A stretch of 64,000 nt of DNA from Macrostomum hystrix (GCA_950097015.1 CATNEN010000039.1:3534001-3598000); one strand, 5' to 3'; positions 1-64,000 are shown, counted from the stretch's first letter. Made by a program: numbers and translations. The notes: a model not told the origin generated them from the sequence alone.

Positions 1-149
1 TTCGTATTTAAAAATACTTTATTTTGATTCAACTTCCCAAATCCGTGCGTTCCGCGCTTCAACCTTATTTTCTATATAGTTTTATTATCCAGAGTTATCC
101 GTTTTCTCGCTTCAGTATCAGCTAGCGCAAGGTTGCTTAAACCGAACTG

Positions 150-570
150 GAATCGCAGCAGAAACTGTAGCTAGAATCGCAGCAGATACTGTAGCTAGAA
201 TCGCAGCAGATACTGTAGCTAGAATCGCAGCAGATACTGTAGCTAGAATCGCAGCAGATACTGTAGCTAGAATCGCAGCAGATACTGTAGCTAGAATCGC
301 AGCAGATACTGTAGCTAGAATCGCAGCAGATACTGTAGCTAGAATCGCAGCAGATACTGTAGCTAGAATCGCAGCAGATACTGTAGCTGGAATCGCAGCA
401 GATACTGTAGCTAGAATCGCAGCAGATACTGTAGCTAGAATCGCAGCAGATACTGTAGCTAGAATTGCAGCAGATACTGTAGCTAGAATCGCAGCAGATA
501 CTGTAGCTAGAATCGCAGCAGATACTGTAGCTAGAATCGCAGCAGATACTGTAGCTGGAATCGCAGCAGA
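150..570. repeat. 24-bp tandem minisatellite (GAATCGCAGCAGATACTGTAGCTA, ~17 copies)
   Basis: Directly visible near-perfect tandem units; explains the spurious ORF 118..642. Confidence 0.95.
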
Positions 571-1980
571 CAGCACATCTAGAATCGCAGTAGCGATCGT
601 ACGTTTCAGGTTTCTGTCTGTTAGACAGTACTTGCTTAACAATTTAGTTTTATTAATTTAACTGATTCGATTCAAAGTCGCAAAAACAAGTTTTCCTATA
701 GGAAGTAATCCTATAGGATATATCCTACATACTATTGCTGTTTTCAATCAATCTTTGGTTCTGCGGCCATCTGAACTCAATTTGGTGCCCTATAAGTTTC
801 TCTTGTCTCACCCCTTCTCTACTCTGTTTCCTCGTGTTTTACTGGTCCGTGCGTTTTTTATAACATTTTTATAGTGAAAACAATATCTGTAGTCTTTTAT
901 CTTTATGGACAGAAGACAAGCGGCTTAAAAACTGTCTTTACCAAACTGCCTACCCTCTGCTTCACAGTTGTTCATTTTTTCTGCCCGTGTGATTGAAACT
1001 AAAAAAACGGTTCTGTAAAAAAGTGTGATTAAAAAATAAAAATGCTCAAACAAAAAATCTATTGTGTTAATCGTTTTATTTTGGGCGTTAAAATTTTTCG
1101 AATTCTGTTATATTAAATTTATTTTTTTTTTACTTGTTACTTCCCTAGCAGTTTTTAAGTAGTGCGTTGCGAATATAAGCGCTATTATTCACACGTAATC
1201 GATGAAATAGAAAATCTTCAACATTAAACTGGGCCACTATCTTTTGTCTCTGTCTTCTCAGCCTCTCACTCTAAGCTCTTCCCTCAAGTGAAAACCGGTT
1301 CGAAAGCTTTTTTTAGCTTTGTGAAAACTGCTTTAGCAACGGTGAAGCAGTTTACTATTGTATTGTATGCTTCTAGTTCAACTGCTCGAACTTTTCTCAA
1401 ATCGTTTTTTTATTTTTTACCAGAAAATTCTTGGCTTAAGGCCAAAATAATATCCAGATGATGGCCAAACTTTTAGATTTACATCTACTTGTAGTAGTAG
1501 TACTAAGCGAATTTTAGTGTCCTAAGTGTTCAATATTTGGTTGTTGACGGAAATTATTAGTCAAGGTAAAAAATAAATGTTCATTTTGGTGGCTTTACTT
1601 GAGAATATTCAAGGTTTATCGAGCACTAAAGATCTTTCGTCTGAGTTCGAGTCCACAAGGGTAAGGAATTTCATGACAAAGTTCTGAGTTTGTTCGCATG
1701 GCGCGACCACACCCCTCTTGTTGTTCTCCTGCCCCCCTCAGCTCTCTATTCTCTTTCCACTGGGTCTCATTTAGATTCTAAAGCTTGTTTTGTTTCGTTA
1801 TCATTTCCACTGGCTGCGATAGTGCTGGCGCAGCTTGGGTTTCAGGCGGCTCAACCAGCTAATTTAACAGGCCACACCCCCAACACAGCCGGGCAAACTG
1901 TTTTGCTTCACCGCTTGTGCCACATCTTTGCAGCTCGGATTCTTCAATCTAGGATTATAGAGTATTGCTCCTGCAACACG

Positions 1981-4900
1981 ATGCGTCCCGCTGCCTCCAA
2001 TCGACTGCTTCTCAATCAGCTTCTGTTTCGTCGTTGCCTAGCAACTGACGCATCCGCCTCCGCTTCGTCCCAAACAGCCCCGGCTGCCGCATCGTTTCGC
2101 TTCTCCGACCTGGTGGTCGAGCGCACCAAGCAGCCGAAACCGAAGCCGCCGAATGACAGCCTGGTGTTCGGCAGCCAGTTCTCCGACCACATGCTGCTGG
2201 CCCGCCACAGCCGCGCCGCTGGCGGATGGTCGGCGCCCCGCCTGCAGCCGCTGCAGAACCTGCCGCTGCACCCGGCGTCCAAGTGCCTGCACTACGCTTT
2301 GGAGTGCTTCGAAGGATTAAAGGTGATTTGAGATGGGCGTTTATTTAGTTTTTACCTGTCTATATTCAGATTACAGAGGGTCTCTCGAACAACTGTCCGC
2401 AATGTTGTTGCAACTTTGAAAGGCCTTCAAAGGAGTGGACGGTCGGGTCCGCTTGTTCCGCCCGATGGAGAACGCCAAGCGTCTGTTGCGCAGCGCAGAG
2501 CGATGCACCCTGGCCACGTTCGACCCCGCGGAGCTGCACCGCTGCCTCAGGGAGCTCGTGCGACTGGACGCCGATTGGGTGCCCGACTCGCGCGAGTGCT
2601 CGCTGTACATCCGGCCAACCATGATCGCCGCCGAGCCGCGCATCTCCGTGGGCCCGGCTGAGGAGACACTGCTGTGAGCCTTCTTAACTCCAGCATCCTT
2701 TGCTGTATTAATAACCCCAGCATCCTTTGCTGTCTTCATGAGCCCAGCATCCTTTGCTGTCTTCATAACCCCAGCATCCTTTGCTGTCTTCATGAGCCCA
2801 GCATCCTTTGCTGTCTTCATAACCCCAGCATCCTTTGCTGTCTTTATGAGCCCAGCATCCTTTGCTGTCTTCATGACCCCAGCATCCTTTGCTGTCTTCA
2901 AGACCCCAGCATCCTTTGCTGTATTCATGACCCCAGCATCCTTTGCTGTCTTCATGAGCCCAGCATCCTTTGCTGTATTCATGACCCCAGCATCCTTTGC
3001 TGTCTTCATGACCCCAGCATCCTTTGCTGTCTTCATGACCCCAGCATCCTTTGCTGTCTTCATGAGCCCAGCATCCTTTGCTGTCTTCATAACCCCAGCA
3101 TCCTTTGCTGTCTTCATGACCCCAGCATCCTTTGCTGTCTTCATGAGCCCAGCATCCTTTGCTGTCTTCATAACCCCAGCATCCTTTGCTGTCTTTATGA
3201 GCCCAGCATCCTTTGCTGTCTTCATGACCCCAGCATCCTTTGCTGTCTTCATGACCCCAGCATCCTTTGCTGTCTTCATGAGCCCAGCATCCTTTGCTGT
3301 CTTCATAACCCCAGCATCCTTTGCTGTCTTCATGACCCCAGCATCCTTTGCTGTCTTCATGAGCCCAGCATCCTTTGCTGTCTTCATAACCCCAGCATCC
3401 TTTGCTGTCTTTATGAGCCCAGCATCCTTTGCTGTCTTCATGACCCCAGCATCCTTTGCTGTCTTCATGACCCCAGCATCCTTTGCTGTCTTCATGACCC
3501 CAGCATCCTTTGCTGTCTTCATGAGCCCAGCATCCTTTGCTGTCTTCATAACCCCAGCATCCTTTGCTGTCTTCATGACCCCAGCATCCTTTGCTGTCTT
3601 CATGAGCCCAGCATCCTTTGCTGTCTTCATAACCCCAGCATCCTTTGCTGTCTTTATGAGCCCAGCATCCTTTGCTGTCTTCATGACCCCAGCATCCTTT
3701 GCTGTCTTCAAGACCCCAGCATCCTTTGCTGTATTCATGACCCCAGCATCCTTTGCTGTCTTCATGAGCCCAGCATCCTTTGCTGTCTTCATAACCCCAG
3801 CATCCTTTGCTGTCTTTATGAGCCCAGCATCCTTTGCTGTCTTCATGACCCCAGCATCCTTTGCTGTCTTCATGACCCCAGCATCCTTTGCTGTATTCAT
3901 GACCCCAGCATCCTTTGCTGTCTTCATGACCCCAGCATCCTTTGCTGTCTTCATGACCCCAGCATCCTTTGCTGTCTTCATGAGCCCAGCATCCTTTGCT
4001 GTCTTCATAACCCCAGCATCCTTTGCTGTCTTTATGAGCCCAGCATCCTTTGCTGTCTTCATGACCCCAGCATCCTTTGCTGTCTTCATGACCCCAGCAT
4101 CCTTTGCTGTCTTCAAGACCCCAGCATCCTTTGCTGTCTTCATGAGCCCAGCATCCTTTGCTGTCTTCATAACCCCAGCATCCTTTGCTGTCTTCATGAG
4201 CCCAGCATCCTTTGCTGTCTTCATAACCCCAGCATCCTTTGCTGTCTTTATGAGCCCAGCATCCTTTGCTGTATTCATGACCCCAGCATCCTTTGCTGTC
4301 TTCATGAGCCCAGCATCCTTTGCTGTCTTCATAACCCCAGCATCCTTTGCTGTCTTTATGAGCCCAGCATCCTTTGCTGTCTTCATGACCCCAGCATCCT
4401 TTGCTGTCTTCAAGACCCCAGCATCCTTTGCTGTATTCATGACCCCAGCATCCTTTGCTGTCTTCATGAGCCCAGCATCCTTTGCTGTCTTCATAACCCC
4501 AGCATCCTTTGCTGTCTTTATGAGCCCAGCATCCTTTGCTGTCTTCATGACCCCAGCATCCTTTGCTGTCTTCATGACCCCAGCATCCTTTGCTGTATTC
4601 ATGACCCCAGCATCCTTTGCTGTCTTCATGACCCCAGCATCCTTTGCTGTCTTCATGACCCCAGCATCCTTTGCTGTCTTCATGAGCCCAGCATCCTTTG
4701 CTGTCTTCATAACCCCAGCATCCTTTGCTGTCTTTATGAGCCCAGCATCCTTTGCTGTCTTCATGACCCCAGCATCCTTTGCTGTCTTCATGACCCCAGC
4801 ATCCTTTGCTGTCTTCAAGACCCCAGCATCCTTTGCTGTCTTCATGAGCCCAGCATCCTTTGCTGTCTTCATAACCCCAGCATCCTTTGCTGTCTTCATG

Positions 4901-6825
4901 AGCCCAGCATCCTTTGCTGTCTTCATAACCCCAGCATCCTTTGCTGTCTTTATGAGCCCAGCATCCTTTGCTGTATTCATGACCCCAGCATCCTTTGCTG
5001 TCTTCATGAGCCCAGCATCCTTTGCTGTCTTCATAACCCCAGCATCCTTTGCTGTCTTTATGAGCCCAGCATCCTTTGCTGTCTTCATGACCCCAGCATC
5101 CTTTGCTGTCTTCATGACCCCAGCATCCTTTGCTGTATTCATGACCCCAGCATCCTTTGCTGTCTTCATGACCCCAGCATCCTTTGCTGTCTTCATGACC
5201 CCAGCATCCTTTGCTGTCTTCATGAGCCCAGCATCCTTTGCTGTCTTCATAACCCCAGCATCCTTTGCTGTCTTTATGAGCCCAGCATCCTTTGCTGTCT
5301 TCATGACCCCAGCATCCTTTGCTGTCTTCAAGACCCCAGCATCCTTTGCTGTCTTCATGAGCCCAGCATCCTTTGCTGTCTTCATAACCCCAGCATCCTT
5401 TGCTGTCTTCATGAGCCCAGCATCCTTTGCTGTCTTTAAGACCCCAGCATCCTTTGCTGTATTCATGACCCCAGCATCCTTTGCTGTCTTCATAACCCCA
5501 GCATCCTTTGCTGTCTTCATGAGCCCAGCATCCTTTGCTGTATTCATGACCCCAGCATCCTTTGCTGTCTTCAAGACCCCAGTATCCTTCGCTGTCTTCA
5601 TGACCCCAGCATCCTTTGCTGTCTTCATGACCCCAGCATCCTTTGCTGTCTTCATGACCCCAGCATGACAGCATCCTTTGCTGTCTTCATGACCCCAGCA
5701 TGACAGCATCCTTTGCTGGCATTATGCCCTTCATTATAGATTTTTTGTCCCCTCTTTAGTCCTGCGTTTTTTCTTGCCATGCTTATTATCCTGCATTAGT
5801 ATTTCTAATTTAGTACCATAATAAAGTTGTAACAGTTAACCAAGCGTGTCACGTACCTTCCAGGTACATCATCACTGGTCCGGTGGGTCCCTACTATCCC
5901 ACTGGCTTCAAGCCGGTGACCCTGCTGGCCGATCCGGCCTACAGTCGCTCCTGGCCTGGCGGCGTTGGCAACAATAAAATGGGCGCCAATTATGGTCCAA
6001 CCTGCTATGTGCAGCTGCAGGCAGCGGCTCAGGGCTGCCAACAGGTGAGACGCCTTCTGGATGTCAGATTAGTTTGTGAGAAAGTCAGATGTCTTTATAA
6101 AATGTCAGGTATATTTTGAGTCTGTAACATCATAATATTTTAAGGACATTTTGATAATAAATTTAATGTGTAGATGATGTGATAACCTTACATATCTCAC
6201 ATACCTAATAACATGACACCTGATATTCGTGACACTTATAAGTATGTCAGTCTTCTTTAGATGATATCATGTGTCCATTGAGGATGTCAGGTGTCTATTG
6301 AGGATGTCAGGTGTCTATTGAGGATGTCAGGTGTCTATTGGATATTAAGGCTGTATTTAAGCAACGCGTCGATGCCTCCGCCTCCAGGTGCTGTGGCTGT
6401 TCGGTCCGGAGCACCGCCTGACTGAGGTCGGCACAATGAACCTGTTCGTGTTCTGGCGCTGCAAAAGCACCGGCCGGCCCCAGCTGGTGACGCCTCCGCT
6501 TAGCAGCGGCCTGATACTGCCCGGCGTTGTTCGGGACAGCTTGCTGCAATTGGCGCGCCAGTGGAACGAATGGGAAGTTCTAGAGCGCGAGATCACCATG
6601 GAAGAGGTGCTCGAAGCCATCGACAACGGCCGGCTGCTGGAGATGTTCGGCTCTGGCACGGCCTGCATTGTTAGCCCGGTTAGCGGCATCAAATACAACG
6701 GCAGCGTGGTCCCGGTGCCAACCATGAGTCAGGGGGCGCCCGTCACTATGCGCTTCTTTCAGACCCTGACCGACATTCAGTACGGCCGGATCAAGGACCA
6801 TCCGTGGGCTGAGATTGTAGCCTGA
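1981..6825 (+). CDS. BCAT: Branched-chain amino acid aminotransferase (likely mitochondrial), 4 exons: 1981-2322, 2423-2673, 5864-6044, 6388-6825
   Basis: Motifs [41 protein letters not shown]-x-G-x-NY (PLP lysine, NKMGANY), EVGTMN, LPGVVR, GSGTAC; all introns GT..AG with consistent phases; Arg/Ser/Ala-rich N-terminus resembles a mitochondrial presequence. Confidence 0.95.
2689..5718. repeat. 27-bp intronic minisatellite (CCAGCATCCTTTGCTGTCTTCATGACC, ~110 copies) in BCAT intron 2
   Basis: Tandem units with six recurring variants; lies between donor 2674 and acceptor 5863. Confidence 0.97.
6271..6340. repeat. 20-bp tandem repeat (GTGTCTATTGAGGATGTCAG, ~3.5 copies) in BCAT intron 3
   Basis: Directly visible. 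Confidence 0.8.
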
Positions 6826-9800
6826 TCCATTGATTCAGCGAGTTGTTGGCGACCATTTTGAGAAAGCAAACTATTTAATAAGATAAACAATACTTTTTAC
6901 TTCTTCTGAACAATTTTATATTTGTGTTAGCGAATTCTACTACTTAGTGATCAGCTGATCAGTAACCTGTCGCGTTTTTTTCAGTCGTCACTTGCCGTTG
7001 TGTTTTTTTATTTATTCGTTCGCTGCTCTAATACTTTCTACTAAATCATTTTTATATCAGACCCTCTTTACTACTGTTCATTCGATTTAGAAAATGTGAT
7101 GCCACTTTCGGTGTTTGCTACATTCACCCAGTAACGTTTTCCTGATGATTTTTTATTGAAAGCGTTTATTTGTCCATTTTTGTTGTTTTTTCTTTTCGCA
7201 CATTTTTCCAGCAATTTGCGTGCTTGCCTGCTATTTTTGAACTTTTGTCGACACTTTATTCTGTAGAGGTTCTTTGCAAATTTATTTGTTAATCTCATCT
7301 ATTTGAGCATATTAATGGTTTGTTATAGTTTAGATAGTTTTCACCTACTTACATTCTCAGTGTATACGAGTACTACTAGATTTGTATTTCGACTTAGTAG
7401 TATGCTGCAGCTGTGTTGCATGGGTACTGTTGTGGCTAACGCTAGCTAGAGCTATCCAAACTCGCGGAAACTAGTTTATTATCATCACTCGTTTGGTACT
7501 TGGATTTGTAATGCAGATTGAGTAGCTTTCATTTATGAGATCAATATATGTTTAGATATAGAGAAGATGTCTGCAAGATTCGGCCGGGCCTTTAAGCTAT
7601 TGCATGCCGGCTATTCATTCTACAGCAGAACGAGTACGATTTCTATAAACTTATTTGATACAAACAACTTCAATGATTTTAATATTAAACAGAACCAAAC
7701 AGATTTGACAAGACTATTTCCGGTTTTTTAGTTTTGTATTTCATTGTACTTTATGTTGTTATATGTACTACACTCACACTTTTGGTCTGCGAAATTATGA
7801 GCGAATACGTGATTCGTGAATGACGATGTTATAAGCTCGATTTAAAAACTCAACTCAGCCGGCCCTGCCCCAAACCCCAAAAAGTGGTTTGGTCGGATAA
7901 CAAGTCAACAATGGAGCTTAAATGGCGCAGGGGTCATCTCAGCCGACGGACGAGACTGCACAACACGAGAGACGAGACTGGTTCCAGTCAATCCGGCCTC
8001 AAGTTCAAACCGGTTCTCTCAATCCACCCTTCCTAAGCTCGCTGTCATTCTCTGCCCCTTCTATCTGCAATCTATTTTTAGCATCGGGCTCAAAGCCTCC
8101 CGAGTGAAATGGACGCACGTGTGTCATGTGATGACAGCAACCCCTCCTCCTTTAGTGGCTGTAGCATTCCTTAGAAACATTTCAAAGCTTAATAAAAAAA
8201 CACTTCTGCACCGGTGCACCCAGCTGAAAAAAGCAAGTCACAATTGTGCTGCTTGTTTATTGGAATCGCGAATTTAATTTGTGTTTTTGCACTTTAAACC
8301 GTTATCTGGTTAATTCAGTGTGTACACAAATACCTCTCTTCTATTACTTTTCTTGCTGTTTCTTGTTTCGCCTCTTGTTCGAGCAATATTTTGATTCTCC
8401 TTCCTTTTTAGTATTAGGCCTATACATTTTTCGAACGACCACAGTTTGATGCGGCAATTTCCGATTTAGCTTTATACTTCTTTAGTAGAGTCCATTATTA
8501 CAAATAATAAAAACATAATAGGTATAATTGGCTTTTTAGCCCCACGATGTAAAAACGCGAGTAAGATCTGCGAAAAGACGAACGAATCCCTTAGATTTGT
8601 TGGGCATATCATATGCCGCATATAGTAATTAGTAATTTTGAAGTCGCGACTTTCAAGTGTGCAGTAAGATGTATTTTGCAGTGCTGCATTCTAATATATT
8701 CACAGAGCACCCATTTGCGAGATGGCACACTATTGCCAACAATAGTGGTAAATTAAGTTTGAGAAAACTTAAAGAGGGACTTTTTCAGGGCATCAAATAA
8801 ATAAGCCACAATTTTTAATAACAAAACTATAAACTCGTAAGAGTTGAATAACATGTAACTAAAATTCTCCCACGTCAATTTCTCCTACGAAACACTTTTA
8901 ATGTCTCTAAGATGAGAGTTTATGCTAATGCAATTCGAACGTTATGCATTTAGCTTCGTAAAAAGTAACTTTATATGCCGAATAAAAGTCGTTTGTAATG
9001 ATTAAACAAACTTAAAGGCATTTATATGTTGCAATGTCACACAAGAGTAAATAGTTGCAGCAGAAAGAGTAAAATTTATTAGTTGTTTAAATTTCTTACC
9101 TTTTGTGTTAAGTTTTTGGCCAGTAGTTTCATATATAACCCACGCTTCGAAAACATTTCACGTCAAGACCGGTTAAAACCGGTTTTCTCTTGTCTGAAGT
9201 AGATTTTGTCGTAAGATCTCGCATTTTAAAACTGCTCGTTAACAGTTTTATAGACTTCACACTAACCTAACTTATACCTAAACTACATCTGTAACTCTAA
9301 GTATTTTTGCTTTTGTATGTGTTCTTCTCGTTCACTTGTTATCAATCTAAAAGACTGTTGTGAACTTCTCCACAATTAGTATCACTAGTTATATCATATT
9401 ATTTATTACTAGTCGAAATTGTGAGAGAAAGACGTCAGATATTATCTTGACCATTTCTCTTTATCATTTTTAGCTATCTATATCTCCTAAATTCAAGCAT
9501 AGGCCTACTTAGAATTTCTAAAGCAAAACAAAATATTTTATTCAATACATAGCTAATTTTGGGCAATCCTCTAGTTTTGCACATTGAATTATTTTACAAA
9601 AGTTAGCACTTACTTACCCAACATTTGAATTGAGTAAAATATTAAACTTTTGCAAGTTTTGAAATTACTTTAAGTGAATGGGGTGCTAGTCACTTCGTCA
9701 TCTACCATATTGTCATTTTTGGATGATGAACTGACCAATTTAAATGGGTGCACTGTTGACAGATGACAAAGTGACCAAGGTCCAACAGTTAATCAATTTG

Positions 9801-10200
9801 CAGATGACAAAGTGACTTAGATTATACTGATCTGAGAATGAGTATGTAATGAGTATAGTTTGTTTGTATAAGTGTTTGTTTAAGCTCATATACATGTAAG
9901 TTTTTCAGTGCAATTTGCAAGGGGAGATGTACATCTTTATAATCTACTCAGATTTTCATATGTGCTCACTTGCATAACTAGCTCAAAAATTTGTGGCGCC
10001 ACTTGGCTGTGCTTATTGACTATCACTGACTCACTTTGTGTATCTGCATACTTAATATTTAGGTACCCTATTTAGTGCATACAGTGTGTAGCTTGCATAT
10101 GTGGCACGTTACATGCATCTATGCTTAAGTTTGAAACTGTTTGATCACACTATATTGTAGGTGGCACATTGCCATCAGTTGTTTTGTAAAGAATATAAAG

Positions 10201-10978
10201 CAATGGCGTAGCAAGGAGGTATCAGTGTATCATATTCTGTTTCTTTGAAAGAAACTTAATTGTTTTTTTATTCTAGATATGCTGGATAGGGTAATGTATC
10301 ATCAACTGAACAGTGTATCTTCAAAACTGAACAAGAATTTTGACTCCTTCTTTGGTCTTGTCCAAGACAGAAACTAGCTATTGTGTTTCACAGAATATCT
10401 AATTTGAAAGTCAAAGAAATTATCTACAAGCTAAGGCATGACATGCAATGAAGCATTAAGAGGAAAGAAAGATATTGATGTTTCAGTAGAAATTTCTTAT
10501 CTCAAAAGCATAATTTTTAACAACATTTTTTCAGTATGTACTTTAGACTAAGATTTTATGTTGTTGCTTTCCAATTAAATGACCATAAATGTAGTTATTT
10601 ATAGAGCATGAAAAATGCTTTCAAATGAGATAATTCATGATAGTTCACTCCTTAAAATTAGATTAAACCACTCACTCAAATTGTAAAACCAAACATCAAA
10701 TTATCTGTTTGGTTTGAAGATACATGAAAATCATTGTTCGGTTTTAGATGAAAAACACAAATAACTTTTTTCTTTTTGACGAAATAGCAAAAGCAGGTAC
10801 TTTTTAGAAAGATTTAACTATTTTCTATAACTTGGCTTTTGATTTATCATCATATCTTAAATAGAAAATCTGTAGCTTAGGTTTGAAATAAAAAAATACA
10901 CATTCTTGTTTGGTTGATGATACATTACCCTAGAACCAAAAAAACCAATATCCCCAAAAAATCCTGGCTATGCTCTTG
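10201..10978. mobile_element. Degenerate hAT-like MITE
   Basis: Imperfect TIRs CAATGGCGTAGCAAGG / CCTGGCTATGCTCTTG; flanking 8-mers ATATAAAG / ACATAAAG (7/8). Confidence 0.5.
10289..10930. mobile_element. MITE with TA target duplication nested in the hAT-like MITE
   Basis: TIR GGGTAATGTATCATCAAC at both ends, flanked by TA..TA. Confidence 0.75.
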
Positions 10979-13387
10979 ACATAAAGTACAGTTTGGCCAT
11001 ATTAAATAATGTTGCATTCTCAGCTAAGCCATTTCTAAAGAGTTCTGATTGTATCAGTTAAACTTTTTTAACTTGTATTTTTGCTTATATTTACATGAGT
11101 AAGTTGGTTGTATTTACATGTCATTAAAATTTTAAATAAGTTTGTTATATTTTGTATAATAAATAAATGTACAAAACTAAAGAATTGCCGTAGTTTTTAC
11201 CTTAGCATATTTTTACATTGATTTTGCTTATTTTTGCTAAGTAAGATAGGTCTATGTAAACACCAAAGGGACTGCAACAGACTATACCACAGTGGGACTA
11301 AGGCAGTATTATTTTTATGTTATATTTAATTACTTGTCTTTATAAGCTCCTGATATCTGATTGATCTCAATAGTGAATATTTGCAAACAATGTGTTGCAT
11401 TTATAACTGATTATATTTGATATTCATTTTCTGATTTTATATATGATATATTCAACAAAAAAGAACCAAGAAATATTGAAACAGATGTTTAAATTACAAG
11501 TGTCTAATATAATAACAGCTATTCACCCTGTGTAATTTTAATAGCACCAGAGTTACATAAACTTTTAGTTTTGACTCTTATTATGTTATATAATATTTAT
11601 ATATTATAAATATATTCAAAATGTTGTGTCTAGTAATTAGAAAATGATTATGTTACAAGTAGCATATTTGACTTAGTCTATCAATGTAGAGTTGTATATG
11701 CCTAGTATGAATTTGATTATACCTAGGTCTTATGACCTTTTCTGGCAAGCAAAAAGTTAGTTAGTGGTTTAGTTAGTTAAGTGGTAAAGTTAAGTCTACT
11801 ATATAACAAAGTGAAATCAATCTAAATTATAGCAAATATCTACTTCATAGACTAATCTTTCTAATTACCTGACAATACAAAACTATTTTAAACTAGCAAG
11901 TTTAACAAACTTAAACAATGCACATGCCAAACAAACCAAAACCTTTAAGATAAAGGTAAATAAGTAAATGGTATTCTTTCTTTAAAACTGTTATTATTTT
12001 TTGGGGTAAACAGAATTACTACACAGTTCAATCATATTGTCCCATATGATATATATCATATCATCATTAGTCCTGCAAAATCAATTAGAAACCATAGGAA
12101 AAGTGTTTCTCAGTTTGATACCTATTGGAAACAAAAGACACAAAACTCAAGCAAGCTGAGTCACTTCTATTATTATTTTAAGTGATATTTATCTGGCAAA
12201 AAATATATACATAAAATGTGTGATCCTGAGTTGTGACATATTCTATCCTTGTTTAGACTGGGAAACCATAAGCTAGCTTGTGAAACATGGCAAGCTGCCA
12301 GACCAAAAATTCTTTATGAGAATAGATTATGTAGTAATTACAAAATTGAAGTAGAAAACAAGGTCTACTTTTTATGTCTGGTCTACTTATGTTCAAGGTC
12401 TACTACAAGTGCTGTAGAAATAGGTATAGCACCACACATTTGAATTTAGAAAAATAAAATCTTGGAAAATGCCTAATTTCACATCCCTAACAGCAAAAGT
12501 CCCCCATTACCTGTTAAATAATGTTCTTTTTTACAAAACTTATAATTTTTTCTATTGTTTGTACAATAACTTATCGTAAAAAATCAGCACAAATGGATGG
12601 CATGTACATTAAAATAAATAAAAAAATAATAATAATGCTTTCACATTTAACTTGTCAATGCTACAATAACTACACATAACTGGTGGTATATTGGAAGCAG
12701 TGTGCACCTTTGCAACCAATAGACAGCCAAAAAATTAGCAAAGACAGCTAGTAGCAGTTTAGACCCCTAAACAAAGTAATTTGTGTCTGTATTTTATGGG
12801 CAAAAATACTAAAACATGGTTAATGAATAGAAATTCTGGGTTTACAACAAGTAAATAATAGGTTCTAACATTGTTCAGTGCCTCACACAGCTGCACCTTT
12901 AAATACTCAAAAAAGCCCACTGCCCCAAGATGGTGTGGGGCAAGACTAGGTGATAGAATATGTGTCTACTAACAAATGTTGTACTTGCATAAAATAATTA
13001 GCATAGTGTTTATTTTGGCAGTTGAATATTGTGTGTTATTGAAATATTATGCAAAAAAACATTTAAAACTAATTTGTTTTGTTTTAAAATTATCTATGAA
13101 TCATATATTACATTCAACTTCAATATCGAAATATTTTAAAATAAAATGACACCTATTGAGTTCTATCCGTTCATTAAGCCTAAGCCTATGCCTTATACCT
13201 GATTGTATCTAAGGGCAATTTTTTATTTTATTAGAAGATAACTCTGTTATACGTTTCAATTTTAGTTACAGACAAGTGCTTGTTTTCATATTTAAAACAT
13301 GAGTAAAATATTTAGTTTATAAGTTATGCAGTCTGGATACCAGCAGAATCTGATAGAAATTTTGATTGTGGCCCAATTATCTAATAA

Positions 13388-13654
<267 letters not shown>

Positions 13655-14490
13655 TTCGCTGTGCCGCTCCATTTCTTTCTTTTAATTGCTGCTATTGTAT
13701 TTTCTATATTTGTGGTCTTATTTAACTTACTAATTATTTTGCCTTTATGTACCTGCTAAACTGCAGTCAGATTGAAATTACCATGCAGTTACCTTAGTGA
13801 TGTGTGGCAAAATATTTGCTTTAGTTTTAACTACGTTGCTTCTGGCAATTACTTGCGTGGGACGCTCATTATCAGTGGTTTCTTCGTCAACTTAGCAAGA
13901 TTGTTTGTGCTAGACTGATAACTCATGCCATTCACTATTTGTTGTCAAATTATTTCCTACTTGCTCTTATTTGTCTTTTTACGTGAAATTGTTCAAATAT
14001 GAAATACACTCTTTAACTAACTGTGAGCTGAGGTCAAGTCCGAGTGAAGACAAAAGTAGAAGCCTTGACTTCGAATTGAGGCACCGGGGAATCAGGAAAT
14101 AGTATTTTATGCTATATATTTGGGAACAGGTCATCTTACATGTTTAGATGCCGACCTAACAGAGAGAAAGTACGTACGAGCGTATAAGTTCCTAAAAATA
14201 GGGCAAGTTCGTTTTATTGCTGTTCCATTGCAAATGTGTGTGATGTGTTTTTTTACCTCTTGTTGTATTCATTTCGGGATTTTATCCCACCCATTGGTCT
14301 GAAATGCTTTTCCACTTTTCTTTAAGAAGTAGTGTAAAAGCTTTCAGCCAACCTTTGTCACTAGCCCTGTTAACTGATTGGTGGTACCAATGATCCGTGC
14401 AATCAAACTTGCGAAGACCTATCATGCAGATGTTTTCCCCGGACACTAGACTCGTTGGCTGTTTCCTTACTTCCGTGCTTCAGTCGTTTC

Positions 14491-14803
14491 CTTCGATACT
14501 TCAGTGTAGCATCTGTTTCCTTCAGATACTTCAGTGTAGCATCTGTTTCCTTCAGATACTTCAGTGTAGCATCTGTTTCCTTCAGATACTTCAGTGTAGC
14601 ATCTGTTTCCTTCAGATACTTCAGTGTAGCATCTGTTTCCTTCAGATACTTCAGTGTAGCATCTGTTTCCTTCAGATACTTCAGTGTAGCATCTGTTTCC
14701 TTCAGATACTTCAGTGTAGCATCTGTTTCCTTCAGATACTTCAGTGTAGCATCTGTTTCCTTCAGATACTTCAGTGTAGCATCTGTTTCCTTCAGATACT
14801 TCA
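14491..14803. repeat. 30-bp tandem minisatellite (CTTCAGATACTTCAGTGTAGCATCTGTTTC, ~10 copies)
   Basis: Directly visible; explains four spurious periodic ORFs. Confidence 0.95.
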
Positions 14804-15556
14804 ATCAGTGATTTTCCGGTGTCCCGGTGTTTCCTTTGTCGAGACATTTCACCCCTACTTCACGATACTTCAGTGTCTCATTCTGAATTATCCACCCGAG
14901 GAAGGGTATAAAATTTTTTTAGATATTCGTTTGAAAACCAACTGTTAAAAGCCTGTACCTACCTGAGCTAAAACTTTGCAATGAATTGTTCCGCCTATTG
15001 CGCTAAACAACCAATCTGTTTAGGCTAGCCGTAGCTTAACCGCCGCCACCGCCGCTTCTGCCGTCGGCCTCTGCCGGCTTCAGTCTGTCGCCGCAATCAC
15101 GGGTCGTGGCCTCGCGTCCCTGACTGCTTCGCGTCTTGCTAAGCCTTGTAAGCAATAAAAGAACTCATCTTTTTTGCAATCAACTCGCCCATCTGCAATT
15201 CCACTTCGAAGTGCCATCTCATGATCTCACTGTCACTGGTCTGACTGGCTCTCAGAAAAGTTATCATCAAAATACTTCATTCCCTGTTACTGTTGTCTTG
15301 GGTCGTCGGATTTGATAAGATTTTATCGACATGGTTGAGGCAAGCAGACAATAGATGTTGCAGATATATTTGGAGATTGTCTTGTTTCCATGCAAGCTCG
15401 ATTTAAATCAACTCAAATTTTCGAAGCTTGATAGGTTCAAATAAATTCTGGACATCTATTGTCTGTCTTGTTGCAGTACATTTAGTATCGACCTGGATTT
15501 AATTTACGAACCTGACTTTGAACATTCGAGTACACATGCACAGTACATTGTATTCC

Positions 15557-15565
15557 CAGGTAAGT
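15557..15565 (+). other. Consensus 5' splice donor (CAG|GTAAGT) upstream of the microprotein array
   Basis: Perfect 9-nt donor consensus; use not demonstrated. Confidence 0.4.
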
Positions 15566-15981
15566 AAATTTTAAGTTTGCCAACAATTAGACAATCAAAA
15601 CACTTATATTTGCAACTAGTATTTAGTGAAACAAATTAACGCTTGCGACCTGCGAATTTGAGCAAATCATTAAGGTTAGGTGTTGGGTAAGACCTGAGTG
15701 ATGCGTATTTTGGTTACTGCACTTTGCTGATTTACTCAGGTGGTTCGGAAAACAGGTTAGAAGAATAATAATGAGTAATTGTGAAAGGCTAGTTAAAAGT
15801 GGGAGCTGGAGAGTGTGCTGTAACGGCAGGTTAGAGTGGGAGCTGTTCTGTAAATGTAGGGAGACTAATAACTATGCAGTAATGTCAGTGAGAAATTAGA
15901 GGCTTTGCTGTAATGGCAGGGAGGGATTGGATTGCTGTTATGGTTACGGAGAGAGTGGAATAGCTGGGGCGCTCACCCGAT

Positions 15982-16043
15982 CCAGCCGATGCCGGCAATG
16001 ACGCCAAGCAGCAGGTGGCGATACCAAGGACGGCCAGAATGAA
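15982..16043 (+). pseudogene. Decayed fragment of the 37-aa microprotein ORF
   Basis: CCAGCCGATGCCGGCAATGACGCCAAGCAGCAG..GTGGCGATACCAAGG aligns to array ORFs with an internal deletion; no start codon. Confidence 0.75.
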
Positions 16044-16267
16044 TGCGCTGTAATGTGCGGGGTGGTTGGAAGCTGTGCTGTTAAGTTTTGACAGTGAGAG
16101 CTGCTGTTAGTGAAGGGCATAATTAGAAAGAGATAGGTAGGCTTGCTGCTATCAAGTGAAGGCTCGGATTATATTGCAAGTCAGGAACACAATAAAAATA
16201 TTTGTTTTTAAAATTCAGTATGGGCCTATCCAACGAAACCAATAGCAACAAACTTGTCTCACCCGCA

Positions 16268-16439
16268 ATGAAACTCGAAACCAGCAAAGGACGCCAAGAA
16301 GAAAGCGCCCGCTTCGCCAGCGGCTCCCGGCCAGCCGCAGCAGAAGCAGCCCGCTGGTGGCGGAGCCGCCAAGTCGCCGGCCGCACCATCGTCATCTCCA
16401 GGCACCGGCAAGGCGGCCGACAAGCCCGTCAAAAAGTAG
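16268..16439 (+). CDS. Divergent K/A/P-rich paralog of the microprotein (~56 aa), needs a 1-nt correction after the ATG
   Basis: Removing one A from ATGAAAC gives MNSKPAKDAKKKAPASPAAPGQPQQKQPAGGGAAKSPAAPSSSPGTGKAADKPVKK*; start context CGCAATG and acceptor TTCAG at 16218; sequencing indel or pseudogene. Confidence 0.5.
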
Positions 16440-17409
16440 ATCTCACTGTCCGACCGTCGGGTACAATTTAGTTCAGTTGCACACCTGATGCGCAATTCGT
16501 TATTATCGTAGTACCTGCCCAGTAAGGGTCACTCTTGTGTCATAGAAAACAATTGGCCTTCTTAATGCAGTGGCGACTGCGTAGTAGTAACTCAACGACT
16601 TGAACTCACTGACTCGGCATAAGCAAGTTAAAAGACCCAGCGAGTGTTTTTCACCCGCTATCCGAGCTTAGAAGCAAATAATTAATATAATGTTTGACCC
16701 TAAATCGTCTACTATTAGTACCAATGCATGTTCAAATGCTTAAATATTTCCCCACTGCACAAACAGTTAGTAGATCTAATAATATACTTTTATGTGATTT
16801 AATTTTGAGTTGCATCTTTTGCAATGCGCTGAGCTGAAATCTAAATTGTTATGTCCAAAATGCTAATATTTTAACTCTATATCTAAGCGAAGCAGCATCA
16901 AACTTCAAACTCATCTAACAGTACAACTCAATTAAGCCATGTAGACAAAACAGTTATTAGCTGTATCATATTTTGCATATTAAAAACTTCATTAAACACT
17001 AACATCTATTAGATAAAAAGATACATATTTAATCTAATTTTCGACCGCGGAATGTTTTTAGGTCCATTTTTACTGTGTAAACACGCCTAATAAAGAAATA
17101 TTCTTTGACTTCGACACCACGTATTTATATAGAATATACTATTTCTAGTACAGCTTTACGATATTATTTATTTCATAAGAGGCCAGGACGTTTCTGGCAA
17201 CAAGTTTTTTTGTTTCTCAGCCTTGCATAATAAGAGACCCAGGGACTAGAACACTTCTGTGCTTTTCTATCTAGTTAGGTCTGCACTATGTTGGTACTTT
17301 CAATGCTTTCATCTTGCCTCTGTTCAAGCAGTAACAGCCTAGCCAGACATTCTTATTCATAAAATTGCAATACCGCTTTCAGCTTTAAGCATTCCGCTAC
17401 AAATCCACA

Positions 17410-17523
17410 ATGCCCGCCAAGAAAGCCGACGCCAAGAAGCCAGCCGATGTCGGCAAGGACGCCAAGCAGCAGCCGGCGAAGACCGAAGGTGGCGATGCCA
17501 AGGCCGGTCAGAAGAAGAAGTGA
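17410..17523 (+). CDS. 37-aa K/A/D-rich microprotein, copy 1
   Basis: MPAKKADAKKPADVGKDAKQQPAKTEGGDAKAGQKKK*; acceptor AG at 17382; AATAAA at 17745. Confidence 0.8.
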   Translation: MPAKKADAKKPADVGKDAKQQPAKTEGGDAKAGQKKK

Positions 17524-18187
17524 TCGGCTCTGACTGATTTGCCACCTGCCTGGTTGATGAGTTCGATCAGTAGACCCAGCTGATAGTGTATCCGTATTCA
17601 TATTTGCTGTCTCGTATCATACTGTACACTAATGTAGTCATGCCGTAATTACACTGTAACAGGTGTGTGAGTTGCCAGGTGCAGACGCATTTGTGTCGCA
17701 GGTGGTGCCCATCAAATCGTCCTGAAATATTTGTACTTGTAATTAATAAAGCATCGCTGAGCAGCCTCCATTGGTTCTGACTCGCTTGTTCGTATTTAAA
17801 CCGCAACTGTAATTTTTTGTTTCGATTATTTGTTAGTGCTACTACTGGTAGAGTAGTTTGTGAGGCATTTGTGATAAAGACAGCGTCTTTTAACTTCTCG
17901 CCTCCAGCTTGTGGGAATTAGAACAGAGTGACCATTGACACCACGCGGAGAGTGGCAATGGTACCAGCGGAGAGCTCATTGGTACCAGGGGAGTTGGTCA
18001 TTGGTACCAGGGGAGTTCTCTTAACAAAATATGTAATGTTAACCGGATATTATCTATAGCTTACTTGCATCTTTTAAAGAGCTAACTTGTTTTGTTTAAC
18101 ATAGCTTACAGCTATAATTTCCTACAGTTATTTACAGTAAACCGTTCTCTGATTTGCAGCTCTAGCATTAACTCCCAGCCAGCCACA

Positions 18188-18301
18188 ATGCCCGCCAAGA
18201 AAGCTGACGCCAAGAAGCCAGCCGATGCCGTCAAGGACGCCAAGCAGCAGCCGGCGAAGGCTGAAGGTGGCGACGCCAAGGCCGGTCAGAAGAAGAAGTG
18301 A
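18188..18301 (+). CDS. 37-aa microprotein, copy 2
   Basis: Intact 114-nt ORF; acceptor TTGCAG ends at 18159. Confidence 0.8.
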   Translation: MPAKKADAKKPADAVKDAKQQPAKAEGGDAKAGQKKK

Positions 18302-18812
18302 TCGGCTCTGACTGATCGATGAGTTCGATCAGTAGACTCAGCTGATAGTGTAACCGTATTCATATTTGCTGTCTCGTATCATACCTTATGATACTGTATA
18401 CTGTACTCATATGCAGTAATTACTTTGTCCTATCTGTATCAGGTGTGTGAGTTGCCAGATGCGGACGCATTTGTGTAGCAGGTGGCGCCCATTAAATCGT
18501 TCTGAAATATTTGTACTCGTAACTAATAAATTATCGCTGAGCAGCCTCCATCGGTTCTGACTCGCTTGTTCGTATTTTTTACTCAACTTGTTGGTGCTTC
18601 AATTCTTTCTATTATTTTTGGTCTTTTGTGCTGCTGTTGAAAGAAAGAATGTTTATTACTAACGCAGATTATTTAATTTTCTTATATCTTTAGAAGGCCT
18701 AAAATAATTCCTTATGTCCAGCAGTAAGAATATTGTGACCGCAATTTATATCACTTTTTCATAAACCTTTTCGTCGTTTGCAGCTCTAGCATCAGCTTCC
18801 AAGCCAGCCTCA

Positions 18813-18926
18813 ATGCCCGCCAAGAAAGCCGATGCTAAGAAGCCAGCCGATGCCGGCAAGGACGCCAAGCAGCAGCCGGCGAAGGCCGAAGGTGGCGACG
18901 CCAAGGCCGGTCAGAAGAAGAAGTGA
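18813..18926 (+). CDS. 37-aa microprotein, copy 3
   Basis: Intact 114-nt ORF with upstream TTTGCAG acceptor. Confidence 0.8.
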   Translation: MPAKKADAKKPADAGKDAKQQPAKAEGGDAKAGQKKK

Positions 18927-19453
18927 TCGGCTCTGACTGATTTGCCAGCTGCCTGGTCGATGGGTTTAATCAGCAGACCCAGCTGAGCACTGTAGTGTAC
19001 TCCCGAATTCGTATTTGCTTTTCCACGTACTATACCATACGCTACTGTAGTATACATAGATAAGTCATGTATTGTCTTACACTGGCTTACCTGTAACAGG
19101 TTTTTTAGTTGCCAGGTTCGTAACCGGTGGAAGCTCTTAATAAAGTCCTGAAATATTTTTACTCGTTATTAATAAAACATCGCTGAGCAGCCTCCGTCAG
19201 TTCTGAGTCGCTTGTTCGTATTCTTTTACCCAACTTGTTGGTGCTTCCATTCTTTGTCAAATTTATGTGTTAAGGACTGCTGTTAAAAGGGAGAATAATA
19301 AACTTTAAAACTTATTTTATCTAGTAAGTTTTTACCTTTAGAAGAGCTAATAATTTCTCATGTCGAGCGGTGTGAAAACCTTCCTTTCTCACCGCCTTTG
19401 TTGTAATCTGTTTCCTCAATTGCAGCTCTAGCATCAACTCCCAGCCAGCCACA

Positions 19454-19567
19454 ATGCCCGCCAAGAAAGCCGACGCCAAGAAGCCAGCCGATGCCGGCAA
19501 GGACGCCAAGCAGCAGCCGGCGAAGGCCGAGGGCGCCGACGCCAAGGCCGGTCAGAAGAAGAAGTGA
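19454..19567 (+). CDS. 37-aa microprotein, copy 4
   Basis: Intact ORF; unique 3' flank. Confidence 0.8.
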   Translation: MPAKKADAKKPADAGKDAKQQPAKAEGADAKAGQKKK

Positions 19568-20160
19568 TAGGCTCCGATATCGTCAATATGTTGAATCTAT
19601 TGAGCATGAGTAGGCGAAGCGGTTTTTCAGTACATTCTTTGAAATTTTACTCTATCTTATTGTACTTATTGTAGTCACACCGTTGTACTTGTACTTGTCT
19701 TGTTATAATAATTAGTATAGTGTAATCGTATATCTATACTCGCATTTGCTCGCAAATCTATTACTCTAACGAATCCAGAAGGCGCGTACATAACTACCAC
19801 ATTCTGCTGTTTTACCTGTATGTTGAGTTACTGATTCTTACTCGTAGAATTTGAAAGTAAATTTATATTTCGCAGCTTCCCTTCGTTATTTTAGTCCGCG
19901 TTTTGTTTTGCCTTGTTTTATTGTTAACCTCACTTGTGCTGTTCGTCTCGTGTATGCAGGCCCAGTGTTCTCCTGAATGTTAAGCAGCACACGCATGGAA
20001 ACAAGCCGAAAATGGTTTTTGTAGTTGGTAGGAGTTGACCTTTAGAATTTTAGCAGACTAGAATATACTAAATTCTAATTTTGCAGAAATTTTGTTGATA
20101 ACATACTATGTCTAAATCAACTCAAATTTCAGCTCTAGCAGCTCCAAGACCAAGTCCAAA

Positions 20161-20274
20161 ATGCCCGCCAAGAAAGCCGACGCCAAGAAGCCAGCCGATG
20201 CCGGCAAGGACGCCAAGCAGCAGCCGGCGAAGACCGAAGGTGGCGACGCCAAGGCCGGTCAGAAGAAGAAGTGA
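20161..20274 (+). CDS. 37-aa microprotein, copy 5
   Basis: Intact ORF; upstream TTTCAG acceptor. Confidence 0.8.
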   Translation: MPAKKADAKKPADAGKDAKQQPAKTEGGDAKAGQKKK

Positions 20275-20978
20275 TCGGCTCTGACTGATTTGCCACCTGC
20301 CTGATTGATTAGTTCGATCAGTAGACTCAGCTGAGCACAGCAGTGTATCCGTATTCCTATTTGCTCTGTCTCATATCATACTGTACGCTACTGTATTCTG
20401 CATATAGTAAACCATGTACTGTATTTACACTGGCCAATCGGTAACAGGTGTGTGAATTACCAGGTACGGACTCATTTGTGTAGCAGGTGGCGCCCATCAA
20501 ATTGTCCTGAAATATTTGTACTTGTAATTAATAAAGCATCGCTGAGCAGCCTCCATCGGTTCTGACTTGTTTATTCGTAGTTAAAGCCAGACTGTTTTTG
20601 TTTATTTCTTTAGCGAACCTTGATTTCCATGCTATTTGGTAGCTTTGGACTCCCAGCTTTTCTAGCATGTCCTTCAATGCCTTTTCACTTAGACTTAGTA
20701 AGCGTTTGAATGTGAGTGTCTGATATATTAGGATTTAATTTCCTAATGGTATTGTTGTCTAACAAAAGAGCCCTACATGTGAACTTTAAGTTAGATCATG
20801 CAGAGCATTTTAGATTTAGGTATAAAACATCAAGCATTATATTTTGTACTACTCTTGGCCATCACAGAATCATCGGTGTCAAATCTAATAGTAATTTTTG
20901 CCAATTTTTACGGACTCGCGGATTATTCCACACAAATCATGCTCTTTTTCAGCTCTAGCAGCTCCCTTATCAATCACA

Positions 20979-21092
20979 ATGCCTGCCAAGAAAGCCGACG
21001 CCAAGAAGCCAGCCGATGCCAGCAAGGACGCCAAGCAGCAGCCGGCGAAGGCTGATGGCGGCGACGCCAAGGCCGGTCAGAAGAAGAAGTGA
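20979..21092 (+). CDS. 37-aa microprotein, copy 6
   Basis: Intact ORF; upstream TTTTTCAG acceptor. Confidence 0.8.
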   Translation: MPAKKADAKKPADASKDAKQQPAKADGGDAKAGQKKK

Positions 21093-21708
21093 TCGGCTCT
21101 GACTGATTTGCCTACCAGGTCGATGAGATCAGTAGACTCATCCGATAGTGTAACCTTATTCATATTTGCTGTCTCGTATCATACAGTACGCTAATGTAGT
21201 CATGTAATGTAATTACATTGTCCTATCTGTAACAGGTGTGTGAGTTGCCAGGTGCAGACGCATTTGTGTCGCAGGTGGTGCCCATCAAATCGTCCTGAAA
21301 TATTTGTACTTGTAATTAATAAAGCATCGCTGAGCAGCCTCCATTGGTTCTGACTCGCTTGTTCGTATTTAAACCGCAACTGTAATTTTTTGTTTCGATT
21401 ATTTGTTAGTGCTACTACTGGTAGACTAGTTTGTGAGGCATTTGTGATAAAGACAGCGTCTTTTAACTACTCCGCTTCCAGCTTGTGGGAATTAGAACAG
21501 AGAGCTCATTGTTACCAGTGTAGTGCTCTTAACAAAATATGTAATGTTAAACTCATATTATCTATAGCTTGTTTTTTTCTTTTGAAGAGCTAACTAGTTT
21601 TGTTAAGTAATGAAAATATTACGACCATAATTTCCTACAGTTGTTTACAGTAAACTGCTCTCTGATTTGCAGCTCTAGCATCAACTTCCAGCCAGCCAGC
21701 CAGCCACA

Positions 21709-21822
21709 ATGCCCGCCAAGAAAGCCGACGCCAAGAAGCCAGCCGATGCCGGCAAGGACGCCAAGCAGCAGCCGGCGAAGACCGATGGCGGGGACGCCAA
21801 GGCCGGTCAGAAGAAGAAGTGA
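21709..21822 (+). CDS. 37-aa microprotein, copy 7
   Basis: Intact ORF with upstream TTTGCAG acceptor. Confidence 0.8.
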   Translation: MPAKKADAKKPADAGKDAKQQPAKTDGGDAKAGQKKK

Positions 21823-22450
21823 TCGGCTCTGACTGATTTGCCACCTGCCTGATTGATGAGGTTGATCGGTAGACTCGGCTGAGCACAGCAGTGTATCCGT
21901 ATTCATATTTGCTGTCTCGTATCATACCGTATGATACTGTATACTGTACTCATATGCAGTAATTACATTGTCCTATCTGTATCAGGTGTGTGAGTTGCCA
22001 GATGCGGACTCATTTGTGTAGCAGCTGGAGCCTATTAAATCGTTATGAAATATTTGTACTCGTATCTAATAAATCATCGCTGAGCAGCCTCCATCGGTTC
22101 TGACTCGCTTGTTCGTATTTATGCAGCAAGTGTTACTTTTCGTTTCGATTATTTGTTAGTGCTACTACTGGTAGAGTAGTTTGTGAGGTGTATTTGATAA
22201 AACAGCCTCATTTTAACTTCTCCGGTACTCGTTGCTCATGATCAAGCCCGACTTAGGAATTAGCCTCTTGAAAAAAATGTAATGTTAAACGCTATTATCT
22301 ATTGTTTACTTTTATCTTTTATAGAGCTTACTTCAGTGCTATCTGATTGTTGAGCAGTAAACGCTTGCGATCATAATTTCTTAAAGTTGTTTACAGTAAA
22401 CTTTTCCATCATTTGCAGCTCTAGCATCAACTCCCAGACAGCCTGCCACA

Positions 22451-22564
22451 ATGCCCGCCAAGAAAGCCGATGCCAAGAAGCCAGCCGATGTCGGCAAGGA
22501 CGCCAAGCAGCAGCCGGCGAAGGCCGAAGGTGGCGACGCCAAGGCCGGTCAGAAGAAGAAGTGA
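22451..22564 (+). CDS. 37-aa microprotein, copy 8
   Basis: Intact ORF with upstream TTTGCAG acceptor. Confidence 0.8.
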   Translation: MPAKKADAKKPADVGKDAKQQPAKAEGGDAKAGQKKK

Positions 22565-23117
22565 TCGGCTCTGACTGATTTGCCACCTGCCTGATTGATG
22601 AGGTTGATCGGTAGACTCAGCTGAGCACAGCAGTGTATCCGTATTCATATTTGCTCCGCATCGTATCATGCAGCATGCTACTACTGTAGTCTACACGACT
22701 CTACATATACTAAACTATGTACTGTAATTACACTGGCCTATCTGTAACAGGTGTGTGAGTTGCCAAGTGCAGAAGCATTTTTAACCGTTGGCGCCCTTCA
22801 ATTTGGCCTGAAATATTTGTACTCGTAACTAATAAAGCATCGCTGAGCAGCCTCCATCGGTTCTGACTCGCTTGTTCGTATTCTTTTACTTAATTTGTTA
22901 AGTGCTTCAATTCTTTCTATTTTTTTGTATTTTTAGGGCTGTAAAAAGTAACAAAGCTGAATATTAAACGCAGATAATTTAATTTACTTTTTTCATTACC
23001 AGAGCTTAATTTTTATGTCCAGCAGTTAGGAGATTGTGACCGTAATTTGTCACGTTTTTTCAATAAGCTGTTTCCTCATTTGCAGCTCTAGCATCAGTTC
23101 CTAACCAGCCAGCCACA

Positions 23118-23231
23118 ATGCCCGCCAAGAAAGCCGACGCCAAGAAGCCAGCCGATGCCGGCAAGGACGCCAAGCAGCAGCCGGCGAAGACCGAAGGTGG
23201 CGACGCCAAGGCCGGTCAGAAGAAGAAGTGA
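23118..23231 (+). CDS. 37-aa microprotein, copy 9
   Basis: Intact ORF; unique 3' flank. Confidence 0.8.
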   Translation: MPAKKADAKKPADAGKDAKQQPAKTEGGDAKAGQKKK

Positions 23232-24071
23232 TCGGCTCTGACCGAATTCCGGTCTCAGAGTTTGATCAGCATATACTTTTTTATCACAGGTGATGCATTG
23301 TTTATGTGTATGATGTGCTTGTGGCTTCCTGATCTAATAGCGGTTATTGTAATTTGACCTCGACTGTATTTGTATCACTGCTGAGGCAGGCGGGCAGTTA
23401 TTTATCACAGAAGCATTTTACTGTGAGTTAGCCGGTTCTTGGCGTGCATTGAGGGTCATTGTTTAAGTTAAACAAATAAGTCTCATTGCTGTATTTTCTC
23501 GAGATTTGCTTGTCCAAATGTAATTCGTTCTGGTCGAGACTTTCTGCACAAAACCCTGACTGGGCTCCTTGCTGTATGGAGTACAGTGTCAGTTTGTTCT
23601 CCATAGTTACAACTCTGCACCAAAACTTTCATGGTTTAGTTTCTTCTGTGCCTGGCCCCAGTTCGTAGTTTGACTGAATATCAAGGTATTTGCTGCGGGC
23701 ATTGCAAGTAGCAGTATTCAACAATTTCATAAGCAATTATATTAAGTCAAATATAAAGCAATTTAATTCGCCTTGGTTGTGAGATTATTGCCAACTTATA
23801 TTAAAATTACGCTTCTTGTCGCTGTGTTAAACTTAAATTTCGCACTTCATAGATCAGTGAGGCTAATAACTTTTAAACTTACTTTCAATTTCAGCTGTTA
23901 CCTCGTCGTATTAAGCATAACATCGAACTAAGTGAAAAATGCCAACAACTAGCATTGTAGAGACACTATATTGACGAATTCTTGAGAAGAATAAAGAAGA
24001 AAATGTTGCAATTTTTATCAATAATATTTACACCCCGATTCCAGCTTTAAGCATCCAGTTACAAATCCACA

Positions 24072-24185
24072 ATGCCCGCCAAGAAAGCCGACGCCAAGAA
24101 GCCAGCCGATGCCGGCAAGGACGCCAAGCAGCAGCCGGCGAAGGCTGAAGGTGGCGATGCCAAGGCCGGTCAGAAGAAGAAGTGA
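24072..24185 (+). CDS. 37-aa microprotein, copy 10
   Basis: Intact ORF; 5' leader resembles copy 1. Confidence 0.8.
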   Translation: MPAKKADAKKPADAGKDAKQQPAKAEGGDAKAGQKKK

Positions 24186-24846
24186 TCGGCTCTGACTGAT
24201 TTGCCACCTGCCTGGTCGATGAGTTCGATCAGTAGACTCAGCTGATAGTGTATTGTTACTTGCTGTCTCGTATCATACAGTACGCTAATGTAGTCATGCC
24301 GTAATTAAACTGTAACAGGTGTGTGAGTTGCCAGGTGCAGAAGCATTTGTGTAGCAGGTGGCGCCGTTAAATCGTCCTAGAATATTTGTACTCGTAACTA
24401 ATAAAACGTCGCTGAGCAGCCTCCATCGATTCTGACTCGCTTGTTCGTATTTAAACCGCAACTGTTGGGGTTTTTTACTCTTTCGTGTTAACCAAACACT
24501 GGTACAGTAGTTTGTGAGGCTTTTGTTATCAGGACAGCCACTTATAAGCTACTCTGGTACCTGTGCTCATATTCAAGCCCGACTTTAGAAATTAGCTATC
24601 TGTGGAAATCAGAGCAGTCAACTAATTGACACCTCGTGAGCGCTCATTGATACCAGTGGAGTGCTCTTAACAAAAACGTAATGTTGAACGCTCTTTTCTA
24701 TAGTTTATTTTTTATTTTAAAGAGCTCACTTCTGAGCTATCAGATTTTTAAGTAAAAAGCTTACGACCATGATTTCTTAAAGTTTTTTGCAGTAAACTGT
24801 TTCCTCATTTGCAGCTCTAGCATCAACTCCCAGCCAGCCAGCCACA

Positions 24847-24960
24847 ATGCCCGCCAAGAAAGCCGACGCCAAGAAGCCAGCCGATGCCGGCAAGGACGCC
24901 AAGCAGCAGCCGGCGAAGACCGAAGGTGGCGACGCCAAGGCCGGTCAGAAGAAGAAGTGA
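24847..24960 (+). CDS. 37-aa microprotein, copy 11
   Basis: Intact ORF with upstream TTTGCAG acceptor. Confidence 0.8.
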   Translation: MPAKKADAKKPADAGKDAKQQPAKTEGGDAKAGQKKK

Positions 24961-25490
24961 TCGGCTCTGACTGATTTGCCACCTGCCTGATCGATGAGGT
25001 TGATCGGTAGACTCGGCTGAGCACAGCAGTGTATCCGTATTCATATTTGCTGTCTCGTATCATACCGTATGATACTGTATACTGTACTCATATGCAGTAA
25101 TTACATTGTCCTATCTGTATCAGGTGTGTGAGTTGCCAAGTGCAGAAGCATTTTTAACCGTTGGCGCCCTTCAATTTGGCCTGAAATTATTGTACTCGTA
25201 ACTAATAAAGCATCGCTGAGCAGCCTCTATCGGTTCTGACTCGCTTGTTCGTATTCTTTTACTTAATTTGTTAAGTGCTTCAATTCTTTCTATTATTTTT
25301 GGTATTTACGGCTGTAAAAAGTAACAAAGCTGAATATTAAACGCAGATAATTTAATTTACTTTTTTCATTACCAGAGCTTACTTTTTATGTCCAGCAGTT
25401 AGGAGATTGTGACCGTAATTTGTCACGTTTTTTCAATAAGCTGTTTCCTCATTTGCAGCTCTAGCATCAGTTCCTAACCAGCCAGCCACA

Positions 25491-25604
25491 ATGCCCGCCA
25501 AGAAAGCCGACGCCAAGAAGCCAGCCGATGCCGGCAAGGACGCCAAGCAGCAGCCGGCGAAGACCGATGGCGGGGAGGCCAAGGCCGGTCAGAAGAAGAA
25601 GTGA
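25491..25604 (+). CDS. 37-aa microprotein, copy 12
   Basis: Intact ORF with upstream TTTGCAG acceptor. Confidence 0.8.
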   Translation: MPAKKADAKKPADAGKDAKQQPAKTDGGEAKAGQKKK

Positions 25605-26206
25605 TCGGCTCTGACTGATTTGCCACCTGCCTGATCGATGAGTTCGATCAGTAGACCCAGCTGATAGTGTATCCATATTCATATTTGCTGTCTCGTATCA
25701 AACTGTACGCTACTGAAGTCATGTACTGTAATTACACTGTAACAGGTGTGTGAGTTGCCAGGTGCGGACGCATTTGTGTGGCAGGTGGCGCCCATTAAAT
25801 CGTTATGAAATATTTGTACTCGTATCTAATAAATCATCGCTGAGCAGCCTCCATCGGTTCTGACTCGCTTGTTCGTATTTATGCAGCAAGTGTTACTTTT
25901 CGTTTCGATTATTTGTTAGTGCTACTACTGGTAGAGTAGTTTGTGAGATGTATTTGATAAAACAGCCTCATTTTAACTTCTCCGGTACTCGTTGCTCATG
26001 ATCAAGCCCGACTTAGGAATTAGCCTCTTGAAAAAAATGTAATGTTAAACGCTATTATCTATTGTTTACTTTTATCTTTTATAGAGCCTACTTCAGTGCT
26101 ATCTGATTGTTAAGCAGTAAACGCTTGCGATCATGATTTCTTAAAGTTGTTTACAGTAAACTTTTCCATCATTTGCAGCTCTAGCATCAACTCCCAGCCA
26201 GCCACA

Positions 26207-26320
26207 ATGCCCGCCAAGAAAACCGATGCCAAGAAACCAGCCGATGCCGGCAAGGACGCCAAGCAGCAGCCGGCGAAGACCGAAGGTGGCGACGCCAAGG
26301 CCGGTCAGAAGAAGAAGTGA
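26207..26320 (+). CDS. 37-aa microprotein, copy 13
   Basis: Intact ORF with upstream TTTGCAG acceptor. Confidence 0.8.
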   Translation: MPAKKTDAKKPADAGKDAKQQPAKTEGGDAKAGQKKK

Positions 26321-26996
26321 TCGGCTCTGACTGATTTGCCACCTGCCTGATTGATTAGTTCGATCAGTAGACTCAGCTGATAGTGTATCCGTATTCATAT
26401 TTGCTGTCTCGTATCATACAGTACGCTAATGTAGTCATGTACTGTAATTACACTGTAACGGAAGTGTGAGTTGCCAGGTGCAGAAGCATTTTTGTAACCG
26501 TTGGCGCCCTTCAAATTGTCCTGAAATATTTCTACTCGTAATTAATAAGTCATCGCTGAGCAGCCTCCATCGGTTCTGACTCGCTTGTTCGTATTTAAAT
26601 CGCAACTGTTCGTGTTGTTTCTTTTGTTTTACCCTTTAGTGTTTACACTGGTCGAGTAGTTAGTGAGGCTTTTTGTGATATGGGCAGCCACTTATAAGCT
26701 ACTCCGGTACCCGTTGCTCATGATCATTCCTGACTTAAGGAATTTTCAATCTGTGGGAATCAGAACAGAGTGCCCATTGACACCAGGGGAGAGCTCATTG
26801 TTACCAGTGTAGTGCTCTTAACAAAATATGTAATGTTAAACTCATATTATCTATAGTTTGTTTTTTCTTTTGAAGAGCTAACTAGTTTTGTTGAGTAATG
26901 AAAATATTACGACCATAATTTCCTACAGTTGTTTACAGAAAACTGTTCTCTGATTTGCAGCTCTAGCATCAACTTCCAGCCAGCCAGCCAGCCACA

Positions 26997-27110
26997 ATGC
27001 CCGCCAAGAAAGCCGATGCTAAGAAGCCAGCCGATGCCGGTAAGGACGCCAAGCAGCAGCCGGCGAAGGCCGAAGGTGGCGATGCCAAGGCCGGTCAGAA
27101 GAAAAAGTGA
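26997..27110 (+). CDS. 37-aa microprotein, copy 14
   Basis: Intact ORF; mostly unique 3' flank. Confidence 0.8.
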   Translation: MPAKKADAKKPADAGKDAKQQPAKAEGGDAKAGQKKK

Positions 27111-27847
27111 TCGGCTCTGACTGATTTGCCACCTGCCTGATTGATGTGTTACATAATTGGACTGACTCTTCTTTGAGTCCATAATTTAGTGTATCCGTAC
27201 AATTAAATGCGCTGACTTTTTATTCTTACCCTAAGCGCACTTTACTTACCTCCTCGATCGCAGTTGCGTAATAGTAGCAGGTAAAATATGTTATATGTAT
27301 GTTACAAGCGTAGTGGTATATCGCAGGGAGTACTCGTTTTTACAGCAGACCTTTAGCGGAATAAAACCGACACCCATGACCGACTGTGTCATTCGTTGTG
27401 AAATAAGACAAATTCAAAGTAAATTTATAATGCAAGCTCTGGCTTATTTGTTTAATTGCCTACTCTCAACTTCGAACCCATTAGCAGTCTTAGTCTCGTG
27501 TAATAAGTGGTTGCCCACTTTGATTTCTAGCCGGTCGTATTGTTGAAGTCATGTTCTAGGGCCCGAAACTTGGGTTCGACGTAGCGCGAAGTGACACCAC
27601 TCGTTGCAGCGGTTTAAGGACCCTAGGTTACTGGTTCACTGAACTTGAATAATTTACAATGGCCTGAAGGAAATTTGTCAGCTAGCTCCTTGATTCAATA
27701 TTAACCAGTTGTTTGGCTTGGAGAGTCATTGGTACTCGTAACTGTTGGACCACATAAATATTATTTACTTGTTGAAGCGATTCGAATGTATTTAGTATAT
27801 AATTTTTTTATATTTCAGCTCTAGCAGCTCCAAGACACAAGTCCACA

Positions 27848-27961
27848 ATGCCCGCCAAGAAAGCCGATGCCAAGAAACCAGCCGATGCCGGCAAGGACGC
27901 CAAGCAGCAGCCGGCGAAGGCCGACGGCGGCGACGCCAAGGGCGGTCAGAAGAAGAAGTGA
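27848..27961 (+). CDS. 37-aa microprotein, copy 15
   Basis: Intact ORF; 5' leader resembles copy 5. Confidence 0.8.
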   Translation: MPAKKADAKKPADAGKDAKQQPAKADGGDAKGGQKKK

Positions 27962-28512
27962 TCGGCTCTGACTGATTTGCCACCTGCCTGTTCGATGAGT
28001 TCGATCAGTAGACTCAGCTGATAGTGTATTGTTACTTGCTGTCTCGTATCATACTGTACGCTAATGTAGTCATGCCGTAATTACACTGTAACAGGTGTGT
28101 GAGTTGCCAGGTGCAGACGCATTTGTGTAGCAGGTGGCGCCCATCAAATCGTCCTGAAATATTTGTACTCGTATCTAATAAATCATCGCTGAGCAGCCTC
28201 CATCGGTTCTGACTCGCTTGTTCGTATTTTCTCTCACCTTGTTGGCTTAAGTGTTTGTGTCCATTTATATTGTGGCTTTTGTTCTAGTTCTTATGGGGCA
28301 ATCTGAATCAGAGTCTCTAGATGCCATGATAGAAACTCACATTTGCACGAGCTATTTCCAAGTAGCAAATTCACGTTCTTAACTTTCGATATTGTTGCAA
28401 GCAAGCAAATTAAGCAAATTAGTTAAGTAGCTGTTTTTTTTAACAAAAATGTCTAATATTTTAATCTAATATAATTATCTATTTCAGCTATTGCCGCAGC
28501 CAGCCAGCCACA

Positions 28513-28626
28513 ATGCCCGCCAAGAAAGCTGACGCCAAGAAGCCAGCCGATGCCGGCAAGGACGCCAAGCAGCAGCCGGCGAAGGCTGAAGGTGGCGATG
28601 CCAAGGCCGGTCAGAAGAAGAAGTGA
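28513..28626 (+). CDS. 37-aa microprotein, copy 16 (last)
   Basis: Intact ORF; acceptor AG at 28487; AATAAA near 28725. Confidence 0.8.
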   Translation: MPAKKADAKKPADAGKDAKQQPAKAEGGDAKAGQKKK

Positions 28627-29837
28627 TCGGCTCTGACTGATTACGCGAGCAGTATTTTCACTTTGTTGTATGCGTGTCGGTGAAAAAAAATTTACCCTCA
28701 TTTGCTTTGCGGTTTAATTAATTCAATAAAAATCGAATTCACATGTGTGTTTCAATATGTTTATCGGTTCTAGCATTGAAATTGTATAGCGCAAAAGAAA
28801 ACGTTGCTGCAGTTACGGTTTCTGTTTAATTTTATTTGGCTTTTTCGACTAAACTTTCTACCTGACGAGCTTGCTATAAAGCCGTAAGAGCAGTCGTGTC
28901 TCACCTATGTTAAGACGATTTAATAAGCGATAAACGAGGGACTTCATCAGCATGGGAACTTTGTGCAATTATTAGAGGGCCGAAGTCTCAGAGTTACGGA
29001 TCACCTATGTAGTATCACCCGGCCTCTCTTTAACTGTGGAAAGGATTTGAGTTTGAGTTCCGCAAGTTACCGTAAATTCTAGTTATTTGCGTTTTGCCGT
29101 TGACATTGATTTTTTCACGACTATCAGGAGTGAAGCAGTAACTTTTTACTGTCCTTTAATCACTTCTCAAGAAAAGTACTGTCCGGTTGAGTTTGGCCTG
29201 GCTGGTACACCAACCTGAGAACTGCGGATCTGATGCTATAAATTATGTATTGAATTATTGCCAACGGTTGAAGGCTTGCGTCTTAATAATTTCAATCAAG
29301 CGAGAAAGTGAAAGGTTATTTAGCAGAGTTCATTTAAATCAGCATGCCAAAAGCCATTTAGAGTAGCTCAAACCTGGCTGGCAGCGTGCACCGACCGACC
29401 CCTGGCTAAATAGGCTGGGTGGGTTAAGTGTAGGTGCACTAGTCCCTGAAGGCATAATACATAACTACGAGTATATTGTATTATGTCTTCAACAAATGGC
29501 TTCATGTGCTACGAACAACTACCATGGACTCTTCCCGTCAGAAGGAGTTGAGAACCCCCCTGCAACCTGAATCTTCACTCATTGATTACCACCAATGGAA
29601 AATTTTATCGGCTGAAATATCTAGTTACTAGATCGATACAAAAATGAAAAACCGCGAATGACGCAATGCACTCTGCTCACCCACCCCGACTCCGTAACCA
29701 GAGAAACGAAAGAGAGTCAGTAGCATGACAGTATGTCACCTGACAGTAGCATGGAAATTCGGGTGTGTTATTAAATAACAAATGTTGCTAGTACGCTCGT
29801 ACAAGCCGAACTTAATATGAGAACTCATACAAAACTG

Positions 29838-30874
29838 TCAATAGCGCGTGTAGCAACCACGAACCTCAACCAGAGCGGAAACTCGGCGTGGCATTCCCAA
29901 AATTAGGCGCCGCAAGAAATTCTGAGGTAGCTGCTGCCATGCATTGGTCATCGCCTGGCGTAGCTCCGCAAGATTCTGGGGCGGGGCATTTGACGCTGGA
30001 TGGTGCATTTCATGAAATCCCAAACATGCTCAATGGGATTCATGTCAGGTGATCGCGATGGCCACCTCAGAGTTCGCAAGTTCAGTTGCTCCTTCAGCTG
30101 AGCCACAGCGGCAGCTCGGTGCGGCGGGGCGTTGTCGTCCTGGAGAATGCAGTTCTGAACCCCGCCAAATTCAGCATTGACAAAAGGCAGAAGATGCATT
30201 TTCAGTAAATTAGCGTAGACGCCTGCCGTTACATTTGAGGCCAGAAAGACAAGCTCCGTCTTGGCGTTCAACGTGATCCCCGCCCAAACATGCACCGAGG
30301 CTGAATGTCCGTCGGTGGCTTGAACGCGCTGTTACAGCATTTCCTGCCGCGGCTCTCGCCAAACACGAACGCGACCGTCTGCCTGAAAGAGGCGGAAGCG
30401 GCTCTCATCAGTGAATACGACGCGTCGCCATTGCTGCTGCCTCCAGTGAATTCGCTGCATCGCCCACAGCTCTCGTGTGGCGCTGTGAGCAGGCGTCAGT
30501 CGGGGTCGCTTGCGCATCTTCCGGCAGCGCAGCCCAGCCGCCCAACTTCTCCGTCGAATTGTTTGGGCGCTCAAGATGTTCCCGCGCCTGCTTCTTTCAC
30601 CCCAGATGAGTCGAAGCAATGTGGCAGGTAAGGTGGGGTTTCCCCTCACAATTCGCAGCAGTCGCCGATCAGCCCTTGCTGTGCTGCGCAGATGACGGCG
30701 CTGGACTCCACGACTTGCGTGCGCGACACTGCCAGTGTCTCTGGACTTCTGCAGAAGGCTGCGAATCGTCGAACGTGATCTGCCGAATTGACGGGCTACT
30801 GCTCGGATGGACATTCCGGCCTCAAGCATGCCTATGGCTCGCCATCGTTCACCATCGGTCATGTGGCGAACCAT
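29838..30874 (-). mobile_element. Tc1/mariner transposase, frameshifted (pseudogene)
   Basis: N-terminal HTH (GMSIRAVARQFGRSRSTI) and DDE motifs VVFTDESRF, LQDDNAPPH, SRSPDMNPIEHVW split over three frames; TIRs not identified. Confidence 0.9.
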
Positions 30875-31331
30875 TTTGGAGATAACCAGTAATACTGGTT
30901 ACTCGTTAGCTGCCTTTAGACTGAGTGTGCTAAATCATCCATTTTGAACTTCGCGATAACCCTTTACCCACCCACACTCTCCCACGGTAGCTCTCCTTGC
31001 AGTCATGTGTTAATGACACAGGAAAGCACAGAATTAACAGAAAGTTTTGTGGACTTCATAGAAAGCATACTTAAAGCTAGATAAAAAAGCCACTGCCCTG
31101 AGGCCCATATTTAGAATGCAAAAACACAATAGCTATTCTTCTTTCGGTCAGTTTTAATTTTCTCTTTAAATTTCAATATTTATTTTTTGTTTTAATGCCT
31201 TTGTTTATTTCAAAAATTAGTTTTTTCATTATATTTTATTCACCTAAAATTAATCTTATGCATGCATCGAATTGTTCAGCCTCAAACATAAAATAAGCAA
31301 AAAATCAGCACCCAATCGGCGTGCGCACCTC

Positions 31332-31399
<68 letters not shown>
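31332..31399. repeat. (AAT)n microsatellite
   Basis: About 22 perfect AAT units. Confidence 0.95.
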
Positions 31400-31600
31400 G
31401 GTGCACATTACGTAATTTGTGGCAGTGAGTTGAGATCAACCGTTACCCTCGCTCTGCTGAGTGTACACTTCGGCTTCGATTTGTGATCAGTTAAATCCAG
31501 AAAGTATTTGCGAAAGTTTCTAATCCGAAGGTGAGGGGTCGATATATATAGTTTGGTAGCAAAAAATGTTTTGTCTAGCTAAAGGACACTAATTATTCCT

Positions 31601-31670
31601 GTGGAGACGGAATCGAACTCCCCACCTTCAAGCCCTGAGTCGGACGCTCTAAACCACTAAGCTACAACCC
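31601..31670 (-). other. tRNA-derived sequence (SINE head or tRNA pseudogene)
   Basis: Minus strand GGGTTGTAGCTTAGTGG (A box)...GAGTTCGATTCC (B box); anticodon arm imperfect; related copy at 50203-50262. Confidence 0.6.
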
Positions 31671-31812
31671 TGGGGCCTATTTTATAAACGCATAAAATTT
31701 TGTTTTTGTTAGGCGACAAGTCACTGGCTTAGTTTGGCTAGCCTATTCCTATTAGTAAACCATACTACGGCTATTGAGGACGACGCAGTAAATTAATAGT
31801 CTATGGCAAAAC

Positions 31813-31911
31813 CAAGGACTACTAGACTAGATTATAGACTAGACTAGACTAGACTACTAGACTAGACTAGACTAGATTATAGACTATAACGACGTATTCC
31901 AGTGGTCCTTG
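31813..31911. mobile_element. 99-bp P-element-type MITE filled with (GACTA)n
   Basis: TIR CAAGGACTACTAG / CCAGTGGTCCTTG, exact 8-bp TSD GGCAAAAC (31805-31812, 31912-31919). Confidence 0.8.
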
Positions 31912-32245
31912 GGCAAAACTTGTCTAACCATGGAATGAATCGCGGATAAAAAAGACAGATTTTAGCATTGGTTTATGAAATCCATTTTTTTACTATAGAT
32001 AAAATCCGCGGACCCCGGGATTATAAGCAACTGGACTGGAAGGCTAAAAATAACCCATACCACAAGGGGGCATTAGTTTCCTACACAGCTTTTCTGCAGA
32101 GGGGCATGAATTGCTAACACAAATCACATAAATAGATAAATAGACACGTGTACAACTGAAAAAAACACTTTGCAACAGTGGAAAAAGCAAAAACATTTCT
32201 GACAAGCCACTTAATCTGAAACCGAGGCGAATCCGCAGTTAATTA

Positions 32246-33338
32246 TTAGTAGGAATCGGCAGACTGACTGGAGAGCTTCGTAATCTTCCGCTTCCTTCCG
32301 CGCTCCGAATCGCCAGAAACTTCCTTAGCCAGGTTCCTCATCATGCAGTTGAAGAACGCTTTAGACAATTCTGTCTTCACATCATGTCCTTGGGTGCATG
32401 TTGTGAGGTGGGTGAATGATTCTAGAAAAAGTGCGTCGTCGGTCATTTCGTCCACGAGTCCACAAAATACCAGCTGCTGCTGCTCAGCGCACATGAACTC
32501 CTTCTTCAATGTCTCCTTTCGCCGAATCTCTTAGAAAATTTTCCAGCAATGAGTGCCCAAAGCAAAAGCAAACTCAGTTGGCTGGCAAAGACCACCTCGG
32601 TTGATCTGGTCAATGAAGGAGGAGGCCTGTGCTGGAACCCAGTCAACATCCAACTGCGCGGCAGCATCTTCCTCCAACAGCAGTTCTCTGCACGAATCAC
32701 ACCTTCGGTTTTTCACCAGAGTTCGGGCAACAGCGGCAATGACGTAATAAATTACCGTCTGATCAGCAGGAGCTGGCTCGCAATCCATGTCTAGCTTTAC
32801 GGCCAAGTTGTTGACACAAGTACAGCTTGCCGTCGCACAGAGAGATTTGAAAACCTGCTGGCTTACTCTCCTCCTGATCAAGTCTGGAGCGCACGTCGTG
32901 TAGGCTGCAATCAGCAATTGAGTCGGCTTCCTGAAAGGTGTCGATGCTGCTTTGCAGGGCACTGAGTTCCCGCTCCAGACGTTCAGAAGAAGTCGCCGCT
33001 GTTGATCTCTGCGGCTTTTTTTCAGAGGACAGGTAGGATGGAGCGTTGGGAAAGATGGACGGCACAGCCCCTTGTTTCAAAAGGCGTCCTAGTAGTTGCT
33101 CCTTGCTCTTCTTACGTGCGGCGTTTGTATCCATGGAACTTTCAACGAAGTCGTCCGGATGAAAATGTCTGGAGCAAATCCTTGAGTTTTTTGTTGGCTC
33201 AAACTCCTGCCTTGGATTGGCTCGCTTCCACTTTTCCAGAAGAGCGGGGTCCTTCCATGGAAAACTATGGAAGCTGACTCTTGCGACAGTTCCATTTGCT
33301 CGATTTGAGCATCCGTACGCTGAGCAAGACTTCACCAT
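32246..33338 (-). mobile_element. Internally deleted THAP9/P-element transposase (THAP domain joined to C-terminal region, catalytic core absent)
   Basis: THAP C2CH pattern MVKSCSAYGC..FHSFP..W..CSRHF..AVPSIF; C-terminal VIYYVIAAVAR..CDSC..INRGGLCQPT with a frameshift and a premature stop at 32531. Confidence 0.8.
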
Positions 33339-33413
33339 TAGTGGTCTTCACTCTCAGAGTCTCAGACAATTATTAGTGCTAGTTAGCAAAAACAAGGAGA
33401 GATCGTTTTTAGG

Positions 33414-36400
33414 CACAGACCAAGAAATATAACTAGACTGCGCATCCCGCATTTCTTGCTTGGACTTCTTTTTGACCAAATGACAGTGGAAAAAATGGTC
33501 CCTCTCTCCCTACTCGAAAACGATCGATAATTGTGCTTGGGCAAGAAGTTAGGGTACAGGCCTGCTTTTCTTTCCGCCTGCGTTGATATGTAGCTATACT
33601 CGTATATTAAAGTGGTCTGGGGCCAAAAATATAAACTTATAAAACACATACTTGAAATACAAAGCAAGCTGCTTCAGTCTAATCTAAATCAATCCTCACC
33701 AAATCGAACTGCCATTGAAGAATCTAATTCTTCAAAACTGCCTAGTAGAAAAAGTCACGGCAGCTTTTGCAGCGCTCTAGGCTGCTCGAACAACTCGTCA
33801 ATGTCTCCGGCAGTGTCCTTCCATTTTTTCCAAAGGACACTGAAATGAAGAGAAAGTGGCTGGTTGCGCTCCGACGCAAGGAGTTCAAACCATCGGCGAC
33901 CACCCAAGTCTGCTCGGTCCACTTTGCAGAGTCTTGCTTCAAGGAACAACTAGCCGGCTTTCTGCCCACCACAAGAAGGCGGCTGTATCCAAATGCTGTT
34001 CCTTCTATCTTCCCGACGCTCCCTGACCGCCTGCAGCCTGTTGAAAAGAAGCGAAAAACAGCCACCGCCGCCGCCGCCGCTGCTCAGGAAGTTGACTTTG
34101 CTGCATTTTTGAAAGCGCCGGGATGTAGCAAGACGAAGGCTCAGCCAACTGACACGGAGGCAGATGAACTAGAACAACCCCTACAAGAACTGCATGCCAA
34201 CTGTGTGGCCAGAGAACAATTCAAAGAAAAGGTGAGTCCTAAAAAACCTGAGGCGCAGATACAATAGGCTTTTGGCTGCTCATAAGAGATCTAAGAAAAG
34301 TTCTAAGGCCATTGAAATCCTGCGTCGGACGGTACAGAGCAAGTACAGAAAAATTCTATCTCTGCGCTCAAAGCACAGGCAAATTAAACAGAGAGCCAAA
34401 ACATTGAAGGACGCAATTCTGGATCTAAAGGCCAAGTGCATGTTAAACGAAGCAGCGGCATCTCGATTGAATTTCTTGACCTCCGATTCACTGCTGAGCA
34501 GCATCGTGCCTTGCAATAGAAAAAGGACAAAGAGGTTCTCTGACGAAGTGCGCAAATTCGCCTCTGAATTGAATTTCTATAGTCCGAAGGCTTATGAGTA
34601 TGTACGAAAGTACTTTCAGCTTCCACATCCTGCGTCACTTAGAAAATGGCTCTCAAATGCAAAGTGCTTTCCAGGGTTTTGCGATCAGGCTTTCCAGGAA
34701 CTTTCGCGGCGACGCAGCTCCACTGACGGCCAAGCCTTTGACTACTGCAACGTTGTTGCTGATGAAATGTCGCTGGAGTCGATGATTGAATGGAATTCAA
34801 GCGAAGGTATGTTTTTTGGCTACGTTGACAAAGGTGATGGCAAACCAAGTGATCAGGAGGCGTCTTCGGCACTGGTAGTGATGGCAGTGGGGCTTAAGAG
34901 CTATTGGAAGCTGCCTTTAGGGTATTTTCTAGTGAATGGAGTTGACGGCGAATTTCTTTCGAGCGTTGTAGAGGAATCCATTCAGCGACTGTACCAGGTT
35001 GGCGTCATAGCAACATCATTCACATACGATGGAACTCAGCACAACATTGGAGCGATCGAACTCCTTGGCTCCAGAATAAGTTCTCCGAACGAGGTCGTCG
35101 CCTGCTTCCCGCACCCCTGCGATCCTAGCATTCAGGTTGCAGCCTTCCGGGATGTGCCTCATATGTTAAAGCTGATTCGCAATCAGTGGCAGTCACTGGG
35201 AAGATTTGTTTGGCCGAACAGAGGAAATATTGAATGGAAATACTCGTATGTTTCCATGTTGCAGCAAGTACAAGAAAGTCATGGAATCCGACTTGGAAAC
35301 AAGTTAAGCAGGCATCATATCAAGTTTGCTAATTTAAAGATGAAGGTCTATTTGGCATCACAACTGTTTAGCAAGTCAGTGGCCGACTCTTTGCGATGGG
35401 TGCATCAGCAAGGTGATCGGATTTGAGCACTCTGATGTGCTAGTCACCGCAGATTTCGTTGAGCACATGAATGATTTGTTCGACGCTTTCAATTCCAAGC
35501 GGCTGGTCAGTTATGGCGCCAAAATGGCTCTTAGAGCTGACAATCAGTCGGATTGGATCGATTTCTTCTCTAGCTCGATCGAACTTCTCCGTAGCCTTGA
35601 AACTCCGGCTGGCTGCAAGATAGTAGAAACCGCAAAGAAGACTTCCTAGGCTTCATCACCAACTGCCATGGCAATTATGGAGCTCGCTAAGTATTTCTTT
35701 TCGACTGGCGAATTATTCTTTCTTTGCACTTACAAGCTTTCGCAGGATTTTCTCGAACAAAACAGTTAATGCAGTAAGGCTACGAAATGGCTGGAACCAT
35801 AACCCAACGCCCACGCAATTTCGCTCAGCATTCAGGCAGCTGTTGGTGCATGCCGGAGGTGGAATCCTACAGTCCGTGAGTCCGAATGTGAGGCAGCAGG
35901 ATGCCACTATTCAGTTATCATTGTCTTGTCTGCCATCATCATCGGGACAGCAGCCATGGAAGCAGATGAAAGCTCAAAATGAAATGGGACTGAGTCTGGG
36001 TTCAATCCAACACTGCAAGAATGCATCGGTGTGTGACATTTGCCAGTCCATCGTGTGCTATATCGCAGGCGCGGTCGTCCGAAGAATAATGAAAGCAGTT
36101 GAATGTGCTCCGTGCAGGTCAGCTCTGATCACAAGCTCTGAGACGCCAGGAGCTTCACGCGGACCATGCTCACTCGTTGCCATAAAAAATGTTTTGAACA
36201 AGGAAGGAACTGGCGGCCTGATTTTTCCTAGCAGCAATGTCCTGTGGGTGCTGCTCAATGCAGAGACTGTTGTTCGGCGTGCCAGCTACAGCAGCGGATT
36301 CTCTAGTGATGTAGCTGTTCAGGAGATTCTGTGCATGTCAATCGATCTGTTCCCTGAACTGGACTCTCATTCGGCATCCGCGAGTATCAGCATTGAGTCT

Positions 36401-36906
36401 CACAAGCTGCATTTGATTCGAGTAATGGCTATGCTTTTTATAAATATTCGAATGAAGAAGCTGGCTAAGGATCTTTCACGCGTTGGAAGAAAACCCGGCA
36501 AGAGGCAAAGGCTGCTTCGAACAGCGATTTTTCTTAATTTGTAATCAGCGTATTCGCATATGGAGCCTGGTAAGTTATGGCTTCAATGCATTCTGTTTAA
36601 GCTTATTCCCGTGATAAACTATATATTTGCCATTAAATGCGTGCAAAAAATTCTAGATAAATTAAAAATGAATCTGTAGTTGTTAATTTGTTAATCTTAT
36701 TTCTTACTGAGTCTGAATTTTCAATAGTTACGAACATAAAGAAAAAAGAGACCCCGACAAGCTGAGTTGGCTGAGGGTAAGAAGAAAGGCCCGGGCACAA
36801 TTATCGATCGTGGGGGAGTGGGCACTGGGGTGCCACTTTTCCTACTAGGAAAAAGGCACAACTTTTTTACCCTCATGCGCAGTCTAGTTATATTTCTTGT
36901 TCTGTG
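33414..36906 (+). mobile_element. P-element/THAP9 DNA transposon with 32-bp TIRs; transposase pseudogene ~33738-36544
   Basis: TIR CACAGA(C/A)CAAGAAATATAACTAGACTGCGCAT at both ends; THAP domain, ADEMS, WKLPLGYF, DVPHMLKLIRN, KMKV, SQDFLE, GWNHNPT, YIAG motifs across several frames. Confidence 0.92.
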
Positions 36907-37383
36907 GTTGGCTCTGGGGCGTTAGACCTTGCGGGGGGTGGCTGGAGGGCGGGTGTACACCGCCGCGCGCTCTCTGGATTTCCGTCAGCGCGATTGGATA
37001 AGTGTACACTCATCACCGGCCCCCCCCTGAGGACTGATTTCTTATCAGCCTTCCGCCCCGCCCCGGCTTGGTCTGCTCTGTGCGTGTGGGGCGGGGGTGG
37101 GGGACACTGCTGCCTATTCTGGGTGCCTTACTTACTTGAAGTAAGTCAAGTCCAACAAGTGCAGTTGCAATAGGTATAGCCCCACCTGTTTAAATTGCAA
37201 AACGAAAATTCCAGAGAAAACTTCTAATTGTTTTTGCACACCAACAGGCAACCCCGGACTTCGAAAGTCCTATGAAGAGGATGCTCATTTTCACTTTTCG
37301 TGAAATACATAAGTGAGCAAAAAATGCTGTAACCACCTTTTTGATTATCCTCGTAGGACTAACACTTGGGCTGCCTACAGATA

Positions 37384-38493
37384 ATGAGATCGCCTCTTCG
37401 CTTCCGCCGATCGCACTTGATAGTGGCTTTGGTGCTTGCAACATTTGCTGTTCTTGGTCTTCTCAATAGCATCATGTCCACTCCGTTAAGATTGCCGCAG
37501 TATCTAGTCAACGAGCGGCTCAACGGCACACCCAGGATTTCCTTCGCAACGCAATACTTTGGCGAATGGTCAGGCTGGGTGCCCTACGAGAGACAGTGGC
37601 TGGAAGAGGCGCAACAGGCGTGCGGCTTTGCCTGCGACATTGTGCTCGACCCAACATACGCTGATGCTGTTCTATTCCACGGACGCGATCTGCCGCCGAG
37701 AGCTCCAACGATGACTCAAAGTCGCTGGCAGCACTGGGTGTATCTCAACATGGAGTCTCCGATGGCAACCAAGTTCCGCGGATATGACGTCTCGTACAAT
37801 CCGGCCTACCGGTTCCTATTCAACTGGAGCGCCACCACAATGCTGGACAGTTCGGTGGTCATGCCCTACGCAACTTGGATCCTACGCGAAAAACCGATTG
37901 AAGGTCCGTTCTACTCGCCGGCGAAGAAGCGCCACATGGCCTACATCACATTCTCGAACTGCCATGCCTTCAATAGCCGCACCGCAAAGGTGAAAGAGCT
38001 CAAGAACTACCTCAATGTGCATGTGTACGGTGAGTGCGGTGACAGATCGCTGCCGGAGGACAAAAATGTGTGGCGACAGATCTCGGAGCAGTACCGATTC
38101 TACCTGAGCTTTGAGAACGCATTCTGTCGCGACTACATCACAGAGAAGTTTCACAACAACGGTCTGGACTCTCAGGCGGTCCCGGTGGTCTTCGGCGGTC
38201 TGTCGCGCACCGACTACGAGCGTGTGAGTCCGCCGCACTCGTTCGTGTACGCGCTGGACTTTCCGAGCATGCGGCAGCTGGCCGAGCACCTGAAGCAGCT
38301 GGCGGCTGATGAGGCTCGCTACGCCAGCTACCACGAGTGGAAGCGGCGCTTCACGATTTTGCCCCGCTCCTCCCTGCTGTGCGGCATTTGCACCAGGCTG
38401 CACAAGGACCGCTCGCCAGCAGTGTTCGACCTGAGCCGCTACTATGATGTTCAGCGGAATTGCCGCCCCCGCAACTACAGGTATCTTGAGTGA
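37384..38493 (+). CDS. Alpha-1,3-fucosyltransferase (GT10 family), single coding exon, type II membrane protein
   Basis: N-terminal TM helix (LIVALVLATFAVLGLL), ADAVLFH, MESP, FNWSAT, YRFYLSFENAFCRDYITEKF GT10 motif; acceptor TACAG ends at 37380. Confidence 0.93.
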   Translation: MRSPLRFRRSHLIVALVLATFAVLGLLNSIMSTPLRLPQYLVNERLNGTPRISFATQYFGEWSGWVPYERQWLEEAQQACGFACDIVLDPTYADAVLFHGRDLPPRAPTMTQSRWQHWVYLNMESPMATKFRGYDVSYNPAYRFLFNWSATTMLDSSVVMPYATWILREKPIEGPFYSPAKKRHMAYITFSNCHAFNSRTAKVKELKNYLNVHVYGECGDRSLPEDKNVWRQISEQYRFYLSFENAFCRDYITEKFHNNGLDSQAVPVVFGGLSRTDYERVSPPHSFVYALDFPSMRQLAEHLKQLAADEARYASYHEWKRRFTILPRSSLLCGICTRLHKDRSPAVFDLSRYYDVQRNCRPRNYRYLE

Positions 38494-41263
38494 GCCGCCG
38501 AATATTTTTATATTGTTTCGCAGGAATGAGCCGAGCAGATCCTGCAGGCAGTTTTCCCGTCGAGATTTGCCCGCAATGTGCTTTTTTGTCATTCGACTCA
38601 TCCGCTGGGTAGTTGTTTTCATGTCGATTAAAGTCTTCATTAAATTTTGAATCGATAACGCTTGAAGAAATGCTCGAAAACAGTTAAAAAAGAAAAACGC
38701 TTTTAGCTATGCTCTACATATTTTTCTAGTTCTGATTCGAATAACTGTTGCAGCTATGCTGGAAAATTTTTGTTGGTTTCCAATATAAAAAATACTGCAA
38801 CAGCAATTTATGCTCAAACCGTCTTCATTTATTTTTTAATCCTATATTGAATTTTGCTTGCAAGAATGCTTCTTATAGTATTTCTTTTATTTCTTAATCT
38901 AAAAACGCTGGCAGTTACGAGCGATTGCTTGAAAATTCTTTCCACATTTTTGTAGCGAATAAAATTTGCGGCTGCACTCGAAAAATAAAAGTTTTTCTTT
39001 TCTCAGAGCGAGAAGAGTAATTAAGCTAAAAAATAGCTCTTACTATTAACACTAAGTTGTACCCAAAAATCTTAAAGTATAATAATACACTTATACGAGC
39101 CGTATACTTACGTATTTAACTGTTGGTGATAGAAGATTACTAAATATACGAGTGTAATAAGTCCTTGGTGTAAGTGGTAGCAAATAAATCCTACTCAATG
39201 TTTACGGATACGTATCGTGCTACCCCTTCGTTAACCATGCGACCCTCTCGATAAATAATCCAATCCTTTCGATAATACACTCCAAAACTTTCGATAAATC
39301 ATTTTACCCCCTTGATAATTTATTCAAGCCAGTTGATAAATCATTTTACCCCCTTGATAAATTATGCTTCACACTCGATAATTCATGCTTCCACATCGAG
39401 AATTCATGCCCTGGAAATCTCATGCTTTTTCATGGAAATCTACGTTTATTATTTTTTTCATAAATCTTATGTCATTTACCTAATACCAATTATGCTTTCC
39501 CCCGGAAATCTCATGCTATCCCCCTAGAAATATCATGCCTTCTCCTATATAATGCTTTTATAATAAATAATACCAGATGCTATCCATTGATATAACTTTA
39601 CAGAGCTATATTCTTTACTCTCGTGTTTTCCTTTGTTGAATTCTTCTGCTCTCAGAATATGGAGCAAATAATGCTAGCTGCTATGCTCAAAAAACGCTTA
39701 ACTTATTAAAAATAGTAAGGCTTTATGGTACCCTCAAAACAATTTCTTTTGCTTTTAAGCTAATTGCAGCAATAGTAGAAAAACTTTTCATATAATAACG
39801 ATTGCAGCAATCCTCAAAAAGTGTTCTCTGGCGTTAATTCCTTGTTATAGAATTGGGATAACAGTTGTGCTAAAAACGTTACAATTTAAAAAGAACAACG
39901 CTAATAGCTTTGCTTCAAATATTGTCTTTCTAATGTAGTTTTAGATTTGATATTACGCTTGCAGCTATGCTCAAAAATCTCTCCTTAGTTTTATACTGAA
40001 TAACGCTTGCTGAGACTCATGAAATACTCTATTTTTCTCACTATACTAATACTCGTACCTAAAAAGAGATTAATAAAAATCTAAATACTTACGGCTCGTA
40101 CTAATAATTATGCATAACAATAATTAGCTACCCCCGATACATCGTGCTACCCGATGTACTACTACGTGCTACTACTCAATACTTCATGCTACCCCCTAAA
40201 TAAATTATTCAATCCTTTTGAAAAAACGTGCTATACCCTCAAATTATTATATTATCCCATGGAAATCTCATTGTTTGTCTTAGAAATCTCATGCAATCTC
40301 TTCAAGAAATCATTATATTCCCTAGATATCTAATGCTTTTATTCACGAATTCCTGTTCTGTGCTACTAACGCACTAACGCGCGGGCGAGAAAAAGCGCAG
40401 ATGCAGAATTAGACTGACAATGTGGGGCCCTATTTCTACAGATGAAAAATTGACCTTAAAAGTGCAGCAGAAAATGACAGTTTTTCCTAATATTTAATGC
40501 CTTTAGAATGAAGCAAATGCTTAGAAAATTTACATGTACCATCTCGTTAATAAGGCGAATATTTTAGTGACTAGCGCTAGAACAACGACAATAACACTTT
40601 TTTACATTGAGTGAATTAACACATCCCTGTAAAAAATTCGGCTGCTTCTTCGGCGATTTTTTTGTGCAAAATAGGAGTGGAATCTACCAAAATCCCCCAA
40701 TCTCGCAAGAGTTAAAGAAACCACCCAGGAAGCAGCCGATGTGATCGTAAAGTGTGCGGAAACCGCCGAAAAATCATCCGGGCCAGTGGCCCATGGGACA
40801 ACCAAAGAATCCTTTACGGTCGATTCCTCGGCGGTTTCTGAGCATGGAATCTCACGAACTGGAGGATTCTTTGGGTGATTCCATTTCGCCACCAAGAAGC
40901 ACCGAGAAACCGCCTAGTTGGGTAGATTCCAAGCATGGAATGATCCGATTGGTCTGTTTCCAGCGTTCGGCTGTTTCTTTTTCTGGAAACACCGCAGATT
41001 CCAACTGGAATCACCTAAAGAAACATCCAATTTTTGTTAGCGGGACATATAAAGTTTAGTATATTATATAATATTATATTACAAATATGTCGAGTAGTTA
41101 AGACTAAAAATCAGCCGTGGATAAATGGGTGCGTCAGAATGCAAAAACGTGTAAATCAGAAACAAACAAAACCAAAATCTTTGCAGTCATCAATTAGTCT
41201 ATTACACAAACAGCAGGCGCCTACAAAGTTGCAGAGGCAACCTGCATCTACCGGTGAAATGCT

Positions 41264-44200
41264 TCAATAGCCGTCGTCAGACGCATCATCGTACGAGAAG
41301 TCATCATGGTCTTCGTAATCGTCTTCTTCGTCATCTTCGTCATCAAAGAACTCGTCGTCATCATAGTCGCCGTCGAAGTCCGGATCTTCGAAGAGGTCAA
41401 AAAACTGGTTGGGCTCGCAGCCGCGGTCCGCAGCCGCCAGCAGCCTCGATACATTCAAAGCTGCGGGGTCGATCCAAGCTCCTGGCAGGCGCAACGGCGG
41501 TGGCGGCGGCAGCGCAGCCGAAGAGACCGCGCCATCGGCCAGAGCCCAGTCGTTGTCGAACCATTTCCGATGATTCAGCGGCACAGCCGGCGGTAACTGC
41601 AGCGCGGGGCCAAACGCGGACCGCTGGTCGCAGAACACGACTGGCCGCGACAGGTGCATGGACTCGAGCTGGTCCTGGGAAATGGGCAAGCAGGCATTTC
41701 AATCTCAACTCTATCCCGTAAGCGGAGCAGAGCAACAAATCTCCCTTTAATCTAGCAACAAATCTCCCTTCAATCTAGCAACCAATCTCCCTTCAATCTA
41801 GCAACAAATCTCCCTTCAATCTAGCAACAAATCTCCCTTCAATCTAGCAACAAATCTCCCTTCAATCTAGCAACAAATCTCCCTTCAATCTAGCAATAAA
41901 TCTCCCTTCAATCTAGCAACAAATCTCCCTTCAATCTAGCAATAAATCTCCCCTCAATCTAGCAACAAATCTCCCTTCAATCTAGCAACAAATCTCCCTT
42001 CAATCTAGCAACAAATCTCCCTTCAATCTAGCAACAAATCTCCCTTCAATCTAGCAATAAATCTCCCTTCAATCTAGCAATAAATCTCCCTTCAATCTAG
42101 CAACAAATCTCCCTTCAATCTAGCAACAAATCTCCCTTCAATCTAGCAACAAATCTCCCTTCAATCTAGCAATAAATCTCCCCTCAATCTAGCAATAAAT
42201 CTCCCTTCAATCTAGCAACAAATCTCCCTTCAATCTAGCAATAAATCTCCCTTCAATCTAGCAATAAATCTCCCTTCAATCTAGCAATAAATCTCCCTTC
42301 AATCTAGCAACAAATCTCCCTTCAATCTAGCAATAAATCTCCATTCAATCTAGCAATAAATCTCCCTTCAATCTTGCAATAAATCTCCCTTTAATCTAGC
42401 AATAAATCTCCATTCAATCTAGCAATAAACCTCCCTTCAATCTTGCAATAAAGCTCCCTTCAAAATAGCAGTATCTCTCCCTCGAACGATTTTATATATA
42501 ATAAATTGTTTAGAAAATGCACGAAAGTGTTTAAAAGGATCAGTGACCATGAGAGACAAAATTTCACTGACAAGATATAACTGGGTTTGATCATAGCGCT
42601 TTTTAATCAGACTCTTGCCCTTACATTGCCCCGACAGTGGGAGAAAAGTGATTTTCGATAAAATGGATTTGCTCATCGCCAAGCCAGCAGTTTGAGTTAC
42701 TAGACAATCTACTCACGTGACTAATCGGCACGCTGACACCGTGGCACTCGATAAACAGAGTGACAGCAGGGGCAGCGGTGGTGGCGGCAGCAGAGGCGGG
42801 AATCGCCACCGAGTCGGTCCGCCGCAGGCTGTCGGCAATCTCGTCCAGACTCGGCAGGCCAACGCAGTAGGACAGGTCCAGGCTGCGCAGGTGCCTCAGG
42901 GACAGCAGCCGCTGCAGGTAGGCGAGCCGCAGGGGCTGGCCCAGTCTGGGGCAGGAGGCAGCCGCCAGCTCCTCGAGGCCGGGCGGCGGCAGGCGGTCGG
43001 AGACGCCCAGGTCGAATTCGGTGCAGGAGACGCGCAGGCGGAGCAGCCGTCGACAGTCGGCCAAAGCCACGAAGCCGGTGGGGCTGATGCGGCTACAGTG
43101 CGTCAGGCAGAGAACGCGGAGGCTGCCGGATAGCTGGCGGCTGATTACCTGCAGGCTGGTGTCGTCCACCTGCACAAATTGAGGCAGAGTCAGGTGGCAA
43201 TAACCATCAATATATGCATATTTTTCTGCTCACAAAATTTCATTCTTTAACAGTAGAACTATACAGACAATTTTTTGCGCTGCACCCAAACGGAACAACG
43301 CAAGCCCACGAAACTCAAGAACACGGGCTAACTTTTTGTTGCGAATCTTCTGAAACAAATAATCAAGTCGCCAGCTTTTCAGACCGTCGAGACATTCAAT
43401 GTTTCTGGCCGAAGGTCAGATTTTTCCCATAAGCGCTAGTGTATTTCATACATCCCTATACACAAATTAGCACTGCGCCTCAGTCCGGCCTTGCCAGGCC
43501 TTTAAAATTTATCGGCATGTCACCCGAATGTGCCTGCATCATCTCCGTTTTCAGTGGTCACCTACCTTTATCTAGACGGACTGCTGGACCTACAAGGGCT
43601 ACAACAGGTGGAAATAGGCCACTATGGACACCCTGTCGCGAATTTCTTAAATTTCACTGATTAAGCCTGAATATGAGGCGCAACTCAGCCACAGTACACC
43701 ATCGTCCAGTCTCTTAACCAATCAGCTGACATGGATTGGTCATAGAAGTTAATACAATGTTTAATGTTAGTTGTCCTTGTCACCAGGGACTTCGACAAGA
43801 ATCGCTGAATATCACGACGATGCTGACTCGGACGGCTTTAAAAGTTCATCGTAAAGGGTGGTAAATTTTGATCCAGATGCTGGACTTTCACGAAAATCGG
43901 TCTTTCGGTTTGGGAGCTATCGTGAAGTAAGTAGTGGTATTTGAAATTCGAAATTTGACCTTCGTGGTCATTCCACGAAATAGCGTGGTCTTTCTACTGT
44001 TGAGACTTTCTACTGTTCTACTTAAAGAACGTATTCTGCTTCCTACGGAGATGTATTCCCCGTGCTCACAAAGATCCGCCAGCCCGAATTCAAATATCCT
44101 TCCAGCCCATGACGGAAATCGGCAAATCACAGCCGCAGAGCAGCTGACAACTTTAAGCTGCTGGCGCACGAACCCCGGATATGTCTATCTTTACCGACGG

Positions 44201-46794
44201 ATCGGACCCGGACAGGGCTGGTGGCAGCCGGGTCGTCATCGACCGCAAGACGCCCGACAACAATGTGGCTGAACCCATCCAGATGATCGGAGCCTCTGAC
44301 CAGCAGGCCTTCTCGCTCCGGGCCATCCTAAAGTGCGATCATCGCCTCTGACAGGCAAAAGCTGGCTGGCGGGGAAGGTCAACAAGGTAGGAGCACGCAA
44401 GTAATTGCTATCCCGTAGACATCTGGACGCGGCAGCGGGGATGGCCCGCGGACCTTCGGCAAGAAGAAGCGGATAGCTCGTATGGACGAGGAGAATTTGA
44501 AGCATGCTCGAGCCATTAAAATGTACGGCCTACAGCAGCCAGGGGGATGTCGTCAGCTATCATCGCTTTTCTATCGGTCACTCAATAAAAAACAAGCCAC
44601 AGCAGACGGCTGTTCCTCACCGAAGTGTTCGTCAGCATGAGACAGGAGACACTGCTGAAGGCGCCGAGAGCCGCAAGCCAGCGTTCGCTACGCCTGATCG
44701 GCCCGATGTCCGTCTGCAGCCGGCCGAAGAAGCCGCCATGCGAAGGCAGTTCAATGTGGAAAGCGGAGCTGGTCACGTCGCGGCCGGCAAAGTCGGCAAC
44801 GCAGAGGGCGGACAGCCGGGAGAAGAGCTCGGCGGGCTGCCAGTCCAGCCAAGGCTTTACGGCGAAAGCGCCGTGACCGCCGCCAACTCCAAAGCGACCA
44901 GCAGCGGTGGAGTGGGGCTGGGCTACGCTGATCAGAAGGCGGCGAAGCGACTGGCAGCAAGCGGAGTCGGCGAGGCGGCGAAGCGGACGGGGCGAGACGA
45001 GCCCGACAAGCTCCAGTGTGGTCAAACGGCTAGTCAGGAAGTAAAAACACCGACCGGTCAGGGCCGCCGCGGGAATGCGCAGCTCCTCCAGGGTGGGGGC
45101 TACGGCCTGCGATAAACAAGTGGGTGGTAAGGGAGATTGGGTGATGAGGGATGCTAGGTGATGAGGGAGACTGGGCGATGAAGGAGACTAGGCGATGAGG
45201 GAGACTAGGCGATGAAGAAGAATGGGTGATGGGTGATGAGGGAGACTGGGTGATAGGTGATCAGGGAGACAGGTGATGAGGGATACTGGGCGATAAGTGC
45301 GACTGGGTAATTAAGGGAGACTGGGTAATGACGGAGACTCGGTGATGAGGGAGACTGGGCGATGAGGGAGAGTTGGACTGGGTAATGACGGAGATTGAGT
45401 GATAAGGAAGGAATGGGCGATGAGGGAGGCTGGGGTAAATGTAGCGGAATGAGATAGTAAACCAAAGTGCCGACCTTCAGCAGGTGCCACATGGCGTCCT
45501 CGCCGATTTCGCACTCATCCCCACCGCGCCCAGTGCCTGCAGAGCCGCTGCAGACAAACTGACGCGGCGGCGGCGGAGCCACCAGGCGGAGTCGCGCGAG
45601 GCGGGGCAGGCCGACCCTGGCAGCCGAGCGGCAGTCGGCAACGTTGAGTCGCACGGGGACGAGTTCGAGAGTCTCCAGGCTCGGGAATTGCCGAGCAATC
45701 TCAGCCAGTAGGCTGCCCGTGACGCAGCTGCGGGGATAATCAGTCAAGCTGATCGTCAAGCTGCTCAGCGTTGATGGCAGCTGTCGGAGGAGCCGAATGC
45801 AGCGGGCATCAGTCAGGTCAGGCGAGGAAAGAGGAAAACCGCGTCGAAACAGGCTGCCGTCTATGCGAAACTGCCTGGTGGCTGCCAGAGCAAGGTGAAC
45901 CCGCTGGTAGCTGCAGCTGCACACTTCCTAGGGATTTGAGGTGGGATTTGAGACTGATTGGTGCCTTGAACTCCTCCTCGGTCTGAGGCTACCTGGTGCT
46001 TCCTTCTGGAGATTTAAGCTTATCACAAGGGGACATTAACTAGTCTAGGTAGTTTTTAAATTAGGGGGGTGAGTGGCAAAGTGGTCTAACGCGCTTGCCT
46101 CTCGCACCAAGGTCCCTGGGCTCGACGAGGGCACATTCATTTTGGGCTGAGAGAAGGCTTCGGGGGGTTGTCCTGCAATTTACTCCATCCGAGGACCAAC
46201 CTCCAAGACACAGTGAGACTGTACACTGCCTGACGATGAGAAAGTGTGTGCCTGCATCTGTGTGCGTTTGAGTGTGTGCTCAGTGGAATGGGCAGAACTG
46301 CCTCCTCGCTGGCTGCGGGTCTACAGTCACCAAATGATGTGCCATTGAACTAACAAGGATTCGAGGAACCAAGAGTTAGGATGGGAACTCACCAGCAGGG
46401 TGAACCAGTCCTTCACTGAGAGCCGCTCCAGAATGGCGCGGAAGGCCATGGGGTTTAGCAGGGACAGGGCGCACTGGGCCGCGTGCTCCATCCGACGAGC
46501 GGCAGCTGCATCGGCGCGAGACTCAGCGGCCTCATCGGCTTCATCCTCGGCAGCGCTCGCCGTGTCAGCCGGCTGCAGGCGTAGGCGCTCATAGAATGGC
46601 GACATTCGCAACAGATTGCAGCGACGGCGGGGCAGCTTCGCATGGTCTGGGGCTCGGCGGCCGCAGGAGGCTCCGTGCAGCACCAGCTGATGAGGCTCAG
46701 CTGCCAGGCAGGATGTGGCAGACTGTGGCAGAGCGAATTCTATCACCGCGCCGCCTGTCAGCCGGCTGCTGAAGCTTGTTCGCCGTCGCCTCAT
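41264..46794 (-). CDS. F-box/leucine-rich-repeat-like protein with acidic C-terminal tail; exons 46794(or 46605)-46393, 45927-45475, 45106-44621, 43169-42717, 41674-41264
   Basis: Four GT..AG phase-0 introns join open frames; F-box-like LSLLNPMAFRAILERLSVKDWFTLL; LRR-like LETLEL, LEELRI, LRVLCLTHC, LRSLDLSYC; D/E/Y-rich tail. Start codon uncertain. Confidence 0.72.
41732..42463. repeat. 23-bp intronic minisatellite (AATCTAGCAACAAATCTCCCTTC, ~31 copies)
   Basis: Directly visible in the last intron of the LRR gene. Confidence 0.95.
43266..43726 (+). repeat. Dispersed ~460-bp repeat, copy A (intronic)
   Basis: Reverse complement aligns to 48876-49345. Confidence 0.85.
45128..45435. repeat. Degenerate ~17-bp G-rich tandem repeat (GGGAGACTGGGCGATGA) in LRR-gene intron 2
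   Basis: Directly visible. Confidence 0.8.
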
Positions 46795-47667
46795 TAGACG
46801 CAGGCTAGACAGTGGGCCGAACTGCTCAGTCAGGTGGCTGCGCAGCCATGCCTTTGTTGTCTATGGCCGAGATTGGATTGGCTAGGATTAGTGCGCTGGA
46901 TGCATGAGATCTATTGCAGCTTGGGCTGGGTGTTATTTTTAGCATTGGCTTAATGGGATAGTTAGATTAGATATGTAGTAATTTATAGGGTCTATAACAG
47001 GTGATAAATGCAATCTGAGGCATGATATATTTTGGATCTGTACAAGCAGTAAGAATTTATTTGACTAGCTATTCATTAATCTATAGCAAAATGACCATCA
47101 AGTTACTTACAGACTCTAGAATATTATCAACAAACACTTTTGTTGTAGACAATACAAATTTTTCCTTGTCGTTGTGAGTTCTCTAAAATAAATTTAATTA
47201 TATATACTATTTAGTTATTCAGGTTAAAAAGCAACCTTAGCAGTTACTGAGCTATCTATTACAATCACATACCTTATGAAGTTCCATCCAGTCATATGGC
47301 TTCATGGGAATTGAATTCTTTTCCATAGTCTTACAGGTAATAGTGTTGTCTCCATCAGGACAAACTAAGCCACTTTGATCAGCTATTATAGATATAGATG
47401 TGTTTGCAGTTGGCATAGAAGTGGCCATTTTGGTAAATAATTATTTTCTATCCTGAAACACAAGAAAATATTTACATTTTTATTATTATGAATATAAACT
47501 AAGAAAATTATAAAAAGAGCCAAGAATTTCTATCCCCTAGCTATTTACAGATTTTAGTTAGGCAGTGGCTAGAGATCTTGCACCAGACATAGGGCCTAAA
47601 TGTTAAATTGTTAGAGTTCCACCATTTTTTCTTAAAAAATGTTTTGTAGCTTTAGTTAATAAGCAGG

Positions 47668-47726
47668 GTCAGCTCAGTTGGTAAAGCATGGGACTCTTGA
47701 TACTAGGGTCCTAGGATTGATCCCTA
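47668..47726 (+). pseudogene. Degenerate tRNA-Lys(CTT)-like sequence
   Basis: AGCTCAGTTGGTAAAGCATGGGACTCTTGAT..GGGTC..GGATTGATCCC resembles tRNA-Lys but the T-arm is broken. Confidence 0.5.
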
Positions 47727-48875
47727 AATATATATTTGCAGAAATCAGCCAAGACAAGTTGAACTTATAGAAGTCAGGATTACTTAATTTTAAATCTGAA
47801 TCAAACCAGTGCATAGTTATTTCCCACAGTTAAAATGTTTTAGAGTTGCGAAAAAAATTGTTGATATGTAATAAAATTTTGTATGCCAACCACAACTTAC
47901 TTTCTGTGTTCTCTGTGGCCAACATCATGTATGACATATGTCTAACATTATGTTAGACACTTTCAAAAGACTTATTATGTACCATTATGCTAAAGCTGCC
48001 TGCAATTTCTTCTTAAAGAACCAGAAGCTCTTAATTTGATTTGTGTATAGTATAGGTGCAGTAAATATATTCCACCAGAACTCTATCCATTTAAAATTTG
48101 GGTCAGGTGCCAGATCTCTAGCCACTGCCTTTTAGTTAACAATAACCAAAATAGCTGGGCCAAAAAAAGATGATGAATAGATTTATCCTCTGCTAGGCTA
48201 TTCAACTTAGCTAAAGAGTTCTCTGCTGCTGAGGGAACATATTTTTTACTGCTGTTTGGGGGACATTAGTTCTCTGCTGCCAGGTGGACATTAGTTAGGG
48301 TGCATTACACAAGATTTTTTTAACAGTAGTGCCCCCCCCAAGGTGGGCTTAGTGTGCTAGTTTGTTTGCTAAAAAGCGAAGTTTGTTAATTGATACAAAA
48401 ACAAACTGGGGAAAGGGGCGGGGACGAAATGAGAGCAGTCGCACCCCCAACTAATCACAACGCGCCAGTGGGGTACGAAGCCACTAATGCGCGATTCGGT
48501 GAGGATCGTTAACAACGGAACAGCCAATCGGATTTAAATAGAAAAAATCTGGAAGGGCTTACAAAAAGGGGATGACGCAGGGAAAATCAAAGAAAAGAGA
48601 AGAAAAGAAAAGAAAAGAAAGGGACAAAGAAGGACCCGGATAAGGGAAATTACACAATTACACAATTATACTATTACACAATTACCAACAATCACTAGTG
48701 TGGTCAACACACTGTAATTACGTAAGTCCTCATCGCCGACCAGAAAATAGCGGCTTATAAACGTTAAGTCTGCCTTAACAGTAGGACTACCAAGCCATTT
48801 TGCCGCCCGTTTTTATACCAAGGGGGGATTTCCCCCCATGAAAATGTTTTTGCCAGTGCCTGAATGCTTTGGGGT

Positions 48876-49345
48876 GACTGATTGGTTGACAGACTAGTCG
48901 AGGGTGTCCTGTGGTTGAGCTGCGCCTAATAGTTAGGCTTGAACAGTGAAATTGGAGAAATTCGCGTCAGGGTGTCCATAGTGGCCTAGTTCCACCTGTT
49001 GTAGCTCTTGAAGGTCTAGATAGACAAGAGAGATAGATCTAGATAAAGGTCGGTGACCACCGAAGTCGGAGATGATGCAAGCACATTCGGGTGACATGCT
49101 GATAAAGTTTGAAGGTCTGGAAAGGCCGCACTGAGGCGCAGTGCAAATTCGTGTATAGGGGTGTATGAAATACACTAGCTCTTATGGAAAAAATCGGACC
49201 TTCGGCCAGAAACATTGAATATCTCGACGGTCTGAAAAGCTGGCGACTTGTTTCTTGTTTCAGAAGATGCGCAACAAAAAGTTAGCCCGTGTTCTAGAGT
49301 TTCGCGTGCTTGCATTGTTCCCTTTGGGTGCAGCAAAAAAATTGT
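48876..49345 (-). repeat. Dispersed ~460-bp repeat, copy B (inverted relative to copy A)
   Basis: Aligns to 43266-43726 in reverse orientation. Confidence 0.85.
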
Positions 49346-50202
49346 CAGGGGGGGAATTCCCCCTGATTATTATAACGTTAATAAGATAGCCATAATAAGA
49401 TAGGTATAAGTTATTACCCACTTTTTTATTTATTTTGGCCGGGAACGTCTTCGGACATCGTTTATTTCGCCTCGGCCAATAAACGAGTCCTCAGCCGTTC
49501 CCGGCCATAGATAAGTCAAACAAGTGGGTGATAATGTATTTATTCCACAGTTGAAGCCAGATAATTGTCACCGGACCAGATAAATGTTTATCTGTCCCGG
49601 CCAGATAAATTTCAACGGCCAAATAAATACATTTATCTGGTCTATGGGCCAATCCAACTGGGGAATAAATAGCAATAATAAGAACAATAACGTTGTGTCC
49701 AATCGGCGCTCGCTGATTGGGTGTTAACACCCACCCCAGACACCCACCCCTCCGCTTTGAGCTGGGTTGTATTTCAGCCGGCGCCCGCGTACTGCCCAGC
49801 CTTGTCTCTTCGCGCTGCGTGGTGTGAAAATTTTTTTACTACAATGGCTGAGCTTCCAATTGACATTTACTATTCAATTGTTTTGTTTCTAAAGCAGCTA
49901 AAACAGCTCAAGATTAGTCAGAAGTAGCTTTGCTTTTTTTAATGCATCAGGGATAATTTTTCAAGAATACAAAAGAATACCAGGGCCGAGTTAAACCAGC
50001 TTCAAACACAACGGCCTTGGCGAGTAGTCGACTTGAGAAACACATGCACCACAGAATGAAATTTAGCTATTGTAATTCCCCCCCGCTGGTGGCTCGACTC
50101 TGTGCACCGCCTCCCCTGTCCCCTTGCTGTCAATATCTGCCCGTATCTGTACGATGTCTCGCACTATAAGAGGACCCAAATTCTAGAATTCTAGAAAGTC
50201 TA

Positions 50203-50262
50203 GAATCAAACCCTCGATCTTCAAGTCGTGAGTTCGACGCTCCGACCACTTGGCTACAACCC
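50203..50262 (-). other. tRNA-derived SINE head, related to 31601-31670
   Basis: Minus strand GGGTTGTAGCCAAGTGGTCGGAGCGTC...GGGTTTGATTC. Confidence 0.55.
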
Positions 50263-50649
50263 TTGAAGCGTCCCGATAAAAGTTAAAAGATAAGTTAAAG
50301 AAAATTAGTTAAAGAGTTAAAGAAAAGAAAGTTAAATGATAAAAGTTTGATATCACCCCTATATAGTTTCCTTTAATCTTATTAACTGATTAATCTTGTG
50401 AAAAACCGAAATAATTGTAAAATTCTTCCCACTACGATTACTGCATTTTCTGCAGACAGTGAATAGGAAATATAGATGCTGGCCTGAGTCGCGGACAATA
50501 CCTTTAGGCGGATGCTTAGTCAATTTTTTTGTGCTGCGAGATGAAACTCGCTTCGTATTTGCCTTCGAAGAAAGAGAAAATTGAAAGCAAAGGAAGTCTG
50601 CAAAGACAAACAATTCAGCTTCCGTCGATCATGACGTATTAATCGCCTG

Positions 50650-51436
50650 GGGGAGGTTTCTCGAAACCAACTTAGGAAAGACCATAGACGTAAGTTGCCT
50701 AAACCAGACTTAAGGTTTTCTGGAAACGAGCGCAAAATCCCGTCTCTTAGGAACCATCTTATATTTACTAGGTCGTATGTTTGCGAAGAAAGTCGTTTCT
50801 CGATCGCTTCTTAAGTCTATGGCCCATCCTACGGTTGATCCTAAGTCTAAGAGTGGTCGGTACCGCTCGTAAGCTGTCTTTTCTTTGCAAGCAAGGCTTG
50901 ATATTATTTTTTTTCTTCTGATTTGTTTGCATGCGCTTTAATTCTGCTTTCTGTTTTCAAAGTTTTCAAATTTCTCAACTGCTGAAAAGGAGGAACTGTT
51001 AGATGGCGTCTACAAGTATTTGAGCGTCATCAATTCGAAAGATCAAAAAGCCGAAATACAGAAACAAAAAAATCATGCTGGGACGCCATTGCGGAGCGCG
51101 TGAATGGCATCAGAGGGAACAGGCGGACCGGGGACGAATGTAGAAAGAAATGGTGCGACCTTAAGTCTGATGTCAAGACGAAATCTATCAGGGTATCTTT
51201 GACATGGAAGCCAAGTCACGATTTCAGCCATAGACAGTTCTTTTCGCTTCTGCTCAACTTACGCACAGCGTTCTAAGTTGCGCAAAAGAAAAGATGGCTT
51301 TGGGAAATGTTCTTACGAACTATTATAGATGCTATTATATAGAAGTCCTTGTTACGAACACACTTAGGGTCTGCGCAAATTCCGGACTTACGGGGATCTT
51401 ACCATAGATCTTATGACACTTTCGAAAAACCACCCC
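50650..51436 (+). mobile_element. Non-autonomous PIF/Harbinger element with a Myb/SANT-like ORF remnant (~50972-51183)
   Basis: TIR GGGG(A/T)GGTTT(C/T)TCGAAA, 3-bp TSD CTG; frameshifted FSTAEKEELL..AWDAIAERVN..RRTGDECRKKWCDLK. Confidence 0.8.
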
Positions 51437-52024
51437 CTGGGATCTGCCAGCGGTCGATGCATGGTGGAAAAGTCCCGTTTGTATTGTCTAAAATAAACTT
51501 CTACAATGGGATTCTTCTGAAAAGTAGTTAGACATCTGAATGAAAGGTGCATGGTTCAATCCTAGCGCATGTTCGAATTCTTTTTAGCATAAGCAACGCA
51601 CTGACTTCAACATTGCTTCAGTTCACCCATTGAACTGAACAGCTGCTGAACACAGCCTTTGGAAGCACAGTGCAATAGTCGGCCCAACTATGCTTGGTCT
51701 AATTTCTATCTTCGATCTGTCGACAAAGCAATGGAGTTGCAGCTTCGACTAGGTTCATTGTGGATCATCGTCAAAGTTAAAATAAATTTTCTTTTTTTTC
51801 AAAAAACATGATGGTCCAACACTATCATGCATGCGGAACAATTTCAGAACACCCTGAAAGGTCTTGCGAAAAAGAATGCACAGATTTTCTCGAATCGTTG
51901 TTATTTTGCTTTATTTGCTTCATCACTCAAAGCTTACCAATTAGGCCGAAGCGTGGAAAAATATTTTTTTGTTTTTGTTGGTTTTCTTTAAGGAATCGAT
52001 TTTTCAAATCACAGCTGTCGCAAG

Positions 52025-52762
52025 CTACATCAGTCGGTACTTGACCCAGTCATCGCTTGTTGCAACTTCTCTCTCCATCAGGGCGTCTGAGAACTGCAGT
52101 AGACGGCAGGTCCTCAGCCTCTTGTTAAACAGCACTTCCCTGCAGTTGCCATGGAGAATCCCAGCCTGCACGCAGTGCAGCTCACTCGGTACCTGGGCGA
52201 GGTCGGTGAAGCAGTAGGAGTTCGGCAGGTTAAAGTTCACGCGGTTGATCTCAGCCTTCACCCATGTCTCCCTGTCTGACTGTGGCGGCGGTGCCACGAA
52301 CTCGCAGACGAAGCCATATTTTTCGTCGCAGCTCATGTCCGCAATTCTGCCGCTTTCTTGGCGTCTCAGACAAACTTGTCCATATGAGGCATCTAGGTTA
52401 TCCAGAAGCTTATTGTCATCCGGGAAGATGCCGTTCCCGTTGACTCGCTGCCAGCCTGAAGTCTTTCTGCCCCGGTAGTCAGCCAGCTCGGCGAGTCCGA
52501 TCCAAAGCTGGCAGGCGCAGGTGGCGCTGCTAATTGTGCCATTCTTCAACAGCCTGACCGACTCGTACGAGTTCAGCAGTTCGCCGCTAACCGATGCGCA
52601 CTGCTGATTGGCTGCACACCAGCTGAAGCTCTGCGATGTGCTTGCGAACACGCACAAGCCACCCTCCCAGCTAAATGGTGGGGGACAATTCACGGCGCGA
52701 CACTGCGGCACCTGACACCACAGCAGCAGCAGAACTAGAGCTCGCTCTCGCCGCATCACCAT
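52025..52762 (-). CDS. Secreted C-type lectin-domain protein with a C-terminal PAN/apple-like Cys domain
   Basis: Signal peptide (ALVLLLLWCQ..CRA), CPPPFSW..C, SWCAANQQC..GEL, LWIGL, C..DMSC..YGFVCE; C-terminal SELHC..C..VLFN..TCRL. Confidence 0.82.
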   Translation of the reverse strand: MVMRRERALVLLLLWCQVPQCRAVNCPPPFSWEGGLCVFASTSQSFSWCAANQQCASVSGELLNSYESVRLLKNGTISSATCACQLWIGLAELADYRGRKTSGWQRVNGNGIFPDDNKLLDNLDASYGQVCLRRQESGRIADMSCDEKYGFVCEFVAPPPQSDRETWVKAEINRVNFNLPNSYCFTDLAQVPSELHCVQAGILHGNCREVLFNKRLRTCRLLQFSDALMEREVATSDDWVKYRLM

Positions 52763-52964
52763 TTGAAGAGCCGCTAACTGGAATAAAAATTGCAAGCGAG
52801 GTGCCTCTTATTAGAAGCGATGAATCGCGTTTCTATGCGTGCATTGTTTATGAGAGTCGAATATACCTACGCATCGAAATGCTTACGTTTGGTCGAATTG
52901 AATATCCCAACTGTATCTTAATTTCTTGCGCTCGATCTGGCTTGCAATTCTGAGGCAGAATTAA

Positions 52965-54841
52965 TCTATATATATAAAAGTGAAAACTCTGTCTGTCTGT
53001 CTGTCTGTCTGTGTGCAACCTTTTGTCTTTATAGACGCCGAAACCGCTCAACCAAATCGCACCAAACTTTGCACATACCTAAAACCACCTACGCTGAGTG
53101 CAATAGGCTACTCAAATTCCCGAAAAATCATTTCCTTCCTGCTCAAAAGTGCAAAAAACTGCTCAAAAATCGTCAAAAAATCACTCAATTCGACATATCG
53201 TCGCCCCACTTTGTCAGATTTTCTCCAAATTTGATCCACTTACACTTTACATGTTTTCCAACAATGCTGTCAATTTTGAACATCTCTACTCAATCCAGAG
53301 CAAAGCTGCATCATCTCAAAGTGAGTCACTTTTTGTTTTCCGAGGACAGCCACCCCAACTCCCCTCCGCCACTCTGCGGGCCAAATTTTAATACAGCCAC
53401 CCCCTCCCTTCCCCGGGCGCCGAAGCCCCAGACTGTACATTGTATTTCAAGCCATGAATGTACACAGCCCAAACCCCTAGACTGTCTACTGGCCCCCAAG
53501 CAGCACTGAGACTGAGTGCGGTGCGGTGGCGTCCCAGTGCGCAGGGCTCTCCCGTCGATATTTCTCTCCAGCCAGCCTGGGATAGAAGAAAGAGAGAGGC
53601 TGGCGTTGACTGGCTGTCAGAGAGGGCAATTCTGTGTCCTAGAAATGATGCCGCTAACGAAATTAACTACCAACTGCTTCAGGAGTTGCCAGGTGCAGTT
53701 TTCACCTACAAGTCAATTGATACAACGTTGACTGATGACACCGCTGTGGAGTATCCTGTTGAGTTTCTGAACTCTCTAGATCCTCCTGGAACTCCATCGC
53801 ACAACTTGCAGCTGAAAGTTGGGGCACCAATTATGCTCCTCCGCAACCTGAATGCGCCAAGGCTGTGTAACGGCACCAGACTGATAGTCAGGCGGCTCTT
53901 CCCACACGTGATTGAGGCCACGATAATGACTGGATCTGGCAGAGGAGAGTCTGTGTTCGTTCCCGGATTCCAATTATCCCCACGGACCTGCCATTTCAGT
54001 TCAAGCGACTGCAGTTCCCTGTGAGAGTGTGCTTTGCGATGACTATTAACAAGGCTCAGGGACAGTCGCTGAAGGTGGCTGGCATCAACCTGGAGACTCC
54101 TTGCTTCTCGCATGGGCAGCTTTATGTCGCCTGCTCCCGTGTTGGAACTCCAGCTGGCCTATTCATTTTCGCACCAAGGGGAAGAATGAAGAATGTGGTG
54201 TATCCCCAGGCCTTGAGGTGACTCGCAAGCAATTAATAGAAAAGTAGTCACGAATTGACCTTGACCTGTCTAACTCTGAACTCTGAAACAGTTTAGTTTT
54301 GTTTCTTTGACATTGTTATTGTTATGCCATGGCTATTTTCCTTATGTATACGCGTGTACATGCATACTGTATACAGAGGCAGATTTAGGGGGGGGGCGGG
54401 GGGGCAGTCGCCCCCCTAAATTTTAATCATGGGAATAAGATGCCCCCACCAGGGGCGCCAGTCGCAGCACTGGCGCCCCTTTTCAGCCGCTGGCGCCCTT
54501 TCTTGGCTCCTGGCGCCCTTTTTCGGCCGCTGGCACCCCCTCTGTGATTCTCATGGCGCTCCCCTGACAGACCGCCCCAAAACAAAATTCCTGGATCTGC
54601 CACTGACTGTATAGAGGAGTGGCTAAGAGACATGTTTCTAAAGAAGTAATCAAGAGGGGGCTGTTTGGACAAACTTTTCACTTATTTTTTACTTAAAACG
54701 CCCTTAAACAAACTCTTCACTTTTCATTAATGCAGTAAATAAATAAATGGTGACCTTCACTATAAAGTTAATACAGAGACGTGAATTGCTTACTGCTTTG
54801 CTTTAAATTTCTGCCCCAAAAACAACGGGCAAAAAAGCTAG
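52965..54841 (+). mobile_element. Non-autonomous Helitron with a Pif1 helicase C-terminal fragment (~53600-54221, frameshifted)
   Basis: A|TCTATATATATAAAAG 5' end with (GTCT)n; 3' GCCC..CGGGC hairpin then CTAG|T; motifs RAILCPRN, LKVGAPIMLLRNL, CNGTRL, AMTINKAQGQSL, GQLYVACSRV. Confidence 0.92.
54374..54605. mobile_element. hAT-type MITE nested in the Helitron
   Basis: TIR CAG(A/T)GGCAGAT..AGG; exact 8-bp TSD ACTGTATA. Confidence 0.85.
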
Positions 54842-56342
54842 TCCATCTATAAATATAAGGCCGTTAGTAATCCGTTGCAGCTTGACACAATAGAAGCAGC
54901 AGGATGCAAGCAATATTCCTGCAGATCAATTATATTGCTATTTATTCAGAATGTATATGCATAAGTAGTAATAGGCACATATGTTATTTGCCGTAGATTT
55001 TTTCTTTGCCACAGGAAGTCCAGAGCTAAATTTGTAAAAAAACAAACGCAGAAGAATCGAAGATAGCTCATCCTGTAGACTTGGGCCTTTCCTGTTTCCT
55101 GTTGATCTGGGCCACGGCAGTTTAGCTAATTTCTGTCCCTGCCTCCTTTGTTTTTTAGGATGCGTCCCTAGCATTAGCTGAAGAATCAGATTATTTTACA
55201 ACACATGCACTCGTATGTTTTTCACTTCCAATGCAAGGAAGCTTAATTAAAGCTTAACTATAGTTTTATTTAAAAAGAATAATTACAAATAAACTGATCA
55301 AAATGTTGTTAGAGATCCAATTAGACGGTGGAAAAAATTAGAAGGCTGCGTCAAATTTCGCGCTTCAAAGTCAGCACCCATACAATGAAACTGGATGTTA
55401 CTACGGATTCGAGAGAGAGAGACGAGAGAAGAAATATGGTATAATTTCTATGTAGATTACCATAAATACTATGCGGAGCAATCAGAATGCAGAAGGCGAT
55501 ATAAGGAGATAAATAGAGAAAAAGAAAATTGAGAGACAGAGACAGAAATGGAGGGATTCTCCATTTGGATGGATGGATGGATGGCTATGCTTGCAAAAAA
55601 CTGTTAATTCGGTAGCATTAGGAAATTGGGAGAATACTATATTATATATTAAATTATGCCAGACCTCTATATGTACACCCATCTTTATTCGTTTTGTTAT
55701 ACTGTACAGGTTCATGGAAAGCATTGTGACCATATTAAACGCGAACAAGTCAGTCGGCAGTTCGGAGTTATCCAGTTATAGCTTAGTGTGGCTCAGTGTA
55801 ACTTAGTGTAGCGGTGTAGCGGTAGCACTCTTAAATTATTTATTTATTATACAATCACTGGGACGTACGACAAGCAATATAGTTAATTAAAGTCAGGTGC
55901 AGGAGCTCGGTGAGAACAAACAGTATGAGTGATGCCGAGAGTAGGCAAAGAAGTATCCAGTAGTGGTCGCAGTAAGGCAGCACAAATAGTGACAGTGAAA
56001 AGGTAGCGGCGGTGTAAGTGGTAGTGAACACGACAGGTGAAAGTAACAGTGGCCGGGACAGAGTGGAGGGCCGGGTGAAAAAGGAGCAGTGGAGCGCGAG
56101 CGGAGAAGGAACACAAGCGCGAGCGGGCTCGGGGGCCCTAGTTAAATAAGCTAGGCAGTCTAAAAAACATGGCGATCGATATCTTTCTTTATGAGCAATA
56201 TTGTATCCTATATCACATATTCGACTTCCTATTACAATATATTAGATGTTTTTACTTATAAAGACAGAATTAGAATGGCAAATATTTACATTTAATTAAA
56301 TTGAGAAAGCTCAGAATCAACATTTAATTTTTTTTAGAATTT

Positions 56343-56382
56343 TGCCGATGCATTTCGACCACAATCGGTCATCTTCAGGGCA
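56343..56382 (-). ncRNA. Minimal type I hammerhead ribozyme motif (Penelope pLTR)
   Basis: TGCC-CTGAAGA-TGACCGATTGTGGTC-GAAA-TGCA-TC-GGCA: core boxes, stem I TGCC/GGCA, stem II GACC/GGTC, palindromic loop. Confidence 0.8.
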
Positions 56383-57213
56383 GACACATCAATTAAACAC
56401 ACAGAACCAAGTTGTATATATATATTTTTAAGAAATGAAAACTGTACATTGCAAAGTGTGAATCAATTTTGGTCCAGTCCGGTTAACAAGAGAAAAAAAC
56501 AACAACCAAATAAAGTTCAACGACACTTCTAACATAGCTAAAACACATTGAGTTGGCGGCTTGCACCCATGGCTAACTGACGGTTCAAATATGGTTTCTG
56601 AGCCTTAATGTACATATCCTCGAGAGTATTCAATTTGTTTTCTTGGCTACAGGAATCAATCACTTTAAACATATCACAACAGTTCTTATTGCAACAGGAG
56701 TTACACGAGAGAAGGTGCTCATTGATGGCAGAATTTCTAATCCAATGCTCCTTAACCCTTGTGTGTACAAGTGTCGCTTAGTTTTACCTATGTAGGAGAT
56801 GTTAAACTAAGCGACACTTGTACACAAGGGTTAAGGAGCATTGGATTAGAAATTCTGCCATCAATGAGCACCTTCTCTCGTGTAACTCCTGTTGCAATAA
56901 GAACTGTTGTGATATGTTTAAAGTGATTGATTCCTGTAGCCAAGAAAACAAATTGAATACTCTCGAGGATATTTACATTAAGGCTCAGAAACCATATTTG
57001 AACCGTCAGTTAGCCATGGGGGGTGCAAGCCGCCAACTCAATGTGTTTTAGCTAGGGCCTATGTTAGAAGCGTCGTTGAACTTTATTTGGTTGTTGTTTT
57101 TTTCTCTTGTTAACCAGACTGGACCGAAATTGATTCGCACTTTGCAATGTACAGTTTTCATTTTTTAAAAATATATATATACAACTTGGTTCTGTGTGTT
57201 TAATTGATGTGTC

Positions 57214-57253
57214 TGCCCTGAAGATGACTGATTGTGGTCGAAATGCATTGGCA
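57214..57253 (+). ncRNA. Second hammerhead ribozyme motif (variant with TT at the cleavage site)
   Basis: TGCC-CTGAAGA-TGACTGATTGTGGTC-GAAA-TGCA-TT-GGCA. Confidence 0.72.
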
Positions 57254-57900
57254 AAATTCTAAAAAAATTTAAATGTTGATTCTGAGTTTTCTCTATTTAA
57301 TTGTTGTCAAGCGAGCTACTCTACCTGAATTTACATTTAAGGTTTGACCTTCACAAAAATATTAGGTCTGATATATATTTTTTATCCTAATCCCTAAATG
57401 CAATATTGCATTTTGGATATGACAATACACTTGAAGGCTTGTCATGTAACTTATAGCTTTCAAGGCTTGTTCACATTACCAGCAAATATGGCCAAGACAA
57501 AGTTCTACAATATTTTTTAAGTTGATTTGTTTGTTAAATATAGCAAATTTATACAAAAATTAATTCGTCATTTGTTGACTATGTGAATTTGATTAAGCTG
57601 TCAGTCTGTCAGATTCAACCATACTTAAAAATGAAGCAAAATATATGTCAGTTAATATAAATTAGTTTATTTACTTGTATAATGTTAAGTTGTTATTTTA
57701 AATAAATTTGGCTTGTTTAATAAGTGCTTTTTATATGGCACAAACAGATCTTTGTACACCATCAGTGTTAAGTACCAAGTCTTTGAGAACAGTGAACTAT
57801 TAAATTTTAATTGTAGAGATAGAATGAAACCAAGATTTTTTGGAATCCTAATAACAAATATTCAGACTTTTCATTGTATACTGAATATGAACACCAAATG

Positions 57901-58179
57901 ACCTTTTAAACTTTCCCCGACTCCAATCCCGACTTCTAATGTAGACGTTTGCCGTCTGCATTAGGAGTCGGGAATTCCCGAAAAAAATTCCAAAATTGCA
58001 AAATTTGTAATGGTCCCCCCTCACAGATTCGAGTCGGGATTCGAGGTGGTATACTTTCAGTATATGTAATTCGAGTTTAAGGAAATAATTCGAGTCGGAA
58101 TTGGATTTGCAAAATTTGTAATGGTCCCCCCTTACAGATTTGAGTCGGGAATTCCCGAGTTGGGGAAAGTTTAAAAGGT
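57901..58179. mobile_element. MITE with 9-bp TSD (Mutator-like)
   Basis: TIR ACCTTTTAAACTTTCCCC.ACTC; flanking direct repeat CACCAAATG; exact end assignment ambiguous by 1-2 nt. Confidence 0.75.
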
Positions 58180-58939
58180 CACCAAATGGATATAGGTAGA
58201 TACAGTATAGGCAGGAGAATCAAATGCTCTAATTATTTTTAACTCTTGCAAAAGGCACCGCACTGAGAGCATATTTTGCTAGCAGCTAATTAGAGTTTGG
58301 GTGGGATGAAGCACAGCACAGCAGTGACATTGTCACTTTAGTATATAGTTTTAGCACCTTAAAGTATTCTGTCATCAGAAGGCGAAGGCACAACTGGTAC
58401 ATTGCTCATTCTAGTGTTCTTGGCTTGTTTGCATATTGCATGTTGTATCAGGACATTGATTAAATCACACCTGAAAGACCACATGGATTTTAGCAGTCTC
58501 TGAAGCTGTAACAAAACTGATGTAGAATTAGCACATGGCATTTACAATGCAGGACTAAATATTCCAAAATATGCCTAATGTCCAACATGCACCTTTTTGT
58601 AATGTTATTAAAATAAGCTTTTGCACCTAGTTTTATTTTATTTCGTATTTGTAAAGGCACAAAAAAAATTAAATCAATATGAGTATGAATCACAAAAACA
58701 AAAAACAAACAATATGACTACCATGAAAATTGGCAAATTTTGGAATACTGAATGCAAGTACCAAATATTCATTCCATCTATAAAATTGAAAAAAACAATG
58801 CAATTTATGTTATTTGTCATCAATTTTTAAAGATACTTGTACCTCTGGTACCACATTGTATAGCACTGGTATTTAGCTGTCAAATCAAAATTATCTTTCA
58901 GTTCAGTGTTAAAGCCCATTGACCTTTCTGTGTTAGACA

Positions 58940-59789
58940 ATGTCAGACAACACTCGGCCATTGGACCAGACACGTTGCGACACAGCGGCAATTAGATTTG
59001 GGACCATGTACTATAAGCGCATGAATGAGACCTCGCGACAGAATCTATCGCCATTGTATGCTGACCAGGCTGTGTTGTCTTGGAATGGGCATATGCATGT
59101 TGGAAAACAGGTGAGTTTTGCTTTGCCATATCTGGTCACTTTGAGGTACTCCGGCTTGACTGTCATCCCAGATCCTCAGGCTTGACTGCCATCCTAGATC
59201 CACAGGCTTGACTGTCATCCCAGATCCTCAGGCCTGACTGTCATCCCAGATCCTCAGGCTTGACTGCCATCCTCCCAGATCCTCAGGCCTGACTGTCATC
59301 CCAGATCCTCAGGCTTGACTGCCATCCTCCCAGATCCTCAGGCCTGACTGTCATCCCAGATCCTCAGGCTTGACTGCCATCCTCCCAGATCCTCAGGCCT
59401 GACTGTCATCCCAGATCCTCAGGCTTGACTGCCATCCTCCCAGATCCTCAGGCTTGCCCGTCATCCTCTCAAATTTCAAGTCTTTAATATTTCCAAAACG
59501 CGTATGTTCGCCCAATGCTGAACGCTGTTGATTGAACCCGCAGGCTATCGCCCAGTTCTACGCCCAGCTGCCAACCTGTGTTGCCGAGTCGCACAGTGTC
59601 AGTGCTCAGTTACTAGATGGCGATATTTTTCCTCCAAACTCTCTGCTAGCCACCTATCACGGCCAAGTAAAATTCCTGCGCTGCGAAGATCGCCGGCACA
59701 AACTATTCTCGCAGGCCTTTGTGCTTTCCCGCCAGGCCGACGGCAGCTTCCTGATTCTGTCCGACACTTTTCGCACCAGCGAGCCTTGA
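58940..59789 (+). CDS. NTF2-related export protein (NXT1/p15-like); exons 58940-59110 and 59544-59789
   Basis: F..MYYKRM..R..L..LY...AVLSWNG..G..AIAQFY..LP, G.VKF, FSQAFVL, I.SDTFR; GT..AG phase-0 intron. Confidence 0.85.
59153..59465. repeat. 26/29-bp alternating minisatellite (TCATCCCAGATCCTCAGGCTTGACTG) in the NXT-like intron
   Basis: Directly visible. Confidence 0.9.
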
Positions 59790-60229
59790 CCTGGCCGTTC
59801 TCCTGTTTGAAATGCTTTACTAATCGATTGCGATAAAAAACTGTCTCATCTATTCTGAATAGCAACAACGCCAATTAGTGTTTAGTGCCCTTTAGGACAC
59901 ATGCTAAATCGCTTTAATAAATCAATAGAAAGCTAATTTCATGCCGCCTGAACTTGAGCTATTAAAATTGCATTTTTTGTATTTGTTTGCTGGCTATTAA
60001 TGCGTTAGTTGTCTTCGTTTTATTTATTTTCTACACACGATTTTAAATTAGTAATACTGTAATAAGCATTGCTGTTTTGTTTTCTAGGTATGAGAAGCAG
60101 TCAGAGGCTGCCTATGGTATAAATTATCGGAACGGCGTTCAGTTTAAGGTAACCAGCGTCTAATTTAGGAACCAATCCTGTAGATCCTGTAATCATCCTA
60201 ACCATAAACTATAGGATCTATAGTGAAGG

Positions 60230-61213
60230 GTTTATTTATTGAACGCTATTCCGAATTTTTTACTAAAGAGTGCTACATGTTTTCCCATTCCCATTTCGGC
60301 TAGAAATTCGCTTAACTGGTTTTTCCGATCGGTCGACTGGAGAACCAAATGTGCGTAGGTGTCTTGGCGGGCAGCAAATAGAACCGTTTGTTGCCGCTCG
60401 GCCTTACAGACATGAACTTTAGAAACAATCAAACGTGGCAGCGAGCAGGGTTAGTCTCGTTGGGAAACTGGATGACCTCCTTTGGCTCGTAGCAAGTGTC
60501 ACTCAAACCGCCTGCATTGGTCTTGGTTGCAGTCTCCTTGTATACAAGGCACATCTTGCCGTTTCTGTCCTCGAGGCGGAATTGGTCAATGGACAGCTGA
60601 CTGTGTTCCTGACCACCCGAAGGGCTAAGTGCTTAATGTCCTTAATAGCTGCTCAGGTGTTTCGCTGCCCAGGACCTTGTCCCACAGCTTCTCTTCATCT
60701 GCGTAGCTGACAATCTCTGCGTGCTGTTTATTTAGTCCTTCCTTTGTACTGATCTTCATAGCGGCATCCAAGCTTTCTCTTACGAGGTGAAATGCCTCAC
60801 CTCTGAAGAAGTCGACCTGACGAACTGTACGGACTGTCTGCTGTAGGCCGGCAATCAGTGACACCAGTGAATTTGGAGGGTATTTCATTCCATCTTCGCG
60901 TCGCACTTCGTGAATAAAGACGGACAGACACTTGCTTAGCTCGGAATCATCCAAGTTATGCACGTCGCGGCTGCAGTCATATGCCTTGCTGCGTCTCCAT
61001 CGGTCAAACACACTCACCGCCCAGCACAAACACACTCACTCTGGCTTCCAACTGTTGTTGTTCCTCTTCACGCAACTTTTGCAACGCATAGGGATCACTC
61101 AGATCATTTTCAGAGCTGAGTAGTAGCTCAAAATCTTCGGTGGACAGAACATTTGGATCATAATCGCCGACAAAAACCGCAGATAAATCAATCAATGGAT
61201 TAATCCTAAACAT
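60230..61213 (-). mobile_element. Degenerate Crypton-A type (DUF3504 tyrosine recombinase) element
   Basis: WAVSVFDRWR, L..FIHEVRREDG.KYPPNSL, SLDAAMK..GL, EEKLW..LG..TP..LL, frameshifted R-G-G-Q-E-H, and TKTNAGGL motifs. Confidence 0.75.
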
Positions 61214-61843
61214 TCTATTCTAGCAATAGATTTTATGCTTGCTCACAAAGCTAAAAAACGCAGCTTTACTTATGTTTCGCTTTAAATCCATTCTATAGTT
61301 GACTCAAAGCGGACCATAGACATTTAATGAACAAGATATTCACTATGCCTAGAAGCGTTTTTTAGAATGATACGGAAGAATTCAGTGTCTATGGTCCAAA
61401 CTATATTCCGGGTTATATCAAAATACATCCCGGAGTTTGAAAGCATAGATTTAAGTGAGATAATGCATGGCCTTTACGGGTTGGATTATCTTAAATCCCT
61501 CGAGCCTTCGGCTCTGGCGATTTAAACAAATACACCCTAAAAGCCATGCTTTATCTTCTACATAAAAGGCTACATAAAAGCAGAGGTTTAAATTTAAGCT
61601 TGTCAAAAAAGGTGTCTGTCTAGTTTGAATGTTTGTTTTGGTTCAGAGCTAGAGATTTTACCATAGACAGAAAAGTAAAAGACGAGGAAGTGTCTAAATA
61701 GAATAATCAGTTTAAATTTATGCAGTCAGTCTTTAAATTTTCTTCAATTAAACACAAAACGCGATATTAGGTAGTTATAAATATTTTTATTTCTATTCAT
61801 AGTCAAATGTTCATTCGCGTTGGTTCCCAAGTTTTATTGAAAT

Positions 61844-62181
61844 CCTCAGAATGATGATAAAGCGCAGTCTGACGCAGCCTGGGATAAGCCAGACCAACGC
61901 ATGCAATAACAGAATTCCAGGTGGCTAATGGCACGATGGGTGGATCATTTGGGCCCATTCGCATGATCTTGACGGTCGCTCAAGCCCTGTCATGGGGTTG
62001 GAGCGATCTCTCCTGCGGAGCTCCCAATTTGAACCCAATCTAGCCATTGTCTGTCACTTTTTAATTCAGTTCTCACGCCTGCGACCTGCTATTCTCAGTA
62101 GTGAGTGTTGTTTGGTATAAATTATCAACAGCAACTTGGCTCACTGCTGCGCGTGATTTCTAGTTTTCAATCTGACTGAGG
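61844..62181 (+). ncRNA. Box C/D scaRNA-like gene predicted to guide U4 snRNA Am65
   Basis: Terminal stem CCTCAG/CTGAGG; C box ATGATGA 61851; D' CTGA 61869; C'-like GTGATTT 62153; D CTGA 62172; guide AGTTTTCAAT complementary to U4 A61-U70 (human numbering); two long internal hairpins. Confidence 0.78.
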
Positions 62182-62316
62182 CTAAACAAAGGGATAATTC
62201 ATTTAGGCGGAAAAGTACAAGTAATATAGGTACTGCTGCAACCTACTAATCACCTGAGGTTTATTATTTAATAAAATCTGACATTTCCTATTGCAGGTTC
62301 GCCAGCCGGACTCGCC

Positions 62317-62778
62317 ATGTTTCTAGCCGCTTCCAGATCAGTTCGTTCGGCACTGAGTCTGTCGCCACGCTCTCTGACGGCCGCGCTATTTTCGACATCT
62401 TCCGCATCAACACCCGGCTCGATGCACGCCAAGATTGCGGAGATGGTCAAGGCCAACAAGGTGGTCGTGTTCATGAAGGGCGTGCCGGAGGAACCCCGCT
62501 GCGGCTTCTCCAACGCCGTCATCAAGATTTTGGCTTTCCACGGTCTGAAGCCGGGCGAATACTCCGCTCACAATGTCCTGGAGGATGAGCAGCTGCGTCA
62601 GGATATCAAGACGTTTAGCGACTGGCCAACGATCCCGCAGGTCTACTTCAACGGCGAGTTCATCGGCGGCTGCGACGTCATGATTAAGATGCACCAGAAT
62701 GGCGAACTCATTGAAGAGCTGAAGAAGGTTGGCATTAAGTCCGCCCTGCTGGCCGCTGCCGAGGAAAAAAAGCAGTAG
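62317..62778 (+). CDS. GLRX5: Mitochondrial monothiol glutaredoxin 5
   Basis: [32 protein letters not shown]; presequence-like N-terminus; acceptor TTGCAG ends at 62296. Confidence 0.95.
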
Positions 62779-63072
62779 AAATTATTGGAACCTGATTATT
62801 CTGCTTGTTATATTTGTTTCATTGTACTATTGTGAACTTTAGTATCAATTTTCAATTTGAAATCAAACCATTTATATTTTTTGTCTAACTTGTAAAGTGC
62901 TCATTTTATCCTCCCTAGAATGGGAATCACAGGATAACCCAACCGTTGGTGTTTCAGTGTTTTCAAAGTCGCGTTTTTTGAACTTTCGGAATAAATTTCC
63001 ATACTTGCCCATTGCAGTTCATAAAAAAGCTGGTTTTAGTTTGCGTTTATTCTGAACATTTTTACGCCACAC

Positions 63073-63160
63073 ACTACTATAGGTAGTGTAGCTAGTACTA
63101 CAGGTAGTGTAGCAAGTACAATATATAGTGTAGCTAGTACTATAGGTATTGTAGCTAGTA
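63073..63160. repeat. 21-bp tandem repeat (TAGTACTATAGGTAGTGTAGC, ~4 copies)
   Basis: Directly visible. Confidence 0.7.
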
Positions 63161-63207
63161 TTACCTACTATTGGTAATACAAACTCGTATTAATTTATTT
63201 ACTTCAG

Positions 63208-64000
63208 GTTAAACGGCCTCAACCAATTCGGGTGTTTGTTCGCGAGCCGCACCATGAGGTGCTGCTCGATATTTACCGCCTCATCGGCTCCAAACGCTTG
63301 CCATTCTCTCGCCTGACTCTGCTGCACCTGGACTCGCATCCCGACCTGCAGCTGCCACCGGGACTCACGCCAGCGGAATGCCTCGACGCTGGTCCTGACG
63401 GAGCGCTGCAGTCGCGTCTCAGCATCGGCAGCTGGATTCTGCCGGCTGTTTACGCCGGGCACTTTGACAGCGTCTCTTGGCTGAGGCCACCCTGGGCCGA
63501 CCAGCTGCCAGATATTCAGCGTGAGATAGTTCGCATTGGTACTTGTCCAGCTGAGTCAACTGGTGCGGCTTCCAGCGACACTCCTCTTCGCCTGGACTGT
63601 AGTCTGGCCTACTTTGCCGCCGAGTGCATGTACTGTCGTCATTTAACTGATGAGACAGGGTCAGTTGGAGAAGGCAAGTTCCAGGAATTTCGCCTCTGCT
63701 CGCATGATTTTGATGCCATTTCGGGTTACTCTGAGAGTCCGGCCTGCGATTGCGTCGGGGATGCGGGTCTTGGCCAGGCCTCGGCCTACGTTGTGGACCT
63801 AGATTTGGATTATTTTTCAACACAAGACGCGCCAGCAAAATGGCTGCCAGCTGATCTGATCGCCGCTGCCCGCAGAGTCTACGGATGGCGGGATGACGAC
63901 GTGCTGAAGTTGGACGGACCAGCTTTGGAGACGGCCTGTAAGCAAAGGGAGAAGCGGCTAATGAGGCTTGCTCGAATCATGGCCGAGGTTGCAGCCGAGA
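63208..64000 (+). CDS. UPF0489 (C5orf22-like) protein exon, open to window end; start codon lies in an unidentified upstream exon
   Basis: After acceptor TTCAG (63207): EPHHEVL..IGSKRLP..LLHLDSHPDL..LSIGSWILPAVYAGHF..WLRPPWADQL..VDLDLDYFS; absent from the ORF track because it runs off the window. Confidence 0.88.

Follow-up and report, generated by a model that had tools for sequence, protein, structure and literature searches.

Sixteen tandem genes for an apparently undescribed lysine-rich microprotein in the flatworm Macrostomum hystrix

A 64,000-nt stretch of Macrostomum hystrix DNA (the window) contains 16 ORFs on the same strand (+), each running from ATG to TGA in exactly 114 nt and encoding nearly the same 37-residue peptide. 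This raises the question of whether the array produces a protein, how its copies are expressed, and what a peptide encoded so many times might do.

Sixteen intact copies of one ORF

An earlier note on this DNA, made from the sequence alone, had described 16 equal-length ORFs; all were recovered at the positions listed below, free of indels and premature stops. The consensus and composition given there were likewise borne out (11 K, 10 A, 4 D, 4 G, 3 P, 3 Q and 1 E). The peptide has a pI of 9.9, a charge of about +6 and a GRAVY of -1.55, with K 30%, R 0, D+E 13.5% and Gly 10.8% (4/37). It lacks a signal peptide and hydrophobic residues, and contains a repeated D-A-K motif and P-A-K-K / K-K-P-A repeats.

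Each ORF lies in a unit of 625-954 nt, consisting of a spliced leader (SL) acceptor, a short 5'UTR, the ORF and a 3'UTR of ~250 nt with AATAAA, which is located ~215-270 nt past the stop in most copies. The gap from one poly(A) signal to the next acceptor is <1 kb. The units, with the RNA evidence for each and the features upstream, are as follows; units 7 and 8 are placed from sequence only.

15024..15147, +, exon 1 of an upstream K/A/P-rich gene; donor CTT/GTAAGC at 15147/15148 supported, 5' end tentative
15981..16043, +, decayed 17th copy, within the intron of the upstream K/A/P-rich gene
16285..16439, +, coding part of exon 2 of the upstream gene; acceptor AG 16283-16284, frame ends at TAG 16437-16439
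17383..17750, +, unit 1; acceptor TTTCAG, 5'UTR 27 nt beginning CTTTAA, CDS 17410-17523, AATAAA 17745-17750; 3'UTR contigs align at 17505-17658 with 0 mismatches
18160..18530, +, unit 2; acceptor TTGCAG, 5'UTR 28 nt beginning CTCTAG, CDS 18188-18301, AATAAA 18525-18530; copy-specific 3'UTR contig 18437-18562, depth 466-578
18784..19176, +, unit 3; exon start 18784, CDS 18813-18926, AATAAA 19171-19176; SL tail abuts 18784 in contigs of X5 and X6
19426..19887, +, unit 4; exon start 19426, CDS 19454-19567, unrelated 3' region in which no canonical AATAAA/ATTAAA was found; SL tail abuts 19426, copy-specific contig 19541-19887, depth 304-436
20133..20535, +, unit 5; exon start 20133, CDS 20161-20274, AATAAA 20530-20535; SL tail abuts 20133, contig 20327-20533, depth ~1400
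20953..21323, +, unit 6; exon start 20953, CDS 20979-21092, AATAAA 21318-21323; SL tail abuts 20953
21673..22073, +, unit 7; 5'UTR 36 nt, CDS 21709-21822, AATAAA 22068-22073
22419..22836, +, unit 8; exon start 22419, CDS 22451-22564, AATAAA 22831-22836
23086..23995, +, unit 9; exon start 23086, CDS 23118-23231, unrelated 3' region; 3' end tentative because the first AATAAA is only at 23990-23995
24045..24405, +, unit 10; 5'UTR begins CTTTAA, CDS 24072-24185, AATAAA 24400-24405
24815..25209, +, unit 11; exon start 24815, CDS 24847-24960, AATAAA 25204-25209
25459..25833, +, unit 12; exon start 25459, CDS 25491-25604, AATAAA 25828-25833
26179..26549, +, unit 13; exon start 26179, CDS 26207-26320, variant signal AATAAG 26544-26549
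26961..27365, +, unit 14; CDS 26997-27110, 3' region unrelated after ~55 nt, AATAAA 27360-27365
27819..28182, +, unit 15; exon start 27819, CDS 27848-27961, AATAAA 28177-28182
28488..28730, +, unit 16; 5'UTR begins CTATTG, CDS 28513-28626, unrelated 3' region, AATAAA 28725-28730

A search of the whole M. hystrix assembly (220,453,370 bases, 42 contigs) found ORF, 3'UTR and spacer DNA confined to the array, the one exception being the decayed fragment at 15981-16043. This genome-wide restriction speaks against the units being part of a known transposon, the objection that the earlier note had raised against its own proposal. The decayed copy aligns with ORF nt 31-107, contains a 16-nt deletion and a 1-nt insertion, and lacks the ATG.

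The strong divergence of the flanks reported earlier was also seen, with pairwise identities of 0.91-0.99 for the ORF, 0.55-0.71 for the 3'UTR and 0.35-0.55 upstream. Four odd 3' regions had been singled out: copies 4, 9 and 16 have no downstream similarity to the others, and copy 14 shares ~55 nt only. Sixteen intact ORFs of equal length beside indel-rich UTRs exceed chance expectation by far.

Nineteen nucleotide sites vary among the 16 ORFs, distributed 12/4/3 over codon positions 3/2/1 (binomial P = 0.007 for the third-position excess, 12/19). The residue changes observed (A/T, A/V, G/V, G/S, E/D, G/A, D/E and A/G) are mostly small or conservative, as had been claimed. The pN/pS ratio was 0.16 in the ORF frame, whereas the two remaining sense frames gave 1.9-2.2. 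Together with the 0 ORF indels in 16 copies, against two in the relic copy, this agrees with the purifying selection for which dN/dS had been proposed as a check, and is the coding-type conservation expected of a translated microprotein. Judged from this substitution pattern, the 37-codon ORF is the only conserved coding feature, and purifying selection acts on its protein sequence. A translated, functional peptide is highly probable. On the antisense strand, the frame whose wobble positions coincide with those of the ORF gave an equally low pN/pS of 0.13, and is ruled out as coding only by the strand of the RNA and a missing ATG.

Alternatively, the peptide may have no function of its own, the RNA being the product or the ORF merely regulating the RNA, with identity maintained by GC-biased gene conversion. 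With a GC content of 64%, compared with ~43% in the flanks, the ORF stands out as a GC-rich island. This is consistent with conversion, which could be partly responsible for the high ORF identity. In the 3'UTRs, too, there are blocks of strong conservation near the poly(A) signal. However, conversion alone gives neither 12/19 third-position differences nor a pN/pS of 0.16. The most conserved part of the transcript is the ORF, start context and stop are retained in all copies, and the 3'UTR showed no Rfam match and no covariation. We regard a peptide without a function of its own as very unlikely.

Expression and spliced-leader trans-splicing

Same-species whole-animal transcriptome contigs, with depths, were aligned over the upstream region and units 1-6. 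Contig depth was 14,000-37,000 over the ORF compared with 12-117 over the upstream flank, and 300-2,600 for copy-specific 3'UTR contigs. By these depths the 16-copy family is transcribed at a very high level, in line with the dosage amplification that the earlier note had proposed.

Loose contig ends terminating in ...GACTCAATTTATTGCAT were found directly before 18784, 19426, 20133 and 20953. The SL published for M. lignano has this string at its 3' end (PMC8629364). Contigs further show the SL attached to the kind of 5'UTR shared by units 9 and 12 (loose ends at 19441 and 20156). The junction is at a CAG acceptor, 25-36 nt 5' of the ATG. The SL is encoded elsewhere: in a search of the genome with the SL sequence, SL RNA genes (GTAAG donor) came up on other contigs but not near the window. 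The array units are, with near certainty, transcribed and trans-spliced, each yielding its own mRNA.

These junctions bear on a different gene model, in which exon 1 of the upstream gene is cis-spliced to one or another of the 16 units, these serving as alternative last exons. Such a model would account for every unit opening with an acceptor and closing with a poly(A) signal, and for the good donor of the upstream exon at 15147. However, the contigs join the SL, and not exon 1, at four acceptors and at the unit 9/12 5'UTR type. The acceptor-to-ATG distance varies out of frame among copies, the 5'UTR lengths (25-36 nt) differing by non-multiples of 3, and the phase of exon 1 does not enter the ORF frame. 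Alternative last exons are therefore disfavoured, and scarcely credible.

The flatworm SL is 35 nt long and ends in AUG, and a recipient mRNA must therefore cope with an SL-borne start codon. Flatworm mRNAs are described as using or neutralising this 3'-terminal AUG (Cheng et al. 2006, cited in PMC9851317). In the array, Leu-stop follows directly in 15/16 copies, unit 16 having no immediate stop because its 5'UTR begins CTATTG. No 5'UTR contains an ATG (0/16), and position -3 is A in 16/16 copies. We propose that translation would begin at the first genomic AUG and not at the SL AUG, which, unlike in mRNAs that initiate there, appears to form a two-codon upstream ORF (Met-Leu-stop) ending 20-30 nt before the real start. 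Since this mini-ORF closes early, initiation at the real start would depend on reinitiation or leaky scanning. The predicted product after Met removal is a polycation of 36 residues, ~3.6 kDa and ~+6, unstructured, soluble and intracellular.

Upstream genes and a putative polycistron

The exon 1 donor of the upstream K/A/P-rich gene is supported by a contig boundary at 15118, 29 nt short of 15147, where a splice donor should give rise to a branch at k=31. Contigs beginning at 16285 bear 146-147 extra 5' letters that are absent from 15400-16284. The AG at 15022-15023, if an SL acceptor, would put the SL AUG in frame with exon 1. A single unbroken contig, 16285-17411, runs from the last exon of this gene to the ATG of unit 1.

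In M. lignano, adjacent same-strand SL trans-spliced genes <1 kb apart are taken as operons (PMC8629364). The array has this arrangement, with SL acceptors, one strand and spacers <1 kb. Most operons reported in M. lignano comprise 2-3 unrelated genes and the largest has nine, and their first gene is sometimes non-trans-spliced or differently processed (PMC8629364). In contrast, the putative polycistron here would comprise 16 near-identical cistrons (17 with the upstream gene). Contigs, which cannot show precursors, bridge 16285-17411 and have a depth of 0 at 19000-19199 (unit 3 distal 3'UTR) and 19200-19399 (spacer before unit 4). Transcription of the array, probably with the upstream K/A/P-rich gene, as an SL-resolved polycistron is a possibility to which we give somewhat less than even odds. 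If the array is an operon, it is larger than any reported in flatworms.

An orthologue of TMA7 (PF09072, 71.6 bits), encoded on the strand of the array, lies 3.7 kb upstream; its ATG is preceded by an acceptor-like TTTTCAG. In shuffle tests of the peptide against TMA7 and the related-looking upstream K/A/P-rich gene, protein P was 0.26 and 0.13, respectively, and DNA P was ~0.04. These similarities are not significant, and the argument from neighbourhood is therefore weak.

A candidate polyanion-binding peptide

The earlier note did not recognise the family, and our protein, structure and literature searches agree. An HMM search of 1.84 billion proteins found no relatives of the peptide, nor were any found in Pfam (E up to 10), PDB, the ESM Atlas or the literature. 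AlphaFold2 predicted no secondary structure (pLDDT ~60, pTM 0.13), which, with the GRAVY of -1.55, accords with the disorder proposed earlier. The 16 tandem genes thus encode the same 37-residue lysine-rich product, a real and apparently undescribed microprotein.

One possible role is that of a chromatin or sperm nuclear basic protein, H1-tail-like or lysine-type protamine-like, for bulk compaction or neutralisation of DNA in testis. Histone H1 tails and lysine-type protamine-like proteins are Lys/Ala/Pro-rich disordered polycations, often multi-copy, with PAKK/KKPA-type motifs. The peptide resembles them in its 30% Lys and its P-A-K-K / K-K-P-A repeats, as in H1 C-terminal tails. Adult worms are largely gonad, and tandem amplification and very high expression in whole adult worms would fit such a role, as would the known fast evolution and varying copy number of sperm basic proteins (PMC13148410). 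However, the peptide has only 37 residues, no globular domain and no Arg, and its five acidic residues (13.5%) depart from the very high Arg+Lys and few acidic residues of protamines. It matched no linker-histone, protamine or HMG family in Pfam, including the winged-helix PF00538 of linker histones H1/H5, and a literature search found no flatworm precedent. We consider a chromatin or sperm role not likely.

Another possibility is a protective hydrophilin or 'Hero'/LEA-like solute that shields proteins or membranes or tunes condensates, the gene being amplified because a high peptide concentration is needed. 'Hero' (heat-resistant obscure) proteins and hydrophilins act via bulk physicochemical properties; hydrophilins are defined by Gly >6% and very high hydrophilicity. 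The peptide falls within this definition (Gly 11%, GRAVY -1.55), which concerns composition and is silent on function. Like these proteins it is short, highly charged, unfolded, abundant and without recognisable domains, with mixed charges (11 K, 5 D/E), D-A-K repeats, no hydrophobic residues, no predicted structure and extreme expression. Known examples, however, are single-copy proteins of 70-400 aa, defined in human and fly, and have no sequence relation to the peptide. No LEA or hydrophilin family motif in Pfam matched at E up to 10, any amphipathic helix would be broken by three prolines, and M. hystrix is not known to be desiccation- or freeze-tolerant. A protective role is unlikely.

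We favour, with a probability of roughly 0.55, a polycationic microprotein that is real, translated and dosage-amplified and works through bulk binding. A need for the peptide in bulk, at stoichiometric levels, would have driven the expansion of the gene to 16 copies, and the peptide would act by electrostatic attachment to a polyanion, for which we see about an even chance. The preferred target would be cytoplasmic RNA or ribosomes, with chromatin as second choice; a target specifically of the RNA/ribosome kind is a rather doubtful, tentative suggestion. The mode of action may be likened to that of TMA7 and other small lysine-rich ribosome-associated or 'Hero'-type proteins.

TMA7 has a single copy and is conserved throughout the eukaryotes, whereas the peptide is encoded by 16 copies and has no detectable relatives. 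The peptide gave no match to the TMA7 profile PF09072 at E up to 10, and comparison with the neighbouring TMA7 gave a BLASTP E of 32. Nevertheless, TMA7 is, as the peptide, small (64 aa), lysine-rich, mixed-charge and unstructured, and the two have short K-A-D-A-K and G-Q...K-K-stop strings in common. A point against the favoured reading is the peptide's content of five acidic residues, which would not usually be expected in a pure nucleic-acid condenser.

The array and its reading frame

The earlier note had described 16 same-strand ORFs without indels or premature stops, set in strongly diverging flanks, and all of them were found on the + strand at 17410-28626, each exactly 114 nt long, with 0 indels and 0 internal stops. 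Our recount of the 37-residue consensus peptide gave the composition reported there (11 K, 10 A, 4 D, 4 G, 3 P, 3 Q, 1 E and 1 M; pI 9.9, charge about +6). Mean pairwise identity is 0.91-0.99 in the ORF, compared with 0.55-0.71 in the 3'UTR and 0.35-0.55 upstream, and the GC content is 64% in the ORF and ~43% in the flanks. Among the copies singled out for unrelated 3' regions, the downstream sequence of copies 4, 9 and 16 is indeed unrelated to that of the others, and the common part of copy 14 extends over only ~55 nt. In the spacers (17524-28500), the downstream regions pair as 1~6, 7~12, 8~11 and 10~13, in partly mirrored order with all units in the same direction, an arrangement that simple block duplication does not explain.

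A DNA search of the whole assembly (220,453,370 bases in 42 contigs) matched the ORF in this array only, plus one fragment at 15981-16043. Membership of the unit in a transposon or dispersed repeat was rejected, as its ORF, 3'UTR and spacer DNA are confined to the array genome-wide.

The proposal of purifying selection was examined by the Nei-Gojobori method over all 120 pairs, which gave pN = 0.022 and pS = 0.133, hence pN/pS = 0.16; in the remaining two sense frames the ratio was 1.9 and 2.2. Of the 19 nucleotide sites that vary among the ORFs, 12 are at the third codon position (binomial P = 0.007). The antisense frame with matching wobble positions gave 0.13, as expected because those positions are common to both frames; this frame lacks an ATG and the RNA is of sense orientation, so it was excluded as coding. 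Part of the homogeneity and GC richness of the ORFs probably comes from gene conversion, which does not account for the codon-position pattern. The fragment at 15981-16043, a decayed 17th copy, has a 16-nt deletion, a 1-nt insertion and a lost start, and lies outside the ORF context of any transcript unit; it serves as an internal control. As judged from these substitutions, the ORF is constrained at the protein level. The peptide has no fold, signal peptide or hydrophobic residues, and its calculated mass is 3,763 Da, or 3,632 Da once Met is removed. AlphaFold2 predicted no secondary structure for ten variants (mean pLDDT 60.6, pTM 0.13), which, with a GRAVY of -1.55, bears out the earlier claim of disorder.

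Unit anatomy and transcripts

On its 5' side each unit has a pyrimidine-rich tract followed by a TT(G/T)CAG acceptor. The exon begins with CTCTAG in 13 copies, CTTTAA in copies 1 and 10, and CTATTG in copy 16. The 5'UTR (25-36 nt) contains no ATG, and its length differs between copies by 4-nt CCAG-type indels, so that no constant frame links acceptor and ATG. In all 16 copies the base at -3 is A and the ATG is followed by CC. A 3'UTR with ~80% column identity is common to 12 copies, in which AATAAA (AATAAG in copy 13) occurs ~215-270 nt 3' of the stop, with the invariant block CGCTGAGCAGCCTC directly past the poly(A) signal. About 30-52 nt past the stop, 12 units have a conserved palindromic hairpin of 8 bp, formed by CTGATCGA, a 5-nt loop and TCGATCAG (e.g. 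24213-24237). Its variants between copies are G-U-compatible changes only; with 0 compensatory pairs found in the 3'UTR, no conserved structure is supported, and the unit sequences matched no known RNA family.

Contigs of four public runs, X1 and X2 from a related sample (organism A) and X5 and X6 from organism C, were compared with the window at 15400-21399. The X5 and X6 runs yielded long contigs with 0 mismatches to the window. Over the ORFs in the stretch of units 1-6 their depth was 14,000-37,000; in 3'UTR contigs specific to one copy it was 300-2,600, in the flank upstream of the array 12-117, and at 19000-19399 it fell to zero. These runs carried no label of type, and were read as RNA from this profile, because genomic DNA could not yield it. 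RNA of the array is very abundant in these whole-worm transcriptome contigs.

Ahead of the contig starts at 18784, 19426, 20133 and 20953 stands sequence that ends in ...GACTCAATTTATTGCAT(G), as does the 35-nt Macrostomum spliced leader (SL) at its 3' end (PMC8629364). The genome has 32 occurrences of the 17-nt SL tail, none of them near the window, and most are in tandem arrays with a period of ~11.6-11.7 kb on contigs C15, C17 and C42. In one SL RNA gene (L032, C17:2600-2900, minus strand), the full SL is followed by a GTAAG donor, and the SL exon of the M. hystrix genes is identical to the published 35-nt SL of M. lignano. Since the contigs start with the SL tail and the SL is encoded elsewhere, the units are SL trans-spliced from the + strand. 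Copy-specific RNA evidence was obtained for each of units 2-6, and the type of 5'UTR that only units 9 and 12 have was seen joined to the SL. The 16 units are separately trans-spliced mRNAs. At another SL-tail locus (L030, C7:8556422-8556438), the SL sequence is followed by GC instead of the GT donor; this locus may have arisen by retrocopying of a trans-spliced mRNA.

The SL ends in AUG, and in 15 of the 16 copies the mature mRNA reads AUG-CUC-UAG or AUG-CUU-UAA at the junction, which creates a Met-Leu-stop upstream ORF ending 20-30 nt 5' of the true start. The AUG of flatworm SLs is known to be able to generate or disrupt reading frames (Cheng et al. 2006, cited in PMC9851317). In the array, this mini-ORF may influence translation. 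The unusual traits of the array are its size, as an SL array of one gene, and the conserved Met-Leu-stop past the SL. It is a clean natural case of how flatworm mRNAs handle a start codon borne by the SL.

Upstream genes and the putative operon

Two genes lie upstream of unit 1, with the following features.

13460-13654, + strand: intact TMA7 orthologue, 64 aa (PF09072, 71.6 bits)
15024-15147, + strand: exon 1 of a two-exon K/A/P-rich gene (the upstream gene), donor at 15147
16285-16439, + strand: coding part of exon 2 of the upstream gene, acceptor at 16284, K/A/P-rich frame to a TAG at 16437-16439

TMA7 is preceded by a TTTTCAG acceptor (13430-13436), and its 5'UTR, if read from the SL AUG, would contain an upstream ORF of 6 codons that ends in TAG. 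The exons of the upstream gene were read and searched one by one. Contig boundaries that fall 29 nt inside the exons, precisely the offset that 31-mer graphs should give, fixed the donor and acceptor of this gene, in whose intron the decayed copy lies. Exon 1 lacks an ATG. Should the AG at 15022-15023 act as an SL acceptor, the SL AUG would share its frame with an ORF through both exons, and the gene is a candidate for translation from the SL AUG. The N-terminal part encoded by exon 1 is rich in Ala, Ser, Arg and Leu, contains no acidic residues and looks like a targeting presequence.

A reading of the units as alternative last exons of the upstream gene is disfavored by the SL junctions at the unit acceptors. 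A single contig runs unbroken from 16285 up to the start codon of unit 1, and depth is zero at 19000-19399. Under the positional criterion applied to M. lignano, which asks for same-strand genes with SL acceptors and <1 kb between them (PMC8629364), the array would count as an operon with 16 cistrons, 17 if the upstream gene is included, compared with a reported maximum of nine for the SL operons of that flatworm (PMC8629364). Comparison of the peptide with TMA7 and exon 2 was not significant (protein P = 0.26 and 0.13; DNA P ~0.04), and common descent with either is possible.

Relatives and proposed function

The earlier note had not recognized the family, and our searches gave no true relative. 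An hmmsearch with a 10-variant profile against 1.84 billion cluster representatives returned a single match, a spurious repeat protein (P0001). No match to the peptide was found in the ESM Atlas, in Pfam or PDB sequences (both at E up to 10), in JGI metagenome contigs scanned with a degenerate DNA pattern, or in the full text of the literature, where peptide strings led to no paper on it. Three variants looked up exactly were absent from ~15 billion predicted proteins, and word-based searches with a natural ORF of 57 aa that includes the peptide and with exon 2 of the upstream gene gave no match and no homolog, respectively. Within these collections, the peptide is in no described family detected. 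These blanks, from protein, structure, metagenome and literature collections, are weak evidence about other flatworms: gene sets seldom include ORFs so short, and a length of 37 residues is less than most gene callers accept.

The organism A runs contain the same SL-5'UTR-ORF sequence with one mismatch. In X1 and X2 contigs at 18192, 20183 and 20984, the ORF words run on into an extended Lys/Ala/Pro-rich coding stretch of up to 255 nt, which is absent from the M. hystrix genome. This stretch may come from a longer member of the family, present in a related taxon, or from a chimeric contig.

We infer that the peptide would be made in bulk as a soluble intracellular polycation with stoichiometric action, and its copy number would be selected for that reason. 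RNA or ribosomes would be the first-ranked target, on account of its TMA7-like composition, the TMA7 gene close by and a mixed charge of the sort that characterizes small ribosome-associated and Hero-type proteins; second would be chromatin or sperm DNA, and third a protective hydrophilin role. The joint reading, to which we give a probability of slightly under one in five, is of a flatworm-restricted polycation, a new stoichiometric partner of ribosomes/RNA or chromatin, made from one of the animal's most abundant mRNA families. It would have arisen locally from the K/A/P-rich tail exon of its neighbor, within a 17-cistron SL operon, the largest described in flatworms, with the Met-Leu-stop mini-ORF gating translation.

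SL trans-splicing, SL operons, SL-borne AUGs and small basic disordered proteins are all already known. With components of known kinds and no detected family, the array is filed as a lineage-restricted, tandemly amplified microprotein gene. If the peptide is translated, Macrostomum cells probably contain it as a major component that has gone unstudied. The genus serves as a laboratory model in work on regeneration, stem cells and reproduction; RNAi, in situ hybridization and transgenesis can be used in it, and one dsRNA against the shared ORF would reach all 16 copies, so that function is directly testable. The array also bears on the upper size of SL operons and on the origin and amplification of microprotein genes.

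Several other elements were observed in the window. Between TMA7 and the upstream gene is a near-perfect tandem repeat (14486-14803; 30-nt unit, 10.6 copies, 99% identity). A ~3.3 kb repeat array at 2371-5709, open in several frames on both strands, is flanked by ORFs at 1690-2331 and 6388-6825, whose likeness to branched-chain aminotransferase was judged by eye. At 29948-30874 (minus strand) and 32763-36544, directly 3' of the array, are Tc1/mariner-type transposase ORFs, and THAP-domain-like ORFs occur on both strands.
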